DNA of 57,974 nt from Bacteroidia bacterium. Lineage in GTDB: Bacteria > Bacteroidota > Bacteroidia > Bacteroidales > VadinHA17. A program made the translations under genes and the position numbers. Of this stretch, positions 1 through 57,974 are shown piece by piece. A model generated the notes under the pieces. It was not told the origin of the DNA. It searched no databases and worked only from the letters and a program-made list of their open reading frames with translations. Position 1 is the stretch's first letter. Each line of letters begins with the position of its first letter. Location of the stretch: positions 1 through 57,974 of the forward strand of contig JAPLDY010000033.1 of assembly GCA_026391595.1 (NCBI GenBank). Direction: 5' to 3'.

Positions 1-572
1 GGATCTTTATTGCAGTCTTACCGGGATGGTTTGGCGTACCAACGAATTCGATAGTAGAAAAAATAACAATCGGACAAATCGCAAAAAGCGTCTTTATTTA
101 TCTCGGTATCCCATTCATTGCAGGATTTCTGACGCGATTCATCTTAATCAGGATTAAAAGCAAGGAATGGTACCATTCAAAATTCATTCCTAAAATCAGC
201 CCCATTACACTTATAGCATTGTTATTCACCATTTTAGTGATGTTCTCATTAAAAGGAGAATACATTGTAAAATTGCCGCTGGACGTTGTATTGATAGCCG
301 TTCCACTCATAATTTATTTCTTAATTATGTTTATATCTTCATTTTTTATAAGCAGGAGGGCAGGAGCAAATTATGGGCAAACCGTCACCCTTTCATTTAC
401 GGCAGCAAGCAATAACTTTGAACTTGCAATTGCGGTTGCAATAGCGGTTTTCGGTATAAATTCCGATGAGGCATTTACTGCTGTAATAGGCCCTCTTGTT
501 GAAGTACCGGTAATGATATTACTGGTAAATGTAGCTTTGAATTTCAAGAAACGCCTTTTCTTTTACCATTAA
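1..572 (+). CDS. acr3: ACR3-family arsenite efflux permease, 5'-truncated by the window edge
   Basis: Frame 3 is open from the window edge ([13 protein letters not shown]...). The C-terminal part, [55 protein letters not shown], matches the conserved ACR3-type arsenite carrier C-terminus. The ORF-track ATG at 219 is internal. Confidence 0.8.
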
Positions 573-583
573 TCCTTATAAAT

Positions 584-1027
584 ATGCTTCTTAAATTATC
601 GCTTCTGGCGCTCTTCGGTATTGCAATGGCCCACTTCGAGGGTGTCGTCGTTGTCTATCTCCGGAAAGCCCTGGGAATACTTGATTCTGAGTCAAACAAA
701 GTATCTGTTGAAAAGTTTCCAAAACGCTTTCTATATATCGAGATGACCCGCGAAGTAGCAACAATAATCATGCTGGTGGTTATTGCTTATCTTGTCGGAA
801 CTACATGGCTCGAAAAAGGGATCTTCTTCCTCTGGACATTCGCATTCTGGGATCTCTTTTATTATCTATCACTTTATATCCTTATCAAATGGCCTCCGAC
901 ATTAAAAACCATCGATGTCCTGTTCCTCATTCCGGTTCCATGGATAGCACCGGTATGGTTCCCGATCGGTGTTTCGTTACTTACAATTGTTTCAATATCA
1001 GTATTGTACCTGATGAATGTTCTCTGA
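584..1027 (+). CDS. small polytopic membrane protein, unknown function
   Basis: 147-aa ORF with about 4 hydrophobic segments, tightly packed between acr3 and the MFS gene. No recognisable motif. Confidence 0.55.
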   Translation: MLLKLSLLALFGIAMAHFEGVVVVYLRKALGILDSESNKVSVEKFPKRFLYIEMTREVATIIMLVVIAYLVGTTWLEKGIFFLWTFAFWDLFYYLSLYILIKWPPTLKTIDVLFLIPVPWIAPVWFPIGVSLLTIVSISVLYLMNVL

Positions 1028-2336
1028 CAGGATAAATACAATATTCCGTTCGCTGAAATACAGGAACTATCGTTTGTTTTTCAGTGGACAGAGCCTGTCC
1101 CTCATCGGAACATGGATGCAGCGTATTGCATTGCCATGGCTGGTATACCACATGACCGGTTCAGCATTTTTGCTGGGAGTGGTAAGCTTTGCCGGACAGA
1201 TCCCGACCTTCATTCTTTCTCCGTTTGCCGGAGTTCTTACTGACCGGTTCAACCGGTATAAAGTATTATTGTTAACCCAGATATTATCCCTTGTACAGGC
1301 ATCCATTCTTGCGATCCTGGCCCTTACCGGAACAATAGAGATCTGGCATATTGTCACTTTGAGCATTCTGATTGGTTGCATAAATGCTTTTGATGTCCCC
1401 TCACGTCATTCTTTTGTAATTGAAATGATCGAGAAGAAGGAGGATCTGGGGAATGCCATTGCACTGAATTCATTGATGTTCAATGGCGCCAGGATAATAG
1501 GTCCTTCAATCGCAGGGTTAATGCTTGCCACGGCAGGGGAGGGGATCTGCTTTCTTTTAAATGCTGTCAGTTATATTTTTGTGATTGCTTCGCTATTTAT
1601 GATGAAATTGAGACCAAGGGAATTGCCCAGGAAAAAGATTCATCTTTTGAAGGAACTCAGGGAAGGTCTTGTTTACACATTTGGTTTTGCACCAATTAAA
1701 CATCTTATACTTTTACTTGCTGTTGTAAGCCTGATGGGATCGTCATACCAGGTGCTCATGCCTGTTTTTGCAAAAGAAGTATTGCATGGCGGATCGGAGA
1801 CATTCGGATTCCTGATGGGTGCAGCTGGTCTGGGGGCACTTCTGGGAGCAATATTTCTGGCTTCGCGTGAATCTGTTCTTAAGCTTGGAAGGATCATTCC
1901 GGCGGCAGCCGGCCTTTTTGGTGCGGGGTTGATAGTTTTGTCTTTCCTGAAAGTGTTTCCTGTAACACTGGTACTTATGGTCTTAATAGGTGTTGGTTTG
2001 ATGCTGCATACCGCATCCAGCAATACAATCCTGCAAACGATTACTGATGATGACAAGCGAGGCAGGGTGATGAGTTTTTATACCATGGCAATAATGGGAA
2101 CGGCTCCTTTCGGAAGCCTTCTTGCAGGTTTTCTTGCCAAATACATAGGTGCTCCATACACGATTCTTGTTGGCGGACTGGCCTGTGTTGCCGGGGCCCT
2201 TATCTTCTTCAGAAAACTTCCTGCACTGAAAAATATTGTTCGGCCCGTATATGTGAAAATGGGAATAATACCGGAAGTTGCCACCGGTATCCAAACTGCC
2301 TCGGAACCTGAGGCAAAGCAATCTGAAATGCTTTAG
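1017..2336 (+). CDS. MFS transporter (MFS_3 / EntS-like)
   Basis: 439 aa with roughly 12 hydrophobic segments. The N-terminus FRSLKYRNYRLFFSGQSLSLIGTWMQRIALPWLV is typical of this MFS subfamily. Confidence 0.85.
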   Translation: MFSDRINTIFRSLKYRNYRLFFSGQSLSLIGTWMQRIALPWLVYHMTGSAFLLGVVSFAGQIPTFILSPFAGVLTDRFNRYKVLLLTQILSLVQASILAILALTGTIEIWHIVTLSILIGCINAFDVPSRHSFVIEMIEKKEDLGNAIALNSLMFNGARIIGPSIAGLMLATAGEGICFLLNAVSYIFVIASLFMMKLRPRELPRKKIHLLKELREGLVYTFGFAPIKHLILLLAVVSLMGSSYQVLMPVFAKEVLHGGSETFGFLMGAAGLGALLGAIFLASRESVLKLGRIIPAAAGLFGAGLIVLSFLKVFPVTLVLMVLIGVGLMLHTASSNTILQTITDDDKRGRVMSFYTMAIMGTAPFGSLLAGFLAKYIGAPYTILVGGLACVAGALIFFRKLPALKNIVRPVYVKMGIIPEVATGIQTASEPEAKQSEML

Positions 2337-2385
2337 AGTCTGTGAAATTTTAATTATTAAATTTGTTTTAAACGAAAACAGAATC

Positions 2386-2868
2386 ATGGAAATTGCATAC
2401 AGGCATCTTACCAGGGAGGACAATAAAGCAATAGCGGAGCTCATACGCTCAGTATTCAGGGAATTTGGTATTGCCCGTCCGGGAACGGTATATTTTGATC
2501 CCACAACCGACGATATGTTTAAACTTTTCAGCATACCAGGCTCGGAATACTGGATCGCAGAAGATGATAGGAAAATCATAGGGGGATGCGGAATTTATCC
2601 CACGGAAAACCTGCCGGATGGTTGTGGTGAGCTGGTAAAGTTTTACCTGAACGCTTCATACCGGGGAAAAGGAATTGGCAAACAGCTTATGGATATCAGC
2701 ATAGAATCGGCACGAAAGATGAGATACAGACAGCTTTACCTTGAGTCGCTACCGGAACTGGGCAGGGCAATAAGTCTATATGAAAGAGCAGGATTCAAAT
2801 TCATTAATTATAAAATGGGTGATTCTGGCCATTTCGGGTGTAATATCTGGATGCTGAAAGATCTGTAG
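2386..2868 (+). CDS. GNAT family N-acetyltransferase
   Basis: The ORF track starts at 2278, which overlaps the MFS gene. The internal ATG at 2386 (MEIAYRHLTRED...) gives about 160 aa. Acetyl-CoA binding motif YRGKGIGKQLM is present. Confidence 0.8.
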   Translation: MEIAYRHLTREDNKAIAELIRSVFREFGIARPGTVYFDPTTDDMFKLFSIPGSEYWIAEDDRKIIGGCGIYPTENLPDGCGELVKFYLNASYRGKGIGKQLMDISIESARKMRYRQLYLESLPELGRAISLYERAGFKFINYKMGDSGHFGCNIWMLKDL

Positions 2869-2891
2869 TCTATAGTGTCATAAATTTACCA

Positions 2892-5423
2892 ATGAATAAA
2901 AAACGAATAATTCACCAATCTGTCAGTCTGTTATTTGTTTCACTATTAGTATTAAATTTTGTATCAGCAGACGCTCAGCGGCAAATGGAAAACCTGGGAC
3001 GAGGCATTGTTGCTGTTCGCACAGGCACAGGCTCCGTATTTATAAGCTGGCGCCTTTTAAGCCGCGATCCTGAAAACGTTGCCTTTAACGTTTATCGCCA
3101 AACAGATAATAAGAAGCCTGAAAAACTCAATTCACTACCTGTTACATCGGTAACTTATTTTATCGACGACAATGCCAATTTAACCTTGCAGACTGCTTAC
3201 TATGTGACAACCATATCCGAAAATTTGGAAGGTCCTTCATGTAAATCATTTATCTTACCGGCCAATGTATCACAGAGACAATATCTTGCAGTACCGTTAC
3301 AAATCCCGGAACCAGGAGATATCGCAGGGCGGAAGTACTATTATAGCGCAAATGATGCCAGCGTCGGAGATCTGGATGGAGACGGCGAATATGAATTTAT
3401 TTTGAAATGGGACCCATCCAACTCTATCGTAGCTGCACAGGGAGGCTTGACCGGAAATACAGTTATCGATGCCTATGAAATAAATGGGAAGTTGTTGTGG
3501 CGTATTGACCTTGGGAAAAATATCCGTTCAGGGCCTACGTACACTCAGTTCCTTGTGTATGATTTTAATGGTGACGGAAGAGCTGAAATGATTTGTAAAA
3601 CCGCTGATGGTACCATTGACGGTAAAGGCAACTTCATAGGTGATAAAGATAAAGACTGGAGGACTCTGGAATCTTCAGATCCAACCTTCGGAAGAATTGT
3701 CAAAGGCCCGGAGTTTGTAACTGTTTTTGATGGATTAACAGGTAGAGCCCTTGCCACAGAAACTTATATTCCTGAACGTTTTCCTCTCGACGGATGGGGA
3801 GGTATTGGTGGAAACGGAGGGAATGACACAAACGGCGGACGGAGCGATCGTTTTTCGGCCGGGGCAGCTTATCTCGATGGGGTTCACCCAAGTGCTGTAT
3901 TTGTTCGTGGCTGGTACGGCCGTACTGTAGTTGCCGCCTGGGATTACCTCGATGGGAAGCTCACCTCACGATGGGTGTTCGATTCAAAAAACAGTGAAAA
4001 TCCATACTCCGGGCAGGGCAATCACAGTGTCAGTGTTGCTGATGTGGATAATGATGGGAAGAATGAATTTTGCGTAGGAGCCATGACCGTGGATGATGAC
4101 GGCAAAGGGCTTTACACTACAGGCCTTCGCCATGGCGATGCCCTGCATATATCCGATATGGATCCATATCGTCCGGGATTAGAAGTATTTGGCATACATG
4201 AAAATGAAGGAAAGACAATTGAATTGAAAACACCTGGAGCGGCAATGTTTGATGCGAAAACCGGGGAAGTTCTGTTCAGCGTAGGACCTGGTGCAGATGT
4301 CGGACGAGGTGTTGCCGCTGATATCGACCCTGCTCATCCGGGTTTTGAAAACTGGGGTGGGCCCGGCGGACTGAGAGATGTGCATGGTGTAACAATAACT
4401 CCTAAAACACCCTCTTCGACGAACTTCGTAGTATGGTGGGATGGCGATCTCACCCGCGAACTTATAGATAAAAACCGTATTGATAAATGGGACTGGAACC
4501 TGGATAGTACGATAAACCTCTTAACCGCTGAAGGATGCGTCTCGAACAATGGAACCAAAGCAACTCCATGCTTAAGTGCAGATATCTTTGGCGACTGGCG
4601 GGAGGAAGTCATCTGGAGGACCCCCGACAATTCTGAATTACGCGTATATACGACAGTCATTCCCACTGACTACCGTTTCCGTTCATTTATGTGCGATCCG
4701 CAATATCGTCTCAGTATTGCCTGGCAGAATGTTGCATATAATCAACCTCCGCACCCCGGATTCTTTTTTGGTGAAGGGATGAAGTTATCTGCGCTAACAA
4801 ATACCGGTTATAAACTTTTTTTTGCTGACAATTTTAATAATCCCATTGATACAAATATATGGGTGCCGGAAATTGCTACTTTGCCTGATTCAAAAGTGTA
4901 TACGCAGAATGGGAAATTAGTTTTGGACACAAAAGGCGGTGTTACTGTCTGGTTAAAAAGACGCTTAAACGGTAATTTTATAATTGAATTCGACAGGAAG
5001 GTAATTGTGGCAAATGGCAAGAACGACCGCCTATCCGACCTGAATATGTTCTGGATGGCTACCGATCCTCGTAATCAGGATTTGTTCACCAGAAACGGGA
5101 TTCTCGAGAAATATGACTCCCTGCGACTTTATTATGTTGGCATGGGAGGGAACAATAACAGCACAACCCGTTTTAGAAAATACGAAGGTGATGGGACACG
5201 TAGACTTCTGCAGGAATATAAAGATGCTGAACACCTTCTTAAGCCTGACCATACTTATCATATTAAGGTAGTAATGGAGAACGGAAGCACCTCATTATGG
5301 GTAGATAGTATTTGTTACTTCGTCTATAAAGATCCTTCTCCGCTACGGGAAGGTTATTTTGGTTTTCGTTCTACATGGTCGCATCAGGAGATAAGTGGTT
5401 TCAAGGTTTTTTGTCACCAATGA
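2892..5423 (+). CDS. rhamnogalacturonan endolyase (PL11, YesW-like) fused to a C-terminal DUF1961/YesU-like domain
   Basis: Signal peptide, then the PL11-like propeller pattern (FNVYR..., SVGDLDGDGEYEFILKWDPSN, FNGDGRAEMICKTADG, VADVDNDGKNEF, ADIFGDWREEVIW, AWQNVAYNQPPHPGFF). The last ~220 aa (NIWVPEIA...GKLVLDTKGG...FGFRSTW) resemble the DUF1961 beta-sandwich family. Confidence 0.7.
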   Translation: MNKKRIIHQSVSLLFVSLLVLNFVSADAQRQMENLGRGIVAVRTGTGSVFISWRLLSRDPENVAFNVYRQTDNKKPEKLNSLPVTSVTYFIDDNANLTLQTAYYVTTISENLEGPSCKSFILPANVSQRQYLAVPLQIPEPGDIAGRKYYYSANDASVGDLDGDGEYEFILKWDPSNSIVAAQGGLTGNTVIDAYEINGKLLWRIDLGKNIRSGPTYTQFLVYDFNGDGRAEMICKTADGTIDGKGNFIGDKDKDWRTLESSDPTFGRIVKGPEFVTVFDGLTGRALATETYIPERFPLDGWGGIGGNGGNDTNGGRSDRFSAGAAYLDGVHPSAVFVRGWYGRTVVAAWDYLDGKLTSRWVFDSKNSENPYSGQGNHSVSVADVDNDGKNEFCVGAMTVDDDGKGLYTTGLRHGDALHISDMDPYRPGLEVFGIHENEGKTIELKTPGAAMFDAKTGEVLFSVGPGADVGRGVAADIDPAHPGFENWGGPGGLRDVHGVTITPKTPSSTNFVVWWDGDLTRELIDKNRIDKWDWNLDSTINLLTAEGCVSNNGTKATPCLSADIFGDWREEVIWRTPDNSELRVYTTVIPTDYRFRSFMCDPQYRLSIAWQNVAYNQPPHPGFFFGEGMKLSALTNTGYKLFFADNFNNPIDTNIWVPEIATLPDSKVYTQNGKLVLDTKGGVTVWLKRRLNGNFIIEFDRKVIVANGKNDRLSDLNMFWMATDPRNQDLFTRNGILEKYDSLRLYYVGMGGNNNSTTRFRKYEGDGTRRLLQEYKDAEHLLKPDHTYHIKVVMENGSTSLWVDSICYFVYKDPSPLREGYFGFRSTWSHQEISGFKVFCHQ

Positions 5424-8043
5424 TCCCCGGTAGAAAAATTCCATTGAGTCCCCATTGTGCGACGCTGTTGGTACTTATACGCCGGTTCTCATCCAGTTCG
5501 TTCATCACTTCAGGAGGATATACTTTCTGAGTTGAATACATGGAACGGTTGCTGTAAGAACGTCCTGAAAATTCTGACCATGCTCTTTCAGCCAGTCTGG
5601 GATCGTTCTTAGCCAAAGCTGCATAAGCGGTAAGCCGTGGGATCAGGAAGCCATTCACAGGCAAGTTTACGTTTTTTTCAGAACGCGAAGGATCATTCTT
5701 TGGCATGGAGTAATATTCACAGTACTCCAGCCACGATTTCATAAATTCTTTATGATCGAGAAAAGATAAAAGCTCAAACATCATTTCGGCACCACCCATA
5801 ATTGTAGCAAGATGCATTGAGTGAACCTCATTGCTTTGATCTTCTTCGAGTGTTACAACATCCGTAGCAGGATCGAATCCGAATACTCCTTTCCCTGAAA
5901 AGATTCCATGTGGCATTTTGGAAAAACAGGTCATTCCCGTTACAATCTTATCTCTCCATTTTGTATCTCCGGTGCGTTCCCATTCGGTCATCCAGTTGGA
6001 AACGAGACTGATCCAGTCGGGACCAAAGCGCAAGCGGGCGGGAGCTTTGACAGGGGCCTGATCGAAAGGCAATGCCAGACGCATTGGATCGAGATTGACA
6101 ATGCTGTTTTCGGCGTCAATCATCTCTCGCATAATATCACCTACCCGTTCGTCTGTGGTCAGATAATAATAAAAACGGCGGAATCCAGCCTGAGCGATGC
6201 GGGCTTCTTTGGCCCCGCATCCCCAGTGTGAGACATTGTGTCTCGAACCGAGGCCTTTAAGGCGTCCAATGTGGTAGCAATCGACTTCACCGGTGTGGCG
6301 TGTCATAGCTTCAGCCATTTTGAAAGTTCCGGGATCGCCGGAACGCAAAAAGCTGTACCACAACCACATATCAGGTGCCAGTTCGGAATTGTCCCAGGCC
6401 ATGCCGCCGATATCATAACGCCAAACATGGCGGGGAGGGTCCTGAGAGTGCATGATATCGCCATAATTCCAGAATCCGTACCAATAGTGCTGATCGATCA
6501 TTTTCCGGTAATAAAGAATACTGCTGTCTAATTGATTTTCAATCCACAGCCTGACAGGTGTCGAGCGATCAGGCAAACTCCATAAATTACCAAATGCGCC
6601 AGCCTGATGATAATATACGGGGGTGCTGACTAACCTTGCCGGTTCAGCCCCCTCATGACTCATTGTTGCCATTTTTTCTTTTGATGGCACCGAACTTTGC
6701 GGGAACAGCATCAGTTCGCTGGTACGAGCTACACCATATGGTGTGCTCAATCCTTCCTGGACATCCTCATAGGTAGAATTCAGGCCATGGGCAATTGTAT
6801 CATAATGACGCAGATCCATGGCTTGAGCGTCAGGAGACCACATACATACTTTGAGTTGTCCTTCAGGGCTCCTCGTTTTTTGAACTTCCAGGGAAACAGG
6901 GAAAGATTGCCAGAAGTTCTTAAGGCTTACAGCCAGTCCTCCGCTGACATCACCGGCATAAACAAGTCCTTCAGAACGATTACCAGCTCCTGCTGCCAGC
7001 CAGCTCGATTCAGTGCCGGTGCGTTTGGTTATGGTAAACCCATTGGGTGAGCTCTGAACAAGCTTAAAACCATCCCATACTGCAAAATCTGTCAGCAATT
7101 GTCGATTGGGTTCAGTGTAGGTTGCCTTGTCAGGTATCCGTTCGCCGGTTAATTGTACCTGGTAAGGGTTTCTCATAGCAGGATGTGAGATCATTCGCCG
7201 TCCGTCGAGAGGTTGAATAGGCTCATCCCATAGTCCTCCCTTCTCGCCAGAAAATGCTACATGCCGGTTTTGAATTTCTTCACGAAAGGGTACGTTGAAA
7301 ACTATACTGAGTTCCTTGATAAAATCTTTCTTTTCATCTCCGTCAAAAACGATGCTGTGCACCATCCGTACATCTGATTGTCCGGCATAGAAATAAAGGT
7401 AAATGGAGAAAGGCAGCCATTCCTTTTGACTGGTCAGGGAAAGATGTTTGCCTTCGATTTTTACAACAGCCCGGACAGGTCCGCTTTGTTCCAGTGTCAC
7501 CCTGGATGTTTTTCCTGTAAATTTTTGATAACGAATGATTCCATTGTTTTCAAACTGGCTGCGATCCTCAATAGTACAAATCAGTTGTCCGCCCGAAACC
7601 ACGGTGTTTCCATTAAGAACCATCTCTTCTATAAAATTATTTCCTGAAAGAGGAATGCGTACCTGGAGGAGACCTGTATTGATCTGGAAGTATTTTGCAT
7701 TCCGGGTAACAATCAGTGGATTCTCCGGAGTAAAAGCTTTAGTACCCTGAACCAGAAACGGCCCTTGTTCTTTATCTGACAAAGAGACTGCCATTCCGCT
7801 CCATTTAACGGAACCATCAGGCCAGAAAGCCAGCGGCCAGGTCTGAACAGGAAATATTTTTCCGGTAGATGTTTTAAGGATGAACATCTGATTTTTCTGA
7901 ACTTTACCCTTTTCCCATGGAATACCAAAGCTTTGGCCTTGTCGCGTATCCTGCACCTGGGTTAACCATTTTACCGGAGCTTCCTGGGACATCAAATTCA
8001 TGACCCACAATGCGGTCATAATGAGTACAATAATTCTTTTCAT
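5401..8043 (-). CDS. large secreted polysaccharide-active protein, possibly PL26-like exo-rhamnogalacturonan lyase
   Basis: 880-aa ORF with signal peptide MKRIIVLIMTALWVMNLMSQ. The block HYWYGFWNYGDIMHSQD...WRYDIGGMAWDNSE...GLGSRHNVSHWGCG recalls exo-RG-lyase family proteins from memory only. The 3' end converges on, and overlaps, the PL11 gene by 23 nt. Confidence 0.55.
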   Translation of the reverse strand: MKRIIVLIMTALWVMNLMSQEAPVKWLTQVQDTRQGQSFGIPWEKGKVQKNQMFILKTSTGKIFPVQTWPLAFWPDGSVKWSGMAVSLSDKEQGPFLVQGTKAFTPENPLIVTRNAKYFQINTGLLQVRIPLSGNNFIEEMVLNGNTVVSGGQLICTIEDRSQFENNGIIRYQKFTGKTSRVTLEQSGPVRAVVKIEGKHLSLTSQKEWLPFSIYLYFYAGQSDVRMVHSIVFDGDEKKDFIKELSIVFNVPFREEIQNRHVAFSGEKGGLWDEPIQPLDGRRMISHPAMRNPYQVQLTGERIPDKATYTEPNRQLLTDFAVWDGFKLVQSSPNGFTITKRTGTESSWLAAGAGNRSEGLVYAGDVSGGLAVSLKNFWQSFPVSLEVQKTRSPEGQLKVCMWSPDAQAMDLRHYDTIAHGLNSTYEDVQEGLSTPYGVARTSELMLFPQSSVPSKEKMATMSHEGAEPARLVSTPVYYHQAGAFGNLWSLPDRSTPVRLWIENQLDSSILYYRKMIDQHYWYGFWNYGDIMHSQDPPRHVWRYDIGGMAWDNSELAPDMWLWYSFLRSGDPGTFKMAEAMTRHTGEVDCYHIGRLKGLGSRHNVSHWGCGAKEARIAQAGFRRFYYYLTTDERVGDIMREMIDAENSIVNLDPMRLALPFDQAPVKAPARLRFGPDWISLVSNWMTEWERTGDTKWRDKIVTGMTCFSKMPHGIFSGKGVFGFDPATDVVTLEEDQSNEVHSMHLATIMGGAEMMFELLSFLDHKEFMKSWLEYCEYYSMPKNDPSRSEKNVNLPVNGFLIPRLTAYAALAKNDPRLAERAWSEFSGRSYSNRSMYSTQKVYPPEVMNELDENRRISTNSVAQWGLNGIFLPGIIGDKKP

Positions 8044-8157
8044 AGTTTAAAAAGGGAAGAATAAATAAAATTTCATTAAAAGTATATTTATTATACAGGA
8101 TTTGGAGGCTGAAGGATAGTTAAATAATCAAAATTTCCTATTTTTAATAAAAAATTC

Positions 8158-8736
8158 ATGGGCTTCCTGCAAAAACTCATGCCTCCCGACAGATGGAAAC
8201 TTCCGGTCCTGATAGCCGGTGGCATTTTTACAGGATTATTCCTATATGCTTTTCATCTTTCAAATGCACCATCATATCTTGGCAACAAGCCTGAAGCTTG
8301 TATAAACTGTCATATCATGGCCCCTCAATATGCAACATGGGTGCATAGTTCTCACCGCGAAAAAACAAACTGCAACGATTGCCACGTTCCACATAATAAT
8401 ATATCCAATAAATATTTCTTTAAGGCTAAGGATGGCTTGAGGCATTCCGCAATCTTTACTCTGCGCCTTGAACCACAAGTGATCTTTATCAAAGAGGCCA
8501 GCAGGGAAGTGGTTCATAAAAACTGCTTACGGTGCCATAAAGAATTAATAACCGATACAAAACTTTTAGCCTATACAAGTGAAACACACAATTTCAGAAT
8601 GGAACGAAAATGCTGGGAGTGTCACAGGGAAACACCTCATGGAAGAGTAAACAGCCTCTCCAGTGTTCCCTGGGCCAGGGTGCCTCTTCTTAAATCACCC
8701 ACCCCGGAGTGGTTTGAAAAAATGATAATAGAATGA
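8158..8736 (+). CDS. nrfH: cytochrome c nitrite reductase small subunit NrfH (NapC/NirT tetraheme family)
   Basis: N-terminal TM anchor and four CxxCH heme motifs (CINCH, CNDCH, CLRCH, CWECH). Located directly upstream of nrfA. Confidence 0.9.
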   Translation: MGFLQKLMPPDRWKLPVLIAGGIFTGLFLYAFHLSNAPSYLGNKPEACINCHIMAPQYATWVHSSHREKTNCNDCHVPHNNISNKYFFKAKDGLRHSAIFTLRLEPQVIFIKEASREVVHKNCLRCHKELITDTKLLAYTSETHNFRMERKCWECHRETPHGRVNSLSSVPWARVPLLKSPTPEWFEKMIIE

Positions 8737-8751
8737 TATAAGATAATTATA

Positions 8752-10245
8752 ATGAGATCAATACAGGAAATACTCAAGGGAAGACCATGGCTTGGATGGC
8801 TGATTTTTCTGACTACGGTAGTAATAGTATTTCTTCTTGGGATGCTTGCCTCTTCAATAATGGAAAGAAGAGCTGAAGCAGTATTTGCTTACACTCCAGA
8901 AGTTAAATTTTCGGGGAATGAACCTCGAAGTTCAGTCTGGGGCGAGCTCTTTCCAAGGGAATATGATTCCTATTTAAAAACTGCCGACACAAGCTTCAGA
9001 AGCAAATACAATGGCAGCGCTATGATTGATATGCTCAGGGAATCACCGCGTATGGTTGTCTTGTGGGCAGGATATGCTTTTTCCAAAGAATACAGTCAGG
9101 GGAGAGGCCATTATCATGCAATCGATGATATAAGGAACACACTCAGGACAGGCACCGTCCCCAGTCCTCAGCCAAACACCTGCTGGACATGCAAAAGCCC
9201 TGATGTACCGCGCTTAATGAAGGAAACAGGGACGGCAGGATTTTATTCAGGAACGTGGGATACAAAAGGCTCTGAAATAATAAATCCGATAGGTTGTGCC
9301 GACTGCCATGATGCAAAAACGATGAACCTGCATATTTCGAGGCCAGCTCTCATTGAAGCTTTAGAAGCACAGGGAAGAGACATATCAAAGGTGACTCACC
9401 AGGAAATGAGAAGCCTTGTTTGTGCTCAATGCCATGTTGAATACTATTTCAATAAGAAAAAAATAGAAGGTGTTGCATATTTAACATTTCCCTGGAAAAA
9501 CGGCACTTCTGTCGAAGAGATAGAGAAATACTATGAAGAGACAGGTTTCACAGACTGGACCCATGCTTTAAGCCGCACTCAGATGCTTAAAGCTCAGCAC
9601 CCCGATTATGAGATATTCTTGACAGGAGTACATGCTTCAAGGGGTGTATCATGTGCTGACTGCCATATGCCTTTTATAAGCGAAGGAGGGCAAAAATTCA
9701 CCGATCATCATATTCAGAGTCCGTTGAACAATGTCGCTAACTCCTGTCAGGTTTGCCACAGGGAGGAGACAGAAAAACTTATCAGCGATGTCTATTCGAG
9801 GCAGGATAAGATCATGGAAAACAGGATTATCCTTGAAACACTGCTTGTAAGGTGTCATGTTGAGGCAAAAACAGCATGGGACCTGGGAGCTTCAGAAGAT
9901 CAAATGAAGGATATACTTAATAGTATAAGGAAAGCTCAATGGCGCTGGGATTTTTCTGCTGCAGGACATGGCAATTCATTTCATTCTCCTGTTGAAGTAA
10001 GCAGGATAGTTGCCGGAGGTATTTCTTTTGCCCAGGATGCCAGGGTACAGCTTGCAAGAGTGCTGGCATCACTTGATAATAACAGTGAAATACCTTATCC
10101 CGATATTAATACCAAAGCCAAAGCCCAGGCATTCGTTGGTCTCGACCTGAAGAAATTCAATGAAGAAAAGACAAGTTTCATCGAAACGATCGTACCTCAA
10201 TGGCTAAATGCTGGCAGTGAGAGAGAAAAAGGTTATAATAAATAA
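8752..10245 (+). CDS. nrfA: ammonia-forming pentaheme cytochrome c nitrite reductase NrfA
   Basis: Diagnostic CxxCK active-site heme motif (CWTCK) plus four CxxCH motifs (CADCH, CAQCH, CADCH, CQVCH). 497 aa with an N-terminal anchor/signal. Confidence 0.92.
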   Translation: MRSIQEILKGRPWLGWLIFLTTVVIVFLLGMLASSIMERRAEAVFAYTPEVKFSGNEPRSSVWGELFPREYDSYLKTADTSFRSKYNGSAMIDMLRESPRMVVLWAGYAFSKEYSQGRGHYHAIDDIRNTLRTGTVPSPQPNTCWTCKSPDVPRLMKETGTAGFYSGTWDTKGSEIINPIGCADCHDAKTMNLHISRPALIEALEAQGRDISKVTHQEMRSLVCAQCHVEYYFNKKKIEGVAYLTFPWKNGTSVEEIEKYYEETGFTDWTHALSRTQMLKAQHPDYEIFLTGVHASRGVSCADCHMPFISEGGQKFTDHHIQSPLNNVANSCQVCHREETEKLISDVYSRQDKIMENRIILETLLVRCHVEAKTAWDLGASEDQMKDILNSIRKAQWRWDFSAAGHGNSFHSPVEVSRIVAGGISFAQDARVQLARVLASLDNNSEIPYPDINTKAKAQAFVGLDLKKFNEEKTSFIETIVPQWLNAGSEREKGYNK

Positions 10246-10289
10246 TAAGCTTATACGTTGTAAATTAATGATTTAAAAGTACAGACCTT

Positions 10290-10928
10290 ATGAAAAAATG
10301 TCTCCTTTTGTTAGGAATCCTGCTCATTGCAGGTAAAATGCCGGCTCAGTATAATGAAGTCCTGAGAAACAAGATCATTGATCTCAAAACTATTGTCGAT
10401 GCAAAAACTCTGACTTATTACGGATTGGACTTTTCACTTTTGAAGTATGTGAGACCAAAAGCTTCATCAAGCGATGATGAACTTAGAAAATACCTGGGTG
10501 CCTGGTTCGAATTCTACCAGAAGGAAATCCCTCCGAGGAATTATCTTTTCAGGTGGCTGGGATTCAAGCATTATAACTTTGATTCAAACTCCGTTCAAAG
10601 CAGGATCGATTCTGTGGCAAAAGACTGGGTGGTGATAACAACGCCTGAAGTTGAGATGGAAGATATTGCTTTAGCGATAGGATCCTTTAACCTGAAAGCC
10701 GACAGTGGTCTGGGATTTGTAATCCATCCTGTTGAATTCAACCACATTGAAGAGAATGCAAAATGTTATTTTACCTTCTTCGATATAGCCACAAGAAAGA
10801 TATTGTGGATAACTGAAACGACTGGAAATATCAATGGAAACGGGACATCCCAGTGGTACGGACTTGCAATGGTTGAATGCACGAGAAATTATATCGACCA
10901 GGTTTATAAAAAGAATATTAAAAAATAA
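10290..10928 (+). CDS. secreted hypothetical protein
   Basis: 212-aa ORF with signal peptide MKKCLLLLGILLIAGKMPAQ. No recognisable motif. Confidence 0.65.
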   Translation: MKKCLLLLGILLIAGKMPAQYNEVLRNKIIDLKTIVDAKTLTYYGLDFSLLKYVRPKASSSDDELRKYLGAWFEFYQKEIPPRNYLFRWLGFKHYNFDSNSVQSRIDSVAKDWVVITTPEVEMEDIALAIGSFNLKADSGLGFVIHPVEFNHIEENAKCYFTFFDIATRKILWITETTGNINGNGTSQWYGLAMVECTRNYIDQVYKKNIKK

Positions 10929-10946
10929 AATTAATGATTGAGTGAG

Positions 10947-10993
10947 AAAAAAGAGTGAAGTGCTCGCTCTCGCTCACACTCTCACTCTTTTTT
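10947..10993. terminator. bidirectional rho-independent terminator
   Basis: AAAAAAGAGTGA (10947-10958) pairs perfectly with TCACTCTTTTTT (10982-10993). This gives an A-run, stem and T-run between the + strand gene ending at 10928 and the 3' end of the - strand tRNA-Leu. Confidence 0.6.
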
Positions 10994-10995
10994 AG

Positions 10996-11079
10996 TACCC
11001 GGAGGGGGAATTGAACCCCCACGATATTGCTATCACTGGTGTTTGAGACCAGCGCGTCTACCAATTCCGCCATCCGGGC
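10996..11079 (-). tRNA. tRNA-Leu (anticodon CAA), class II with long variable arm
   Basis: The reverse complement GCCCGGATGGCGGAATTGGTAGACGCGCTGGTCTCAAACACCAGTGATAGCAATATCGTGGGGGTTCAATTCCCCCTCCGGGTA folds as a cloverleaf. Anticodon stem is CTGGT/ACCAG with loop CTCAAAC, and the T arm is GGGGG-TTCAATT-CCCCC. Pair 1-72 is a G-U wobble. CCA is not encoded. Confidence 0.85.
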
Positions 11080-11183
11080 ATTAATAGAATCTTGTTAATA
11101 TCTTTAATTTCAATCATTTATAAGAACACTGCCAATCGGTCAGAATGGTGGAATTGGCCACCACTGCAGGCTGGCTCCTTGCT

Positions 11184-11205
11184 AAAAACACCCACCGGGT
11201 GTTTT
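11184..11205. terminator. hairpin terminator, probably ending the DUF1080 transcript on the - strand
   Basis: AAAAACACCC-ACC-GGGTGTTTT has a stem flanked by an A-run and a T-run. It lies about 110 nt downstream of the - strand stop at 11316. Confidence 0.45.
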
Positions 11206-11306
11206 CTTAACGCTCGGCCCTGCCATCCGGGCAAAAATTGTCCTGCAGGTTTTGCAGTCATGCAGTCTTGAATGGCACCGCAAATATAAAATATTTATTG
11301 GATTTG

Positions 11307-11333
11307 AAGCCCCCTTCAGGGGGTGGGGGGCTT
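11307..11333. repeat. GC-rich hairpin of the GCCCCC-TNNA-GGGGG type
   Basis: In AAGCCCCCTTCAGGGGGTGGGGGGCTT, AAGCCCCC pairs with GGGGGCTT. It overlaps the stop and the last codons (KPPTP*) of the DUF1080 gene. Similar hairpins occur at 51076-51091 and 51132-51147. Confidence 0.6.
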
Positions 11334-12119
11334 TAGTTTCAATAATTCTACTTTCCTGAACTCCACAGGGTGGCTTTCAGCCTGAAGGCAGATATATCCT
11401 TCTTTCAGCAATGTTCCATCAGGTACCGGATAATTTTCCGGTTTGTTTGTCCCGCCAACCTGAGGTCCGGAATAAGTAAGAACTGTGTCTCCCTCAATTA
11501 TATGATGAATGATGCTGTCACCAAGAACAACAAATTCAGCATGCACCCAAACATCTCCGTGGTAAGTCTTTGAAGTTGAATTCGTACAGTGCTGTGTGAT
11601 TAATTTTCCGTCCATTACTATATTAGTGCCGGGGGTGCAAACATTGCCTGTGGGGCGTTCGGAAACGCCATCTCCACCAAGGAGCTGAGCCTCAATCGAT
11701 ACAGGGAAATCCTGGTCAAGGAGCATAGAAGCTGCCGGTTGGGAATGAAGCATCGCTCCGCTGTTCCTGAAAGCCCAGGAGGGTCCTCCCGGGGTCTGAT
11801 CACCTGTAAAACGGTATTCTATCCTCAGTTTGTAGTACGAGAAAGGCTCCTTGTAAAAAATGTGTCCGAATTCATTGTTAAAAGTATCATACTGATCATA
11901 ACAAACTTTCATGATACCGTCCTCTGCCCTGAAGGTGTTTTTATAGTTTTCATTAAGGCGAGAACCCTTGATTTTAATGTCCCATCCGGTGAGATCCTTG
12001 CCGTTGAACAGCTGTATCCAGTTTTCCTTTTCAGGTTTCTTATTAATGCAGGAAACTGCAAAAATCAGTAATACAACTAATAGAGATGCTTTCTTCATAA
12101 TCTGAATAATTTTAATCAC
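11316..12119 (-). CDS. DUF1080 (3-keto-disaccharide hydrolase-like) domain protein
   Basis: WIQLFNGKDLTGWDIK near the N-terminus and HPVEFRKVELL near the C-terminus are hallmarks of the DUF1080 family. Lipoprotein-like signal LIFAVSC. The true start may be the MKKASLL Met at 12098. Confidence 0.8.
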   Translation of the reverse strand: MIKIIQIMKKASLLVVLLIFAVSCINKKPEKENWIQLFNGKDLTGWDIKIKGSRLNENYKNTFRAEDGIMKVCYDQYDTFNNEFGHIFYKEPFSYYKLRIEYRFTGDQTPGGPSWAFRNSGAMLHSQPAASMLLDQDFPVSIEAQLLGGDGVSERPTGNVCTPGTNIVMDGKLITQHCTNSTSKTYHGDVWVHAEFVVLGDSIIHHIIEGDTVLTYSGPQVGGTNKPENYPVPDGTLLKEGYICLQAESHPVEFRKVELLKLKPPTP

Positions 12120-12126
12120 AAAGTAT

Positions 12127-14055
12127 CTATGCCGTTGTGCCGTTGCGCCCCTGCACCGTTGAGCCTACCATTTCCCTGATCGTCTTTTCAATCCCTGACA
12201 TATCATATCCGCACTCCCTGTGAAGTTCTTCCTGGCTGCCCTGTTCAACAAAATAATCGGGGATACCAAGTCTCTTAACATCAGCAACATATCGGTTGTC
12301 GCACATGAATTCAATCACCGCACTGCCAAATCCGCCCTTGAGGACGCCATCCTCCACAGTGATGATCTTTTTGAATTTTTTAAATACAGAATGAAGGACT
12401 TCAGTATCAAGAGGCGCGACAAATCTCATATCGTAATGCATGACAGAAATGGACTCATTTTTAAGCTTCCTGATAACTGCTGCAACATCATTTCCCGGGT
12501 GACCGATACTAAGAACGGCAATATCATTACCCTCACTGATCAGACGAGCCTTCCCCAATTCTATTTCTTCGAAAGGATTCTCCCAGTCGTAAATGGCGCT
12601 GGTACCTCTGGGATAACGTATCGAAAAAGGTTTATTATTTTTTTCAAGCTGGGCTGTGTACATAAGGTTCCTCAGCTCTACGGAATCCATAGGGGCACTG
12701 ACTATCATGTTGGGAATGGACCGCATAAAGGCAAGATCAAAAAAGCCATGATGCGTTGCGCCGTCTGAACCTACAAGTCCTCCCCTGTCTATACAGAATA
12801 CCACATGCAGATTCTGAAGGGCAACGTCGTGGATCAACTGGTCGTAAGCTCTCTGAATGAATGATGAATAAATATTGCAATAAGGGATCATGCCTTGTGT
12901 GGCCAGACCTGCGGAGAATGTCACTGCATGCTGTTCGGCGATCCCGACATCAAATGTCCGTTCGGGAAATTCCTTCATCATGATGCAGAGAGAACAGCCG
13001 GTAGGCATAGCCGGTGTAATACCGGCAATCTTCTCATTAATCCTTGCGAGTTCAACAATCGTCTTTCCAAAAACTTCCTGGTAGAGCGGAGGCGTGCCCT
13101 CGCCGTTAGTGCTTATCAGCTCTCCTGTTTCCTTGTCGAATTTTCCCGGGGCATGAAATGCCGTTTGATTTTCCTCTGCCTGTTTAAAGCCTTTTCCTTT
13201 GACGGTAATGCAATGCAGAAGTTTGGGGCCGGATATTCTCCGGATGTCTTTGAGCACTTTTGTCATGTGCATGACATCGTGCCCGTCGATAGGCCCGAAA
13301 TACCTGAAGCCCATGCCTTCAAACAGGTTGCTTTTGTCGAGTATCGTGCTTTTAAAACCGGCTTCAAGCTGAGCGGCCAGGGTGCGTGCTCTTGGTCCAA
13401 CTTTTCCTGCCCTTCCAAGGAAATTCCAGACCTTATCCTTGAACTTATTATATGACTTGCTGGTTGTAATATCGATAAGATATTCCTTCAGTGCCCCAAC
13501 ATTGGGATCAATAGCTATATTGTTATCATTGAGAATAACAAGAAGGTCTGATTTTTCACTACCAGCATTGTTAAGTCCTTCGAAAGCTTCTCCCGCAGTC
13601 ATGGCGCCATCTCCGATGATTGCAACAACCTGTCTGTTTTCTCCCTTGCGCTTTGCGGCGACTGCTATTCCCAGCGCAGCCGAAATGGATGTAGATGAAT
13701 GTCCGGTCCCAAAAGCATCATACTCACTTTCCGATATTTTTGGAAATCCGCTGATCCCCTTGTATTTTCTGTTAGTATCAAATACCTCACGCCTTCCGGT
13801 CAGTATCTTGTGTCCATATGCCTGATGACCGACATCCCATATAATTTTGTCGTAGGGAGTATTGAATACGTAATGAAGGGCGACAGTCAGTTCCACTACG
13901 CCAAGACTCGCCCCTAAATGACCGGGATTACTGCTCACGGAATCGATGATGAACTGACGGAGCTCTGAACAAACCTTCACAAGCGCTACCTCGTCAAGCT
14001 TCCTCAGATCTTCGGGAGTATTGATATGTGACAGGAGGCTCTCTTCCGTGTTCAT
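12127..14055 (-). CDS. dxs: 1-deoxy-D-xylulose-5-phosphate synthase
   Basis: Full-length match to the Dxs pattern (GHLGASLGVVELTVALHYVF, WDVGHQAYGHKILTGRR, IGDGAMTAGEAFEGLNNAG, GIAEQHAVTFSAGLA). The start is set at ATG 14055 (MNTEES...) because a TATATTTG -7 box lies at 14074-14081, inside the longer ORF. Confidence 0.93.
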   Translation of the reverse strand: MNTEESLLSHINTPEDLRKLDEVALVKVCSELRQFIIDSVSSNPGHLGASLGVVELTVALHYVFNTPYDKIIWDVGHQAYGHKILTGRREVFDTNRKYKGISGFPKISESEYDAFGTGHSSTSISAALGIAVAAKRKGENRQVVAIIGDGAMTAGEAFEGLNNAGSEKSDLLVILNDNNIAIDPNVGALKEYLIDITTSKSYNKFKDKVWNFLGRAGKVGPRARTLAAQLEAGFKSTILDKSNLFEGMGFRYFGPIDGHDVMHMTKVLKDIRRISGPKLLHCITVKGKGFKQAEENQTAFHAPGKFDKETGELISTNGEGTPPLYQEVFGKTIVELARINEKIAGITPAMPTGCSLCIMMKEFPERTFDVGIAEQHAVTFSAGLATQGMIPYCNIYSSFIQRAYDQLIHDVALQNLHVVFCIDRGGLVGSDGATHHGFFDLAFMRSIPNMIVSAPMDSVELRNLMYTAQLEKNNKPFSIRYPRGTSAIYDWENPFEEIELGKARLISEGNDIAVLSIGHPGNDVAAVIRKLKNESISVMHYDMRFVAPLDTEVLHSVFKKFKKIITVEDGVLKGGFGSAVIEFMCDNRYVADVKRLGIPDYFVEQGSQEELHRECGYDMSGIEKTIREMVGSTVQGRNGTTA

Positions 14056-14073
14056 TAATGTTGAAATAATCTG

Positions 14074-14081
14074 CAAATATA
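14074..14081 (-). promoter_or_regulatory. Bacteroidetes-type -7 box (TAnnTTTG) for dxs
   Basis: The - strand reads TATATTTG, 19 nt upstream of the dxs ATG. Confidence 0.5.
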
Positions 14082-14173
14082 GCAATTATTATTCCCCTGT
14101 GGCTGCTGAAGCATCTGCAGGATTTTCTTAATTTAGCACCAGAAAAGGTTTGTATTTAAAATAATCTGCAATC

Positions 14174-15187
14174 ATGAAAAGAAAGATTTTCCATGCAATT
14201 GTTACATTACTGATTACTCTTGTCGCAATATCATGCGTACCGGGGAAGAAGTACAAAACACTCCAGGATACCAGCAGGCAATACATGGATGAGAGAGACC
14301 AATTCAAAACCGACAATATAGGTCTTGATATGGCCAACAGGGAACTCGAGTCAAAGATGGCAGTGCTTGAGAAGCAACTTGGCACTGTTAAAGAAGATAT
14401 ATCAAAAGCCCAGGGTGATCGCGACAAGGCAATTGATGAATATAACAGGATCTCCTCAAAATATACAGAGCTTCAGAATGCACAGGAAGATCTTATCCGC
14501 GGCAATGTCAAGGAGACGCAGGATCTTCTTACAGAGCTTCAGGCTGCCCAGAAAAACCTGCAGGAAAAAGAAGACATTATGCGTCAGCTTGAGCAAACTC
14601 TTGATACTAAAAAATCTTCACTCGATGAACTTACTTTTGAGCTGGAAAAGCGTAATGCAAGGCTTGTTGAGCTGGAGAAGATTCTCGATGCCCAGAAAAA
14701 AATCGCACAGGATCTAAAGAATAAAGTTTCAGATGCACTTCTTGGGTTTGAAAACAACGGGCTGACAGTTACCAATAAAAACGGAAAGGTATATGTGTCG
14801 CTCGACGAGAAGCTGTTGTTCAAAACCGCAAGCTGGGATATAGATGCCAACGGTAAATCCGCATTAAAAAAGCTTGCAGGTGTACTGGAGAAAAACCCCG
14901 GTATTCAGATAACAATTGAAGGACATACCGACAATGTACCATATAAGCCCTCTGCCAGTGAGTTGAATGATAACTGGGATCTGAGCGTAAAAAGAGCCAC
15001 AACGGTTGTCCGCGTATTACTCGAAGGATCGAAAATTGATCCTGAACGTCTTACCGCCGCAGGGCGCAGCGAATATCTTCCGGTCGATTCACGCAATACT
15101 ACCGACGCCCGTCAGAAGAACAGGAGAACAGAAATCATTTTGACACCTGATCTCACAGAATTGTACAAGCTGATTGACAAGTATTAA
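14174..15187 (+). CDS. OmpA/MotB-family lipoprotein with central coiled coil
   Basis: Lipoprotein signal (LVAISC) and a long heptad-rich Q/E/K/L segment. C-terminal OmpA peptidoglycan-binding motifs are present (ITIEGHTDNVPY, NWDLSVKRATTVVRVLL, NRRTEIIL). Confidence 0.85.
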   Translation: MKRKIFHAIVTLLITLVAISCVPGKKYKTLQDTSRQYMDERDQFKTDNIGLDMANRELESKMAVLEKQLGTVKEDISKAQGDRDKAIDEYNRISSKYTELQNAQEDLIRGNVKETQDLLTELQAAQKNLQEKEDIMRQLEQTLDTKKSSLDELTFELEKRNARLVELEKILDAQKKIAQDLKNKVSDALLGFENNGLTVTNKNGKVYVSLDEKLLFKTASWDIDANGKSALKKLAGVLEKNPGIQITIEGHTDNVPYKPSASELNDNWDLSVKRATTVVRVLLEGSKIDPERLTAAGRSEYLPVDSRNTTDARQKNRRTEIILTPDLTELYKLIDKY

Positions 15188-15195
15188 AAGCAGGC

Positions 15196-16755
15196 TTACT
15201 TATTTTCATCTGAAAACTCCTGCAATTTCACTTTCATGTTTTCAAGTGCCTGCAGGAGATTTTCTTCAGGCTTCAGGAAATCCTGATTTTCCCAGAAGAG
15301 ATAATCATAATTGGTTATTGTCTTTGAAAATACCGAATGAATGGGAGCCAGCTCTTCCTTTTCGAACCTGCTCACATTTTCTGTTCTAATACCCGTAACA
15401 GCCAGTTCAAAGAATACATTGAACTGACTTTTGAAGAGCTTTTTCTTTTTCCTGGAGATAAAAACAAGATCGCCTCTTACATGATTAAGAAAATACCTGC
15501 CATTCAGTTTCCGGTAGCTTACAGAATATTTCACCGTCACAGGCCAGGTGTCAAAACCATGTAATGAGCTTGTGACAAAAGATTCCTTCATCTTTTGAAT
15601 ATACCTGGGATGAAGTTCGAAATCAGCATTTAACAAAGCATAATCATCAGTGTTTATATACATTGTTCCTCTGAAGAGCGGCAGGTCAATGCCTTCACGC
15701 TGTTCAAAATCAATAACATAGGCAGATTCATTGTCTGTCATAACAATGTCGGTTATTCTGTAGGAATACTCCGGCATGTTATCACTTTTCATGAAATCAA
15801 AATTGTTCCTCATGCCGTCAAGGTCGAGGCAGGTGCTTAATCCGGCTTTAAGCCTTATTGCAAGAGTATCGTCTAATGATGTGTTCTCTATCTTCCGGCT
15901 TTTATATATTTTAACCTGATCGTTCAGAAGGGTGTTTGAGTAGGAACTTTTATATATCTGAAGAATGGCTTCAGAATATATCTGCAACTCCTCTTTCTTC
16001 ATGACACCTTCCCTGTAAAAGCAGGTAAGAATTGCAGGTGTATTTCCATAATTCTTTTGAATTGAAGCAACACATTTTTGAATAATTTCCTGGGGCACAT
16101 GCGTCCTTATAATGATTTCAGGGATAGAAATAAAATCGCGGATAAGGCTGATATCAAAGTTATTACCGATGGCCTGCTCTATGGGGATCTCTCTTCTGAT
16201 ATACCCGAGATACGAGACAGAGATCGTATCAGGAAGTGATTCACGTGTAATTTTTAATCCGAATTCACCTCGTGCATTTGAGACCATTCCCTTTCCCTTG
16301 TCCTTTATGACCACTGTCGCAAAGGGCAGTGGCTCTTTCGTTTCAGCATCAGAAATAATACCTGAGATGTAAAATACTTCTTCAGGAGTTTCTGAGTCAG
16401 ACTTTACAAATGGAGAAGGCAGCGCCCTGGAAATTATTATATATTTATCGATTAATGTGTAAACCAGCGAATCACTCTGCAGGATGCTGTCGAGAATGAC
16501 TTCAAGCCGGAGCCTGGTGAATGTAAGATCTGTCTTATTTTCTGTATTTACCAGACGACTGTCGTAAGTGAAATTGTAACCGGTCTGTCGGGTTATTATG
16601 TTCAGGGCTGAGCCTGTTCTGACCACCCCGGCCCTGAAGGTAAAAAGCGAATCAAGGATGTTTTCCTGCCCGACTGCTGCCTGATTACAGGTAAGCAGTA
16701 TTATCAATGCAACGGCAGAGATTCTCCTGACCATATAGCCATTGACCGGGCCCAT
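15196..16755 (-). CDS. STN-like + CarboxypepD_reg-like domain protein lacking a TonB-dependent barrel; paralog of 18218..19531
   Basis: Signal peptide, then an STN-like segment (FTFRAGVVRTGSALNIITRQTGYNFTYDSRLV...LVYTLIDKYIIIS). Next is a CarboxypepD_reg-like segment (ISGIISDAETKEPLPFATVVIKDKGKGMVSNARGEFGLKI). The following ~330 aa are colinear with the 437-aa paralog (FYRE..., IYKSRK, YVIDF, DLPLFRGTMYI, YAL). At 519 aa it is too short for plug plus barrel. Confidence 0.8.
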   Translation of the reverse strand: MGPVNGYMVRRISAVALIILLTCNQAAVGQENILDSLFTFRAGVVRTGSALNIITRQTGYNFTYDSRLVNTENKTDLTFTRLRLEVILDSILQSDSLVYTLIDKYIIISRALPSPFVKSDSETPEEVFYISGIISDAETKEPLPFATVVIKDKGKGMVSNARGEFGLKITRESLPDTISVSYLGYIRREIPIEQAIGNNFDISLIRDFISIPEIIIRTHVPQEIIQKCVASIQKNYGNTPAILTCFYREGVMKKEELQIYSEAILQIYKSSYSNTLLNDQVKIYKSRKIENTSLDDTLAIRLKAGLSTCLDLDGMRNNFDFMKSDNMPEYSYRITDIVMTDNESAYVIDFEQREGIDLPLFRGTMYINTDDYALLNADFELHPRYIQKMKESFVTSSLHGFDTWPVTVKYSVSYRKLNGRYFLNHVRGDLVFISRKKKKLFKSQFNVFFELAVTGIRTENVSRFEKEELAPIHSVFSKTITNYDYLFWENQDFLKPEENLLQALENMKVKLQEFSDENK

Positions 16756-16769
16756 TATCCAGAGGCAGG

Positions 16770-17678
16770 TTATTTTTTTGACAGATGGTAAACATTACCA
16801 TCCTTCGAATAACTTAGGTTAAAGCTAGTACAAATTAAGCGAATAATTGTATCTCTCGACTGGATATCGATCGGAGAAGTCCATGTATTATCAAGGATCG
16901 ATGGATCATCGGCTTTAATATCCATATTATATACGCGCTTCAGGTCACTGAATACAATATGCAGAGTCTGTCCGTTGTACTCAAGTTTTTCTGTGTTCCA
17001 CGACATATAATTTGGATCCTGGTTCAATGTCTTTCCTGAACGATTGGAATCCATCGTCCCTATGTCACCAGGCACAAGTGTAAGGTCGCGTTTGCCTGAA
17101 TTATCATAAAGCATAACTTTCCCTGAAGTTACAAACACCTCGACTTCTGAAACAGCATTGTCTGTTATAACATTAAAAGAAGTTCCGACGACTTTTACAC
17201 TTGCTTTTCCGGCATCTATTGTAAATGGTTTGGATACATCAGCAGAGATTTCAAAGAATGCCTCTCCGGTGAGGGAAACCTGCCTGCTCTTTTTTCCGAA
17301 GTTTGAAAGATATGTAAGCTTCGTGTTCCGGTTTAAGGTAATAAAGCTTCCATCCGGAAGTGATACAATCTGATTCTTCTGATCATCGCCGGTGGATGCA
17401 ATGATCGTTTTGCTCAAAGAGTCGCTGTTCACTATGTATATTGATCCAATGCCGAGGCCTATCAGGACCAGGATTCCAGCGGCTATCTTCATGAACATGC
17501 TCCTGAAAAAAACCTGACTGTCAGTGTTTAATAATAGCGTAGCTGGCTCTTTATCCATTCTCGAATAGACTTTATTCCAGGCCCTGTCGATATCAATTTC
17601 CCTTGTATCTGACACCCCGGGAGCAAGTTTTTCCAGCTCCATGCCGATCAATTTCTCTTTGTTAGTTTTTTCTTTCAT
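16770..17678 (-). CDS. FecR-family anti-sigma factor
   Basis: Cytoplasmic N-terminus and a single TM segment (IAAGILVLIGLGIGSIYIV). Periplasmic FecR-type domain (FTIDAGKASVKVVGTSFNV). Starts 2 nt after the sigma factor gene ends. Confidence 0.88.
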   Translation of the reverse strand: MKEKTNKEKLIGMELEKLAPGVSDTREIDIDRAWNKVYSRMDKEPATLLLNTDSQVFFRSMFMKIAAGILVLIGLGIGSIYIVNSDSLSKTIIASTGDDQKNQIVSLPDGSFITLNRNTKLTYLSNFGKKSRQVSLTGEAFFEISADVSKPFTIDAGKASVKVVGTSFNVITDNAVSEVEVFVTSGKVMLYDNSGKRDLTLVPGDIGTMDSNRSGKTLNQDPNYMSWNTEKLEYNGQTLHIVFSDLKRVYNMDIKADDPSILDNTWTSPIDIQSRDTIIRLICTSFNLSYSKDGNVYHLSKK

Positions 17679-17680
17679 TT

Positions 17681-18217
17681 TTACTTTAGTGCTTTTCTGA
17701 ATTCCTTAAGCGCCCGCCCCATATTGGCTTCCACCGTTTTAACAGAGACGGATAGCTTTTCTGCTATCTCTGTATATCTTAATCCCTCAAACCTGTTCAT
17801 GCAGAATATCTGTCCGCATCTTTCCGGCAGCTTTTCAATTACCTTTGCGATTTTCTGCTGCAACTCGTTGTACTGAATTATATCCAGGGGACTTTCTGTC
17901 ATTTCTGTCTCCCTGTATACCATTTCCCTGGCATGTTTGTCGACCACCCTCGAATGGCTTAGCCAATGGAGACAGCGATTATGTACCGCCCTGAAGAGAT
18001 AACCGTTTAAAGAACTTTCTATTTTTATTTTTTGTCTGTCCTGCCAGAGCCTGAAAAAAAGGTCCTGAACAATTTCTTCTGCCGTATCATGATCCTGAAT
18101 TATTGTTTTAGCATATCGAACCAGTGAAACATAGGAGGATCTGAAAAGTGATTCGAACTGTCCTTTATCACCCTGCCGGATCCTCCTTATTATTTCATTG
18201 TCCCTGATCATAGGCAT
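17681..18217 (-). CDS. ECF-type RNA polymerase sigma-70 factor
   Basis: Region 2 (DTAEEIVQDLFFRLWQ) and region 4 HTH (LRYTEIAEKLSVSVKTVEANMGRALKEF). 178 aa. Confidence 0.9.
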   Translation of the reverse strand: MPMIRDNEIIRRIRQGDKGQFESLFRSSYVSLVRYAKTIIQDHDTAEEIVQDLFFRLWQDRQKIKIESSLNGYLFRAVHNRCLHWLSHSRVVDKHAREMVYRETEMTESPLDIIQYNELQQKIAKVIEKLPERCGQIFCMNRFEGLRYTEIAEKLSVSVKTVEANMGRALKEFRKALK

Positions 18218-19531
18218 TTATTCTCCCAGGCCTTCCCTGTCGCTGAATTTCAGCTTCTTACTGAGCTTTCGTATTGCCGATTCAATGCTCTGATCGGGCT
18301 CGATCACATTGTATTCGCCCCAGAAATCGGGATCAGCAAATGCGCTCACTTTATCGGAAAATACATCAGTGAACTTCAGCTTATCCTTTCCTGCAAATTT
18401 AATAACTTCCTCGTTAGTACGGTCTGTGACTGCTATTTCTGACATCGTGGTATAATAAGTATTGAATAGTTTCTTTTTCCAGTCAACCTTGAATTTAACC
18501 TCTGCCCTGGAATATTCGAAGTACCATTTGCCATTTTGTTCGCGGTATTTGGTCCGGTAAGTTGCAATTTCCGGAGTGACTTCCATCCCAAGCGGTTTCT
18601 TCCTTATGAATATTGACTGTGCTGCATCTTTATCAGAAAGGTTGAAACCAAATTCAGCTTCAGTCAGAGCGTATGAATCCATTTCTATATAGAGGCTTCC
18701 CATAAACAGAGGGATATCAACAGAAGGTTTTTGAACGAAATCTATAACATAATGTGGTCTGCCATCTATTTCAACAACACCGGAAAGCGAATAATTATAG
18801 TATTTCATTGCATCAATCGTAAGTATAGCCTCTGTATTCTTAGCAAGGTCAAGGTCGAGTGTGCTTACAGGCCCTCCCTGAAGTTTGAAAAGAACAGTAT
18901 CCATTTTTTCGACATCCGCACTTTTCCTTCCCTTGTATATCCTTGCGTTGTCAAAGCGGACATCATTGGCGTAGGGAGCTTTAAATATCTCCACAACTGC
19001 TTCTCCAATAGAAACATAAGTCCTGTTCTTACGGATAGTCTCTCTGTAGAATGCTGTCATCAGATTCGGGACCGACTCATAGTTCTTTCCTATCCTGGAG
19101 ATTGCCTTTGTTACGATATCATACGGATCGATCGGCTTTACAATAATCTCCTTTATTGGAATTGGCGCCTGCTCCATGGAAATGATGTTCTTATAACCCT
19201 TATCACGGAGAGAACTGATCGCAACTACCTTATTCTTATACCCGATGAATGTGAACTCAAGCTCTTTCGAAGCAAGAGATTCACCGATCTTGAGTGTGAA
19301 TTCACCATCAATATTGGTGACAATTGCAACGTTGGCATCTACAACTGCAACAGAAGCAAAAACAAGAGGGACACCTGATTCTGCATCAATCACCTTACCT
19401 TTTATGGTCAGATATGACTGCTGCTGTTCAGATTTCTTCCTCTCACCTGAGGCGCCTGCGACTGCTGTCTGAAATGCAAATACCAGTAGCAGAGCCGCAG
19501 CATAGAAAGAAATGTTCTTAAAAGTTTTCAT
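18218..19531 (-). CDS. CarboxypepD_reg-like domain protein, paralog of 15196..16755 without the STN segment
   Basis: Signal peptide, then LTIKGKVIDAESGVPLVFASVAVVDANVAIVTNIDGEFTLKI. The C-terminal ~330 aa are colinear with the 519-aa paralog. Its stop directly abuts the sigma factor start, with no gap. Confidence 0.8.
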   Translation of the reverse strand: MKTFKNISFYAAALLLVFAFQTAVAGASGERKKSEQQQSYLTIKGKVIDAESGVPLVFASVAVVDANVAIVTNIDGEFTLKIGESLASKELEFTFIGYKNKVVAISSLRDKGYKNIISMEQAPIPIKEIIVKPIDPYDIVTKAISRIGKNYESVPNLMTAFYRETIRKNRTYVSIGEAVVEIFKAPYANDVRFDNARIYKGRKSADVEKMDTVLFKLQGGPVSTLDLDLAKNTEAILTIDAMKYYNYSLSGVVEIDGRPHYVIDFVQKPSVDIPLFMGSLYIEMDSYALTEAEFGFNLSDKDAAQSIFIRKKPLGMEVTPEIATYRTKYREQNGKWYFEYSRAEVKFKVDWKKKLFNTYYTTMSEIAVTDRTNEEVIKFAGKDKLKFTDVFSDKVSAFADPDFWGEYNVIEPDQSIESAIRKLSKKLKFSDREGLGE

Positions 19532-19664
19532 GGCGTATTTAATTTGGTTATGACTTATGGATATTATTAATTATCCTTTTTCAATCCTAAGACCTGACTG
19601 ATGGCATTCTACCCTATTCTTAACATGAAAAATATTTTAGTATCTTACTTTTTTATTTAGGTCG

Positions 19665-20636
19665 ATGAAAGACTCACTGATCAGGCCGGCAAATGCGGTT
19701 GCTGCCGGATTTTCTTACCTAAGAGGCTCAATATCCGGAAGAACTACCGTTCTTGGGATGCCGCCGGCAGTGGGTGCCGAACTTACCAATTACTGCAACC
19801 TGAGATGTCCTGAATGCAACTCCGGTTCAGGGCAGATGACAAGGGAGCGCGGGTTCATGAGTGTTGATCTCTTTGAGAAGATCATCAAAGAACTGGGCCC
19901 ATACCTATATAATATAAACCTCTATTTTCAGGGAGAATCAATGATGCATCCGCAATTCTTTGTGATTCTCGAAAAATGCAGGGATATAAGCTCTACCCTT
20001 TCAACAAACGGACACTTTCTTTCCCCTGAGAATGCTGAGAAAATTGTCAGATCACAATTGGGAAAGATAATAATCTCGCTCGACGGGATGGATGAATCAG
20101 CATATACTTCTTATCGGGTGAACGGCAATTTCGAGACAGTTATAAACGGCATAAGGAATATTTCTGAAGCAAAATACAGAAATCCTTCGCATCTGAAGGT
20201 GATAATTCAGTTTCTCGTGAACAGGAACAATGAGCACCAGATACATGAAGCAAAACGATTTGCCGTTGAAATGCATGCTTCACTTTATCTGAAATCGATG
20301 CAGATCATAAACAAGGACTCGTATTCTTCATGGCTTCCTTCCTTAAGTAAATTCAACCGGTACAAAAAATACGGGAATGATTATTCTATCAAAAGCAGGT
20401 TGCCAGCCAGGTGTTCAAGGTTATGGTTTAATCCGGTCATAACATGGGATGGCAAGGTGCTTCCATGCTGTTTCGATAAAGATGCCGATCATGTTATGGG
20501 TGATCTTAACAGGGATTCATTCAGGGATATCTGGAAAGGGAAGGAGTACAGGAAATTCAGAGAAAGATTATTTACAGGCAGAAGGATGATTGCAATGTGC
20601 AGAAACTGCACTTCAGGACTTTTTACACCGTCATAA
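19665..20636 (+). CDS. radical SAM / SPASM-domain protein
   Basis: CX3CX2C cluster motif CNLRCPEC and a C-terminal Cys-rich SPASM-like region (CSRLWFNPVITWDGKVLPCCFD...CRNC). Confidence 0.8.
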   Translation: MKDSLIRPANAVAAGFSYLRGSISGRTTVLGMPPAVGAELTNYCNLRCPECNSGSGQMTRERGFMSVDLFEKIIKELGPYLYNINLYFQGESMMHPQFFVILEKCRDISSTLSTNGHFLSPENAEKIVRSQLGKIIISLDGMDESAYTSYRVNGNFETVINGIRNISEAKYRNPSHLKVIIQFLVNRNNEHQIHEAKRFAVEMHASLYLKSMQIINKDSYSSWLPSLSKFNRYKKYGNDYSIKSRLPARCSRLWFNPVITWDGKVLPCCFDKDADHVMGDLNRDSFRDIWKGKEYRKFRERLFTGRRMIAMCRNCTSGLFTPS

Positions 20637-21186
20637 CGTCCTTTTCTTTCAAAGCCATTACCTTGTCGACCTTATCGTTATACAATGAAGTCAGTTCCTG
20701 AACATTTTCAACTGCTTCTTTTTCCAGGTCTTCAGGAAGTCCATCCTTCAGCAAAAGTTTAAGTTCGTCATTTGCCCATTTACGTGCGTTACGGACGCTT
20801 ATCTTGGCTGTTTCACCCTCATTCCTTACCTGTTTTACCAGCTGGTGTCTTCTTTCCTCGGTAAGGGGAGGTATATTTATACGGATTACTTCGCCATTAT
20901 TTACAGGCATAAGCCCTATGTTTGCTGCCATAATAGCCTTCTCGATTGTCCCCAGCATGGTCTTTTCCCATGGCTGTATCAGGATGGTTTTAGGATCAGG
21001 GGTGTTTATATTTGAAACCTGAGCAAGAGGTGAGTTGACGCCGTAGTAATCGACTGTCACTCCATCAAGCAGCGCAGGGTTTGATCTGCCGGCGCGCAGC
21101 CTGGCAAGTTCATGTTCAAGGTGTTCAAGTGCATGCTGCATCCTGTCCTTGGTCTCTTCTACTATGAGTTCAACATCTTCGTTCAT
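20623..21186 (-). CDS. frr: ribosome recycling factor
   Basis: MNEDVELIVEETKDRMQHALEHLEHELARLRAGR...VRNARKWANDELK is typical RRF. The start is set at the internal ATG 21186; the longer ORF adds a non-conserved hydrophobic leader. Confidence 0.9.
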   Translation of the reverse strand: MNEDVELIVEETKDRMQHALEHLEHELARLRAGRSNPALLDGVTVDYYGVNSPLAQVSNINTPDPKTILIQPWEKTMLGTIEKAIMAANIGLMPVNNGEVIRINIPPLTEERRHQLVKQVRNEGETAKISVRNARKWANDELKLLLKDGLPEDLEKEAVENVQELTSLYNDKVDKVMALKEKDVMTV

Positions 21187-21264
21187 AATGCTGAATATTT
21201 TCGTATTACTTAAAAAAGTACAAGCAGAACAAAAATAATAAAATAGCGGGAATTGCAAGTCCCG

Positions 21265-21972
21265 TCAGCTGTAAATAAGTGTCCCGGTTTTGACTCCGTT
21301 AATTACTTTCATAAGATTTCCGGGAGAATTCATATCAAAAACTACTATTGGCATGTCATTATCACGGCACATTGTGAATGCGGTAGAATCCATAACCTTT
21401 AGCCGGCGGCTTATGACCTCTTCAAATGTAATGGTTTCAAATCTGGTTGCTGCCGGATCTTTTTCCGGATCGGCAGAATAAACCCCATCAACCCTGGTGC
21501 CTTTAAGAAGAACATCAGCACCAATCTCGACTGCCCTTAGTGCTGAAGCAGTGTCGGTGGTGAAAAACGGATTGCCTGTTCCTCCTGAAAGGATGCATAT
21601 CGTCCCTTTTTTCAAATCTTCAACAACCTTATCCCTGTTGTAAAGTTCACCTATAGGCTCCATTCTTATTGAAGTGAAAACTCTGGCCTTACCTCCCAGT
21701 CTGAGGATTTCGCTTTCAAGCGCAAGACTGTTGATTATGGTTGCCAGCATGCCCATCTGGTCGCCCTTTACCCTGTCGAATCCCGATTCTGCGCCACTCA
21801 GTCCGCGGAAGATGTTGCCTCCACCCACCACGATGGCTGCTTCACAACCTTCCCTTACTACATCAATTATTTGCCCGGCATAATCCTCGAGGACTTCTTC
21901 GCTTATTCCATGATTGTCTTTTCCCGCCAGCGATTCTCCGCTGAGTTTTAACAATATCCGCGAGTATCTCAT
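21265..21972 (-). CDS. pyrH: UMP kinase
   Basis: YSRILLKLSGESL, VVGGGNIFRG, ILSGGTGNPFFTTDTASALRAVEIGADVLLKGTRVDGVYSADP. Confidence 0.93.
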   Translation of the reverse strand: MRYSRILLKLSGESLAGKDNHGISEEVLEDYAGQIIDVVREGCEAAIVVGGGNIFRGLSGAESGFDRVKGDQMGMLATIINSLALESEILRLGGKARVFTSIRMEPIGELYNRDKVVEDLKKGTICILSGGTGNPFFTTDTASALRAVEIGADVLLKGTRVDGVYSADPEKDPAATRFETITFEEVISRRLKVMDSTAFTMCRDNDMPIVVFDMNSPGNLMKVINGVKTGTLIYS

Positions 21973-22006
21973 AATGTTCTAGTCTTTTTTGTAAAGATAT
22001 GATTTT

Positions 22007-22153
22007 CTCACGTACTCACCCCCTTAATCCCTCCCGCTGAAGCGGGACAGGCTCTTTCAGCTGAAGCAAAGAGGGGGAAATAGCTGGTATACAGTAAAAT
22101 AGCCCCCTTCTTTCCTTTAGGAGAGAAGGGGATTTGGGGGATGAGTACATGAG
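22007..22153. repeat. 147-bp intergenic element with imperfect terminal inverted repeats; member of the GC-rich repeat family
   Basis: CTCACGTACTCACCCCC (22007-22023) matches the reverse complement of GGGGGATGAGTACATGAG (22136-22153) at 15 of 17 positions. It contains the family core on the - strand (22032-22055, AGAGCCTGTCCCGCTTCAGCGGGA). Internal hairpins are CCCGC-TGAA-GCGGG and CCCTTCTTTCC-TTTA-GGAGAGAAGGG. Confidence 0.7.
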
Positions 22154-22159
22154 CCACCT

Positions 22160-22193
22160 AAAAAAAAGAAGGTGTCCTTTTGGGGCACCTTCT
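22160..22193 (-). terminator. rho-independent terminator of tsf
   Basis: The - strand reads AGAAGGTGCCCCAAAAGGACACCTTCTTTTTTTT, a stem followed by a T-run, 24 nt after the tsf stop. Confidence 0.75.
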
Positions 22194-22216
22194 AAATATG
22201 AAATATGAACTTACGT

Positions 22217-23047
<831 letters not shown>

Positions 23048-23093
23048 CTTATTTCTTTTTACTAATCACTAATCAATATTCACAAATCAACAA

Positions 23094-23990
23094 TTAAGAT
23101 TCTTCTTCCTCTTCTTTCTCTTCACCGGCAGCTTCTTCCTCTTCTAAATGTTTTCCGACGACAGTTTCCTCTTCAGCTTCCTCTTCCTCTTCTTCATCCT
23201 CCTCGACTATTGCCTCTATAATTGAGGCAGGAATATCTTTTGCCTCAAGGTCCTTTCTCATGCCTTTCTTATCTTTCATGGCAGGTTCCTTGTCTTTTTC
23301 CATCTTTCTTTCATTGAGACCTTCCTCGATTGACTGGCAAAGTATTTCCACTATAAGTGAAATTGATTTTGATGCGTCATCATTTGCAGGAATCGGGAAA
23401 TCTATTTCTGAAGGATCGGAGTTGGTGTCGACCATTGCAAAAACCGGAATACCGAGACGTTTGGCTTCTCTTACTGCAATATGTTCTTTGCATACATCAA
23501 CTACAAATAATGCAGAAGGAAGGCGTGTGAGGTCGACTATACTTCCCAGGTTCTTCTCGAGTTTGGCTCTCTGACGGGTAACCTGCAGTCTTTCGCGCTT
23601 CGACAGGTTTGTAAAAGTACCGTCAGTTGCCATTTTGTCGATCGATCCCATTTTCTTGACCGCCTTGCGGATAGTCGGAAAATTGGTAAGCATTCCACCG
23701 GGCCAGCGCTCAGTCACATAAGGCATGTTAACCTTTTTTACTTTCTCGGCAACTATTTCCTTTGCCTGTTTTTTGGTTGCAACAAAAAGAATTTTCTTGC
23801 CTGACTTTGCAATATGCTTCATTGCTGAAGCAGCTTCTTCGAGCTTTACGATGGTTTTTTCGAGATCAATAATGTGAATACCATTGCGCTCCATAAATAT
23901 ATACGGAGACATTGCAGGATTCCATTTTCTTTTGAGGTGTCCAAAGTGAACACCAGCATCGAGTAATGTTTTAAAATCTGTTATTGGCAT
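23094..23990 (-). CDS. rpsB: 30S ribosomal protein S2 with a long acidic C-terminal tail
   Basis: LLDAGVHFGHLKRKWNPAMSPYIF, WPGGMLTNF, LFVVD. The last ~60 aa are E/D/K-rich (EEDEEEEEEAEEE...EEKEEEEES). Confidence 0.95.
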   Translation of the reverse strand: MPITDFKTLLDAGVHFGHLKRKWNPAMSPYIFMERNGIHIIDLEKTIVKLEEAASAMKHIAKSGKKILFVATKKQAKEIVAEKVKKVNMPYVTERWPGGMLTNFPTIRKAVKKMGSIDKMATDGTFTNLSKRERLQVTRQRAKLEKNLGSIVDLTRLPSALFVVDVCKEHIAVREAKRLGIPVFAMVDTNSDPSEIDFPIPANDDASKSISLIVEILCQSIEEGLNERKMEKDKEPAMKDKKGMRKDLEAKDIPASIIEAIVEEDEEEEEEAEEETVVGKHLEEEEAAGEEKEEEEES

Positions 23991-24102
23991 TTTATTTATT
24001 TTAAGTTTACATTCTTTAAAATCAATTGCAGAGTAGTTCCTTACCGGGAAATCTGTGCAATTTAGATACTAAACTTGCATCTTCTGACTGACGGGACTGA
24101 TC

Positions 24103-24489
24103 CTAGCGTTTGCTGAACTGGAACCGCTTGCGGGCTTTTGGCTGGCCCGGCTTTTTTCTTTCAACCTCGCGCGGATCACGTGTGGTGAACCCGTTAGATT
24201 TAAGAATTTTCTTATTCTCCTCATCAACCAGTATGAGGGCTCTGGTGATGCCAAGCCGAAGAGCTTCAGACTGGCCTTTTACTCCACCACCCTCAAGATT
24301 AACAGTTATATCGTATTTATCACCTGCATTCAAAACAAGCAATGGCTGGGTTACAACGTATTGAAGAATTTCACTTCCGAAATACTCTTTATAATCCTTG
24401 CCGTTAACAGTTATCTTGCCTTTTCCATCACTTAAATATACTCTCGCAACGGCTGCTTTTCTTCTTCCAAGGGCATTGATCGCTTCCAT
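24103..24489 (-). CDS. rpsI: 30S ribosomal protein S9
   Basis: GRRKAAVARVYL...GGGVKGQSEALRLGITRAL...TRDPREVERKKPGQPKARKRFQFSKR. Confidence 0.96.
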   Translation of the reverse strand: MEAINALGRRKAAVARVYLSDGKGKITVNGKDYKEYFGSEILQYVVTQPLLVLNAGDKYDITVNLEGGGVKGQSEALRLGITRALILVDEENKKILKSNGFTTRDPREVERKKPGQPKARKRFQFSKR

Positions 24490-24498
24490 GTCTGTTCC

Positions 24499-24951
24499 TT
24501 ACTTGTTTTTTATTTCAATTTTTTTAGGTTTCTGTGCTTCATGCGGGTGGACTGTGCCGGCATATACATGAAGGTTCCTGTAAAGCTCACTTCCAAGACG
24601 ATTCTTTGGGAGCATGCCTTTTACCGCATTCTCAACCAGCCTGATAGGGTTTTTCTTCATCATCTGGGCAGCTGTGGTAAATTTCTGACCGCCAGGATAT
24701 CCGGTATGCCTTACATATTGCTTGTCATCCCATTTTTCTCCGGTCAAAACAACCTTTTCAGAATTGATGACAATAACATTGTCGCCGCAATCAACATGGG
24801 GAGTATAATTGGTTTTGTGCTTTCCCCTCAGCATGCTGGCAACCAGAGTTGCAAGACGGCCAAGAACTGCACCTTCTGCATCCACGATCACCCACTCCTT
24901 GTTAACAGTTGTCTTGTTTGCCGATACTGTTTTGTAACTTAAGGTGTTCAC
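24499..24951 (-). CDS. rplM: 50S ribosomal protein L13
   Basis: KEWVIVDAEGAVLGRLATLVASMLRGKHK..YTPHVDCGDNVIVIN...HTGYPGG. Confidence 0.96.
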   Translation of the reverse strand: MNTLSYKTVSANKTTVNKEWVIVDAEGAVLGRLATLVASMLRGKHKTNYTPHVDCGDNVIVINSEKVVLTGEKWDDKQYVRHTGYPGGQKFTTAAQMMKKNPIRLVENAVKGMLPKNRLGSELYRNLHVYAGTVHPHEAQKPKKIEIKNK

Positions 24952-25015
24952 TTGTTATTCGTTTTTAATTGATATACTTGTACTTAATGATATAAACCCT
25001 TTAATTTCGGGATTG

Positions 25016-25023
25016 CAAAAATA
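25016..25023 (-). promoter_or_regulatory. candidate -7 box (TAnnTTTG) for the rplM-rpsI operon
   Basis: The - strand reads TATTTTTG, about 65 nt upstream of the rplM ATG. No clean TTTG -33 box. Confidence 0.4.
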
Positions 25024-25134
25024 CAACATATTTATTAAAAAAAAAGAATATTGCGCAGATTTTATTCATGATACGAAAAAGTAAGCTTATTTTTACACTC
25101 CTTTTACGGGAGAAACAGTAAAACGTGCATTGAA

Positions 25135-25605
25135 ATGAAAGATGACAGGTCTTTGCTAAAGCATGCAATAAGAATTGCAGATAAAGGAATTGAAGATGGC
25201 TACGGACCATTTGGTGCAGTAATAGCTAAAGACGGTAATATAATTGCTCAGGCAAAAAATAAAGTGGTCCTTTCTCATGATCCGACAGCTCATGCTGAAG
25301 TGCTGGCAATAAGAAAGGCTTCATCGCTCCTGAAGACACACGACCTGTCGGAATGTGTCCTTTACGCCTCATGCGAACCCTGTCCCATGTGTCTGGGTGC
25401 AATTTACTGGTCCGGAATAAGAAAAGTGGTTTATGCCTCGGACCGTAATGATGCCGAGAGATCGGGATTCAGCGATAAATTTATATATGACGAGATAGGA
25501 ATTTCTCCGTCTTTGAGAAAAATAAGTTTCATCAGAATACAGGACACAGAAGGTGAAAAGGTTTTCAAAAAATGGGACGAATTTGAAAACAGGATCCCAT
25601 ATTGA
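25135..25605 (+). CDS. guanine deaminase-like zinc deaminase (CMP/dCMP deaminase fold, GuaD-like)
   Basis: GPFGAVIAKDGNIIAQAKN...DPTAHAEVLAIRKA...CEPCPMCLGAIYWSGIRKVVYA...FSDKFIYDEI carries the HAE and PCxxC zinc motifs. Overall it resembles Bacillus GuaD more than TadA. Confidence 0.7.
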   Translation: MKDDRSLLKHAIRIADKGIEDGYGPFGAVIAKDGNIIAQAKNKVVLSHDPTAHAEVLAIRKASSLLKTHDLSECVLYASCEPCPMCLGAIYWSGIRKVVYASDRNDAERSGFSDKFIYDEIGISPSLRKISFIRIQDTEGEKVFKKWDEFENRIPY

Positions 25606-25606
25606 A

Positions 25607-26134
25607 ATGGCTGCAGGCAAAAGACTTAACTACAATTTTTTCATGCGCGACGTGCTTAAGGTAGCCCCAGAGCTTATCGGGAAAATTCTGGTGATCAGAA
25701 CAGGCAAAAACGCTTTCAGAAGATATATGATAACTGAAACTGAAGCTTACCGCGGATCAGAGGATGAAGCATGCCATGCAAGCAAGGGAAGAACTGCCAG
25801 GACAGAAGTTATGTACCATGAAGGCGGGAAGATCTATGTTTATTTTGTTTATGGAATGTACTGGATGCTCAACTTCGTGGCAGGAGAAAAAAATGATCCA
25901 CAGGCGGCGCTGATACGCGGGATAGAAGGATTCATCGGACCCGGAAGGGTGACTAAAGCTCTGAAAATCGACAAATCATACTATGACGAGGATTTGACAA
26001 CCTCAAAGCGCATCTGGGTTGAAGATACAGAAATAAGACCAGATATAAAAACAGGTCCACGGATTGGAATCAACTATGCCGGGGATATCTGGAAAAACAA
26101 ACCCTGGCGATTTTTCATAATTAAAAATAGTTAA
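25607..26134 (+). CDS. mpg: DNA-3-methyladenine glycosylase (Mpg/AAG family)
   Basis: VAPELIGKILV...ITETEAYRGSEDEACHASKGRTARTEVMYHEGGKIYVYFVYGMYWMLNFV. The start is set at ATG 25607, one nt after the deaminase stop. Confidence 0.85.
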   Translation: MAAGKRLNYNFFMRDVLKVAPELIGKILVIRTGKNAFRRYMITETEAYRGSEDEACHASKGRTARTEVMYHEGGKIYVYFVYGMYWMLNFVAGEKNDPQAALIRGIEGFIGPGRVTKALKIDKSYYDEDLTTSKRIWVEDTEIRPDIKTGPRIGINYAGDIWKNKPWRFFIIKNS

Positions 26135-26230
26135 GAACTTACACAGAGTTACACAGAGAACCACAGTGCTACACAGAGGATTTTCTCTGTGGTACTCTGT
26201 GTTTCTACGGCTTTCCTCTGTGAAAGTTCT
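26134..26230. repeat. 97-bp imperfect palindrome built from CACAGAG / CTCTGTG heptamers
   Basis: ACACAGAG occurs at 26141, 26151 and 26171, with CCACAGTG at 26161. Inverted CTCTGTG occurs at 26185, 26196 and 26217. The outer arms AGAACTTACACAGAG and CTCTGTGAAAGTTCT are complementary at 14 of 15 positions. Confidence 0.7.
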
Positions 26231-26333
26231 TTAAATTTCTATCAGGTTAAAATGATGTTAAATAGAATATCTTTTAGCCTCAAATCGCATTTTTTTGCGT
26301 TCTTTGCTTTTTCATTAAAAAAAATTTCAGGTT

Positions 26334-29300
26334 ATGGATTCAGTATGGGCCACCTATCGCCGCTGGAATAATATTGCCGGATGGTTCTTATTCTTGTTGT
26401 CAGCGATGGTTTACACGCTGACAGCCGAACCAACTGTCAGCTTCTGGGACTGCGGAGAATTTATCCTATCAGCCTTCAGGCTTCAGGTGGGGCACCCTCC
26501 TGGAGCGCCGTTATTCCTCATGATGGGGCGAATAGCAACCCTGTTCTCATTTGGTGATGCATCAAAGGCAGCGTTTATGGTCAATTTACTCTCTGCCCTT
26601 TGCAGCGCATTCGCAATAATGTTCCTTTTCTGGACAATAACCCACCTGGTACGCAGGGTATTTACAAGAGACAATCCTTTGGAATCAAGACAAATTCCGG
26701 CAATAATAGCAAGCGGCCTTCTTGGTTCTTTGGCCTATACTTTTTCTGATACCTTCTGGTTTTCAGCTGTTGAGGGCGAACTCTATGCATTGTCATCCCT
26801 TATCCTTGGTCTCGTTTTCTGGGCAATGCTGAAATGGGAAGAAGAGGCAGATGACCCCCATTCAGGAAGATGGATCATCCTTATCGCTTATATCATGGGG
26901 CTCGGCATAGGAGTACACCGTCTTAACCTGCTTGTTATCCCCGTACTTGTCCTTGTTTATTATTTCAGAAAATATGAGGTCACGGCAAAGGGAGTCATCA
27001 AAACTCTTCTACTTGCATTAGTGATCCTGGGATTTATGGTTTTCATTCTTCTGCCGGGAACGCCAAAGGTTGCAGGATGGTTTGAACTTCTTTTTATCAA
27101 TGTACTTGGATTGCCTTACAATACAGGTCTTTACATATTTTTAATTGCATTGATTGCCGGACTGGTATTTGGAATCAGATACTCGCTGAATAAGAATAAG
27201 GCTATTCTGAATTATATATTGACATGTCTTACAGTTATCATGATAGGTTATTCTTCATATGCCATGATAATGATCAGGTCATCTGCCAGGCCGCCGATGA
27301 ATCAGAATAATCCTTCCGACATCTTTTCTCTTGCATACTATATTACTATGCAGCAATACCCGAGCTCGCCGAAATTTCATGGCCCGTACTATAGCGCTCC
27401 TCCGGAAGATGTCAAAAACATTATAGGGGGTTATAATAAGGTTAAAGGAAAATACGAGCCCTGGTACAAACCTGATTACATATACAACGATAACTTTACT
27501 ACTATCTTCCCAAGAATGTACAGTTCCGAACCCCAGCATAAAGCTTCGTATGAATATTGGGGCAAGGTAAAGGGCAGAAAATACTCTGTCACTTCAAGTT
27601 CAGGAAAGGAAACGCTGGTCTGTCCTACATTCGGCGAAAATCTCCGGTTTTTCTTCAGGTATCAGACAAGATTCATGTACCTGCGGTATTTCATGTGGAA
27701 TTTTGCAGGCAGGCAAAACGACATCCAGGGAAATGGTAACACAATGCACGGGAACTGGATAAGCGGAATAAAATTCATTGACAACCTCAGGCTCGGCGAT
27801 CAGGATAATCTGCCGGAAGACCTGAAATCCAATCCGGCCAGAAATACTTATTTCTTTCTACCGTTTCTCATTGGAATACTTGGAATATTATGGCAATACC
27901 GAAAAGACAAGAATGGATTTTACCTGGTATTTGCATTCTTTTTTATGACGGGTATCGCGATAATCCTCTTCCTTAATCAGAATCCTAATCAGCCAAGGGA
28001 ACGTGACTACGCTTATGCAGGTTCCTTCTATGCCTTTGCAGTCTGGATCGGAATAGGATTCATGTACGTTTATGATCTGCTCAGACGTGTTTTCAGCCAT
28101 AAGTTAGCTGCCGCCGTTACCCTTGTTGTTCTTCTGGCAGCCTGTCCTTTGCTTATGTCTGTTCAGAACTGGGACGATCACGACAGATCAGGGCGTTATA
28201 CTGCACGCGACATTGGCTCGAATTATCTTGAATCATGTGCTCCGAACAGCATTCTTTTTACTTATGGAGATAACGACTCATTCCCTGTCTGGTATGTTCA
28301 GGATGTTGAACAGGTCAGGACCGACGTAAGGGTTGCAAACCTGAGTTACATCCAGGCGGGCTGGTATATAGATATGATGAGGCAGAAGGCATTTAAGTCG
28401 GATCCGTTGCCATTTACTCTCGGACCGGAAAAATATATTGAAGGTATCAGAGTGCAGATGCCGGTAAACACTACAGTTACCAAGCCACAAAATATTAAAA
28501 GTGTGCTCTGGTTTCTCGGTCTCGATGACAGGAAAGCCCAAAAGGACATCAGCGGCAGGGGTGATTATGTGAATTTTCTTCCCACCAGCAAACTTATAAT
28601 CGATGTCGATTCAGCATATGTCCTTTCTAATGGTACGGTGAAAGAATATTACAAGAACAGGCTGGTTTCGCCCATGATCTGGGAATATTCCGAATACGAT
28701 GCCTTAAAGGGCGACCTGGCAATTATAGACCTTCTTGCTACAAATGACTGGGAACGGCCAATATATATGTCTACCACGGTTCCGAGCAGCCAGTATAAAG
28801 GTCTTGAAAAATTCTTCATTCAGGAAGGAATGACCTACAGGATTGTCCCGGTAAAGACAGACCAATCAAGTCCGGGTGAGTACGGGATGATAGATCCATA
28901 TGTCATGTATGATAACATGATGAACAAATTCAGGTGGGGTAATGCCGCAGATCCATCAGTATATCTTGATGAGAACAACCGCAGGATGTTCTCCAACTTC
29001 AGAAGGCTTTTCGGAAGCCTGGGCAAGTCTCTGCTCCAGGTGGGCGATACAACCAAAGCTTTAGAGGCTGTTACCAGGGGTCTTGAACTGGTGCCTGTCA
29101 CAAAACTTCCTGATGATTATTTTTCAATCGAACCGGCTGAAGTGATGGTCAGAGCCGGTAAAAAGGAGGATGGCGAGAAAATTTTCATCAGCATTGTTGA
29201 TTATGCAAAGGATCACCTTGAGTATGTGGTAAATGTTAAAAGTAAGGATAAGTTTGACCTTGAAACGGAGATTGCAATAAACATGCAGTCGTTACTTGAC

Positions 29301-29402
29301 ATTTATTACCTGTCGGAAGATCTGAAGCTGCCTGTAGTCAAGAGTGCCGTGGAGCCTGTGATCAACGAATATTACGGAAGGCTCTATCCCAAGAAAAGAT
29401 GA
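26334..29402 (+). CDS. DUF2723-family large membrane glycosyltransferase-like protein
   Basis: 1022 aa. The N-terminal polytopic region with TAEPTVSFWDCGEFILSAFRLQVGHPPGAPLFLMMGR is the DUF2723 signature. Large soluble C-terminal half. Confidence 0.8.
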   Translation: MDSVWATYRRWNNIAGWFLFLLSAMVYTLTAEPTVSFWDCGEFILSAFRLQVGHPPGAPLFLMMGRIATLFSFGDASKAAFMVNLLSALCSAFAIMFLFWTITHLVRRVFTRDNPLESRQIPAIIASGLLGSLAYTFSDTFWFSAVEGELYALSSLILGLVFWAMLKWEEEADDPHSGRWIILIAYIMGLGIGVHRLNLLVIPVLVLVYYFRKYEVTAKGVIKTLLLALVILGFMVFILLPGTPKVAGWFELLFINVLGLPYNTGLYIFLIALIAGLVFGIRYSLNKNKAILNYILTCLTVIMIGYSSYAMIMIRSSARPPMNQNNPSDIFSLAYYITMQQYPSSPKFHGPYYSAPPEDVKNIIGGYNKVKGKYEPWYKPDYIYNDNFTTIFPRMYSSEPQHKASYEYWGKVKGRKYSVTSSSGKETLVCPTFGENLRFFFRYQTRFMYLRYFMWNFAGRQNDIQGNGNTMHGNWISGIKFIDNLRLGDQDNLPEDLKSNPARNTYFFLPFLIGILGILWQYRKDKNGFYLVFAFFFMTGIAIILFLNQNPNQPRERDYAYAGSFYAFAVWIGIGFMYVYDLLRRVFSHKLAAAVTLVVLLAACPLLMSVQNWDDHDRSGRYTARDIGSNYLESCAPNSILFTYGDNDSFPVWYVQDVEQVRTDVRVANLSYIQAGWYIDMMRQKAFKSDPLPFTLGPEKYIEGIRVQMPVNTTVTKPQNIKSVLWFLGLDDRKAQKDISGRGDYVNFLPTSKLIIDVDSAYVLSNGTVKEYYKNRLVSPMIWEYSEYDALKGDLAIIDLLATNDWERPIYMSTTVPSSQYKGLEKFFIQEGMTYRIVPVKTDQSSPGEYGMIDPYVMYDNMMNKFRWGNAADPSVYLDENNRRMFSNFRRLFGSLGKSLLQVGDTTKALEAVTRGLELVPVTKLPDDYFSIEPAEVMVRAGKKEDGEKIFISIVDYAKDHLEYVVNVKSKDKFDLETEIAINMQSLLDIYYLSEDLKLPVVKSAVEPVINEYYGRLYPKKR

Positions 29403-30010
29403 TCATGCGTCTTTTCAGGCCTTTTTTCCCTGCCCGCTGGCTTTTTCAGGAAGCCCTCTTCAGGATGAGGAGTCCTGAAAAAACTGCATGCCTGACTTTT
29501 GATGATGGCCCACATCCTGCATCAACGCCAGAGCTGCTTGATGTTCTCGATACTATGAATGTCAAGGCTCTTTTTTTCTGCAGCGGAAGCCAGGCTGAAA
29601 AATATCCTGAACTGATAAATGAAATAAAGCAAAAGGGACACCTGATCGGCAACCATGGCTATAGCCATCTCAACGGATGGAAAACTTCCGATAAACTCTA
29701 TTGCGAGGATATTGATATTGCATCACAGTTTACATCAGACAATCTGTTTCGTCCTCCATATGGAAGACTCAGCATCAGTCAGTACAACCATCTGAAAAAA
29801 ATATTCAAAATTGTTTTCTGGGATATAATGTCTTATGATTTTGACCAGGGTTTTGGAGCAGACCGATCATTACATTTACTGAACAGAAAAATACGTCCGG
29901 GTACGATAATAGTTCTGCATGATACTCCAGATTCAACATGTAAAGTATTTTTAAAAGATTTTATTGAGAGATCAGTCAGCAAAGGTTATAGATTTTCGTT
30001 GGCTATTTAG
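29399..30010 (+). CDS. polysaccharide deacetylase (NodB homology domain)
   Basis: CLTFDDGPHP, ALFFCSG, IGNHGYSH, IIVLHD. Its start overlaps the preceding gene by 4 nt. Confidence 0.85.
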   Translation: MIMRLFRPFFPARWLFQEALFRMRSPEKTACLTFDDGPHPASTPELLDVLDTMNVKALFFCSGSQAEKYPELINEIKQKGHLIGNHGYSHLNGWKTSDKLYCEDIDIASQFTSDNLFRPPYGRLSISQYNHLKKIFKIVFWDIMSYDFDQGFGADRSLHLLNRKIRPGTIIVLHDTPDSTCKVFLKDFIERSVSKGYRFSLAI

Positions 30011-30022
30011 AATGAAGTGTTA

Positions 30023-30069
30023 ACCACCCCGTCATCCGCCTGCCGGCAGATGACACCCCTCCTTCAAAA
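30023..30069. repeat. GC-rich hairpin module, left part of the composite spacer
   Basis: ACCACCCCGTCATCCGCCTGCCGGCAGATGACACCCCTCCTTCAAAA contains the stem GTCATC/GATGAC. The CCCCTCCTT motif is shared with the 54904 and 54967 repeat units. Confidence 0.55.
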
Positions 30070-30454
30070 CTACTCTTTATACACATCTATGTATTATGTT
30101 GATATATAAGTTTATACTGTGTATTTTTATCCTTTATTTAAGATCAAATATCAGGATTTAGATTCCAAAAGATCCTTTTGCATCCTAATTCTCAGACACC
30201 TCAACTTATGATGATTTGTGAATACATAAGGAGATTCCTCATCCCGAATCCTCGGGATTCGGAATGACATCTAATTATTTAAGTGGGGGGAAGAAGCGGC
30301 GATTCGCATAAGAATAATTCATAATGGGCAATTTAACCAGTGCGAATCGCCGCTTCTTCCCCAATATTACCCTTATTCAAATGTCATTCCGAGGCGAAGC
30401 CGAGGAATCTCCTGCCTTGTCAACCATTTCCATAAAGATGTGTATAAAGAGTAG
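30070..30454. mobile_element. 385-bp non-coding MITE-like element with perfect 19-bp terminal inverted repeats and a 9-bp target-site duplication
   Basis: CTACTCTTTATACACATCT (30070-30088) is the exact reverse complement of AGATGTGTATAAAGAGTAG (30436-30454). Direct repeats CCTTCAAAA lie immediately outside, at 30061-30069 and 30455-30463. There is no ORF inside. Confidence 0.7.
30230..30412. repeat. 183-bp long imperfect palindrome nested inside the MITE-like element
   Basis: Three arm pairs: GGAGATTCCTC/GAGGAATCTCC (30230/30402), GGAATGACAT/ATGTCATTCC (30261/30381), and a perfect 22-bp pair GGGGAAGAAGCGGCGATTCGCA/TGCGAATCGCCGCTTCTTCCCC (30287-30308/30341-30362). Confidence 0.8.
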
Positions 30455-30500
30455 CCTTCAAAAAGTAGAGGAAAGTATTATTATACAATAAAATAACTTT

Positions 30501-30574
30501 CTCCTCCTCCTCGGAGGAGAGCCTGTCCCACACAGCGGGAAGTACTCCCGACTTGTCGGGAGGGAGGTGGTGTC
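30501..30574. repeat. copy of the GC-rich repeat family (core AGAGCCTGTCCCACACAGCGGGA)
   Basis: CTCCTCCTCCTCGGAGGAGAGCCTGTCCCACACAGCGGGAAGTACTCCCGACTTGTCGGGAGGGAGGTGGTGT. The core at 30518-30540 matches the cores at 54917, 54980, 22032 (rc) and 55420 (rc). There is an extra hairpin CTCCCGA-CTTG-TCGGGAG. Confidence 0.65.
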
Positions 30575-30607
30575 AATTGAATTCATCCAAAGTAATATTT
30601 TTCCGGT

Positions 30608-30637
30608 TTTGTTTTTCAGATTGAAGTGTTACATTTG
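30608..30637 (+). promoter_or_regulatory. Bacteroidetes-type promoter for purD (-33 TTTG, -7 TACATTTG)
   Basis: TTTG at 30608-30611 and TACATTTG at 30630-30637, with an 18-nt spacer. The ATG is at 30659. Confidence 0.6.
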
Positions 30638-30658
30638 AAATAATATAAATCCTCTTAA

Positions 30659-31936
30659 ATGAACATTCTTGTCCTGGGTTCGGGAGGCAGGGAACATGCC
30701 ATTGTTTGGAAACTTGCCCAAAGCAAAAAGATAACAAGAATATTTATCGGACCCGGCAATGCCGGAACTTCGACACTTGGAACAAACCTTCCGGTTGATC
30801 CTGAAGATTTTCAGGCAGTGAAGAAAGCTGTCCTTGAACACCATATAAACATGGTAGTTGTAGGTCCGGAAGCCCCTCTTGCTGCCGGGATCCATGATTT
30901 CTTCATGAGTGATGATTCTCTTAAAAATATTGCTGTAATTGGTCCGGACAGATCAGCCGCACGGCTGGAAGGCAGCAAGGATTTTGCAAAATCTTTCCTG
31001 GTCCGTCATAATATCCCTACTGCGGCATATAAAAGTTTTGATAGTTCGAATATCGACCAGTCACTCGTATTCCTGAAATCACTCAGGCCTCCGTATGTTA
31101 TTAAAGCTGATGGTCTTGCAGCAGGCAAAGGAGTGATTATCCTCGATGATCTTGATTCTGCATTTCAGGAAGTTAAGGCAATGCTCGACGGAAAGTTCGG
31201 TGCAGCCGGGCAAAAGGTTGTAATAGAACAATTCCTTAAAGGTGTGGAACTGTCTGTTTTTATAATTACTGATGGCCGTTCGTGGAAGCTTCTTCCTGAA
31301 GCAAAAGATTATAAAAGGATCGGTGCAAAAGATACAGGGTTGAACACTGGCGGAATGGGCGCCATTTCTCCTGTACCATTTGCAGATCACATCTTTATGG
31401 GGAAGGTAATTAATAGAATAATCGAACCTACCATGCATGGACTAGCCGCGGACAGGATCGTTTACAAAGGATTCATCTTCTTTGGTCTTATCAATGTGGA
31501 GGGAGATCCTTATGTAATTGAATATAACGCCCGTCTGGGAGATCCCGAATCGGAAGTTATCATCCCCAGGATCAAATCAGACCTTTTTGATCTCCTTGAA
31601 GGAGTTGCAGAGGGGAACCTTGCAGAGAAAAATCTTGAAACCGATAACAGGTTCGTAACAACGGTAATGCTGGCATCAGGGGGCTACCCAGGTCATTATA
31701 ATAAGGGAAAAGAGATTTCCGGACTGGACCAGACAGATGATTGTGTCGTTTTTCATGCAGGAACAAGATTGTCTGATGGCAAGGTTATTACATCAGGAGG
31801 ACGGGTACTTGCAGTCAGCGCATGGGGTAAGACAATGCAGGAAGCGCTTGATGGATCATACAGAAATGCCAGAAAAATATCATTTGAAAAGATTTATTTC
31901 AGGCCTGATATAGGGTTTGATCTCAAGCTTAAATAA
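30659..31936 (+). CDS. purD: phosphoribosylamine--glycine ligase
   Basis: MNILVLGSGGREHAIVWKL, VVVGPEAPL, ADGLAAGKGV, GPKVIEYNARLGDPE-like (YVIEYNARLGDPESEV), GGRVLAV. Confidence 0.95.
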   Translation: MNILVLGSGGREHAIVWKLAQSKKITRIFIGPGNAGTSTLGTNLPVDPEDFQAVKKAVLEHHINMVVVGPEAPLAAGIHDFFMSDDSLKNIAVIGPDRSAARLEGSKDFAKSFLVRHNIPTAAYKSFDSSNIDQSLVFLKSLRPPYVIKADGLAAGKGVIILDDLDSAFQEVKAMLDGKFGAAGQKVVIEQFLKGVELSVFIITDGRSWKLLPEAKDYKRIGAKDTGLNTGGMGAISPVPFADHIFMGKVINRIIEPTMHGLAADRIVYKGFIFFGLINVEGDPYVIEYNARLGDPESEVIIPRIKSDLFDLLEGVAEGNLAEKNLETDNRFVTTVMLASGGYPGHYNKGKEISGLDQTDDCVVFHAGTRLSDGKVITSGGRVLAVSAWGKTMQEALDGSYRNARKISFEKIYFRPDIGFDLKLK

Positions 31937-32928
31937 TGTTAAGGATTTTCAAAGGAACCGGTCCGGGGGTCATACTTTTGATTATAATGGCTCTTGCAGC
32001 TCTGTGGATAAGTGCTTTCCACGATCCTCAGCTGCCGTCACATGCCATTTATGAAACCCGACCGATGCCTCTATATGCTATTCTGAAGTTACTGACAGGA
32101 AATACTCCTCTCCCGGGGGTCATTTTATCTTTTGTGATTCTCTCACTGATGCTTTTTCTGATGGTTCATTTCAATACATCAGTATTCTTTATCAACGAGA
32201 GAACTTTTCTTCCGGCAACAATCTATCTCTTATTCAGTGCACTTTTCCCTCAATGTCAGGTTCTCAACCCCGTTCTTCCGGCAGGAGTTTTCCTGATGCT
32301 TGCAATAATGAGAATAATGGATTCCTACAGGAAACCGGGAGTTGCCTATAATTATTATGATGCCGGTATTCTGATTGGTACAGGGAGTCTTTTTTATACA
32401 AACCTTATCTGGTTCGGACTCCTGTTATTCATTGGTATTGCCCTGCTCCGGACAGGAAGCATAAAAGAGATTGCGATCTCAATCCTTGGTCTGATAACCC
32501 CCTACCTTGTTACGCTCGGATTATATTATGTTCTTGGCAAAGATCTGATGCTATTCCTTACTGATATACGGGAGAATCTTTTTGGCTATTCAGCAGGATA
32601 CCATTTTACGCGGCTGACAGTAGCTACGATTATATATATTGGATTAGCGCTTGTTTTCAGCATTATTTTCCTGATGATGGGAATAAATTCAAAAAAGATA
32701 AAAACGCGGAAGACTTTTTCACTCCTGCTATATGGCTTCTTTCTTTCGGTAATCCTTTATTTCGCTCTTCCGACCGTATCGGCAGAAATCGTATGGATAA
32801 CAGCATTACCCGCCAGTTATTTTCTGGCACACTATTTTGTATTTGCTAAAAAGAAACTGGTGCCTGAGATTATTTTTTCAGGACTTTTCCTTCTGATCCT
32901 GCTGATACAGATATTATATATTTTTTAG
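31936..32928 (+). CDS. polytopic membrane protein, unknown function
   Basis: 330 aa with about 9 hydrophobic segments. Its start overlaps the purD stop by 1 nt (TAATG). Confidence 0.7.
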   Translation: MLRIFKGTGPGVILLIIMALAALWISAFHDPQLPSHAIYETRPMPLYAILKLLTGNTPLPGVILSFVILSLMLFLMVHFNTSVFFINERTFLPATIYLLFSALFPQCQVLNPVLPAGVFLMLAIMRIMDSYRKPGVAYNYYDAGILIGTGSLFYTNLIWFGLLLFIGIALLRTGSIKEIAISILGLITPYLVTLGLYYVLGKDLMLFLTDIRENLFGYSAGYHFTRLTVATIIYIGLALVFSIIFLMMGINSKKIKTRKTFSLLLYGFFLSVILYFALPTVSAEIVWITALPASYFLAHYFVFAKKKLVPEIIFSGLFLLILLIQILYIF

Positions 32929-32933
32929 GCAGG

Positions 32934-33383
32934 TCATTTTACCATCGAAATAACACCAACGCCGGATCCCTGCTGGCCATCCTTGAAATCATAGTTGAGC
33001 TGATAAATTCCACTCCTGTTGCATACCAGATCTACCGATTTATAAGTTTTACCTGTCTTTGGATCAAAAGAAGAAAGAACGACTTGATTAGCGTCATTTT
33101 TTACGGTAAGGATAAGCTCTCCCTTCGAATCATCTGCCGTGCACATAGAGAACTTGTACTTTGTATTTTTCCATAGTGACATCTGTGTTTTGTATCGCAG
33201 TTCACCTGCTGCCGGAGCTTTTGAAAGCTGTATCCTGAAGTCTTTAAGGTATTTACAGTTTGGTCCTGCATTCATAACACAGGTGTTTACAAGCTGATCT
33301 GTACCTTGTCCCTGTAAGATGAGACCTGCTGAAAGCATGACTAATAATAAGATAAAATATTTTTTCATACTAATTATTTGCAA
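32934..33383 (-). CDS. small secreted protein, unknown function
   Basis: 149 aa with signal peptide MKKYFILLLVMLSAGLILQG. Its start overlaps the upstream gene by 14 nt. Confidence 0.65.
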   Translation of the reverse strand: MQIISMKKYFILLLVMLSAGLILQGQGTDQLVNTCVMNAGPNCKYLKDFRIQLSKAPAAGELRYKTQMSLWKNTKYKFSMCTADDSKGELILTVKNDANQVVLSSFDPKTGKTYKSVDLVCNRSGIYQLNYDFKDGQQGSGVGVISMVK

Positions 33384-34284
33384 TTAGCTTATTTCTGATG
33401 TTTTTTGTGATATCAATTATCCCTGCCAGTTGTTCATCTGTCATTTCAACAACGCTTGTTTCAGTTTGTTCAACCACAAGAGCTCCGTCGACCTCCCTGC
33501 TCACGGGTTCACCGAGAGTATAAGTAATTCTTATATCCCGGTATTTCTCCTTTATATCCTGGAGGTCTTTGCAAAGAACTCCGAATTCTGTGTCCCGGCT
33601 GCAATATGGATCTGCGAGCATAATCAGATCATTAAGTATGATCTTCTGTTCTCCGATACGGTCTCTCAGCACAGGATCAGGGTACTCAGTCATTACCTGG
33701 GTTGCCAGGTATTGTCCTTCTATCCACACTCCAATTATCATAAGTGCAGATAGCTGACCGCGATCATTTTCGCGAAGGTATTTGTCGATCTGGGTATATG
33801 AGTCAATCGACAGGAATAGGAGCGAATCGAGATTGGATTTATTAAGTGAAAGCCTTTTAATAGTTTCAAAATCAAAAAATTGTCCGACTCTTATACCTTC
33901 TGCAAGTTTCCTGATGGAGGAAAGGATGTCAATTGATGAACCGGTCTTTTCATACATGTTCAGATAGCCCAGATCAGCGCCCAGAATGCCAAGGGTGAAT
34001 GCCTTTTCAAAAAGAGTAGTCTGCCTGTTGGCATCAATGGATGAGGCCAGGTAGTCCGGGGAAAAAGGAACTGCCAGTGACTGAAGCAGATTTGCGATTT
34101 CTACAGGAGAGGATATGTTCTTGGCTATCTCCTCGATTGCTTCGGTGCTTAATTTTTCGGCTTCTCCGACAGGAACAGAATCAGCCTCAGGGAAAACAAA
34201 CTGAGAATTATTGTTCGATGAATTCCTGCATGAGAAACATACAAACGCAAAAACTAATAATATAAGAAAAGATCTTCCTTTCAT
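33370..34284 (-). CDS. secreted/lipoprotein, unknown function
   Basis: 304 aa with signal plus Cys (LVFAFVCFSC). Lies directly downstream of the ABC gene on the same strand. Confidence 0.65.
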   Translation of the reverse strand: MKGRSFLILLVFAFVCFSCRNSSNNNSQFVFPEADSVPVGEAEKLSTEAIEEIAKNISSPVEIANLLQSLAVPFSPDYLASSIDANRQTTLFEKAFTLGILGADLGYLNMYEKTGSSIDILSSIRKLAEGIRVGQFFDFETIKRLSLNKSNLDSLLFLSIDSYTQIDKYLRENDRGQLSALMIIGVWIEGQYLATQVMTEYPDPVLRDRIGEQKIILNDLIMLADPYCSRDTEFGVLCKDLQDIKEKYRDIRITYTLGEPVSREVDGALVVEQTETSVVEMTDEQLAGIIDITKNIRNKLIANN

Positions 34285-34321
34285 CAGGATGACAGGTTGA
34301 TTTATGCAAAAATATAAAAAA

Positions 34322-37300
34322 TCAAGTTACCAAATTCTTAAACAATCGCTTTCTTAACCTGAATTTTTCAATAAACCTTACTGCTTTGGCAAGAATTTCA
34401 TAATACAACATCAGGTAGAGAGCAAGTGTACTGAGCAATACAAGTATAATATTAAAAGTGAAAGTATCAATTTTCATACCGAAAATATATTTTGCAGGTG
34501 CATAGAAATGAGTCCTGAACCCAAGAAATCCGCGTTTTAACGGATCGAGGTAAATAGGATCAATATTCTGGACAATCGTATTTTTGTAGAAAAGTATCTT
34601 CTTTCTTTCATAGTATTTTTTTACGATTTCCTCAAGCTTGTAATTGTAGTAATCATCGCGGAGCTTATCCAGTGCGGTTTTGTTGAGGATGTAGAACTTA
34701 TCCTTTCTGTCGCTGGCGGAATTAGATACTGTACTGAATATGACATCCAGCTTTTCGATATATTCTTTCAATGAATCCGCAACTGCCTTGTTGAATTTCG
34801 AGGGAATAAGGTTATCAAGATACCTGAATTCCGGGAAACCGTACAAATCAGGCATTTTGCCAATCTCATTCTTTAGCAGAATGAGCTTGCTATATTCTGT
34901 GTTTATATCTTTTGGCAGGTCGGATTGGATTGCCATGTTCAAAGAGTTGCTGTTGTATTCATGAATGCTGGTATCAAGTGCTTTTCTGAGCTCCGGTAAT
35001 CTGTGCACCTTGTTGAAATCTGCCTGGCTTATCTTTTTCTGAAGAATATAAAATGTCTCACCATGCTTGTTGTATTTCTGGGTGCTGTACCTGTTGTCCT
35101 TGAACTGAGAAACCATAAGCGCTTCATATGTCCATCTGGTTGGCATCAGTTCAGCTATAACCGGTACCTTTTCAACACTGCCGATCTTTCTGTTCAGCTT
35201 GTCGAAGGAGAACATAGCGCCACTTAGAACCATCATTGGAATTATCAGGAGCGGAATGATTATGTATATCGTTATGGCTGAATTAAAAGAAGCAGAAATA
35301 TTGAGGCCAACCATATTGGCGCAGAATGCCGTAGTGAAAAGCGCCAGCCAGTATTGGAGCAGCATTCCTTTTATCCCAAGTATCGGATTTGCAATGAGAA
35401 GAAACAGTAAAGCCTGAAGGGCAGAAATGATTATCAGGATACCGACTTTGGCAAGAAGATAGCTTGTTCTGCTCAGGTTCAGGAATCGCTCCCTCTTGAG
35501 GATCTTCCTGTCGCGGAAAATTTCCTCAGCACTTATCGTAAGTCCCAGGAATAAGGCAACTATCAAGCTCATGAAAATATAGATCGGAATATTTTCATTC
35601 TCAGAGAAAATATAAACTTTTGAATTTGGATCAGGGATATATCTGATAATGAATGACAGAACAAATCCGAGAATGGGAGCTTCAAAAAGGGTCAGCTGCA
35701 CATATTGCCTGTTGGCCATCTTGCTTTTAAGATCCCTTGTAAAATATATCAGGAATTGTCTTAGCAGGCCGGGTCTTTGCAGGTTCTTGTGGGGAGGCTC
35801 TTTTACCTCAGGCACATTTGATATCGGATTCTTCTGACTGAATCTATCGGCCCACTCCCTGGGTTTTACCTTCCTTTTGTCGGTGTACTGGCCGAACTCA
35901 TCTACAACATGTGCTTCTATGATGTTAAAGATCAGCTCGGTATTGACATTTCCGCACGAAGGGCATTCTCCAACATTTGAATTGATCTGGGCATCAAGGG
36001 TTTTGAAATAAATAACAGCATCGACAGGATTGCCATAAAAAGCCATGCAGCCATTCTGATCGAGAATTATGATCTTATCGAACATCTTGAATATCTCTGA
36101 AGAGGGCTGATGGATAACTGTAAATAAAAGCTTGCCCTTAAGGGTAAGATCCCTGAGGAGATCCATGAGGTTTTCAGAATCTCTTGAAGAGAGTCCGGAG
36201 GTTGGTTCATCAAGGAAGAGGACCGAAGGTTCCCTAATAAGCTCCAGCGCAATATTAAGCCGCTTTCTCTGCCCGCCGCTTATTACCTTATTAAAGGGAG
36301 TACCTACTTTAAGATCCCGCTTCTCGAGCAATCCAAGATTTGATAAAGTATGGTCGACAATCTCTGTTATCTCTTTTTTATTCTTTCCCTTGAAGCATTG
36401 ACATGCAGCAAAATACAGGTTTTCAAAAACTGTCAGGTCTTCTATCAAAAGATCGTCCTGCGGGACAAAGCCTAATACTCCTTCCAGTGCTGTACTGTCT
36501 TTTATTACGTCCAGCCCGTTTATCTTTACGGTTCCTCTGGTGGGTTTTTCAATGCCGCTCAGCAGATTAAGCAGCGTGGTCTTCCCTGATCCGCTGGCTC
36601 CCAGTATTCCAACAAGACTTCCTTCATCTATTGAAAAGCTTACATCATCAACCGCGGAATGACCCTCAACAAAATTGTACGTAAGATGCTCTACATTAAA
36701 TGAAAGTTTGTGTATTATTATATCTGAAAGGAATGTAGAACTTACATCACTGTAGTAAATCGGATAGCTTGTCGATGATCTCAGCGTTCCTCCCTTTGCA
36801 AAAGTATATACATGTCCGGGACTTACAGGGAGTCCGTTAAGATATAGCTGCTCCTTAGAGATATATTTAATGAAATACAGGTTAACGCTTGCAATCCTAA
36901 GGAAAAAAATACTTGTATCCTGATATCCTGTAAGCATTCTCTTGCAGAGCTCACATTCCTCATGTCCCTGAGTAAGAATAAGAATGGAATCATTTTTAAG
37001 TTTTCCCGGTTCATTGTTCTTTACAAACTGTTCCGTTGCAGCAAATTCATCGGGAGATATTTTAAATACCTCGGCAACGGTGTTTATGATGTTCATCCTC
37101 TGCATGGTGAACCGGCGGTCGGCATTGACAAGTTCATAAAGGCGCATCAGAACCACTACTTTCTGTTCCTGGTTAAGAGTGCGGTTGATCTTTTTGCAGA
37201 TGCCAAGCACTTTTACCGAGTCTCTGACCGATGGAGTTGAAGGTTTCTTTTCAACAGTCTTTTCATTTACCGGTCCTGCATGCTCATCAAAAAGAGCAAG

Positions 37301-37441
37301 ATATTCCCTTACACTTTCCTGTGACAACTGTTTATTGAGGAATCCGGCAACATATTCGCGCTCATCCAATATCATACCGCCGTCCTGCTTGACGATAAGC
37401 GCAAACAATTCCATCAGTGCCTTCAGGATCTCTTCACTCAT
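34322..37441 (-). CDS. fused ABC transporter (NBD + ABC-2 type permease) with an N-terminal TerB-like module and a long C-terminal extension
   Basis: Walker A GASGSGKTTLLNLLSG, signature LSGGQRKRLNIALEL and Walker B VLFLDEPTSGLS, followed by about 6 TM segments. The N-terminus LMELFALIVKQDGGMILDEREYVAGFL resembles TerB-type modules. About 250 aa follow the permease. Confidence 0.8.
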   Translation of the reverse strand: MSEEILKALMELFALIVKQDGGMILDEREYVAGFLNKQLSQESVREYLALFDEHAGPVNEKTVEKKPSTPSVRDSVKVLGICKKINRTLNQEQKVVVLMRLYELVNADRRFTMQRMNIINTVAEVFKISPDEFAATEQFVKNNEPGKLKNDSILILTQGHEECELCKRMLTGYQDTSIFFLRIASVNLYFIKYISKEQLYLNGLPVSPGHVYTFAKGGTLRSSTSYPIYYSDVSSTFLSDIIIHKLSFNVEHLTYNFVEGHSAVDDVSFSIDEGSLVGILGASGSGKTTLLNLLSGIEKPTRGTVKINGLDVIKDSTALEGVLGFVPQDDLLIEDLTVFENLYFAACQCFKGKNKKEITEIVDHTLSNLGLLEKRDLKVGTPFNKVISGGQRKRLNIALELIREPSVLFLDEPTSGLSSRDSENLMDLLRDLTLKGKLLFTVIHQPSSEIFKMFDKIIILDQNGCMAFYGNPVDAVIYFKTLDAQINSNVGECPSCGNVNTELIFNIIEAHVVDEFGQYTDKRKVKPREWADRFSQKNPISNVPEVKEPPHKNLQRPGLLRQFLIYFTRDLKSKMANRQYVQLTLFEAPILGFVLSFIIRYIPDPNSKVYIFSENENIPIYIFMSLIVALFLGLTISAEEIFRDRKILKRERFLNLSRTSYLLAKVGILIIISALQALLFLLIANPILGIKGMLLQYWLALFTTAFCANMVGLNISASFNSAITIYIIIPLLIIPMMVLSGAMFSFDKLNRKIGSVEKVPVIAELMPTRWTYEALMVSQFKDNRYSTQKYNKHGETFYILQKKISQADFNKVHRLPELRKALDTSIHEYNSNSLNMAIQSDLPKDINTEYSKLILLKNEIGKMPDLYGFPEFRYLDNLIPSKFNKAVADSLKEYIEKLDVIFSTVSNSASDRKDKFYILNKTALDKLRDDYYNYKLEEIVKKYYERKKILFYKNTIVQNIDPIYLDPLKRGFLGFRTHFYAPAKYIFGMKIDTFTFNIILVLLSTLALYLMLYYEILAKAVRFIEKFRLRKRLFKNLVT

Positions 37442-37490
37442 AAATGAATTGTGAAATGCTCGTTTTCAGAAAACCGAAGATATGAAAAAT

Positions 37491-38576
37491 CTAGCTTTTC
37501 TTTGTTGTGGGCTTTACAAATTTTCTCTGTATCCATCCGGGAACGATTATCGCTCCTCCGATCAGGAAAGGATAATAGCTGATTAGTCTCCATATAAGGG
37601 TCATTGCAAGGGCAACACCGCCTACATTAACGGGGTCGACTGGCAACAGGTCCGAAATATACCTCCCAAGAATTATTTCTGCGAATCCGCTGCCCCCGGG
37701 AGTCGGACTCACTATCATTATTATCCAGAGTACCATCTCCCTTGCAAATACCAGAAAGGTGTCACTTATGGCGAAGAAGGCAAGGAGAATTGCATTTACT
37801 ACCCAGTATCTCGCCGTCCACGTAAGGAAAGTGGAGAGCATGGCCTTAAACCAGAATTTTAAGGATTCTTTTCTAAGCTCAAGGGAACTTTCAATCAGAT
37901 CTGTACCGGCTTTAGCTGCAGCTGATTTCCATCTCCTGAGAATTGGCAGCAGGAAAATCGAAACGATAAGCTTGCTTATTGCAGCCGGATTGATGAAAAG
38001 TCCATACCCGACAAGCAGAACCCAAACAAGTATTATTGAATAGCCAATTATTGTCACCGTGACAAGGTTGTTTAAAAGTGCTATACCGGTGCCCTGTAAC
38101 GAAGTGATAAATATTTCTTTTCCTCCAATTAATAAGATCATAAGCGGCAGCATAATGACAAAATATAATTCATCGAGGAATGAGGTTACAAGTGTTACCG
38201 CAGTGCTGCGTCCGGTATTTATCCCCTCCTTGTGAAGAAAAATAACTGCAAGAGCTGTGCCTCCGACAGTTGATGGGGTTATCGCAGAACTAAATTCCCA
38301 GAGCATTATTACCCTGAATGCCTGCTTCCATGAGAGATCATTATTGGTAAGAATCCTGATCCTTACCATATAGAAAAAAGTCCGGAGGAGAACCAACATA
38401 AATGCTGCAAATAACCAGAATGGAGCTTTCCAGGTAAATTTTATCTCCCGGAAGACATTTATATTTAAATCCTTCACTATTAGCCAGATGACAACGACAA
38501 GCCCTATTGCAATAGGAATTATTATCCTTCGCGGGTGAAGCTGTCTTGCAATATCATTTTGGGCATTTCCTGTCAT
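37491..38576 (-). CDS. flippase-like membrane protein (UPF0104 / lysyl-PG synthase TM-region family)
   Basis: 361 aa with about 8 TM segments. The pattern, including SPTPGGSGFAEI, is typical of this family. Confidence 0.7.
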   Translation of the reverse strand: MTGNAQNDIARQLHPRRIIIPIAIGLVVVIWLIVKDLNINVFREIKFTWKAPFWLFAAFMLVLLRTFFYMVRIRILTNNDLSWKQAFRVIMLWEFSSAITPSTVGGTALAVIFLHKEGINTGRSTAVTLVTSFLDELYFVIMLPLMILLIGGKEIFITSLQGTGIALLNNLVTVTIIGYSIILVWVLLVGYGLFINPAAISKLIVSIFLLPILRRWKSAAAKAGTDLIESSLELRKESLKFWFKAMLSTFLTWTARYWVVNAILLAFFAISDTFLVFAREMVLWIIMIVSPTPGGSGFAEIILGRYISDLLPVDPVNVGGVALAMTLIWRLISYYPFLIGGAIIVPGWIQRKFVKPTTKKS

Positions 38577-38638
38577 GAGTCGCTAAAGATTCAATAAATT
38601 TGCATCAATTCCAAAAAAGCAATGATCAGATATATTCA

Positions 38639-38646
38639 TTAATTTT
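38639..38646 (+). promoter_or_regulatory. candidate -7 box (TAATTTTG) for the GH2/GH39 pair
   Basis: TAnnTTTG match 31 nt upstream of ATG 38677. A second match, TAAATTTG, lies at 38595-38602. Confidence 0.4.
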
Positions 38647-38676
38647 GAAATAATTAATGTAAATTATACACTAAAA

Positions 38677-41118
38677 ATGAAAAGAGATTCTTTTTATAAG
38701 TTCATCATCGTCATCTGCATATCAATTCTTTCCGGTCTAAGTTCAGCGGCACAGGTCAGTGGAAGGGAAATACAAAATTTTAATTTTGACTGGAAGTTTT
38801 ATAAAGGCGATGTTGTCAATGGTCAGAGCGTTACCCTCGACGACTCTGGATGGAGGAATCTCGACCTGCCGCACGACTGGAGCATCGAAGGGTCGTTCAG
38901 CAAGGATAACTCCAGTTGTACGGCTTATTTGCCGGGAGGGATTGGATGGTACAGGAAGTCATTTACAATTCCCGGAAAAACAAAAAACCGTAAGTATTTC
39001 ATAAGCTTTGACGGGATTTACAATAACAGCGAAGTCTGGATAAACGGGACTTTTCTGGGTAAAAGGCCGAACGGATATATTTCATTTCAGTACGATCTTA
39101 CTCCTTATCTGAATTATAATTCTGTAAACCTTATAGCAGTCAGGGTCGACCACACTAAAGATGGCGATTCCCGCTGGTACACCGGCTCGGGAATTTACAG
39201 GAACGTGAAACTGATTTCTACAGACCAGGCACATGTGAAACAATGGGGCATAAACTATACGACACTTGAGGTTTCTGCCGGTAAAGCAATCATATCGGTT
39301 AATACAAAAATTATAAATGAAGCAAAGAAAAAGACCAGACTGATTGTTACCAATACTCTCTGGCATGGCAGTACTGTTGCCGGAAAAGCAACTGCAGTAA
39401 TTAGCCTGGATTCCGGAAGTGAAAAAACCGTGACACAGGTCATCAGCATAGATAAGCCTGAACTCTGGGATATTGAAACCCCAGTATTATATTATCTGAC
39501 CACTGAAGTCAATGGCAGCAAAATGAATGATAATCTTGTCACACCTGTCGGCTTTCGCACAATAAGTTTTGATGCTGATAAGGGATTTTATCTTAACGGA
39601 AAGAATTTGAAACTAAAGGGTATATGCATGCATCATGATGCTGGTACTCTTGGTTCAGCCGTTCCCAGGGAAGAGATCGCCCGCCGCCTCGATATCCTTA
39701 AAGAGATGGGTTGTAATGCCATCAGGACAAGCCATAATCCATTCTCGCCAGATTTCCTCGATCTTTGCGATGAGAAGGGATTTCTTGTTATAGATGAAGC
39801 TTTTGATGAATGGGAACTGCCGAAGAAAAAATGGCTTCAGGGATGGAACGTCGGAACCCCCGGGAAAGAAGGCTATTCAGAATATTTCAAGGATTGGGCA
39901 AAATCAGATCTCCGGGATTTTATCCTGAGGGACAGGAATCATCCTTCCGTCATAATGTGGAGCATAGGAAATGAGGTCGATTATCCTAACGATCCTTATA
40001 CGCATCAGATCCTTGACACCGAAGCCAATCCCCAAACATGGGCAAAGTTCAGCGAGTCGCTGCCGCATGCAAACAGGCTTGGCGAAGTTGCAAGGGAGCT
40101 GGTTTCTGTAATAAAGGAATTGGACACGACAAGGTCTGTAACAGCAGGATTGGCTTCTGCACTTATGTCAAACGAAACAGGCTATGCAGATGCCCTCGAT
40201 GTGGCTGGCTACAATTACCAGGAGTCCAGATATGAAGCCGACCATAAAAAATATCCAATGCGCCCTTTTTACGGTAGTGAAAACGGAATGACACTCGAAA
40301 TGTGGAACTATGTTGCAGATAAAGATTATGTTATAGGTCAATTCCTATGGACAGGCTTTGAATATCTCGGTGAAGCAGGCCGCTTCCCGGTGCGCTCAAA
40401 TACTGCAGGGGTTATTGATCTGGCTGGCAACAAAAAACCCGAATTCTTTTTCCGGCAGAGCCTCTGGAGCGATAAGCCGATGGTCTTCATCGGGACTTCA
40501 GACCGGCTTACGGAAAGGGGTCCGATAAGCCTGTGGGATCACAAACTTGTAGAGCCCCTCTGGAATTATGATGAAGGGAAGATGATTAGTGTAAATGCAT
40601 TTGCAAATTGCGGGGAGGTTGAACTCTTTATTAACGGAAAGTCGCTTGGTAACAAGAAAATGACTGATTTTAAGAACCGGGCAATTACATGGGAGGTACC
40701 GTTTGAAAAGGGGACACTTAAGGCAGTCGCAAGAAACAATAGAGCCGAAACAGCTTCGTACGAATTAAAAACAACAGGTTCTCCTGTCAATATTGTCGCC
40801 CGGTGCGATGATCAATCCATGAAAGCTGATAGACAGGATATCTCCCATATTTTTGTTACACTCTGTGATGAAGCAGGTAATATTGTCTATAATACCGGCA
40901 ATGAAATAACCTGCGAAATATCCGGTCCCGCACGTCTCATTGGAATGGAAGATTCGAATCCGTCAAACATTGAGGATTATAAAGACAATAAACAGCATGC
41001 ATTTCATGGGAAATTGCTTATCTATCTGCAATCTACAGATAAGACCGGACCGGTGACAGTTAAATTATCATCACCGGGATTAACAGGAACCTATGTCGAA
41101 TTGAATGTTCCAAAATGA
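38677..41118 (+). CDS. glycoside hydrolase family 2 (beta-galactosidase/beta-glucuronidase-like)
   Basis: Signal peptide; FNFDWKFYKGD, WRNLDLPHDWSIEG, NAIRTSHNP, NHPSVIMWSIGNE (acid/base Glu), GQFLWTGFEYLGE. Confidence 0.88.
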   Translation: MKRDSFYKFIIVICISILSGLSSAAQVSGREIQNFNFDWKFYKGDVVNGQSVTLDDSGWRNLDLPHDWSIEGSFSKDNSSCTAYLPGGIGWYRKSFTIPGKTKNRKYFISFDGIYNNSEVWINGTFLGKRPNGYISFQYDLTPYLNYNSVNLIAVRVDHTKDGDSRWYTGSGIYRNVKLISTDQAHVKQWGINYTTLEVSAGKAIISVNTKIINEAKKKTRLIVTNTLWHGSTVAGKATAVISLDSGSEKTVTQVISIDKPELWDIETPVLYYLTTEVNGSKMNDNLVTPVGFRTISFDADKGFYLNGKNLKLKGICMHHDAGTLGSAVPREEIARRLDILKEMGCNAIRTSHNPFSPDFLDLCDEKGFLVIDEAFDEWELPKKKWLQGWNVGTPGKEGYSEYFKDWAKSDLRDFILRDRNHPSVIMWSIGNEVDYPNDPYTHQILDTEANPQTWAKFSESLPHANRLGEVARELVSVIKELDTTRSVTAGLASALMSNETGYADALDVAGYNYQESRYEADHKKYPMRPFYGSENGMTLEMWNYVADKDYVIGQFLWTGFEYLGEAGRFPVRSNTAGVIDLAGNKKPEFFFRQSLWSDKPMVFIGTSDRLTERGPISLWDHKLVEPLWNYDEGKMISVNAFANCGEVELFINGKSLGNKKMTDFKNRAITWEVPFEKGTLKAVARNNRAETASYELKTTGSPVNIVARCDDQSMKADRQDISHIFVTLCDEAGNIVYNTGNEITCEISGPARLIGMEDSNPSNIEDYKDNKQHAFHGKLLIYLQSTDKTGPVTVKLSSPGLTGTYVELNVPK

Positions 41119-42815
41119 AATTACTTATGAAGAGACTCCCGGCGCTATTCATTGGCTTGCTATTATGCATCAATACTCCTGGTCAGGAAGTACGATCATC
41201 TGTTGCTATTTCGGTCGATCTGAAAAATGAAATGGGGAACCTGGATTCCTTCTGGGCATGGTTCGGATATGACGAGCCAAACTATACCTACATGAAAGAC
41301 GGTAAGAAACTTCTTTCTGAGCTCTCTGCCCTGAGTCCGGTGCCTGTTCATATAAGGGCGCACAATCTTCTTAATACCGGCGATGGTATCGCTGCTCTTA
41401 AATGGGGATCAACAAATGTTTATACAGAAGATACAAAGGGCGATCCGATATATGACTGGACAATTATAGACAGGATATTCGATACATACGTTGAAAGAGG
41501 GATGAAACCTCTGGCCCAGATGGGTTTTATGCCCGAAGCGCTTTCATCAAACCCTGTACCGTACAAACACAATTGGAAACCGGGAGATCCTTATGATGAT
41601 ATTTATCTGGGTTGGAGATTCCCTCCGATAAATTATGAAAAATGGGGAGAGCTGATCTATCAGTGGGTCAGACATTCTGTCGAGAGATATGGTGCAAGTG
41701 AGGTTGAATCGTGGTATTGGGAGCTCTGGAATGAGCCCGATGCAAAATACTGGGGAGGAACGGTTGAAGAATACTGCATGCTGTATGATTATTCTTCAGA
41801 TGCAGTAAAACGCGCTTTGCCTGCATCAAAAGTCGGAGGGCCCCATGTTACAGGTCCGGCTGGTGCCAGTGCCGCAAGATTCCTCAACGAATTCCTGAAG
41901 CATTGCGAATCGGGGGTTAATGCTGCAACCGGAAAGGCAGGGGCGCCTCTCGATTTCATTGCATTTCATGCAAAAGGCGCTCCCCGTTTTATCGATGGCG
42001 TTGTGAGGATGAACATGGGAGCTGAGCTTCGCCAGATCGACAGGGGATTTTCAATAGTGGCCTCGAATGCTAAGTATAAGGATCTTCCTGTAATAATCGG
42101 AGAGTGCGATCCTGAAGGATGTGCAGCTTGCGGCATGACTCAGTATCCGCAGAACGGATACCGCAACGGGACGATGTATTCAAGCTATACTGCATCATCA
42201 TTTGCAAAGATATATGACCTGGCTAATGATTATAGGGTAAACCTGCTTGGTGTCGTGTCGTGGTCTTTTGAGTTTGAAGATCAGCCATGGTTCCATGGTT
42301 TCCGTGATCTTTCTACCAACGGTGTGGATAAGCCGGTACTGAATGTTTTCAGGATGTTCGGAATGATGGGCCCGGTAAGAGTGGAAGCAAAATCCAGCGA
42401 AGGATTTAATTATAAGAGCGTTATAGATTCAGGAGTACGGGGGAATAAGACAGATGTAGGAGCCCTGGCCTCAAAAAACAAAAATTATGCAACTGTTATG
42501 TTCTGGAATTATCATGATGATGATAGAATTTCAGCGGACGCACCTGTCCAGTTCACCATAAACGGAATTCCGGCAAAAAAAGTAAAAATTACTCAATATA
42601 GAATTGACAGGGATAACAGCAACTCATATGAATTATGGAAAAAGATGGGATCACCTCAGGATCCGACTACTGAACAGTACTCCAGGCTTGAAAAAGCAGG
42701 TATGCTGAAGATGTACGATATCCCTGTCGTGCAAAAAGTGAAAAAAGGAGTTATAAAGATCAAAACATCAATTCAGCGCCAGGGAGTAGGGATGGTCAAG
42801 ATTGAATGGGATTAA
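41115..42815 (+). CDS. GH39-like glycoside hydrolase
   Basis: Signal peptide; VESWYWELWNEPD (NEP acid/base motif), IAFHAKG, IIGECDPEG. Its start overlaps the GH2 stop by 4 nt. Confidence 0.6.
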   Translation: MKLLMKRLPALFIGLLLCINTPGQEVRSSVAISVDLKNEMGNLDSFWAWFGYDEPNYTYMKDGKKLLSELSALSPVPVHIRAHNLLNTGDGIAALKWGSTNVYTEDTKGDPIYDWTIIDRIFDTYVERGMKPLAQMGFMPEALSSNPVPYKHNWKPGDPYDDIYLGWRFPPINYEKWGELIYQWVRHSVERYGASEVESWYWELWNEPDAKYWGGTVEEYCMLYDYSSDAVKRALPASKVGGPHVTGPAGASAARFLNEFLKHCESGVNAATGKAGAPLDFIAFHAKGAPRFIDGVVRMNMGAELRQIDRGFSIVASNAKYKDLPVIIGECDPEGCAACGMTQYPQNGYRNGTMYSSYTASSFAKIYDLANDYRVNLLGVVSWSFEFEDQPWFHGFRDLSTNGVDKPVLNVFRMFGMMGPVRVEAKSSEGFNYKSVIDSGVRGNKTDVGALASKNKNYATVMFWNYHDDDRISADAPVQFTINGIPAKKVKITQYRIDRDNSNSYELWKKMGSPQDPTTEQYSRLEKAGMLKMYDIPVVQKVKKGVIKIKTSIQRQGVGMVKIEWD

Positions 42816-42828
42816 AATAATAAAAAGT

Positions 42829-42936
42829 CCTGCAAGACCTGCACGACCTGCACGACCTGCACGACCTGCAAGTCCTGCACGACCTGCAAGACCTGCACGA
42901 CCTGCAAGACCTGCACGACCTGCAAGACCTGCACGA
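42829..42936. repeat. tandem repeat, 9 bp x 12 (CCTGCAAGA / CCTGCACGA variants)
   Basis: Twelve contiguous units in the order A C C C A' C A C A C A C, where A=CCTGCAAGA, C=CCTGCACGA and A'=CCTGCAAGT. The array lies between two convergent stops (42815 and 42947). Confidence 0.9.
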
Positions 42937-42946
42937 CAATTCTTAA

Positions 42947-43456
42947 CTATTTCTTATCGTAAGCCACTGTCGTCTTCGTCTCAGCGCCATCGGGACCGGT
43001 TCTTGCATTAGTGATAAGCAATACCTTGCCTTCCTCGGAAAGCTTCCAGGTTTCAGAAGAATTCATAGTCCTGGTTTCGCCGTTCATGTCGAATGTCATG
43101 GTGTGGGCCATTGTGAGAGAAGCCTTATCGGCAGACCATGTTACAGTCGATTTCCTTGTAGTGTTGAACATGGGATTTTCACTGACGGTACCATCCAGGT
43201 TGTATTTTGCGGTAGATTTCGTTTCACCGCCGTCACGACCTGGCATAGTACTCTCAACTGAAAGAACTTTTGCATCCTGGGTGACAACCATTGTTGTTGC
43301 AGCAAAACGGAACTGGCTCTCACCGAAATTGCTTTTCGATTCATTATAAGCCCATGTGCCTGCAAAATTGGTCTGGGCAAAGAGTCCTGCAGAAATTAGA
43401 AGAAATACAACGGAAACAATCAATTTCCCGTGTCCTGAAATTCTTATGTTTTTCAT
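42947..43456 (-). CDS. small secreted beta-rich protein, unknown function
   Basis: 169 aa with a signal peptide (VVFLLISAGLFAQ). T/S/N-rich alternating pattern. Confidence 0.65.
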   Translation of the reverse strand: MKNIRISGHGKLIVSVVFLLISAGLFAQTNFAGTWAYNESKSNFGESQFRFAATTMVVTQDAKVLSVESTMPGRDGGETKSTAKYNLDGTVSENPMFNTTRKSTVTWSADKASLTMAHTMTFDMNGETRTMNSSETWKLSEEGKVLLITNARTGPDGAETKTTVAYDKK

Positions 43457-43583
43457 GTTGATTTTGGATAAGTGTTTATAATAAATAAGACAAACAATCC
43501 TGTCGTTTTATTCCTGAATGTCGAAAATAACTATTTTTACGATAAAAGAGATATAGATTCCTGATTTTTTTCATAATACTGCC

Positions 43584-45143
43584 TTGGAAAGAAAAATATA
43601 TAAGCTTCTTCTGATCAGTCCCGCTCAACCCTACATTGGTTATACCGCCCATGCACAGCTTGCCAGGATGTTCGGTAAGAAGAGACTGATGATCCCTCTG
43701 GCATTGCCGGTTGTTGCAGCATATACTCCTGATCATTATGATATACTCATAGTTGATGAAGAAACAGAGGATGTACCTGTGGACTATCATCCCGATATTG
43801 TAGGTATAACAACTCTGAACGCCACCAGGGAAAGAGCATTCCAGTTAGGAGATTTTTTCAAAGCTAAAGGAATTCCGGTTGTGATGGGAGGTATAAATGC
43901 TTCGGTACTGCCTGAGGAATATCTTGAACATTCAGATGCAGTCGTAATTGGAGAAGCCGAAAATGCCTGGGAACGCTGCCTTGAAGATTTTGAAAGGGGA
44001 GAGCTCAGAAAAAGCTACACGGCAGATCCTAAATATGATTATATGAATCCTAAGAAACCTCGGTGGGACCTGGTTAACATGGATCTTATCTTTCAGGTTG
44101 CCGTGCAGGTGACACGAGGCTGTCCGTTTAACTGTGATTTTTGCCTGGTTTCAAAAATCTTCGGCAGAAAAATGAGATTCCGGGAAACAGACAATGTGGT
44201 TGAAGAGATTAAAAGTCTGCCTTCGAAGTATATCTTTTTTGTAGATGACAATCTGACAATAAATAAGAAATATGCCCATGAGCTTATGGAGAAGATTAAG
44301 CCACTGGGAATTTCATGGGCATGCATGGCCAGCATCGATGTGGCTGACGATGAAATGCTTCTGGAGGAAATGGCTGATGCCGGCTGTTTCAATATACTTA
44401 TAGGTTTTGAATCACTGAATCCCGGCAGTCTTGATGAGACACATAAGACACACAACGAGGGCGGGAGAAACTTCACAGATGCAATAAGAAAGATTCATCA
44501 GGCCGGGATCCAGATCAATGCCTCGTTTATTGTAGGTTTTGATAACGATACCCTTGAAGAATTTGACAGAATTTATGAATTCACATTAAAAACAGGCATG
44601 TCTAACGTGAACCTACATTTGCTTGCATCGCCTCCGGGAACCGTGTTATACTCAAAGCTAAGGGATCAAGGGCGCTTGTTTAATGTCCCATTGAATATGG
44701 GAGCCGGTTTTTTCCCGACAATTCATTATGCCAGAATGGGACAGCTCGAAATGTTTGATAAGTACATGGATACAATCAAAAGACTCTATTCCTGGGAAAC
44801 GATACTGGAGAAGGCGAAGCTGTTATTTTCAAATGGCGCATTTACCAGTCATGGAGTCGATATATCATTTCTTTCAAAGTTTAGGCTTACTTCTATTTTA
44901 CTTAAGGAATTCCTCTTGACTAAAGACATAAACAAAAGAGCATTGTTCTTTTTTCTCATTATGCTTATCAGGAATAAAAGGATAGCAGTCGACAGGGCAT
45001 TCTCCTTTATGCTCTCTATGCTGAGTTCTCACAGACAGATTGCTCTGAACCTGAAACTGAATGATCATTATCGGACGCTTATCCGGCAGAATGATCTCGG
45101 GCCGTGGAATGACAGAGATCCCTTAAACTTTACGGATATATGA
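43584..45143 (+). CDS. B12-binding-domain radical SAM protein (class B, with DUF4070-like C-terminus)
   Basis: N-terminal Rossmann-like cobalamin-binding-type region (DIVGITTLNATRERAFQLGDFFKAKGIPVVMGG). CX3CX2C motif in VTRGCPFNCDFC. Confidence 0.8.
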   Translation: MERKIYKLLLISPAQPYIGYTAHAQLARMFGKKRLMIPLALPVVAAYTPDHYDILIVDEETEDVPVDYHPDIVGITTLNATRERAFQLGDFFKAKGIPVVMGGINASVLPEEYLEHSDAVVIGEAENAWERCLEDFERGELRKSYTADPKYDYMNPKKPRWDLVNMDLIFQVAVQVTRGCPFNCDFCLVSKIFGRKMRFRETDNVVEEIKSLPSKYIFFVDDNLTINKKYAHELMEKIKPLGISWACMASIDVADDEMLLEEMADAGCFNILIGFESLNPGSLDETHKTHNEGGRNFTDAIRKIHQAGIQINASFIVGFDNDTLEEFDRIYEFTLKTGMSNVNLHLLASPPGTVLYSKLRDQGRLFNVPLNMGAGFFPTIHYARMGQLEMFDKYMDTIKRLYSWETILEKAKLLFSNGAFTSHGVDISFLSKFRLTSILLKEFLLTKDINKRALFFFLIMLIRNKRIAVDRAFSFMLSMLSSHRQIALNLKLNDHYRTLIRQNDLGPWNDRDPLNFTDI

Positions 45144-46150
45144 AAAAAATATTATTGACTGGTGCATCAGGAGCGGTAGGCAGAGAGGTCTTATTAAAGC
45201 TTTGTGAACTTCAGGATGAAATTGAAATCACTGTCTTTGATATTGAAACAGAAGCTTCCAAATCTTTTTACAGGAAGGTCAAAAGGAATTTTAAGTTAAT
45301 CTACGGTGATATTTCCCGCAAGGAAGATATCTCAAGTGCATGCAAGAACAAGGATGCCATAATACATTTAGCCGCTATAATCCCTCCTGTTGCTGACAAA
45401 TACCCGAAACTGGCCGAAGCAGTCAATATAACGGGAACCAGGAACCTAATTGAATGTTTAGAGGACCTGTCGCCGGATGCATTTTTTATTTATTCATCCT
45501 CGATCTCGGTTTACGGAGACAGAAACAATGATCCATGGATAAAGAACGGCGATAAGCTTATTCCAAGTGAAAGGGATGAATATGCAAGAACCAAGATTGA
45601 AGCAGAAAAAATAATTACGGGAAGCAAACTCGACTGGACCATTTTCAGGCTTACGGCGATCATGGGAACAGACAACCATAAACCGTCAGCTCTTATGTTC
45701 CATATGCCACTTGATACAAAAATGGAGATTGCAACTCCCGGAGATACAGGAAGGGCTTTTGTCAATGCACTTGGTCATAAGGAGAAACTAAGCAGAAATA
45801 TCTATAACCTGGGAGGCGGAGAAAATTGCAGGATAAGTTACAGGGATTTCCTTTCCCGTTCATTTAAAGCCATGGGACTCGGATCTCTTGATTTTCAGAA
45901 TAACACATTTGCCGGAAAAAATTTCCATTGCGGTTATTATGCTGATGGAAATGTGCTAAATGAATTGCTTGATTTCAGGCGTGATACCATTGAAGATTAT
46001 TTCAAATATCTTGAAAAATCGGTTTCGCCATTAAGAAAGATGGCAATGGCAATATTAAGAAAGGTCATTAAGAAGAATCTCGAAAGACAGTCAGAGCCGT
46101 TAGCAGCAACAAAAACAAATAATATTGCCGACATTCATCATTATTTTTGA
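45140..46150 (+). CDS. NAD(P)-dependent epimerase/dehydratase (extended SDR)
   Basis: KILLTGASGAVGREV glycine-rich NAD motif and YARTK (YxxxK). Its start overlaps the radical SAM stop (ATGA). Confidence 0.8.
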   Translation: MKKILLTGASGAVGREVLLKLCELQDEIEITVFDIETEASKSFYRKVKRNFKLIYGDISRKEDISSACKNKDAIIHLAAIIPPVADKYPKLAEAVNITGTRNLIECLEDLSPDAFFIYSSSISVYGDRNNDPWIKNGDKLIPSERDEYARTKIEAEKIITGSKLDWTIFRLTAIMGTDNHKPSALMFHMPLDTKMEIATPGDTGRAFVNALGHKEKLSRNIYNLGGGENCRISYRDFLSRSFKAMGLGSLDFQNNTFAGKNFHCGYYADGNVLNELLDFRRDTIEDYFKYLEKSVSPLRKMAMAILRKVIKKNLERQSEPLAATKTNNIADIHHYF

Positions 46151-46321
46151 GTAAGTTCGTCCACGGTTTTAATGGGTTTATCAGGCAGTTTAAGGGAAAA
46201 TAGTCCCTCTCATTTTTTTAGGCAATAGTTTGCGCAGGTGAAGTTTATTTCTGAAATTTGATATCGGGTGATTTTTATGTAATTTCATGCTTGTTATTGT
46301 AAAATAAATACTTCTACAGAG

Positions 46322-46717
46322 ATGGGATTAAATGAGGTTCATATTCTACCGACAAAAACGACTCCTGAGATTACCCTTAATCCAAAGGGGATTGTCAAGA
46401 TAAAAGGACGGGCTATAGATGAGAGCAGGGATAAAGCTCCTGAGCAGATGACGAACTGGATTGATGAGTATGTTCTCAATCCTGCTCCGTTTACAGAGGT
46501 AATTATTGCACTGGAATTCCTGAACAGCTTTAATACACTTGTTTTAACAGCTACACTGAAGAGACTTGCGCAGGTTGTACAGCGTGGGAAAAAGATAGGG
46601 ATTCGCTGGTACTACGAAGAAGACGATGTCGACATCTTTGAGAGGGGCGAATATATTTCGGCAACTGTCAATGTCCACACTGAATTTATCAAGACAGATG
46701 ATGTAGGAAATTGTTAG
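46322..46717 (+). CDS. DUF1987 (SiaC-like) domain protein
   Basis: 131 aa. ILPTKTTPEITLNPKGIVKIKGRAIDE...LEFLNSFNTLVL...IRWYYEEDDVD follows the DUF1987 pattern. Confidence 0.65.
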   Translation: MGLNEVHILPTKTTPEITLNPKGIVKIKGRAIDESRDKAPEQMTNWIDEYVLNPAPFTEVIIALEFLNSFNTLVLTATLKRLAQVVQRGKKIGIRWYYEEDDVDIFERGEYISATVNVHTEFIKTDDVGNC

Positions 46718-46752
46718 GAATAATTTTTCTGCAGTTTTTCTGAGCCCCTTTC

Positions 46753-47367
46753 TTATTTCACTTTTAATACGATCGGAGATAATGTCATTATTTTGCCATC
46801 AGGGCTAATAGCTTTGATATTCTCAAAAATAATTGTGTTTCCGCCTGAAAGCCGGGTTATCCTTGATTTCATTTCCTCAGTAAGTTTATTCCCTTTCGCA
46901 GAAATAGACTCCATTTCTCTTGACGTAACCATAGAGAAGCTTTCTATTTCAATCTTAATGTCCGTCATAAGATCAGGTAATTTAATCTCAAGCAGATCTA
47001 TTTTCAATGCATCATCTTTTAATAGGGTTCCGGAGTATTTTCCTGCGAAAATGGCTACAGGTTCTATCCTGAATTTCTTTTCAGCTACTTTCTTGTTGTC
47101 AACCAGAACCGATATTATCGATTCCCCCATCTCTAAGGGAACAGCTTCCCAGCCCTCAGCAGATTTTGCAATTGTTCCTTTTGTGATAGTAGCAGTCACT
47201 CTATCGGCTTTTATGCCCGGTACTGCTATTTCTACCGGATTATGAATACCCAGGTACAGAATATTCATATTGCCAGCAGATACAACAATATCTTTCATGG
47301 GTTGCTGAGCAATACTGATCATCGGCAGACTTAACAGTAATATAAGAAGGCAGGAACTCTTTTTCAT
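46753..47367 (-). CDS. stand-alone GldM-like Ig-domain protein
   Basis: Signal peptide. VVSAGNMNILYLGIHNPVEIAVPGIKADRVTATITKG resembles the repeated Ig-like periplasmic domains of gliding/T9SS protein GldM. This is from memory, not a search. Confidence 0.5.
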   Translation of the reverse strand: MKKSSCLLILLLSLPMISIAQQPMKDIVVSAGNMNILYLGIHNPVEIAVPGIKADRVTATITKGTIAKSAEGWEAVPLEMGESIISVLVDNKKVAEKKFRIEPVAIFAGKYSGTLLKDDALKIDLLEIKLPDLMTDIKIEIESFSMVTSREMESISAKGNKLTEEMKSRITRLSGGNTIIFENIKAISPDGKIMTLSPIVLKVK

Positions 47368-47445
47368 AATAATGGAATTTGATAAATCAAAGCTAAGTCA
47401 TTTTTAACCAGAGTCAATTTATTTCTACAAAGCGATAGTGTAAGA

Positions 47446-47488
47446 ATAAAAAGCCCTCCTTCTCCGTCAGCTGACGGATTCGGAGGGC
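47446..47488 (-). terminator. rho-independent terminator downstream of tRNA-Ala
   Basis: The - strand reads GCCCTCCGAATCCGTCAGCTGACGGAGAAGGAGGGCTTTTT, a nested palindrome followed by a T-run. Confidence 0.7.
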
Positions 47489-47493
47489 GAAGG

Positions 47494-47567
47494 TGGAGAT
47501 TAGGGGAATCGAACCCCTGACCTTTAGACTGCCAGTCTAACGCTCTAGCCAACTGAGCTAAACCCCC
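47494..47567 (-). tRNA. tRNA-Ala (anticodon GGC)
   Basis: The reverse complement is GGGGGTTTAGCTCAGTTGGCTAGAGCGTTAGACTGGCAGTCTAAAGGTCAGGGGTTCGATTCCCCTAATCTCCA. D stem is GCTC/GAGC, anticodon stem TTAGA/TCTAA with loop CTGGCAG, T arm AGGGG-TTCGATT-CCCCT. The G3:U70 Ala identity pair is present. Confidence 0.92.
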
Positions 47568-47625
47568 ATATAAAAGGAACTTCAAAAATCTGTTATGCGC
47601 CCTAGCCTCCCGATAGCTATCGGGA

Positions 47626-47643
47626 TGAGCTAAACCCCCATAT
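47626..47643 (-). repeat. 18-bp direct repeat of the tRNA-Ala 5' end
   Basis: TGAGCTAAACCCCCATAT at 47626-47643 is identical to 47554-47571, which covers tRNA positions -4 to +14 on the - strand. The copies are 72 bp apart. Confidence 0.85.
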
Positions 47644-47651
47644 TGACTTCG

Positions 47652-47659
47652 CAAATGTA
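47652..47659 (-). promoter_or_regulatory. -7 box (TACATTTG) upstream of the duplicated tRNA-Ala 5' fragment
   Basis: The - strand reads TACATTTG, 12 nt upstream of the G1 equivalent of the upstream repeat copy. Confidence 0.5.
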
Positions 47660-47705
47660 AAGAAAAAATTAAATATTATTTAACACACTGCGCGGCTGTT
47701 TCAAT

Positions 47706-47736
47706 TTTGACAGTATAAGGCTATTTTGTAATTTTG
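47706..47736 (+). promoter_or_regulatory. Bacteroidetes-type promoter for the TonB-like gene (-33 TTTG, -7 TAATTTTG)
   Basis: TTTG at 47706-47709 and TAATTTTG at 47729-47736, with a 19-nt spacer. About 80 nt upstream of ATG 47815. Confidence 0.6.
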
Positions 47737-47814
47737 CCCGGCATTGAAATTTGGTCCAGAATATGGCACCAAAATTGACCTTGAGGTAAAGTACGGGGTA
47801 ATTAATAAAGAAAA

Positions 47815-48603
47815 ATGGGGAGGCAAAGCCGAAACATACCCACTTTTGATGATCTGGTGTTCGAATCGCGGAACAAGGAGTACGGAGCGTACCAGCTTCG
47901 GAAAAAGTATAACCGTGTCGTCGTCACAGGCATACTGTTTTCCACTTTTGTGGGATGTGCGGCAGTGATCATCCCTTCACTTTCCAGAAATAACCATGAC
48001 TATATTATTGCAGGAGGAGGAAGGTATGTTCAGGTTGAAATGGAAAACCTGCCGGCTCCTGATGAACTGATCTACATGCCGCCCCCACCACCTCCGCTCG
48101 AAAACACAAGTGCCCATGAGGTTGTGAAATATGTAGCTCCGGTCATCGTCGACTCAATTGTCCCTATCGACCAAAACCCTGTCTCCACCGATGAATTTCT
48201 TTCCCAGGCTTCGAATCCTGATCAGGAAGTTAATGGCAACGGAATCGGTGAAGAGGTTTTTATGGGAGAAGGAAGCTCCGGTGAAGGTGACGTGCTTTTT
48301 CTGGTTGAGGTGATGCCAACATTCAAAGGCGGAGGAATTGAGAAATTCCGTGAATGGGTTAACAAGAGGACAAACTACCCTCAGGCTGCCATAGATGGAA
48401 AGATAAAAGGAACCGTTTACCTTACTTTCGTAGTGGAAAAAGATGGTTCAGTAAGCAATGTCGAGGTGCTGAAGGGTGTTCATCCCCTGCTCGACAATGA
48501 GGCTGTAAAAGCTATCTCTGAATCACCAAAATGGTCCCCCGGTCTTCAGAGAGGGCAACCGGTAAGAATAAGATACCAGATACCGATGAGTTTTGTACTT
48601 TAA
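47815..48603 (+). CDS. energy transducer TonB family protein
   Basis: N-terminal FESRNKEYGAYQLRKKY plus a TM segment, then a proline-rich linker (MPPPPPPLE). C-terminal TonB domain (VMPTFKGGGIEKFREWV...GTVYLTFVVEKDGSVSNVEVLKGVHPLLDNEAVKAI...PVRIRYQIPMSF). Confidence 0.88.
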   Translation: MGRQSRNIPTFDDLVFESRNKEYGAYQLRKKYNRVVVTGILFSTFVGCAAVIIPSLSRNNHDYIIAGGGRYVQVEMENLPAPDELIYMPPPPPPLENTSAHEVVKYVAPVIVDSIVPIDQNPVSTDEFLSQASNPDQEVNGNGIGEEVFMGEGSSGEGDVLFLVEVMPTFKGGGIEKFREWVNKRTNYPQAAIDGKIKGTVYLTFVVEKDGSVSNVEVLKGVHPLLDNEAVKAISESPKWSPGLQRGQPVRIRYQIPMSFVL

Positions 48604-48680
48604 ACTTAAAGAGCAGAATTAGTGAATATTATGCCTATTTGAATTTCAATGTATTTCTTATCTTTAACACTGTAAAAAAT

Positions 48681-49859
48681 ATGTTTATGAAAAAGTATAT
48701 ACTACTGATCTTTGCAATAACACTTATCCTTACAGGATGTGGATCCTCAAAGAAACAGCTCCAAAAAGGCAACTACGACGCTGCAATTGCAACAGCGGTT
48801 AAAGAGTTGCGTAAAAATCCTGATAATGAAAAGCAGATAGCGACTCTTGAGCGCTCCTATACTGTGGTAAATGACCAGGACAACGAACGTATCAGATTTC
48901 TCAAGATGGAAGGTAGACCTCAGAACTGGGATGAAATATACCAGATCTATAAGAGAATGAACGACAGGCAGTCTCTGGTGAGAACAGTGCTGCCACTTAA
49001 ATCAGGAGGTAAGACGATCGCATATCCTTATGTCGACTATATGGCTGAGATGATATCAGCCAAAAGGAAATCAGCCGATTATTACTATGCCCATGGCAAT
49101 GAGCTTATGAAAGGCGGACTGAAGGATTCCTACCGGCAGGCTTTCTATGAGTTTGAAAGAGCAAAGGAATATGTGGGAGATTACGAAGGTATCGACAACA
49201 AAATCCAGGAAACTAAATACCTGGGAATAAGCAGGGTATTCGTGACGCTTCAGAATACCACGGCAATCAAATTCCCCCAGGACTTTGAAGAAGACCTGCT
49301 TTCTGTTGATCTACAGGCACTGAATAGTGAATGGGTTGAATTTCACACAATTAACCTCGATCAGAACACAAAATATGATTACTTCATAAATGTAAATGTG
49401 AGAAATATAGGCGTCAGCCCCGATCAGACCGCAGTGAGGGATTCTGTTGTCAAAAAAGAGGTTGAAGACGGATTCACATACCAGCTCGACAGTAAGGGTA
49501 ATGTGATGCGCGATACTTCCGGTAACGACATTAAGGTTAAAAAATACAAGACTCTTCAATGCGCGCTCATTTCGACGCTTCAAACCAAATCATGCGTTAT
49601 CGAAGGCGATATAGAGATCATCCAGATGAACCCTAATAAAATGCTCAAGAAAGAACCGATGGGCGCTCAATCTACATTCGAACATGTATCGGCAAGAGCA
49701 GTTGGCGACATTGGTGCTCTTAATGCTGCACAACTGGAGAGGACAAAAGCCAAAATAGAACCATTCCCGTCTGATACCGAAATGGTTCTGCGCTGTTCAT
49801 CTGCCCTTAAAAAAGCAATAAGGGGATCAGTTCAAACAAACAGGGGGCTTATTATTTAA
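48681..49859 (+). CDS. lipoprotein, unknown function
   Basis: The start is set at ATG 48681 (MFMKKYILLIFAITLILTGCGSS, a lipobox). The longer ORF-track start overlaps the TonB gene. Confidence 0.7.
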   Translation: MFMKKYILLIFAITLILTGCGSSKKQLQKGNYDAAIATAVKELRKNPDNEKQIATLERSYTVVNDQDNERIRFLKMEGRPQNWDEIYQIYKRMNDRQSLVRTVLPLKSGGKTIAYPYVDYMAEMISAKRKSADYYYAHGNELMKGGLKDSYRQAFYEFERAKEYVGDYEGIDNKIQETKYLGISRVFVTLQNTTAIKFPQDFEEDLLSVDLQALNSEWVEFHTINLDQNTKYDYFINVNVRNIGVSPDQTAVRDSVVKKEVEDGFTYQLDSKGNVMRDTSGNDIKVKKYKTLQCALISTLQTKSCVIEGDIEIIQMNPNKMLKKEPMGAQSTFEHVSARAVGDIGALNAAQLERTKAKIEPFPSDTEMVLRCSSALKKAIRGSVQTNRGLII

Positions 49860-51065
49860 ATGATTGAAACAGGCCAACCAGCCGAAAAGGCAATCCTTAT
49901 AGGCATAAATTATCCGGGGCAGGACGAAAAAGAAACTGAAGATTTTATAAATGAACTTTCCTTTCTGGCTGAGACAGCAGGAGCTCTGCCGGTAAGGAGG
50001 TTTATTCAGAAGCTCACCATACCTGATCCCCGAACCTTCATCGGTTCAGGCAAAACACAGGAGATAGCCCGGTTTGTTGAAGATAATGAGATCAATATTG
50101 CGATCTTCGACGATGAGCTTTCAGCCAGCCAGATCAGAAACATTGAAAAGGCGTTTGGTTGCAGGATACTCGACAGGACAAACCTGATACTTGATATTTT
50201 TGCGCGAAGGGCCCGCACGTCGCATGCCCGTACTCAGGTCGAGCTGGCTCAGTATCAATATCTTCTGCCACGTCTGGCTGGCATGTGGACACACCTCGAA
50301 AGGCAACGCGGAGGTATAGGCCTGAGAGGTCCGGGTGAAACAGAAATTGAAACTGACAGGAGGATCATCAGGGATAAAATATCCCTTCTGAAAAAACAAC
50401 TTAAGAAAATAGATATCCAGATGACCACCCAGCGTAAGAACCGCGGAAAAATGGTGAGGGTTGCACTGGTTGGCTATACTAATGTTGGCAAGTCCACTAT
50501 CATGAACCTGCTTAGCAAATCAGAGGTTTTTGCCGAGAACAAGCTTTTTGCGACACTCGACACCACTGTCCGCAAAGTAGTGATAGGCAACCTGCCTTTT
50601 CTTCTTTCAGATACTGTAGGATTTATAAGGAAGCTCCCTCATGACCTCGTAGAATCTTTTAAATCAACCCTCGACGAGGTGAGGGAATCTGACCTGCTGA
50701 TCCATGTAGTTGATATATCCCATCCAGGTTTTGAAGACCAGATAAAAGTTGTCAACGAAACGCTCCATGACCTGAAATCGTCAGACAAACCATCAATCAT
50801 TATATTCAACAAGATAGATGCATTCTCCTATATAATTAAAGATGAATACGATCTTGCACCTGTTCAAAAAGAAAACTTTTCCCTTGACGACCTTAAGAAG
50901 TCCTGGATGGCTAATGACAGGAACCATCCGGTGGTCTTTATCTCAGCAAAAACAAAAGAAAATGCTGAAGAGCTGAGAAAGCTGTTGTATGAAGAGGTGA
51001 AAAAGATCCACATTACGAGGTATCCCTATAATGATTTTCTGTTTGATAACCCCCGACCATGCTGA
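49860..51065 (+). CDS. hflX: GTPase HflX
   Basis: HflX N-terminal domain (ELSFLAETAGA, IFDDELSASQIRNIE, ILDRTNLILDIFARRA). G1 GYTNVGKST, G3 DTVGF, G4 NKID. Confidence 0.92.
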   Translation: MIETGQPAEKAILIGINYPGQDEKETEDFINELSFLAETAGALPVRRFIQKLTIPDPRTFIGSGKTQEIARFVEDNEINIAIFDDELSASQIRNIEKAFGCRILDRTNLILDIFARRARTSHARTQVELAQYQYLLPRLAGMWTHLERQRGGIGLRGPGETEIETDRRIIRDKISLLKKQLKKIDIQMTTQRKNRGKMVRVALVGYTNVGKSTIMNLLSKSEVFAENKLFATLDTTVRKVVIGNLPFLLSDTVGFIRKLPHDLVESFKSTLDEVRESDLLIHVVDISHPGFEDQIKVVNETLHDLKSSDKPSIIIFNKIDAFSYIIKDEYDLAPVQKENFSLDDLKKSWMANDRNHPVVFISAKTKENAEELRKLLYEEVKKIHITRYPYNDFLFDNPRPC

Positions 51066-51068
51066 AGC

Positions 51069-51158
51069 ATGGCCTGCCCCCTAAAGGGGGCTATAAACCC
51101 AATCGAAACTATACTACGTAATGGATTTTAACCCCCCTTTAGGGGGGCAGGGGGGCAT
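51069..51158. repeat. 90-bp inverted-repeat element made of two GCCCCC-TNNA-GGGGG hairpins
   Basis: ATGGCCTGCCCCCTAAAGGGGGCT (51069-51092) pairs imperfectly with the reverse complement of AACCCCCCTTTAGGGGGGCAGGGGGGCAT (51130-51158). It fills the gap between the convergent hflX and asd stops. Confidence 0.7.
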
Positions 51159-51162
51159 CTTA

Positions 51163-52152
51163 CTAGTAGAGTTTCTTTTCCACCATATACTCCGCAATCT
51201 GGACTGCGTTTGTGGCTGCACCTTTGCGGATATTATCAGACACAATCCAGAGGTTGAGGCATTTTTCCTTAGAGAGATCCCTTCTTATTCTTCCTACAAA
51301 CACCTCATCCCTGTTGTGTGATAGTATAGGCATAGGGTATTTATTCGTTGCAGGATCGTCATAAATGATATTACCGGGGAACTCACTGATCAATCTCCTG
51401 ACCTCATCAATATCAAAATCTTTTTTGAACTCGACGTTCACAGCCTCGGAATGGCCTCCAACAACGGGTATCCTGGCAACCGTAGCTGTCACCATTATGG
51501 TCTGATCTTCAAGTATTTTGCGAGTTTCATCAATAAGCTTCTGCTCTTCTGAAGTATACCCGTCAGCCTGAAATGATCCGCCGTGAGGGAAACAATTCAT
51601 GTCTATAGGATAAGCATAGGCCATCTCTCCCTTGATGCCGTTTCTCTCATTTTCCATCTGTTTAACAGCCTTCAAGCCTGTTCCTGTAACCGACTGGTAC
51701 GTGGCTATAACAAGCCTTTTTATTATATACTTCCTGTGAAGAGGAGCAAGTGCCATCACCATCTGGATGGTAGAACAGTTTGGATTTGCAATTATCCTGT
51801 CGCCTTTTTTGAGTACGTGGCTGTTTATTTCGGGAACAATAAGCGGAACATTCTTGTCCATTCTCCAGAATGAGGAATTGTCAATGACAATAGTGCCGTT
51901 CCTGGCAAATTCAGGTGCCCACTCTTTTGAGGTGGATGCTCCTGCTGAGAATATGGCAAATACGGGTTTTGCATCGACAGCATCCTGAACGCTTACAACT
52001 TTTACCGGTTTACCCTTGAAAATAATTTCCTTGCCTACCGACTTCTCGGATGCAGCAGGTATTAATTCAGTTACAGGGAAATTTCTTTCTTCAAGGACTT
52101 TCATCATTGTCCGGCCAACCATTCCGGTTGCTCCAACAACAGCTGTCTTCAT
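51163..52152 (-). CDS. asd: aspartate-semialdehyde dehydrogenase
   Basis: KTAVVGATGMVGRTM, IIANPNCSTIQMV (active-site Cys), ATYQSVTGTG, GHSEAVNVEF, SDNIRKGAATNAVQIAE. Confidence 0.93.
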   Translation of the reverse strand: MKTAVVGATGMVGRTMMKVLEERNFPVTELIPAASEKSVGKEIIFKGKPVKVVSVQDAVDAKPVFAIFSAGASTSKEWAPEFARNGTIVIDNSSFWRMDKNVPLIVPEINSHVLKKGDRIIANPNCSTIQMVMALAPLHRKYIIKRLVIATYQSVTGTGLKAVKQMENERNGIKGEMAYAYPIDMNCFPHGGSFQADGYTSEEQKLIDETRKILEDQTIMVTATVARIPVVGGHSEAVNVEFKKDFDIDEVRRLISEFPGNIIYDDPATNKYPMPILSHNRDEVFVGRIRRDLSKEKCLNLWIVSDNIRKGAATNAVQIAEYMVEKKLY

Positions 52153-52246
52153 AGATATAAAATTTGAAAAGATTTAAGTTAATTACTATATTTACATTAC
52201 GTTAAAAACGGTTAAAATTAACTTTTTTTTCAATCCGTCCCGCTGC

Positions 52247-54862
52247 ATGAAAAAAGTTATTTTACTGCTTTTGTTTTTTCCTTATTTGTCATTCGGTCAG
52301 ATCGCTGATGATTTTGAAACTGGTACAATCTCAAGCTGGACTGAAGGAGTGGTAAATCATTGGAAAGCAGATTCTGCCGGATGCATCAACGGCAATTTTT
52401 CACTTCATCATATTTTTGATAATCCTTCAAGCGGCTCAGACTGTATCGGATTGCCACTTACAAACCTTCATCCCGCAGAAGGAACGACCAGATGGACATT
52501 CAGGGTAAGGCATGGATATGATCCGTCAGCATCAAACAACTGGTCGGTTTTTCTGATGTCCGATCATGGTCCGACGGATTTTAACGGAGGCTCAGCTGTA
52601 AGCGGATATGCAGCAGGAGTCAACCTTTCGGGTTATGACGACACTCTTCGTATATGGAAATTAAAGAAGGGTTCTGTGACTGTTGTTGCAACATGCCTTG
52701 TAAACTGGCAAAACGATATTGGAACGTTAAAAGCTGCGAAATTAGTTCTTGAAAGAAGCAACGCCGGAGAATGGGGAATAACAGTTTATGACAACTATAA
52801 TAAACTCCTGGGAACTGCTTCGGGTTACGATCCTGAATTGTTCAACACGGCATGGATGATGTTGGATTACAGGTACACTTCAACGCGCGACAGGCTTCTC
52901 TGGTTTGATGATCTCAGAATTGAGGGCGTTTTTTATAAAGACTCCGCTCCACCAGAGGTGTCCCTGACCAGGATTACAGGTACGAATTCGCTTGAGCTTA
53001 CATTCAATGAAGACCCGTCGGATGATATTCTGAATCCGTTACTTTTCTCTTTAAATGATGGCGCTGACCTGCCTGTTTCGGTTAAGCGAAAAGCACCCGC
53101 TTTAATAGAGGTCCGCTTTAAAAACTGTTTCATCAATAAGACAAAAAACCATCTGACCATAGGAATGCTGTGTGACAGAACAGGAAATTGTACGGCAAAA
53201 GCAGAAATTGAATTTACACCCGTCTGGGTGGAAACTGCTGATGTAGTAATATCCGAGATAATGGCCGATCCTATGCCAGCAGTCTCACTACCCGAAAAAG
53301 AATATCTTGAATTAACCAACCGGACGGAGTTTTCATTCAACATTAATAACTGGATCATGGCAGCCGGGAGCCAGAAGTCAATCTTACCGTCAGCAGAGAT
53401 TGGCCCTGGCGAGTTTATGATATTATGTTCCATTAATGATACCTCTCTCTTCTCAAAATACGGAAAGACAACAGGAATTAAATCATTCCCTTCCCTTTAT
53501 GATGAAGGCAAGGTGATATGGTTATCAGACTCTTCAGGCAATTTAATTCATGGTGTTGAATATTCTTCAAGCTGGTACGGTGTGAAGCTTAAAGAGGATG
53601 GGGGCTGGTCGCTTGAAATGATCGATACCCGTTCGCCATTTTTCACTGAAGGAAACTGGGAAGCCTCTTCCTCAAAAATAGGAGGTACCCCCGGGAAAAT
53701 AAATTCAGCATCAAGGACGAATCCGGATCTGTTTTTTTACGGGATTGAAAATACATTCCCGTCAGATAGTGTTACCATAACCCTTGATCTGTCGGAAACA
53801 ATTACTGATTTGGCCGGGCAAAATGAAAAAATCCTTGTTGACGATGATATTGCAGAATCGGTCTTTCCCACTGATCCGCTTCTGAGGGAATTCATTATTA
53901 AGCTGAAAAAGCCTTTGTCAAAAGAAAGAGAATCCACATTTTTCCTGACTGGTGATGTACATGATTTTTCAGGCAATGAAATAACCCGGCGATCGAGCTG
54001 GTTGGGAATTCCGGAAACTGCTTCTAAGGGCGAGATTGTTTTTAATGAGATACTCTTCAACCCTTTTCCTGAAGATCCGGATTTTATCGAATTTTTTAAC
54101 TGCTCGGAAAAGATTGTTGATCCTTCACGGCTTTACCTTGCATCAATAAACTTTGAAACAGGTGACACGTCTGATATAAATGCTGTTTCTGCTGCCCATC
54201 GGTGCATAATGCCTGGATCATATTACGTTGCAACTGTTGACAGGAGCAGGATAATTGCAAGATACCCCGGTTCAGTTCCGGAAAATATTTTCAATACAAC
54301 CCTTCCGTCGATGCCTGACGACAGGGGCCATCTATTGCTCCTGAACAGGGAAATGGAAGTTATTGATGAGGTCATTTATAGTGAAGATATGCATTATTCC
54401 CTTCTTTCCGGTAAAGAAGGTGTATCTCTTGAAAAGATCAGACCGGAGATACTGTCTGCAGAAAGCATGAACTGGCACTCGGCTTCGGAAAGTTCAGGGT
54501 GGGGGACCCCGGGGACTGTAAATTCAGTATTCAGCCTTGCTCCCCGGTCCGCCGACAGGATTCGCTTTTCTTCAGGCAGGATCTCCCCTGATAATAATGG
54601 GTTTGAGGATGTGCTGGTAATTGACCTTGATTTGGAAGGGACAGGCAATGTAGTGACCATTACGATATTTGATGAGAAGGGAGGATTTATCAGGCGAATA
54701 GTGGAAAACTATCTTGCCGGAGAAAAAGCATCAATAGTCTGGGATGCCACTGCAGATGACGGATCACTGGTAAACTCAGGGATCTATATTGTTTTTATAG
54801 AATTATATAATGATAAGGGCAAAATAAAATCCTGGAAGAAAGTATGTACGGTTGTAAGATAA
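52247..54862 (+). CDS. large secreted protein with two lamin-tail-domain (LTD)-like modules and a C-terminal beta-sandwich sorting-type domain
   Basis: Signal peptide. LTD-like segments are VVISEIMADPMPAVSLPEKEYLELTN and IVFNEILFNPFPEDPDFIEFFN. The C-terminal ~80 aa (ITIFDEKGGFIRRIV...GIYIVFIELYNDKGKIKSWKKVCTVVR) resemble FlgD-Ig/T9SS C-terminal domains. Confidence 0.7.
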   Translation: MKKVILLLLFFPYLSFGQIADDFETGTISSWTEGVVNHWKADSAGCINGNFSLHHIFDNPSSGSDCIGLPLTNLHPAEGTTRWTFRVRHGYDPSASNNWSVFLMSDHGPTDFNGGSAVSGYAAGVNLSGYDDTLRIWKLKKGSVTVVATCLVNWQNDIGTLKAAKLVLERSNAGEWGITVYDNYNKLLGTASGYDPELFNTAWMMLDYRYTSTRDRLLWFDDLRIEGVFYKDSAPPEVSLTRITGTNSLELTFNEDPSDDILNPLLFSLNDGADLPVSVKRKAPALIEVRFKNCFINKTKNHLTIGMLCDRTGNCTAKAEIEFTPVWVETADVVISEIMADPMPAVSLPEKEYLELTNRTEFSFNINNWIMAAGSQKSILPSAEIGPGEFMILCSINDTSLFSKYGKTTGIKSFPSLYDEGKVIWLSDSSGNLIHGVEYSSSWYGVKLKEDGGWSLEMIDTRSPFFTEGNWEASSSKIGGTPGKINSASRTNPDLFFYGIENTFPSDSVTITLDLSETITDLAGQNEKILVDDDIAESVFPTDPLLREFIIKLKKPLSKERESTFFLTGDVHDFSGNEITRRSSWLGIPETASKGEIVFNEILFNPFPEDPDFIEFFNCSEKIVDPSRLYLASINFETGDTSDINAVSAAHRCIMPGSYYVATVDRSRIIARYPGSVPENIFNTTLPSMPDDRGHLLLLNREMEVIDEVIYSEDMHYSLLSGKEGVSLEKIRPEILSAESMNWHSASESSGWGTPGTVNSVFSLAPRSADRIRFSSGRISPDNNGFEDVLVIDLDLEGTGNVVTITIFDEKGGFIRRIVENYLAGEKASIVWDATADDGSLVNSGIYIVFIELYNDKGKIKSWKKVCTVVR

Positions 54863-54893
54863 CCCCCACCTCGGAAGAGCTTGGGGTAGTTAC

Positions 54894-55019
54894 TTTTTTG
54901 AAAATCCCCTCCTTGGAGAGCCTGCCCCGCGGCAGCGGGGGGTTTGGGGTGGGTTCTTTTTTGAAAATCCCCTCCTTGGAGAGCCTGCCCCGCGGCAGCG
55001 GGGGGCTAGGGGTGGGTTA
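54894..55019 (+). repeat. 63-bp tandem direct repeat x2 of the GC-rich repeat family; copy 2 is the left inverted repeat of the DUF559 gene
   Basis: TTTTTTGAAAATCCCCTCCTTGGAGAGCCTGCCCCGCGGCAGCGGGGGG(TTT/CTA)GGGGTGGGTT occurs at 54894-54956 and 54957-55019. Cores lie at 54917-54940 and 54980-55003. The array starts 32 nt after the LTD gene stop. Confidence 0.9.
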
Positions 55020-55037
55020 ACTAGCGAAAACCAAATT

Positions 55038-55460
55038 ATGTTAAATAAACGCAAAATACTGTCTTATAATCCTGATCTAAAAGAACTTGCAAATGAACTT
55101 CGAAAAAATATGACTCTTTCTGAAGTTTTGCTCTGGAATGAACTTAAACAAAAGAGGATGTTAGGATTTGATTTCGACAGACAACGGCCAATAGGAAATT
55201 TTATAGTGGATTTCTATTGCAAAGAACTATGTCTGGCAATTGAAATTGATGGTGATACACATATATTTAGATATGATTATGATGAGGAGAGACAAACTAC
55301 TCTTGAAAAAATGGGAGTACACTTTTTAAGATTTGATGATATAGAAGTTAAAAAGAATATATCAAATGTATTAAGAGTAATTGGGGATTGGATTGTTATA
55401 AACAAACCCACCCCTAGCCCCCCGCTGCCGCGGGGCAGGCTCTCCCAGGAGGGGATCTAA
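55038..55460 (+). CDS. DUF559 (Vsr-like endonuclease fold) domain protein
   Basis: ELRKNMTLSEVLLWNELKQKRMLGFDFDRQRPIGNFIVDFYCKELCLAIEIDGDTH...GVHFLRFDDIEVKKN is the classic DUF559 pattern. The last 17 codons (PTPSPPLPRGRLSQEGI) are encoded by the right inverted repeat. Confidence 0.85.
   Translation: MLNKRKILSYNPDLKELANELRKNMTLSEVLLWNELKQKRMLGFDFDRQRPIGNFIVDFYCKELCLAIEIDGDTHIFRYDYDEERQTTLEKMGVHFLRFDDIEVKKNISNVLRVIGDWIVINKPTPSPPLPRGRLSQEGI
55405..55456 (-). repeat. right inverted copy of the 52-bp GC-rich repeat
   Basis: The reverse complement of 55405-55456 is ATCCCCTCCTGGGAGAGCCTGCCCCGCGGCAGCGGGGGGCTAGGGGTGGGTT. It matches 54967-55018 at 51 of 52 positions. Confidence 0.9.
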
Positions 55461-56272
55461 AGGGTCGATATCATCTCCGTCATCAATGCTGTCATGCGCT
55501 CTTCGGTTTTGGCAGCCTCATCGAGAACAGACTGATGAGTCGTATAGGCGATTTTTCCTTCAACGCCAAGGTCTGTGATGATACTCACTGCAAAGACCGG
55601 CAGGTTCATATGACGGGCAACTATAACTTCGGGTGTTGTAGACATACCCACGGCATCAGCCCCAATGATCCTGAAATACTTGTACTCAGACGGTGTCTCA
55701 AAAGTCGGTCCGCTCGTTGAAAGATAAACTCCCTTATGAACTCTTATCTTCAGGTCTTCAGCAATAACAAGCGCTTTTTTAATCAGGTATTTGTCATAAG
55801 CTTCCCCCATATCCGGGAAACGTGCACCGATACGATCGTCATTCGGACCGATAAGAGGATTTGGCAGCAAGTTAATGTGATCTGTTATGATCATTATGTC
55901 GCCTATCCGGAATGTGGGATTGACTCCCCCGGCAGCATTTGAGAGGAAAAGACATTTGATTCCCAGATATTTCAGGACTCTTACACCGAGGGAAACCTGT
56001 TCCGGGCCATAACCTTCATAATAATGAAACCTGCCCTTCATGGCAACAATTTTCTTTTTTCCGAAATCACCATAGATAAGCTTTCCTGCATGTCCTTCAA
56101 CTGTCGAAACAGGAAAATTAGGGATGTCCCTGTAGTCTATTTCAAGACAATTTTCCATTTTGGCAGTAAGACCGCCAAGACCTGTTCCCAGGATTATTCC
56201 AGCATCGGGATTAACAATTCCCTTCGCCTTAAGAAACTCTGTTGTTTCGTTTATTTTTTCTAACATAATCAA
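55457..56272 (-). CDS. purine nucleoside phosphorylase (PunA-type)
   Basis: GIILGTGLGGL, STVEGHAGKLIYG, MKGRFHYYEGY, LSNAAGG, GPTFETPSEYKYFRIIGADAVGMSTTPEVIVARH. Confidence 0.9.
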   Translation of the reverse strand: MIMLEKINETTEFLKAKGIVNPDAGIILGTGLGGLTAKMENCLEIDYRDIPNFPVSTVEGHAGKLIYGDFGKKKIVAMKGRFHYYEGYGPEQVSLGVRVLKYLGIKCLFLSNAAGGVNPTFRIGDIMIITDHINLLPNPLIGPNDDRIGARFPDMGEAYDKYLIKKALVIAEDLKIRVHKGVYLSTSGPTFETPSEYKYFRIIGADAVGMSTTPEVIVARHMNLPVFAVSIITDLGVEGKIAYTTHQSVLDEAAKTEERMTALMTEMISTL

Positions 56273-57323
56273 CTATCATATTGTCAAATTCCACCCTGTC
56301 GTCATTCAGGAAATCTATTCCTATCGGGATATAATAGGACGACGACCGTAAATTTTCTGCAATATTAGTAAATTCCCGCAACCTGACAGCATCCTTCTCT
56401 GTGGTGATAACATACTTCATGTCAGTTTTTAGGGACATCCATGCTTCTTCTATCTTATGAATATCCTTTAAAGTGAAAGTATGGTGATCTTCAAAAGGCA
56501 GGTGGATAATTTCAGTGAACTTCTTTTCAAGATATTCAAGAAGTGGTTGTGGATTGGCAATTCCTGTTACAAGAACCATCCCGCGTTTTTCAATTCCTGT
56601 TTCAGATAAAATATTTGTTTCCGAAGGGTCCCCGTCAAATACATTTACCGGGGCAATATATTTGACTGTAGTGAAATAGAGATTCTGATAAGGTCGTTTA
56701 TTTATATCTTTTACAATTATTCTTCTCTGAATAGGGGAAATGTTTTCAGGGGATTTGGTAATGAGTATTATATCAGCCCTTGACATATTACTAACACTTT
56801 CCCTCAGGTTGCCATAGGGAAGCATTTTGTCCCTTATCATCAGCCTTTCAAAATCGGAGAGAAGGATTGAGTACCCCGGAGTGATCCTTCTGTGTTGAAA
56901 TCCGTCATCTAAAATTATTACACTTGTCTCCGGTTTTTCCTTGAGGATACTCTTCACTCCACGTATTCGGTTACTGTCGACGGCGACAATAATATCCTGA
57001 AATTTTTTGTACATCTGCAAAGGCTCATCACCAATATCTTCAGAAGTTGACGCAGGATCTGCAAATCGGAATCCTGAACTCTTTCTTTTATAGCCCCTGC
57101 TGAGAATTGCTACTTTGAAATCTTTTCGGAGGAGATCGGCAAGATATTCGGTATGTGGTGTCTTTCCCGTTCCTCCTACCGCCAGGTTACCGACACAAAT
57201 TACGGGAATGCCGAATTCATGCGATTTAAGGATCTCCGAATTATATAGAAAGTTCCTTATTGCAGTTATCAGACCGTAGAGAAGAGAGAACGGATATAGG
57301 AATATGCTTCTCCTGTTGTCCAT
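56229..57323 (-). CDS. lpxK: tetraacyldisaccharide 4'-kinase
   Basis: PVICVGNLAVGGTGKTPHTEYLA (P-loop), ILSRGYKRKS, GDEP, ILDDGFQH. Its 3' end overlaps the PNP start by about 40 nt. Confidence 0.9.
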   Translation of the reverse strand: MDNRRSIFLYPFSLLYGLITAIRNFLYNSEILKSHEFGIPVICVGNLAVGGTGKTPHTEYLADLLRKDFKVAILSRGYKRKSSGFRFADPASTSEDIGDEPLQMYKKFQDIIVAVDSNRIRGVKSILKEKPETSVIILDDGFQHRRITPGYSILLSDFERLMIRDKMLPYGNLRESVSNMSRADIILITKSPENISPIQRRIIVKDINKRPYQNLYFTTVKYIAPVNVFDGDPSETNILSETGIEKRGMVLVTGIANPQPLLEYLEKKFTEIIHLPFEDHHTFTLKDIHKIEEAWMSLKTDMKYVITTEKDAVRLREFTNIAENLRSSSYYIPIGIDFLNDDRVEFDNMIVDYVRKNKRNNRVS

Positions 57324-57326
57324 AAA

Positions 57327-57974
57327 TTAATGGATCTCAATAAAATATGGCAGTCTGGCCTGGATACCAGATAATGTGCTGATATCTTTTATCTCATTAT
57401 ATAATCTGTAAGACTCTCCAAGTTCTTTCTTCAGAAGATTCATTCTTATATTGCCGCTTAGCTGGCTGATCAGTTTCGTATAGGGATCCTCTATTGCAGG
57501 CAGTTCCCTGATAGAATATAAGGAATCCAGCCCTGCGAGTTTTGCCGCACCTTTGACGGCATCCTTTAAGCCTCCGATCTCATCAATAAGACCTATCTTA
57601 AGTGCGCTTGTTCCGCTCCATACCCTTCCCTGACCTATGCTGTCGACAGATTCAAAGGATTTCTTTCTGCCTTCAGCAACTTTGTTGACAAAATCAGTAT
57701 ATATCTGTTCGACACTCATCTGAATGACCTCTTTTTCGTAAGCCTCCAGAGGCCGGTATAACGAAATAAAATCAGAATTTTCATTTGTATTCACTGTCTC
57801 ATGAGTTATCCCCAGCTTCTGTTCCATGAGTTTTCCCGCATTGGGTATCATTCCGAAAACGCCGATTGAACCAGTAATTGTAGTTGGATTTGAATAAATT
57901 TTAGTGCAGGGAGCAGAAATATAATACCCTCCTGAAGCAGCATAATTTCCCATTGATATCACAACAGGCTTAAC
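57327..57974 (-). CDS. sppA: signal peptide peptidase SppA, C-terminal part; the 5' end lies beyond the window
   Basis: GNYAASGGYYISAP, ITGSIGV, GRVWSG are S49 peptidase motifs. The reading frame stays open to the window edge. Confidence 0.85.
   Translation of the reverse strand, partial: VKPVVISMGNYAASGGYYISAPCTKIYSNPTTITGSIGVFGMIPNAGKLMEQKLGITHETVNTNENSDFISLYRPLEAYEKEVIQMSVEQIYTDFVNKVAEGRKKSFESVDSIGQGRVWSGTSALKIGLIDEIGGLKDAVKGAAKLAGLDSLYSIRELPAIEDPYTKLISQLSGNIRMNLLKKELGESYRLYNEIKDISTLSGIQARLPYFIEIH

Follow-up and report, generated by a model that had tools for sequence, protein, structure and literature searches.

Signalling of the FecA-FecR-FecI type, and its Bacteroides counterpart, couples a FecI-type ECF sigma factor and a FecR-type anti-sigma factor to an outer-membrane transporter. 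In the current Fec paradigm, TonB drives the displacement of the FecR C-terminal domain (PMC12036975), and E. coli FecR cleaves itself between Gly181 and Thr182 (PMC12036975). In B. thetaiotaomicron, the N-terminal domains of SusC proteins bind the C-terminal domains of the anti-sigma factors (PMC2709373).

The locus analysed here lies in a 57,974-nt stretch of DNA (the window) and consists of four genes, A, sigma, FecR and B, which we refer to as the cassette. It shares with the systems above a FecI-type sigma factor, a FecR with FecR and FecR_C domains and a Gly-Thr motif, and a partner, B, whose STN (signalling) domain stands beside a TonB-box-like strand in a module homologous to and colinear with the N-terminus of FecR-linked SusC. 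Unlike their transporters, B has neither a plug nor a 22-strand barrel, and carries a predicted soluble LolA-like domain instead. The cassette also always encodes an STN-less paralog, A, as its first gene and, in contrast to the Bacteroides systems, has no SusD partner or PUL genes. No study on the function of the A-sigma-FecR-B cassette was found in the literature, and on its most likely reading it is a new kind of cell-surface signalling.

Organisation of the locus

All four open reading frames are encoded on the minus strand, with the coordinates given by the first-pass annotation, which had also described their close packing; the gaps between A, sigma, FecR and B are 0, 2 and 14 nt (Table 1). 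With Met8 as the start, which is the choice of one gene caller, B is a protein of 512 aa. No TonB-dependent transporter (TBDT) was found in the 58-kb window, and neither the window nor the annotated loci showed TonB or ExbBD genes beside the cassette.

Table 1. Features of the cassette, with positions in the window
Feature	Position	Strand	Description
Predicted ECF-type promoter	19588..19616	-	TAGGGTAG-N15-GGTCTTA; ends 57 nt upstream of the A ATG
Gene A	18218..19531	-	437 aa; signal peptide, NTE (CarboxypepD_reg), TonB-box-like strand, LolA-like C-domain, conserved tail; no STN
TonB-box-like strand of A	19136..19162	-	IPIKEIIVK, residues 124-132; translation checked
Sigma	17681..18217	-	178 aa; ECF, Bacteroidota FecI-like type
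FecR	16770..17678	-	302 aa; FecR-type anti-sigma factor
Candidate FecR autoproteolysis site	17181..17186	-	Gly165-Thr166 within VKVVGTSFNV
Gene B	15196..16755	-	519 aa; signal peptide, STN, NTE, TonB-box-like strand, LolA-like C-domain, conserved tail
STN (signalling) domain of B	16423..16647	-	residues 37-111; Pfam, AlphaFold2, Foldseek, SusC alignment
NTE / CarboxypepD_reg-like domain of B	16144..16374	-	residues 128-204; CarbopepD_reg_2, 54.7 bits
TonB-box-like strand of B	16105..16131	-	ISIPEIIIR, residues 209-217
C-terminal domain of B	15385..16095	-	residues 221-457; predicted open beta-barrel plus helices, LolA/RseB-like
Conserved C-terminal tail of B	15199..15384	-	residues 458-519; low model confidence

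The assignment of the two central genes as a sigma factor and FecR was borne out by profile searches. The sigma factor scored 173 bits against TIGR02985 (cut-off 126) and matched Sigma70_r2 and r4_2 in Pfam and NCBIfam; it is 42% identical to the cassette sigma factor of Parabacteroides distasonis, compared with 29-30% for a SusC-linked sigma factor of the same genome. FecR starts with a short cytoplasmic stretch and a single hydrophobic segment (about residues 62-84), followed by a FecR domain (residues 95-188, 63 bits in Pfam) and a FecR_C domain (residues 232-296, 28.7 bits). The motif [VI]x[VI]xGTxFx[VI] is present in 164 of the 166 FecR-type ORFs detected across the loci, a total that includes a few non-cassette copies. 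By the offset in the NCBIfam FecR alignment, Gly165-Thr166 would be the equivalent of the E. coli cleavage site.

The N-terminal module of B

The first-pass annotation had placed an STN domain in B only. In Pfam, B matches the whole 52-position STN profile at 19.4 bits, below the 28.4-bit cut-off, whereas the consensus of the B family scores 52.8 bits (E 3e-14) and 50 of 94 diverse B relatives match at E<=0.01. The fold itself is present in the AlphaFold2 model, in which residues 37-110 adopt a beta-alpha-beta-beta-alpha-beta-beta arrangement (pLDDT about 80-88), and Foldseek retrieves the N0 domain of PilQ and the signalling domain of FecA. The STN assignment holds at the level of the family.

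The NTE of B superimposes on that of SusC-dex (9hfj) with a TM of 0.85 and an rmsd of 1.7 Å in Foldseek, and profile alignments of the B family with SusC NTEs in the PDB, those of Bt1763, BT3090, RagA and 9gbc, gave E values of 1.6e-9 to 2.8e-6. Over its first ~217 residues, which comprise STN, NTE and TonB-box-like strand, B aligns colinearly with the N-terminal part of a canonical FecR-linked SusC (BLASTP E 1e-11; hhalign with the B family profile 98.7% probability, E 4.7e-16, the alignment ending at the TonB box), and the homology breaks off exactly where the SusC plug starts. The SusC used for comparison (STN 52-103, NTE 115-195, KLDEVVVVGYG, Plug 203-307) is one real example of the order STN, CarboxypepD_reg, plug that the first-pass annotation had given.

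Among 94 diverse B-type proteins, no other 9-residue window is as conserved as that of ISIPEIIIR (3.14 bits per position), yet this strand is predicted to be disordered (AlphaFold2 pLDDT below 50). Profile alignments set it opposite the TonB boxes of BT3090 (LDEVVV), 9gbc (LNEVVV), P. distasonis SusC (LDEVVV) and Bt1763 (VDEVVV), the last of which was defined by experiment (PMC7782687). A-type proteins of all clades retain the strand, and those of the gut clade read LSEVIIR, LDEVIIH or LNEIVVY at this position, which is near the SusC motif VDEVVV. Because A and B keep, as their most conserved segment, a strand homologous to the SusC TonB box, the cassette is probably still coupled to TonB and not independent of it. 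The strand could also bind another partner, or could simply be a legacy of the NTE module, given that Pfam PF13715 spans it.

The C-terminal domain and tail

The ~240-residue C-terminal domain of B matched no Pfam or NCBIfam model, and its sequence matched no PDB chain. Modelled alone by AlphaFold2 (pLDDT 81, pTM 0.79), it is beta-rich, with 10-11 long strands. Foldseek searches of the PDB returned the DUF1329 protein 4z48 (1.6e-7) together with 3bk5, 3buu and P. gingivalis LolA3 9tp6 (all four at E 1.6e-7 to 2.9e-6), as well as RseB 2v42, 3m4w and 2p4b (4e-6 to 3e-5). These LolA/DUF1329/RseB matches reached a probability of 0.99-1.0, yet a TM of only 0.22-0.41; outer-membrane barrels had a probability of 0.25 or less. 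The predicted model thus points to an open barrel of the LolA/DUF1329/RseB type and not to a transporter barrel, whole or fragmented. In agreement with the earlier proposal of a signalling N-terminus grafted onto a non-barrel domain, B is an exported protein in which the N-terminal module of a SusC transducer (STN, NTE and TonB-box-like strand) is joined to a predicted LolA/RseB-like open barrel.

The tail that follows is modelled at a pLDDT of 35-60. Residues F476, D484, W488 and P496 are invariant in a 51-sequence alignment of A and B; in diverse B-type sets, only W488 never varies, and F487, I494 and P496 are each at least 90% conserved.

Relationship and export of A and B

A and B are paralogs, as first noted (31% identity over 402 aligned residues, E 2e-68), and all of the shared sequence blocks quoted at that stage were found. 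Both contain CarbopepD_reg_2 (Pfam; residues 43-131 of A, 47 bits), and they have in common the NTE, the TonB-box-like strand and the C-terminal part, which measures about 300 aa (the folded domain and a ~60-aa conserved tail) and not the ~330 aa originally estimated. STN is confined to B, so that A is indeed a sensor-less paralog in the same unit. Neither protein has a Plug or TonB_dep_Rec match in Pfam or NCBIfam. Membership of TIGR04056, the SusC/RagA transporters, was rejected: A and B share with these the NTE (PF13715) and the TonB-box position that follows it, and their matches cover just positions 1-83 of the 981 in the profile and score 35-59 bits, where the cut-off is 368.

The signal peptides of A and B are predicted to be cleavable and non-lipoprotein, without a conserved lipobox, so that both proteins are predicted to be periplasmic; no outer-membrane anchor is evident in either. 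The first-pass suggestion of a surface-signalling module sensing something other than TonB-dependent import therefore needs modifying, in that the location is probably not the surface and coupling to TonB is probably retained.

Across clades, A clusters with A, B with B and the cassette sigma factors with one another; from the grouping of A and B, their duplication is ancient. A is the most conserved member of the cassette, its orthologs having a median identity of 76%, about the conservation of DXS and OmpA.

Conservation of the cassette and its putative promoter

The cassette occurs in many Bacteroidales, including human-gut Parabacteroides, and 84 orthologous loci were found. A neighbourhood survey, proposed at the outset, showed the order A-sigma-FecR-B to be kept in about 98% of 169 loci, which include P. 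distasonis and relatives that are 33-45% identical and whose flanks are unrelated. FecR lies directly upstream of B in 157/159 loci, sigma is at its conserved place in 151/153, and A is upstream of sigma in 142 of the 144 loci with enough sequence. None of 168 related loci has a SusC-like ORF less than 8 kb away.

A bipartite ECF-type motif, ATAGGGTAW-N15/16-GRTCWTA, lies upstream of A in all clades, and both it and the gene order persist between clades in which protein identity is down to about 27-42%. Its sole match in the window is the site in Table 1, with 0.19 expected by chance, and 2.2 Mb of related loci gave 136 matches, 130 of them at the site upstream of A; within +/-8 kb of the cassettes the motif was found there only. 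Both boxes are conserved in 69 orthologous upstream regions, with a variable spacer, and the same two boxes are present in distant clades. Across 82 unique sequences, conservation is 82-98% at the positions that the search pattern left free. From this sequence conservation, we infer that the motif acts as a promoter.

Proposed mechanism and alternatives

With a probability of about one half, we read the cassette as an ancient, autoregulated envelope-signalling unit of Bacteroidales that is FecA-FecR-FecI-like, with a transducer that is not an outer-membrane transporter; this transducer is probably an exported, LolA-like periplasmic protein coupled to TonB. The LolA-like domain of B would bind a hydrophobic envelope ligand (such as lipid, LPS or lipoprotein acyl chains), and binding would expose the TonB-box strand to TonB. 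Engagement of TonB would then displace the FecR C-terminal domain by way of the adjacent STN of B, FecR would be cleaved, and the freed sigma factor would direct transcription of all four genes from the TAGGGTA...GTCWTA promoter. The main output would be A, acting on the same ligand as a LolA-like carrier or handler with a TonB box.

TonB pulling normally requires the far end of a protein to be fixed in the outer membrane. A and B are apparently soluble, exported and without such an anchor, which suits binding and release better than force transduction and is in keeping with control of the RseB kind: B would sit on the periplasmic part of FecR through its STN and shield it from proteolysis, until off-pathway lipid, LPS or lipoprotein bound to the LolA-like domain freed B, FecR was degraded and sigma released. 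The cassette would then be an envelope-stress sensor whose TonB-box-like strand is unused in signalling. RseB is a LolA-like periplasmic protein controlling an anti-sigma factor, and its structures are among the matches of the domain-only model. RseB-RseA-sigmaE and MucB-MucA-AlgU likewise encode such a protein with an ECF sigma/anti-sigma pair; the anti-sigma factor of the cassette, however, is FecR and not RseA, B presumably contacts its partner through STN, and RseB has no sequence similarity to B and lacks STN, NTE and TonB box. In SusC and FecA transducers, the action of STN is positive (PMC2709373; PMC12036975), and shielding leaves the top conservation of the strand in A and B unexplained; we regard it as rather unlikely.

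It is less probable still that A and B are primarily TonB-associated working proteins, which might for example carry lipidated cargo with energy from TonB, or modulate or compete at the TonB-ExbBD complex, with sigma and FecR merely setting their expression, the signal sensed elsewhere and the STN of B giving at most abundance feedback. Both do carry an NTE and a TonB-box-like strand; the NTE has been proposed to serve TBDT-TonB complex formation, and two B. thetaiotaomicron TonB paralogs also have CarboxypepD_reg domains (bioRxiv 10.1101/2023.07.07.548152). A is conserved like housekeeping genes and, because the only motif site is upstream of A, A and B are the visible regulon. This reading does not account for one paralog having kept its STN directly downstream of the FecR gene in nearly all loci, and no TonB/ExbBD genes were seen beside the cassette in the window or the annotated loci. 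That B is a decayed SusC-like transporter fragment, or its C-domain a novel small outer-membrane barrel in an ordinary or degenerate SusC-type unit, would fit the SusC-homologous 217 N-terminal residues and the beta-rich C-domain, but is very improbable and largely refuted. The family is full-length and conserved (more than 1,255 B homologs, nearly all 500-540 aa; 1,248 C-domain clusters at 50% identity, 116 of the top 150 being 480-560 aa), none of 94 diverse members has a Plug or barrel match in Pfam, and both the Foldseek probabilities and the neighbourhoods without SusC or TBDT argue against it.

Comparison with other families

In predicted structure, the C-domain is best matched by the LolA / LolB / LolA3 / DUF1329 / 'outer membrane lipoprotein-sorting protein' superfamily. 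The domain is larger (about 240 aa plus the tail) and fused to SusC N-terminal modules; TM is only 0.3-0.41 and no sequence match is significant. DUF5686 (PF18939), found in Bacteroidota proteins with CarboxypepD_reg, gave matches in some A- and B-type relatives at positions ~110-245 of 669 (24-29 bits, below the 39.2 cut-off), and none in Pfam searches with the window's own A and B. This suggests a common LolA-like module behind the NTE. DUF5686 proteins are far longer, and to our knowledge have no link to sigma/FecR. Among Bacteroidota ECF systems, Dma is likewise non-canonical, and its sensing of the envelope involves no TonB-dependent transporter; unlike the cassette, it is a single polypeptide with an anti-sigma domain and an 8-strand outer-membrane barrel, and has no FecR, STN, NTE or LolA-like domains.

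In a P. merdae RNA-seq table (PMC12893687), two genes that we take to be A and B, by gene names and locus-tag spacing only, were both about 4-fold down.

Gene organization of the cassette

The cassette consists of four consecutive genes, which encode the exported protein A, an ECF sigma factor, an anti-sigma protein and the exported protein B. The first-pass annotation had described four same-strand genes with gaps of 0 to 14 nt and had named the two central ones as an ECF sigma/FecR pair; the ORF coordinates confirmed the packing (gaps of 0, 2 and 14 nt), and profile searches confirmed the pair. The sigma factor scored 173.4 bits against TIGR02985 (NCBIfam cut-off 126.4), also matched Sigma70_r2 and r4_2, and belongs to the FecI-like group of Bacteroidota ECF factors. 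The anti-sigma protein matched the FecR domain with 62.9 bits and FecR_C with 28.7 bits (Pfam). Together with a Gly-Thr self-cleavage motif, these matches indicate a single-pass protein of the FecR type, its FecR domain periplasmic, that is predicted to be cleaved. Its Gly165-Thr166, within VKVVGTSFNV, would correspond to Gly181-Thr182, the self-cleavage site of Escherichia coli FecR (PMC12036975). The motif was found in 164 of the 166 FecR-type ORFs detected in the loci collected for comparison, nearly all of which are cassette copies. A and B had been described as colinear paralogs on the basis of shared sequence blocks; every one of these blocks was found, the two proteins are 31% identical over 402 aligned residues (E 2e-68), and both contain CarbopepD_reg_2 (Pfam).

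Positions of the cassette and of other features in the window
Feature	Position	Strand	Description
A	18218-19531	minus	ORF, 437 aa
ECF sigma factor	17681-18217	minus	ORF, 178 aa
FecR	16770-17678	minus	ORF, 302 aa
B	15196-16755	minus	ORF, 519 aa
ECF-like promoter motif	19588-19616	minus	sole match in window; 0.19 expected by chance
OmpA-family protein	14174-15187	plus	convergent with B, 8 nt apart
Radical SAM/SPASM protein	19665-20636	plus	divergent from A
Pectin/glycan degradation genes	2892-8043; 38677-42815		RGL11 rhamnogalacturonan lyase with DUF6250, PcRGLX-like, GH2, GH39
Nitrite reductase pair	8158-10245	plus	NrfH-like and NrfA (cytochrome c552)
TerB/ABC fusion	34322-37441	minus	1,039 aa
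GldM-like ORF	46753-47367	minus	204 aa

The N-terminal module of B

B has an N-terminal extension without counterpart in A; the STN segment in it lies at window 16423-16647. When B was searched alone, it covered the whole 52-position Pfam profile of the STN signalling domain at 19.4 bits, under the cut-off of 28.4. However, among 94 diverse relatives of the B type, with identities of 27-46%, 50 matched STN at E<=0.01 (best E 3e-11), and the family consensus of the segment scored 52.8 bits (E 3e-14). In the AlphaFold2 model, residues 37-110 form a beta-alpha-beta-beta-alpha-beta-beta fold with pLDDT of about 80-88, and Foldseek matches included the signalling domain of FecA and the N0 domain of PilQ. 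The STN profile also returned PilQ and PupA from PDB sequences, none of them significant. Family profile and predicted fold thus argue that B carries an N-terminal STN domain, and the STN-like segment that had been noted in B, and not in A, is upheld at the family level. Because a canonical FecR-linked SusC transporter from P. distasonis (WP_005860198.1; L173:5375-8938, in a comparison locus) likewise reached only 25.1 bits, Bacteroidota STN domains are generally under-called by the Pfam model.

This transporter served as the comparison for B. In it, STN (residues 52-103) is followed by the CarboxypepD_reg-like N-terminal domain, or NTE (115-195), the strand KLDEVVVVGYG, and the Plug (203-307). 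The order STN, CarboxypepD_reg, plug given in the first-pass annotation therefore holds on this one canonical example, with the TonB box before the Plug, and the published statement that the NTE precedes STN (PMC7782687) is contradicted by it. B residues 58-223 are colinear with the N-terminus of this SusC (E 1e-11). The B-family profile aligned with it over 172 columns (hhalign probability 98.7%, E 4.7e-16), and this alignment, which also supports the STN assignment, stops where IslqEVIIR of the family meets kLDEVVVvg of the transporter. A profile of the NTE and the linker matched SusC N-termini in the PDB, namely 9gbc, the pair 9hfj and 8aa4 (BT3090), the pair 6ytc and 5t3r (Bt1763), and RagA, with E-values of 1.6e-9 to 2.8e-6. 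The linker aligned on LNEVVV, VDEVVV or LDEVVV in 9gbc, 6ytc, 8aa4 and 5t3r; the 9hfj and RagA alignments stop inside the NTE, short of the linker. In Bt1763, VDEVVV is the TonB box as defined by experiment; it comes directly after the NTE and has no structure in solution (PMC7782687). These alignments show that the N-terminus of B is a SusC transducer module that includes the TonB-box position.

At this position B has the strand ISIPEIIIR (residues 209-217). No other nine-residue window of the family is as conserved, yet the strand has a pLDDT of less than 50 in the AlphaFold2 model, a pairing that marks a linear interaction motif. It is a positional homologue of the SusC TonB boxes and may bind TonB. 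A-type proteins retain it, as IPIKEIIVK in the A protein of the window and as LSEVIIR, LDEVIIH or LNEIVVY in the gut clade. Membership of A and B in the SusC/RagA family TIGR04056 was rejected: the scores (45.9 bits for A, 35.3 for B and 58.8 for the family consensus) are far under the cut-off of 368, and the match is confined to profile positions 1-83.

Fold of the C-terminal domain and export

No Plug or TonB_dep_Rec domain was found by Pfam in A, B or the 94 relatives. The C-domain, a segment of about 240 residues (221-457 in B), gave no Pfam or NCBIfam match for A and B of the window or for the family consensus, and zero matches among PDB sequences; a single member of the 94 matched Pfam LolA_like (E 0.003). 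The domain-only AlphaFold2 model (pLDDT 81, pTM 0.79) consists of 10-11 long antiparallel strands with interspersed helices. Foldseek matched this model to the DUF1329 structure 4z48 (E 1.6e-7), to 3bk5, an "outer membrane lipoprotein-sorting protein domain" (7.1e-7), to 3buu of the LolA superfamily (7.9e-7), to Porphyromonas gingivalis LolA3 9tp6 (1.3e-6 to 2.9e-6) and to RseB 2v42, 3m4w and 2p4b (4.4e-6 to 3.3e-5). The lipid-binding barrels of lipovitellin, MTP and ApoB were also among the matches, and outer-membrane barrels appeared only at probabilities of 0.25 or less. The LolA/RseB-type matches have probabilities of 0.99-1.0, but their TM-scores are 0.22-0.41 with an rmsd of about 10-17 Å, and because these TM-scores are low we assign the predicted LolA-like fold with moderate confidence. 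The model clearly speaks against a fragmented transporter barrel. The SusC homology of the N-terminus and the LolA-like predicted fold thus agree with the earlier proposal that B has no TonB-dependent barrel and that a signalling N-terminus is joined to a non-barrel domain, with an STN-less paralog in the same unit.

Some relatives scored 24-29 bits against DUF5686 (PF18939; positions ~110-245 of 669). Because these scores are below the gathering threshold of 39.2, and neither A nor B of the window at E<=1 nor the family consensus gave a match, membership in that family was rejected. In one 901-aa protein from the homologue search (P0380), an NTE spans residues 119-205, the match to the C-domain is confined to about 596-836, and there is a weak LolA_like Pfam match; given this longer architecture, the C-domain occurs in other contexts as well.

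A and B have cleavable signal peptides and no conserved lipobox. Lipobox-like cysteines occur in 0-20% of members, and lipoprotein anchoring was rejected on these grounds. Mature B-type proteins typically begin at Gln, immediately ahead of STN. We infer that A and B are soluble periplasmic proteins. The C-terminal tail of B (residues 458-519; window 15199-15384), which has an equivalent in A, is conserved and is modelled with low confidence. F476, D484, W488 and P496 are invariant in an alignment of 51 A and B sequences, and of these four only W488 stays invariant across diverse B-type sets. The tail may be a second interaction motif.

Conservation of the four-gene unit and its putative promoter

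Homologs of B number more than 1,255, with very few outside the range of 500-540 aa, and the C-domain search gave 1,248 clusters at 50% identity (E<=1e-3); the top 150 of these include 116 of B length and 11 of A length. The cassette had 415 genome matches. The genome scans covered the best 80 loci each, and more distant genomes were sampled one by one. The order A-sigma-FecR-B and its flanks (radical SAM/SPASM, OmpA-like and DXS genes) are kept in 84 orthologous loci in which B is at least 60% identical. In relatives at 33-45% identity the four genes are kept and the flanks are entirely different, and the same holds for the best 80 metagenome loci from a clade that is frequent in samples of the human gut. 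Over the 169 loci, counting those with enough upstream sequence, FecR lies directly upstream of B in 157/159, the sigma gene is present in 151/153 and A in 142/144. The first-pass annotation had called for such a neighbourhood survey, and the unit proved conserved. Median identities among orthologs are 76% for A, 74% for the sigma factor, 63.5% for B and 57% for FecR, compared with 79% for DXS. The Parabacteroides distasonis copy, whose flanks differ too, comprises WP_005856515.1, WP_005856513.1, WP_009276021.1 and WP_009276022.1, and B-type proteins also occur in the cultured Parabacteroides sp. PF5-6 and Massilibacteroides vaginae. By the genome and cluster counts, the cassette is conserved in at least several hundred Bacteroidales species, including the genetically tractable gut commensals P. 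distasonis and, as a published gene table suggests, P. merdae. In comparisons across clades, A, B and the cassette sigma each group with their own kind, and the identity between cassette sigmas is 42%, versus 29-30% with a sigma linked to SusC; both the unit and the A/B duplication are therefore ancient. CarboxypepD_reg matches on Chondrinema and Hymenobacter plasmids proved to be unrelated proteins.

The 133-bp region between A and the radical SAM gene contains an ECF-like motif of two conserved boxes, ATAGGGTAW and GRTCWTA, separated by 15-16 nt of free sequence. Of 136 matches to this motif in 2.2 Mb of loci, 130 are the site upstream of A, and the site is present in distant clades as well. 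This is the footprint expected of an ECF-dependent promoter, probably autoregulated. The flanking genes have no further site nearby, and the visible regulon is therefore the cassette itself. A scan for E. coli-type promoters and terminators gave nothing above chance.

The radical SAM/SPASM, OmpA-like and DXS genes were rejected as members of the unit, since they are syntenic in the window's own clade only and lack the motif. The OmpA-family neighbour (75% median identity), which shares this limited synteny and lacks the motif, has an N-terminal half with a coiled coil of ~200 residues; the linkage of the radical SAM gene is likewise restricted to the window's clade. Directly upstream of the cassette in P. 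distasonis lies a regulator of the OxyR type ("hydrogen peroxide-inducible genes activator"; L169:3139-4065), and none was seen in the other clades examined.

Proposed mechanism and alternatives

In the current definition of TonB-dependent cell-surface signalling, import and sensing are both the work of an outer-membrane transporter. The cassette shares with FecA-FecR-FecI signalling a FecI-like sigma factor, a FecR anti-sigma protein and an STN-bearing partner. However, the Fec partner is a TonB-dependent outer-membrane transporter with a plug and a 22-strand barrel, and B has neither. In the Fec model, TonB acts on the exposed TonB box of FecA and, via STN, the C-terminal fragment of FecR is pulled off the N-terminal fragment, which starts a proteolytic cascade (PMC12036975). 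In Bacteroides thetaiotaomicron, SusC N-terminal domains bind anti-sigma factors at the C-terminal domain and act positively (PMC2709373). By analogy, B would be the transducer and A the main output: the LolA-like domain would bind a hydrophobic envelope ligand, the TonB-box-like strand would engage TonB, the STN of B would signal to FecR, the sigma factor would be released, and the operon would be auto-induced. In its boldest form, to which we give about one chance in four, A and B would be the first Ton-motor clients to have a TonB box without being outer-membrane barrels: soluble LolA-like proteins with a borrowed SusC STN-NTE-TonB-box module, B coupling the sensing of lipidic cargo (lipoprotein, LPS or lipid) to TonB-driven ECF sigma release and A acting as a TonB-energised carrier or extractor of cargo, in an outer-membrane homeostasis pathway new to science and widespread in Bacteroidales, including gut Parabacteroides. 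The weak points of the proposed mechanism are that A and B lack an evident anchor for force transmission and that the TM-scores of the fold similarity are low.

Among the rival readings, B could protect FecR in an RseB-like fashion, as the RseB structures among the C-domain matches might suggest; such protection would leave the conserved TonB-box-like strand, which A also retains, to be accounted for separately. Alternatively, A and B could be TonB-associated working proteins whose level is just set by sigma and FecR, a reading consistent with a visible regulon that is the cassette itself, and one to be set against the STN domain of B, the domain type through which FecA addresses FecR. That A and B are a degenerate SusC, either truncated or with a hidden barrel, is essentially refuted: the N-terminal homology is what such a remnant would show, but the size and uniform length of the family, the absence of a Plug, the Foldseek results and the lack of an adjacent SusC-like ORF all contradict it. 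In 168 related loci, the surrounding 8 kb contain no ORF of at least 650 aa that resembles an NTE or STN, so the adjacent SusC-like transporter that the first-pass annotation had allowed for did not materialize, and the window contains no TonB-dependent transporter. Among loci inspected gene by gene, the only one nearby is a 732-aa protein on the opposite strand, two genes away (locus L088); it was rejected as a partner, having no STN or NTE on record and no conservation elsewhere.

The signalling logic is thus known, and what is new is a transducer that carries the SusC N-terminal module on a LolA-like domain, together with an obligatory STN-less paralog. STN, NTE, TonB-box-like strand, FecR and ECF sigma are here wired to a predicted non-membrane domain. 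Should lipid or lipoprotein traffic be what the cassette senses, Bacteroidota would have in it their own counterpart, assembled from other components, to the RseB/sigmaE logic of envelope stress, and the range of Ton-motor clients would be extended. If the TonB-box-like strand is non-functional, the cassette would still be a clean case of domain shuffling, from a transporter-linked switch to a periplasmic sensor. It also offers a direct handle on the unexplained role of the SusC NTE, and on the many Bacteroidota "carboxypeptidase-like regulatory domain-containing proteins".

NCBI already names the A/B architecture by its domains. Literature searches for the architecture, for links between LolA-like and anti-sigma proteins and for the RefSeq accessions turned up no study of function, and cassette-like genes were mentioned once, in a differential-expression table. 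There, P. merdae JCM9497 NQ542_RS07340 and NQ542_RS07355 are each about 4-fold down in Neu5Ac versus no-sugar medium by RNA-seq, and three TonB-dependent receptors are listed alongside (PMC12893687 Table 2). From their names and tag spacing, the two genes are probably A and B of the cassette.

Other genes in the window

The pectin and glycan degradation genes occur in a 58-kb window that has no SusC/SusD pair. Similarity of the 204-aa ORF to GldM, a gliding/T9SS protein, is confined to the C-terminal third and fourth domains; the ORF is a truncated gene or else a half that stands alone. The 1,039-aa fusion joins an N-terminal TerB domain to an ABC ATPase and an ABC-2 membrane domain.

Follow-up and report, generated by a model that had tools for sequence, protein, structure and literature searches.

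Why should a gene for a small nuclease lie between two nearly identical inverted repeats, one of which it uses for its own last codons, in the gap between two convergent genes? The question is raised by a stretch of 57,974 nucleotides from a Bacteroidia bacterium, analysed as a whole and called the window below. The initial annotation proposed a REPtron-like cassette, inserted at this junction. The features that bear on that proposal are the following (positions count from the first nucleotide of the window):

22010-22155, no strand assigned: gene-less orphan doublet, an inverted unit at 22014-22082, which carries the nested core, followed by a forward one at 22098-22150
30500-30580, plus: orphan diverged unit between two plus-strand genes; it shares the nested core, AGAGCCTGTCCCACACAGCGGG, but not the G-box
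52247-54862, plus: gene for an LTD / CHU_C T9SS-type protein (Pfam), the co-directional upstream neighbour
54863-54893, plus: distal degenerate third unit copy, CCCCCACCTCGGAAGAGCTTGGGGTAGTTAC, part of the 2.2-copy array, beginning directly 3' of the LTD stop
54904-54955, plus: tandem copy 1 of the upstream unit (long variant), in direct repeat (63 nt) with the proximal copy at 94% identity
54967-55018, plus: proximal upstream unit (left arm), matching the reverse complement of 55405-55456 at 51/52 positions
55019-55037, plus: A-rich spacer in the sequence, 19 nt, from G-box to ATG
55038-55460, plus: gene for a DUF559 (Vsr-like PD-(D/E)xK) nuclease of 140 aa (Pfam PF04480), an intact ORF
55405-55456, minus: downstream unit (right arm), encoding the tail KPTPSPPLPRGRLSQEGI and abutting the PNP stop
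55457-56272, minus: convergent gene of the purine nucleoside phosphorylase family (Pfam PNP_UDP_1, E=4.5e-50)

The nuclease gene and its repeats

The ORF is as first described: 140 codons, a left spacer of 19 nt (55019-55037), and a right arm that encodes the last ~17 codons, with a stop that overlaps the one of the PNP gene, which converges on it from the minus strand (55457-56272). DUF559 (E=1.3e-29, 102.7 bits against a cutoff of 20.6, residues 14-115) and MTES_1575 are the only Pfam matches of the protein; the domain spans residues ~14-122, and residues 123-140 are repeat-encoded. The protein matches PDB 3HRL (E=9e-15), and its AF2 model (pLDDT 80, pTM 0.73, with a disordered tail at 129-140) finds 3hrl (TMt 0.84) and 3r3p (TMt 0.78-0.80) as its top Foldseek matches, which places it, as modelled, among proteins with the restriction-endonuclease-like fold. 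The enzyme family is accordingly different from that of the REPtrons, as the initial annotation had said: a predicted PD-(D/E)xK fold, not an HUH/Y1 transposase. Lack of catalytic residues had been named as a point that would tell against a cassette; they are present. The VDF ... EIDGxxH motif aligns to VDF..EADGGQH of 3HRL, and in 71 homologs E69, D71 and H75 never vary, and D58 is kept in at least 90%. The protein keeps its acidic/His catalytic motif and is predicted to be nuclease-competent. A median dN/dS of ~0.09 in nine orthologous cassettes points to purifying selection on the gene. Searched against the known anti-phage defence systems, the cassette protein matched no PADLOC family at E<=0.01.

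The repeat comparison within the window recovers both arms, 52 nt each and identical at 51/52 positions, as well as the reported tandem duplication of the left copy: an array at 54879-55018 with a period of 63, 2.2 copies and 92% matches. A looser pair (72 nt at 86%) also joins the tandem copy further upstream (54904-54975) with the right arm. Decayed distal unit copies are typical of orthologous cassettes. The long-variant unit consists of an outer CCCCTCC..GGAG, a nested hairpin (AGCCTG-CCCCGC-GGCA-GCGGGG-GGC) and the G-box GGGGTGGGTT; as single-stranded DNA the proximal unit is predicted to fold at -14.5 kcal/mol with a nested 6-bp hairpin. Both arms and the tandem copy have this same genome-specific long unit, nested hairpin included, which implies recent copying between units in the lineage of the window. 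Small ORFs at 54844-55020 (plus) and 54890-55054 (minus) were dismissed as repeat artefacts. No promoter-like site was found upstream of the DUF559 ATG within the repeat array, and the LTD gene is the likely source of read-through transcription into DUF559; across 60 DUF559 loci the upstream neighbour is co-directional in 50 (p=8e-8).

Is the repeat dispersed, as was claimed? In a weak sense. The pattern AGAGCCTGYCCCRC-N(1-4)-CAGCGGG occurs five times in the window, where chance would give zero matches: three times at the cassette, and at 22033-22055 (minus) and 30518-30539 (plus). The gap of 2-4 nt originally given for this pattern does not hold at 30518, where it is 1 nt. What recurs at these two places is the nested-hairpin core only: their outer hairpins and G-boxes differ from those of the cassette, and the full 23-nt core, with up to 3 mismatches allowed, is confined to the cassette in a search of the window. 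The doublet at 22010-22155 carries its G-boxes outermost (ACGTACTCACCCCC...GGGGGATGAGTAC), and aligns over its full length to a doublet that fills the LTD/PNP junction of another genome (L095).

The bracketed architecture across the family and its history at one junction

Do other DUF559 genes carry such brackets? A strict test was applied to 43 assessable close relatives in GTDB genomes, with 573 random windows as background: 30/43 of these main-clade loci have the same unit on both sides of the gene, 7 more have it on one side only, and none of the 573 random windows has it. The association is thus a property of the family, and the initial annotation's two grounds for doubt, a repeat found in this window only or homologs never accompanied by it, do not apply. 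The main-clade unit is a hairpin, CCCCTCC..GGAGGGG, followed after a short spacer (2-4 nt) by the box GGGGTGGGT; it stands forward upstream of the gene, with 4-33 nt between box and ATG in relatives, and inverted at the 3' end, where it encodes the 'KPTPxPSxEGN' tail of the family. The PTP-type C-terminal tail is present in 110 of the best 120 homologs, and a long RGRL-type variant in 12. Exceptions exist: at L019, L021, L031 and L039 the downstream unit is in direct orientation or strict units are missing. At more than 8 loci the gene is flanked on each side by a BIME-like doublet, the two being direct repeats with 92-96% identity. Remoter DUF559 clades keep the architecture and have other box sequences, and the family as a whole is spread over many bacterial phyla.

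Eight box types (GGGGTGGGT, GGGGGTTGT, GGGGGATTT, GGGGAGGT, GGGGTAGTT, GGGGTGGT, GGGGTGTT and GAGGGATT) map onto protein clades, and it is the protein clade that they track, not the host phylum. Nearly every locus typed on both arms has the same type in each (the exceptions, L041 and L077, mix closely related boxes), and the hairpin stems show compensatory changes between clades. Across nine orthologous cassettes identity at 4-fold degenerate sites is 42%, and dS starts at 0.8 and reaches saturation; even so, the 23 positions of the unit core are the same in 8/8 upstream and 7/8 downstream units. These alignments show the unit to be, on sequence criteria, a cis element of the cassette, under purifying selection and co-diversifying with the nuclease. 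The family is also multi-copy. Several DUF559 paralogs occupy unrelated sites in a single genome or contig, their homology running from the first base of the upstream unit through the downstream unit and no further, and at L051 the entire module is duplicated in tandem; judged by the extent of this homology, the block that duplicates is the whole cassette, gene and units together.

One can turn the relationship around and suppose that the units and doublets are REP- or MITE-like elements that owe their movement to an unlinked enzyme or to recombination, the DUF559 genes being trapped by them or riding along. Gene-less solo doublets do exist, one family of them at different sites in two genomes (22010-22155 and L095), multiple hairpin types pile up at the same intergenic junctions, and the same layout is found in three unrelated gene families. 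Passengers, however, would not be expected to set the box type, which follows the DUF559 protein clade across phyla, with both arms changing jointly; nor is paralog homology that covers gene and units as a single block readily accommodated. Units are, moreover, scarce away from DUF559 genes: ~5 distant orphans in the ~8-kb flanks of ~50 loci (~400 kb), while units stand at nearly every gene end. We consider this alternative quite unlikely. In these flanks and in the window the unit is mostly bound to its cassette, and does not look like a high-copy REP family.

The LTD/PNP junction permits a look at how such a cassette comes and goes. Eighty related junctions were fetched via orthologs of the PNP gene, and in relatives the junction can be empty or contain a solo-hairpin footprint, a DUF559 cassette, a GxxExxY cassette, or a four-helix-bundle cassette, the last two with their own inverted repeats. 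A solo-hairpin footprint is seen in L086 when it is set against L008. The empty-site comparison that had been proposed thus finds the junction polymorphic for presence and absence, which is not the pattern of flanks conserved without such polymorphism. The closest 'empty' site, L088, retains GAGGGG of the right arm and looks like a deletion derivative. The cassette itself had been said to fit an insertion, and the polymorphism agrees with that; a recent insertion it is not. Because relatives carry the DUF559 cassette at the identical junction with saturated synonymous divergence, it is, as far as sequence can date it, old and vertically inherited. No very recent transposition was caught (the one identical protein traced, P0009, seen on 12 contigs, proved to be in a single place), and a comparison of paralogs and of doublet-flanked loci yielded neither a consistent target-site duplication nor a target consensus.

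Such constancy might recommend a plainer explanation: an ordinary host gene for a housekeeping repair nuclease of the Vsr type, its hairpins serving to terminate transcription in both directions, or to stabilize mRNA, at a convergent junction. That is indeed where the gene is located, one terminator-like match overlaps the distal degenerate unit copy, and strong purifying selection (dN/dS ~0.09) is combined with long vertical inheritance at the LTD/PNP site. But a housekeeping gene should not come as several paralogs per genome at unrelated sites, be present or absent among close relatives with other cassettes as replacements, or have this distribution across phyla; and a terminator requires structure, not a conserved 9-mer that covaries with the clade, whereas the G-box is invariant and the units have no T-tracts. 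We regard this explanation as very unlikely.

Orientation at the junction speaks to a further possibility, a programmed inversion switch in which the inverted repeats flip the gene for phase-variable expression. A systematic screen found 'DUF559 domain-containing protein' enriched among the targets predicted for programmed inversion, with an odds ratio of 14.3 (PMC9881135), and one four-helix-bundle cassette at the junction is in the opposite orientation (L122). All 11 of 11 DUF559 cassettes at the LTD/PNP junction, however, are oriented alike, the bias across loci is strong (50/60 co-directional), loops and spacers of the arms diverge independently, and no invertase is near, the cassette's neighbours being the LTD and PNP genes. 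The probability that we attach to inversion is slight.

What the units may be for

The explanation that we favor, though we give it only an even chance of being right, is that we are looking at one copy of a nuclease mini-cassette, widespread and self-contained, whose nuclease acts on the unit, which is expressed by read-through, and which is long retained and then lost. The layout is a unit (GC hairpin, 2-4-nt spacer, G-rich box), 4-33 nt, a ~120-aa DUF559 gene and an inverted unit, with tandem or doublet units often stacked on either side. We infer that the DUF559 protein recognizes hairpin and box, by analogy with RAYT and the REP hairpin with its GTAG. The remaining steps can be laid out as follows: 1) Nicking or cutting at the unit would drive duplication of cassette and units into other intergenic, terminator-like sites. 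2) Duplication would proceed via host repair or recombination, as the DUF559 enzyme has no strand-transfer domain. 3) The gene would have no promoter of its own and be expressed by read-through from a co-directional upstream gene. 4) Insertion would be followed by long retention with vertical inheritance. 5) Loss would occur through deletions running from one unit sequence to another, after which solo hairpins or doublets would remain. It counts against this scheme that a 120-aa PD-(D/E)xK nuclease is incapable of transposing alone. The whole looks like a previously undescribed REPtron-like gene cassette, selfish or domesticated: because most copies look old and vertically inherited, host-level selection is as plausible as selfish spread.

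Must the unit be a DNA site at all? It might instead be conserved for a role in RNA, as in an IVS-like device: the arms would pair in a read-through transcript and RNase III would cut the stem, releasing or destroying the nuclease mRNA and insulating the flanking host genes. The predicted fold is impressive: RNA from 54880-55470 forms a panhandle over the full 52-nt arms (51/52 complementary), with an MFE of -227 kcal/mol and z=-10. There is a precedent in the 23S rRNA IVS, a small ORF between terminal inverted repeats with a 28-bp stem that RNase III cuts (PMC4990558); in relatives, the LTD/PNP junction is filled by members of the IVS ORF family, PF05635, that bring an inverted repeat of their own; and the position of the cassette 3' of a co-directional gene in 50/60 loci is what read-through would ask for. 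Against this, loop and spacer positions differ between the arms among orthologs and are non-complementary, and within clades stems and box are invariant rather than covarying, which argues for sequence recognition over pairing alone. Nor do G.T mismatches on the sense strand outnumber those of the C.A type (~6 vs 7 outside the loop-closing pair, in a manual tally of low power). An RNA device as the whole explanation we think unlikely; the conserved 23 positions would still pair, and it could coexist with the mini-cassette mechanism.

The mini-cassette reading must also accommodate the four-helix-bundle family, which is not an obvious DNase and which, at this very junction, is laid out in the same way with an inverted repeat of its own. 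Because of these cassettes, the role of the bracket may not need a DNA nuclease. A wider generalization is tentative and less probable than not: DUF559 proteins would be nucleases dedicated to REP/BIME-like systems of a second, non-HUH class, in which a clade-specific unit is recognized and nicked or cut as an extruded hairpin or cruciform or as single-stranded DNA, driving duplication of units, doublets and the gene itself; the GxxExxY (PDDEXK_3) cassettes and those for four-helix-bundle 'IVS proteins' would be counterparts in the same class, each with a repeat of its own. If true, this would account for the abundance, long unexplained, that such small genes show in Bacteroidota, Chlorobiota, Nitrospirota and further phyla.

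Comparison with known systems

E. coli Vsr (PDB 1VSR) is of the same fold class as the modelled protein, but a weak structural match (TM 0.49, E=0.11), and differs in that the DUF559 gene has no linked cytosine methyltransferase at its locus, is multi-copy and is repeat-bracketed. (Metagenome pipelines label DUF559 homologs 'very-short-patch-repair endonuclease'.) The catalytic domain of I-Bth0305I (EDxHD family, PDB 3R3P) is the second-best structural match (TM 0.78-0.80), and that enzyme belongs to the same Vsr/DUF559 group of PD-(D/E)xK nucleases (PMC3424549). Like homing endonuclease genes, the DUF559 gene is small, selfish-looking and polymorphic in presence; unlike them, it has no intron or intein, no separate DNA-binding domain and no single conserved target gene, and it is found between genes at many unrelated sites, with repeats of its own on either side. 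A free-standing intergenic gene at many sites, with no common target found outside the units, is not a homing endonuclease gene.

The 23S rRNA IVS with its S23p ORF (PF05635, a four-helix bundle; for example the Coxiella IVS, PMC4990558) shares the small ORF between terminal inverted repeats, the possibility of a long stem, and a sporadic distribution by horizontal acquisition with vertical maintenance afterwards. It differs in ORF family and repeat sequence, in that DUF559 units are conserved in sequence beyond pairing, and in location: the DUF559 cassette is intergenic, between protein-coding genes and not in rRNA, and on that ground was not assigned to this class. Nor does it qualify as an invertible promoter or gene switch, with one orientation in 11/11 junction cassettes and LTD and PNP genes as neighbours.

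MITEs and REPINs, the comparison class reportedly treated by Bertels and Rainey in 2011, resemble the solo doublets (22010-22155; L095), each a pair of hairpin units in inverted orientation whose G-boxes form terminal inverted repeats, and which occupy different places in related genomes; the doublets differ from them in that no target-site duplication is seen, and their boxes differ from the DUF559 flanks of the window. An IS- or MITE-type transposon was rejected for the cassette: terminal inverted repeats are present, but no transposase domain and no consistent short duplication. Where flanking direct repeats occur at DUF559 loci, they are whole doublets of 100-170 nt.

There remain the REPtrons, in which a RAYT/TnpA(REP) gene has REP/BIME palindromes on its flanks (Ton-Hoang et al. 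2012, PMC3333891; Corneloup et al. 2021, PMC8266576); they are inherited vertically and leave repeats behind when lost (PMC3333891). Both have a gene bracketed by inverted palindromic units, frequently in doublets or arrays; a hairpin with a short conserved tag at its foot (GTAG in the one, the G-box in the other); a repeat type paired to the enzyme clade; and vertical inheritance with losses, after which only repeats remain or another small cassette stands in place of the gene (in E. coli hicAB, at the LTD/PNP junction GxxExxY or four-helix-bundle). They part in several respects: the DUF559 cassette is multi-copy, gene and units duplicating together, while RAYTs are single-copy; its orphan units are few, as against hundreds per genome (in ~0.4 Mb of flanks plus the window); and its tag lies 3' of the hairpin, facing the gene. 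A REPtron proper it is not, on two counts: the enzyme is assigned to DUF559/MTES_1575 and a PD-(D/E)xK fold in place of the HUH/Y1, IS200/IS605-related type, and the gene is not single-copy and non-transposing, there being several copies with gene and units homologous and the tandem at L051. Of the layout proposed by the initial annotation, the high-copy, genome-wide REP family is absent from the evidence (~5 orphans in ~400 kb); the inverted palindromic units that bracket the nuclease gene family-wide (30/43) and co-diversify with its clade are the part that stands. 'REPtron-like' fits the architecture, by analogy, with the mechanism putative.

The cassette in the window

The DUF559 gene of the window lies between two arms, each a copy of a unit made up of a GC hairpin, a short spacer and a G-rich box that faces the gene.

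Features of the window and parts of each arm
52247-54862, plus strand: LTD/CHU_C gene
54879-55018: tandem array of the left unit (63-nt period, 2.2 copies)
54967-55018: left arm
55038-55460, plus strand: DUF559 gene (Pfam DUF559, E=1.3e-29)
55405-55456: right arm, inverted
55457-56272, minus strand: PNP gene, convergent
22033-22055, minus strand: copy of the degenerate core
30518-30539, plus strand: copy of the degenerate core
Arm, part 1: outer C-rich/G-rich hairpin, CCCCTCC..GGAG
Arm, part 2: nested 6-bp hairpin, CCCCGC-GGCA-GCGGGG, within AGCC..GGCT
Arm, part 3: G-rich box GGGGTGGGTT, gene-facing

The layout described in the initial annotation is borne out: the left arm and the reverse complement of the right arm match at 51/52 positions, the left copy is tandemly reiterated, 19 nt separate the left arm from the ATG, the last ~17 codons of the ORF are right-arm sequence, and the DUF559 stop overlaps that of the PNP gene. 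Chance and assembly error are ruled out as the origin of the inverted repeat by the recurrence of this architecture in independent assemblies from many phyla. The repeat had also been called dispersed. This applies to the degenerate core AGAGCCTGYCCCRC-N(1-4)-CAGCGGG, with 5 occurrences in the window (0 expected by chance), 3 of them at the cassette; the longer 23-nt core, on the other hand, is restricted to the cassette in a scan of the window, even at 3 mismatches. There is only one DUF559 gene in the window, and the GxxExxY and four-helix-bundle genes (see below) are absent from it. Rfam searches of 54700-55600 at permissive E-values yielded only sub-threshold chance matches. A separate tandem repeat (9/18-nt unit CCTGCAAGACCTGCACGA, 6-12 copies, 89-95% matches) occupies 42829-42937.

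Comparison with relatives shows the unit of the window to be a "long" variant; the usual form, far more frequent, is shorter: TCCCCTCC-nn-GGAGGGG-nnn(n)-GGGGTGGGTT. In the window the long variant is found in both arms and in the tandem copy, alike at 51/52 positions, while the closest orthologous loci in related genomes (L082, L093) have short units, unlike the window's. This implies that units have recently been copied onto each other in the window's lineage.

The unit and the DUF559 family

Is the repeat a property of this locus or of the gene? A search with the window's DUF559 protein yields 4,872 relatives (E<=1e-5). Among the best 120 of these (66-84% identity), 110 carry a C-terminal tail of the 'KPTPxPSxEGN' type, often with repeats of ~21-aa period, and 12 carry the long, window-like 'RGRLS' tail. 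The 'KPTPxPSxEGN' tail is the unit translated in frame; a conserved protein motif is ruled out, the identical DNA upstream being inverted and non-coding, and the tail being predicted to be disordered.

A set of 80 DUF559 loci from GTDB genomes was scored for strict units (a perfect GC hairpin, then GGGGTGGGT with <=1 mismatch). Inverted flanks, which the initial annotation had proposed looking for around other DUF559 genes, are indeed general: strict units lie on both sides in 30/43 assessable main-clade loci and on one side in 7 further ones, against a background of 0/573 windows. The upstream strict unit is forward-oriented, at a distance of 4-33 nt from the ATG, and the 3'-end unit is inverted; tandem arrays (forward upstream, inverted downstream) are common, their distal copies decayed. 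Units >0.7 kb away from a DUF559 gene are rare (~5 in ~400 kb), and homology between same-genome paralogs begins at the first base of the upstream unit and goes no further than the downstream unit. Together, the scarcity of distant units and the bounded homology argue that the repeat is a component of the cassette, not a general genomic REP family.

Several individual loci deserve mention. The entire cassette is tandemly duplicated in a Marinimicrobia MAG (L051, 4001-5220): two identical 149-aa DUF559 genes lie 770 nt apart and have three forward units in between. Six Bacteroidales MAGs (L003, L006, L007, L009, L014, L016) have a second conserved chromosomal cassette site, flanked by co-directional ~500-aa and ~630-aa genes. 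At two loci of MAG CAWBNA01 (L047, ~4230-5030; L049, ~4230-5190) the DUF559 gene is interrupted at one and the same codon, following GDTHIYR, by 0.8-1.0-kb inserts encoding toxin-antitoxin pairs, judged by eye to be YefM/YoeB-like (L047) and nucleotidyltransferase/HEPN-like (L049); the inserts end in short inverted repeats (TAGCTTGC/GCAAGCTA; TAGGTACAATTG/CAACTGTACCTA), and the 3' remainder of the DUF559 gene, with its unit, lies beyond each. Among contigs with close DUF559 homologs, many measure just 0.5-2 kb, and several PNP contigs (L085, L107, L128, L156) end within a unit, which suggests that cassettes break short-read assemblies.

More distant DUF559 clades retain the hairpin-spacer-G-box layout, inverted at the far end, with different sequences. 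Eight box types fall onto clades of the protein tree:

Box types
A: GGGGTGGGT
B: GGGGGTTGT
C: GGGGGATTT
D: GGGGAGGT
E: GGGGTAGTT
F: GGGGTGGT
G: GGGGTGTT
I: GAGGGATT

Both arms are of one type in nearly all loci in which both could be typed, the only exceptions (L041, L077) each combining closely related boxes. Bacteroidota, Chlorobiota, Nitrospirota and Marinimicrobia all have type A, and type C is shared by Cytophagales and a Limnohabitans MAG; by these comparisons box type goes with the protein clade, not with the host. Stems vary among clades and are yet perfectly complementary (CCCCTCC/GGAGGGG, CCCCCTT/AAGGGGG, CTCCTC/GAGGAG, CCCCTTCT/AGAAGGGG). The case for compensatory change rests on these per-locus perfect stems because MAFFT alignments of units mis-register hairpins of unequal stem length; RNAalifold scored just 4 pairs and 1 compensatory pair on them. 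At the level of sequence, then, unit and nuclease are seen to co-diversify. That the units are moved by other means, with the DUF559 gene merely riding along as a passenger, is the less likely reading.

Of the proteins with a solved structure, 3HRL, an uncharacterised DUF559 protein, is nearest in sequence. An AF2 model (pLDDT 80, the repeat-encoded tail disordered) matches this structure and also that of a homing endonuclease, the I-Bth0305I catalytic domain (3R3P; TM 0.78-0.80); the match to E. coli Vsr is weak. The putative catalytic residues, on whose retention the initial annotation had made its reading depend, are in place: E69, D71 and H75 show no variation across 71 homologs. PADLOC has no match for the protein, PHROGs gives weak matches only, and viral contigs hold no close relative. 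The nearest long upstream ORF is co-directional with DUF559 in 50/60 loci (binomial p=8e-8, an ORF-based and approximate value), and a promoter scan found no convincing candidate and no promoter-like site between array and ATG, which together would fit expression by read-through from the upstream gene. The terminator scan found a single terminator-like site, in the distal degenerate copy. A plain host gene equipped with terminators is among the less likely readings.

The LTD/PNP junction and the doublets

The junction between the convergent LTD and PNP genes was followed through 80 metagenome loci with PNP orthologs 81-92% identical. Empty sites, suggested at the outset as a test of insertion, do exist, and the cassette is polymorphic for presence and absence.

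States of the LTD/PNP junction in relatives
Empty, stops overlapping or 20-40 nt apart: L088, L117, L124, L149, L138 and others
Solo hairpin CCCCTCC..GGAGGGG, no box, no gene: L083, L086, L081, L103
DUF559 cassette, one orientation throughout: ten loci and the window
GxxExxY/PDDEXK_3 gene, 123 aa (TIGR04256, PF13366): L090, L099, L100, L106, L109, L120, L123, L148, L152
GxxExxY-repeat footprints, gene-less: L142, L157, L127, L144, L083, L091
Four-helix-bundle gene (PF05635, "23S rRNA IVS protein"): L111, L122 (inverted), L130, L131
Four-helix-bundle repeat footprints, hairpin-only: L091, L097, L098, L126, L129, L134, L136
ORF6N gene: another occupant

The GxxExxY gene has inverted repeats of its own (upstream ACCACAAAGG..CACAAAGG, downstream CCTTTGTG..CCTTTGTGGT), and the four-helix-bundle gene is flanked by inverted arrays (GGTTAAGGTTGAGG.. 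/ ..CCTCAACCTTAACC); the occurrences of the four-helix-bundle gene and its footprints suggest that cassettes of the 23S rRNA intervening-sequence (IVS) type are common outside rRNA. A PNP neighbour-joining tree (crude, and without support values) separates DUF559 cassettes and their solo-hairpin footprints from the remaining cassette types, each set having a part of the tree to itself. The flanks of L086 are those of its sister L008, and a single hairpin stands where L008 has the cassette; in L088, a sister of L093, the GAGGGGC of the right arm is joined to the end of the LTD gene, marking it as a deletion derivative. Junction states, tree and remnants combine to indicate that the cassette is ancient at this site, inherited vertically, and repeatedly lost or replaced. 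The initial proposal of an insertion can thus stand over the long run, but not as a recent event. The one identical protein traced, P0009, is found on 12 contigs, yet in one single place: no very recent mobility is seen for it. An inversion switch operating through the inverted repeats is less likely.

Nine cassettes at the orthologous junction allow selection to be assessed. Median dN/dS is 0.09 (dS 0.8 to saturated), and identity at 4-fold degenerate sites is no more than 42%; the 23 positions of the unit core (7+7+9) are nevertheless identical in 8/8 upstream and 7/8 downstream proximal units. Low dN/dS and invariant cores despite such divergence show gene and units each to be, on this measure, under purifying selection. 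Might the arms instead serve to form an IVS-like RNA stem? Those of the window fold as a 52-nt panhandle (z=-10), RNase III excision of IVS elements provides a precedent (PMC4990558), and such a stem may coexist with the proposed recognition of the unit by the nuclease. Loops and spacers, for their part, are variable and non-complementary between arms, and what is conserved in each arm is its own sequence, not perfect pairing with the other arm; a test of strand asymmetry based on sense-strand G.T and C.A mismatches was uninformative.

Units also form doublets (an inverted unit, a 60-100-nt spacer, a forward unit). In >8 loci from different phyla the whole doublet is directly repeated on both sides of the gene (92-96% identity); no consistent target-site duplication was found, these direct repeats being present in its place. 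A gene-less doublet at 22010-22155 of the window can be aligned over its full length with the doublet at the LTD/PNP junction of L095, the two sites being unrelated; the element has the form ACGTACYC..CCCCC hairpins ..GGGGGATGRGTAC, and the left half of the window copy contains the nested-hairpin core as an insertion. Doublets thus occupy different sites in related genomes, and this one is a REPIN/MITE-like repeat. A further hairpin-plus-G-box type, CCCCCCTTTAGGGGGG-CA-GGGGGGCA, lies at 51066-51162 between convergent genes (49860-51065, plus strand; 51163-52152, minus strand), with near-identical copies elsewhere in relatives L094, L112, L120, L123 and L159; no associated gene was identified.

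Mechanism and known systems

Comparison of loci shows a module that is conserved and multi-copy, with paralog homology bounded by it, and cassettes that turn over at a hot spot, in an orientation biased relative to the upstream gene. A mechanism can be proposed with about even confidence: 1) the DUF559 nuclease would recognize its cognate hairpin-plus-box; 2) the resulting cut, resolved by host recombination or repair, would duplicate units and, occasionally, the whole cassette; 3) deletion between unit sequences would leave solo hairpins or doublets as footprints.

The DUF559 family is very large, its members being small nucleases without assigned function. That a major branch of it travels with a clade-matched hairpin-plus-box offers a concrete candidate substrate, and ties the family to REP/RAYT and rRNA intervening-sequence biology. 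Intergenic "junk" hairpins and proline-rich C-terminal tails in the carrier phyla become readable as cassette parts or footprints, which bears on annotation, on breaks in assemblies, and on screens calling repeat-flanked genes programmed inversions. The searchable literature, with 25 papers that name DUF559, holds no description of the DUF559-unit arrangement, and nothing relevant was found there on GxxExxY or on the four-helix bundle with IVS. Nothing comes near it but a table entry, in which DUF559 proteins are enriched among predicted inversion targets (PMC9881135), probably as a by-product of the flanking inverted repeats.

REPtrons, in which a RAYT transposase-like gene is flanked by REP/BIME palindromes, are the closest architectural match (PMC3333891), the BIMEs being the counterpart of the doublets directly repeated around the DUF559 gene. 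The REPtron-like layout originally proposed therefore holds as architecture, but not further: the enzyme is of another class than the one that defines REPtrons, and the REPtron gene is single-copy, the DUF559 module multi-copy. As to the high-copy orphan repeats of REPtrons, the ~400 kb of flanks covered gave only rare units distant from the DUF559 gene. With the 23S rRNA IVS the cassette shares a small ORF between inverted repeats, but it resides outside rRNA; with homing endonucleases it shares the fold of I-Bth0305I, but has neither intron or intein nor fixed target. Its place is rated to be among the repeat-associated or selfish nuclease cassettes.
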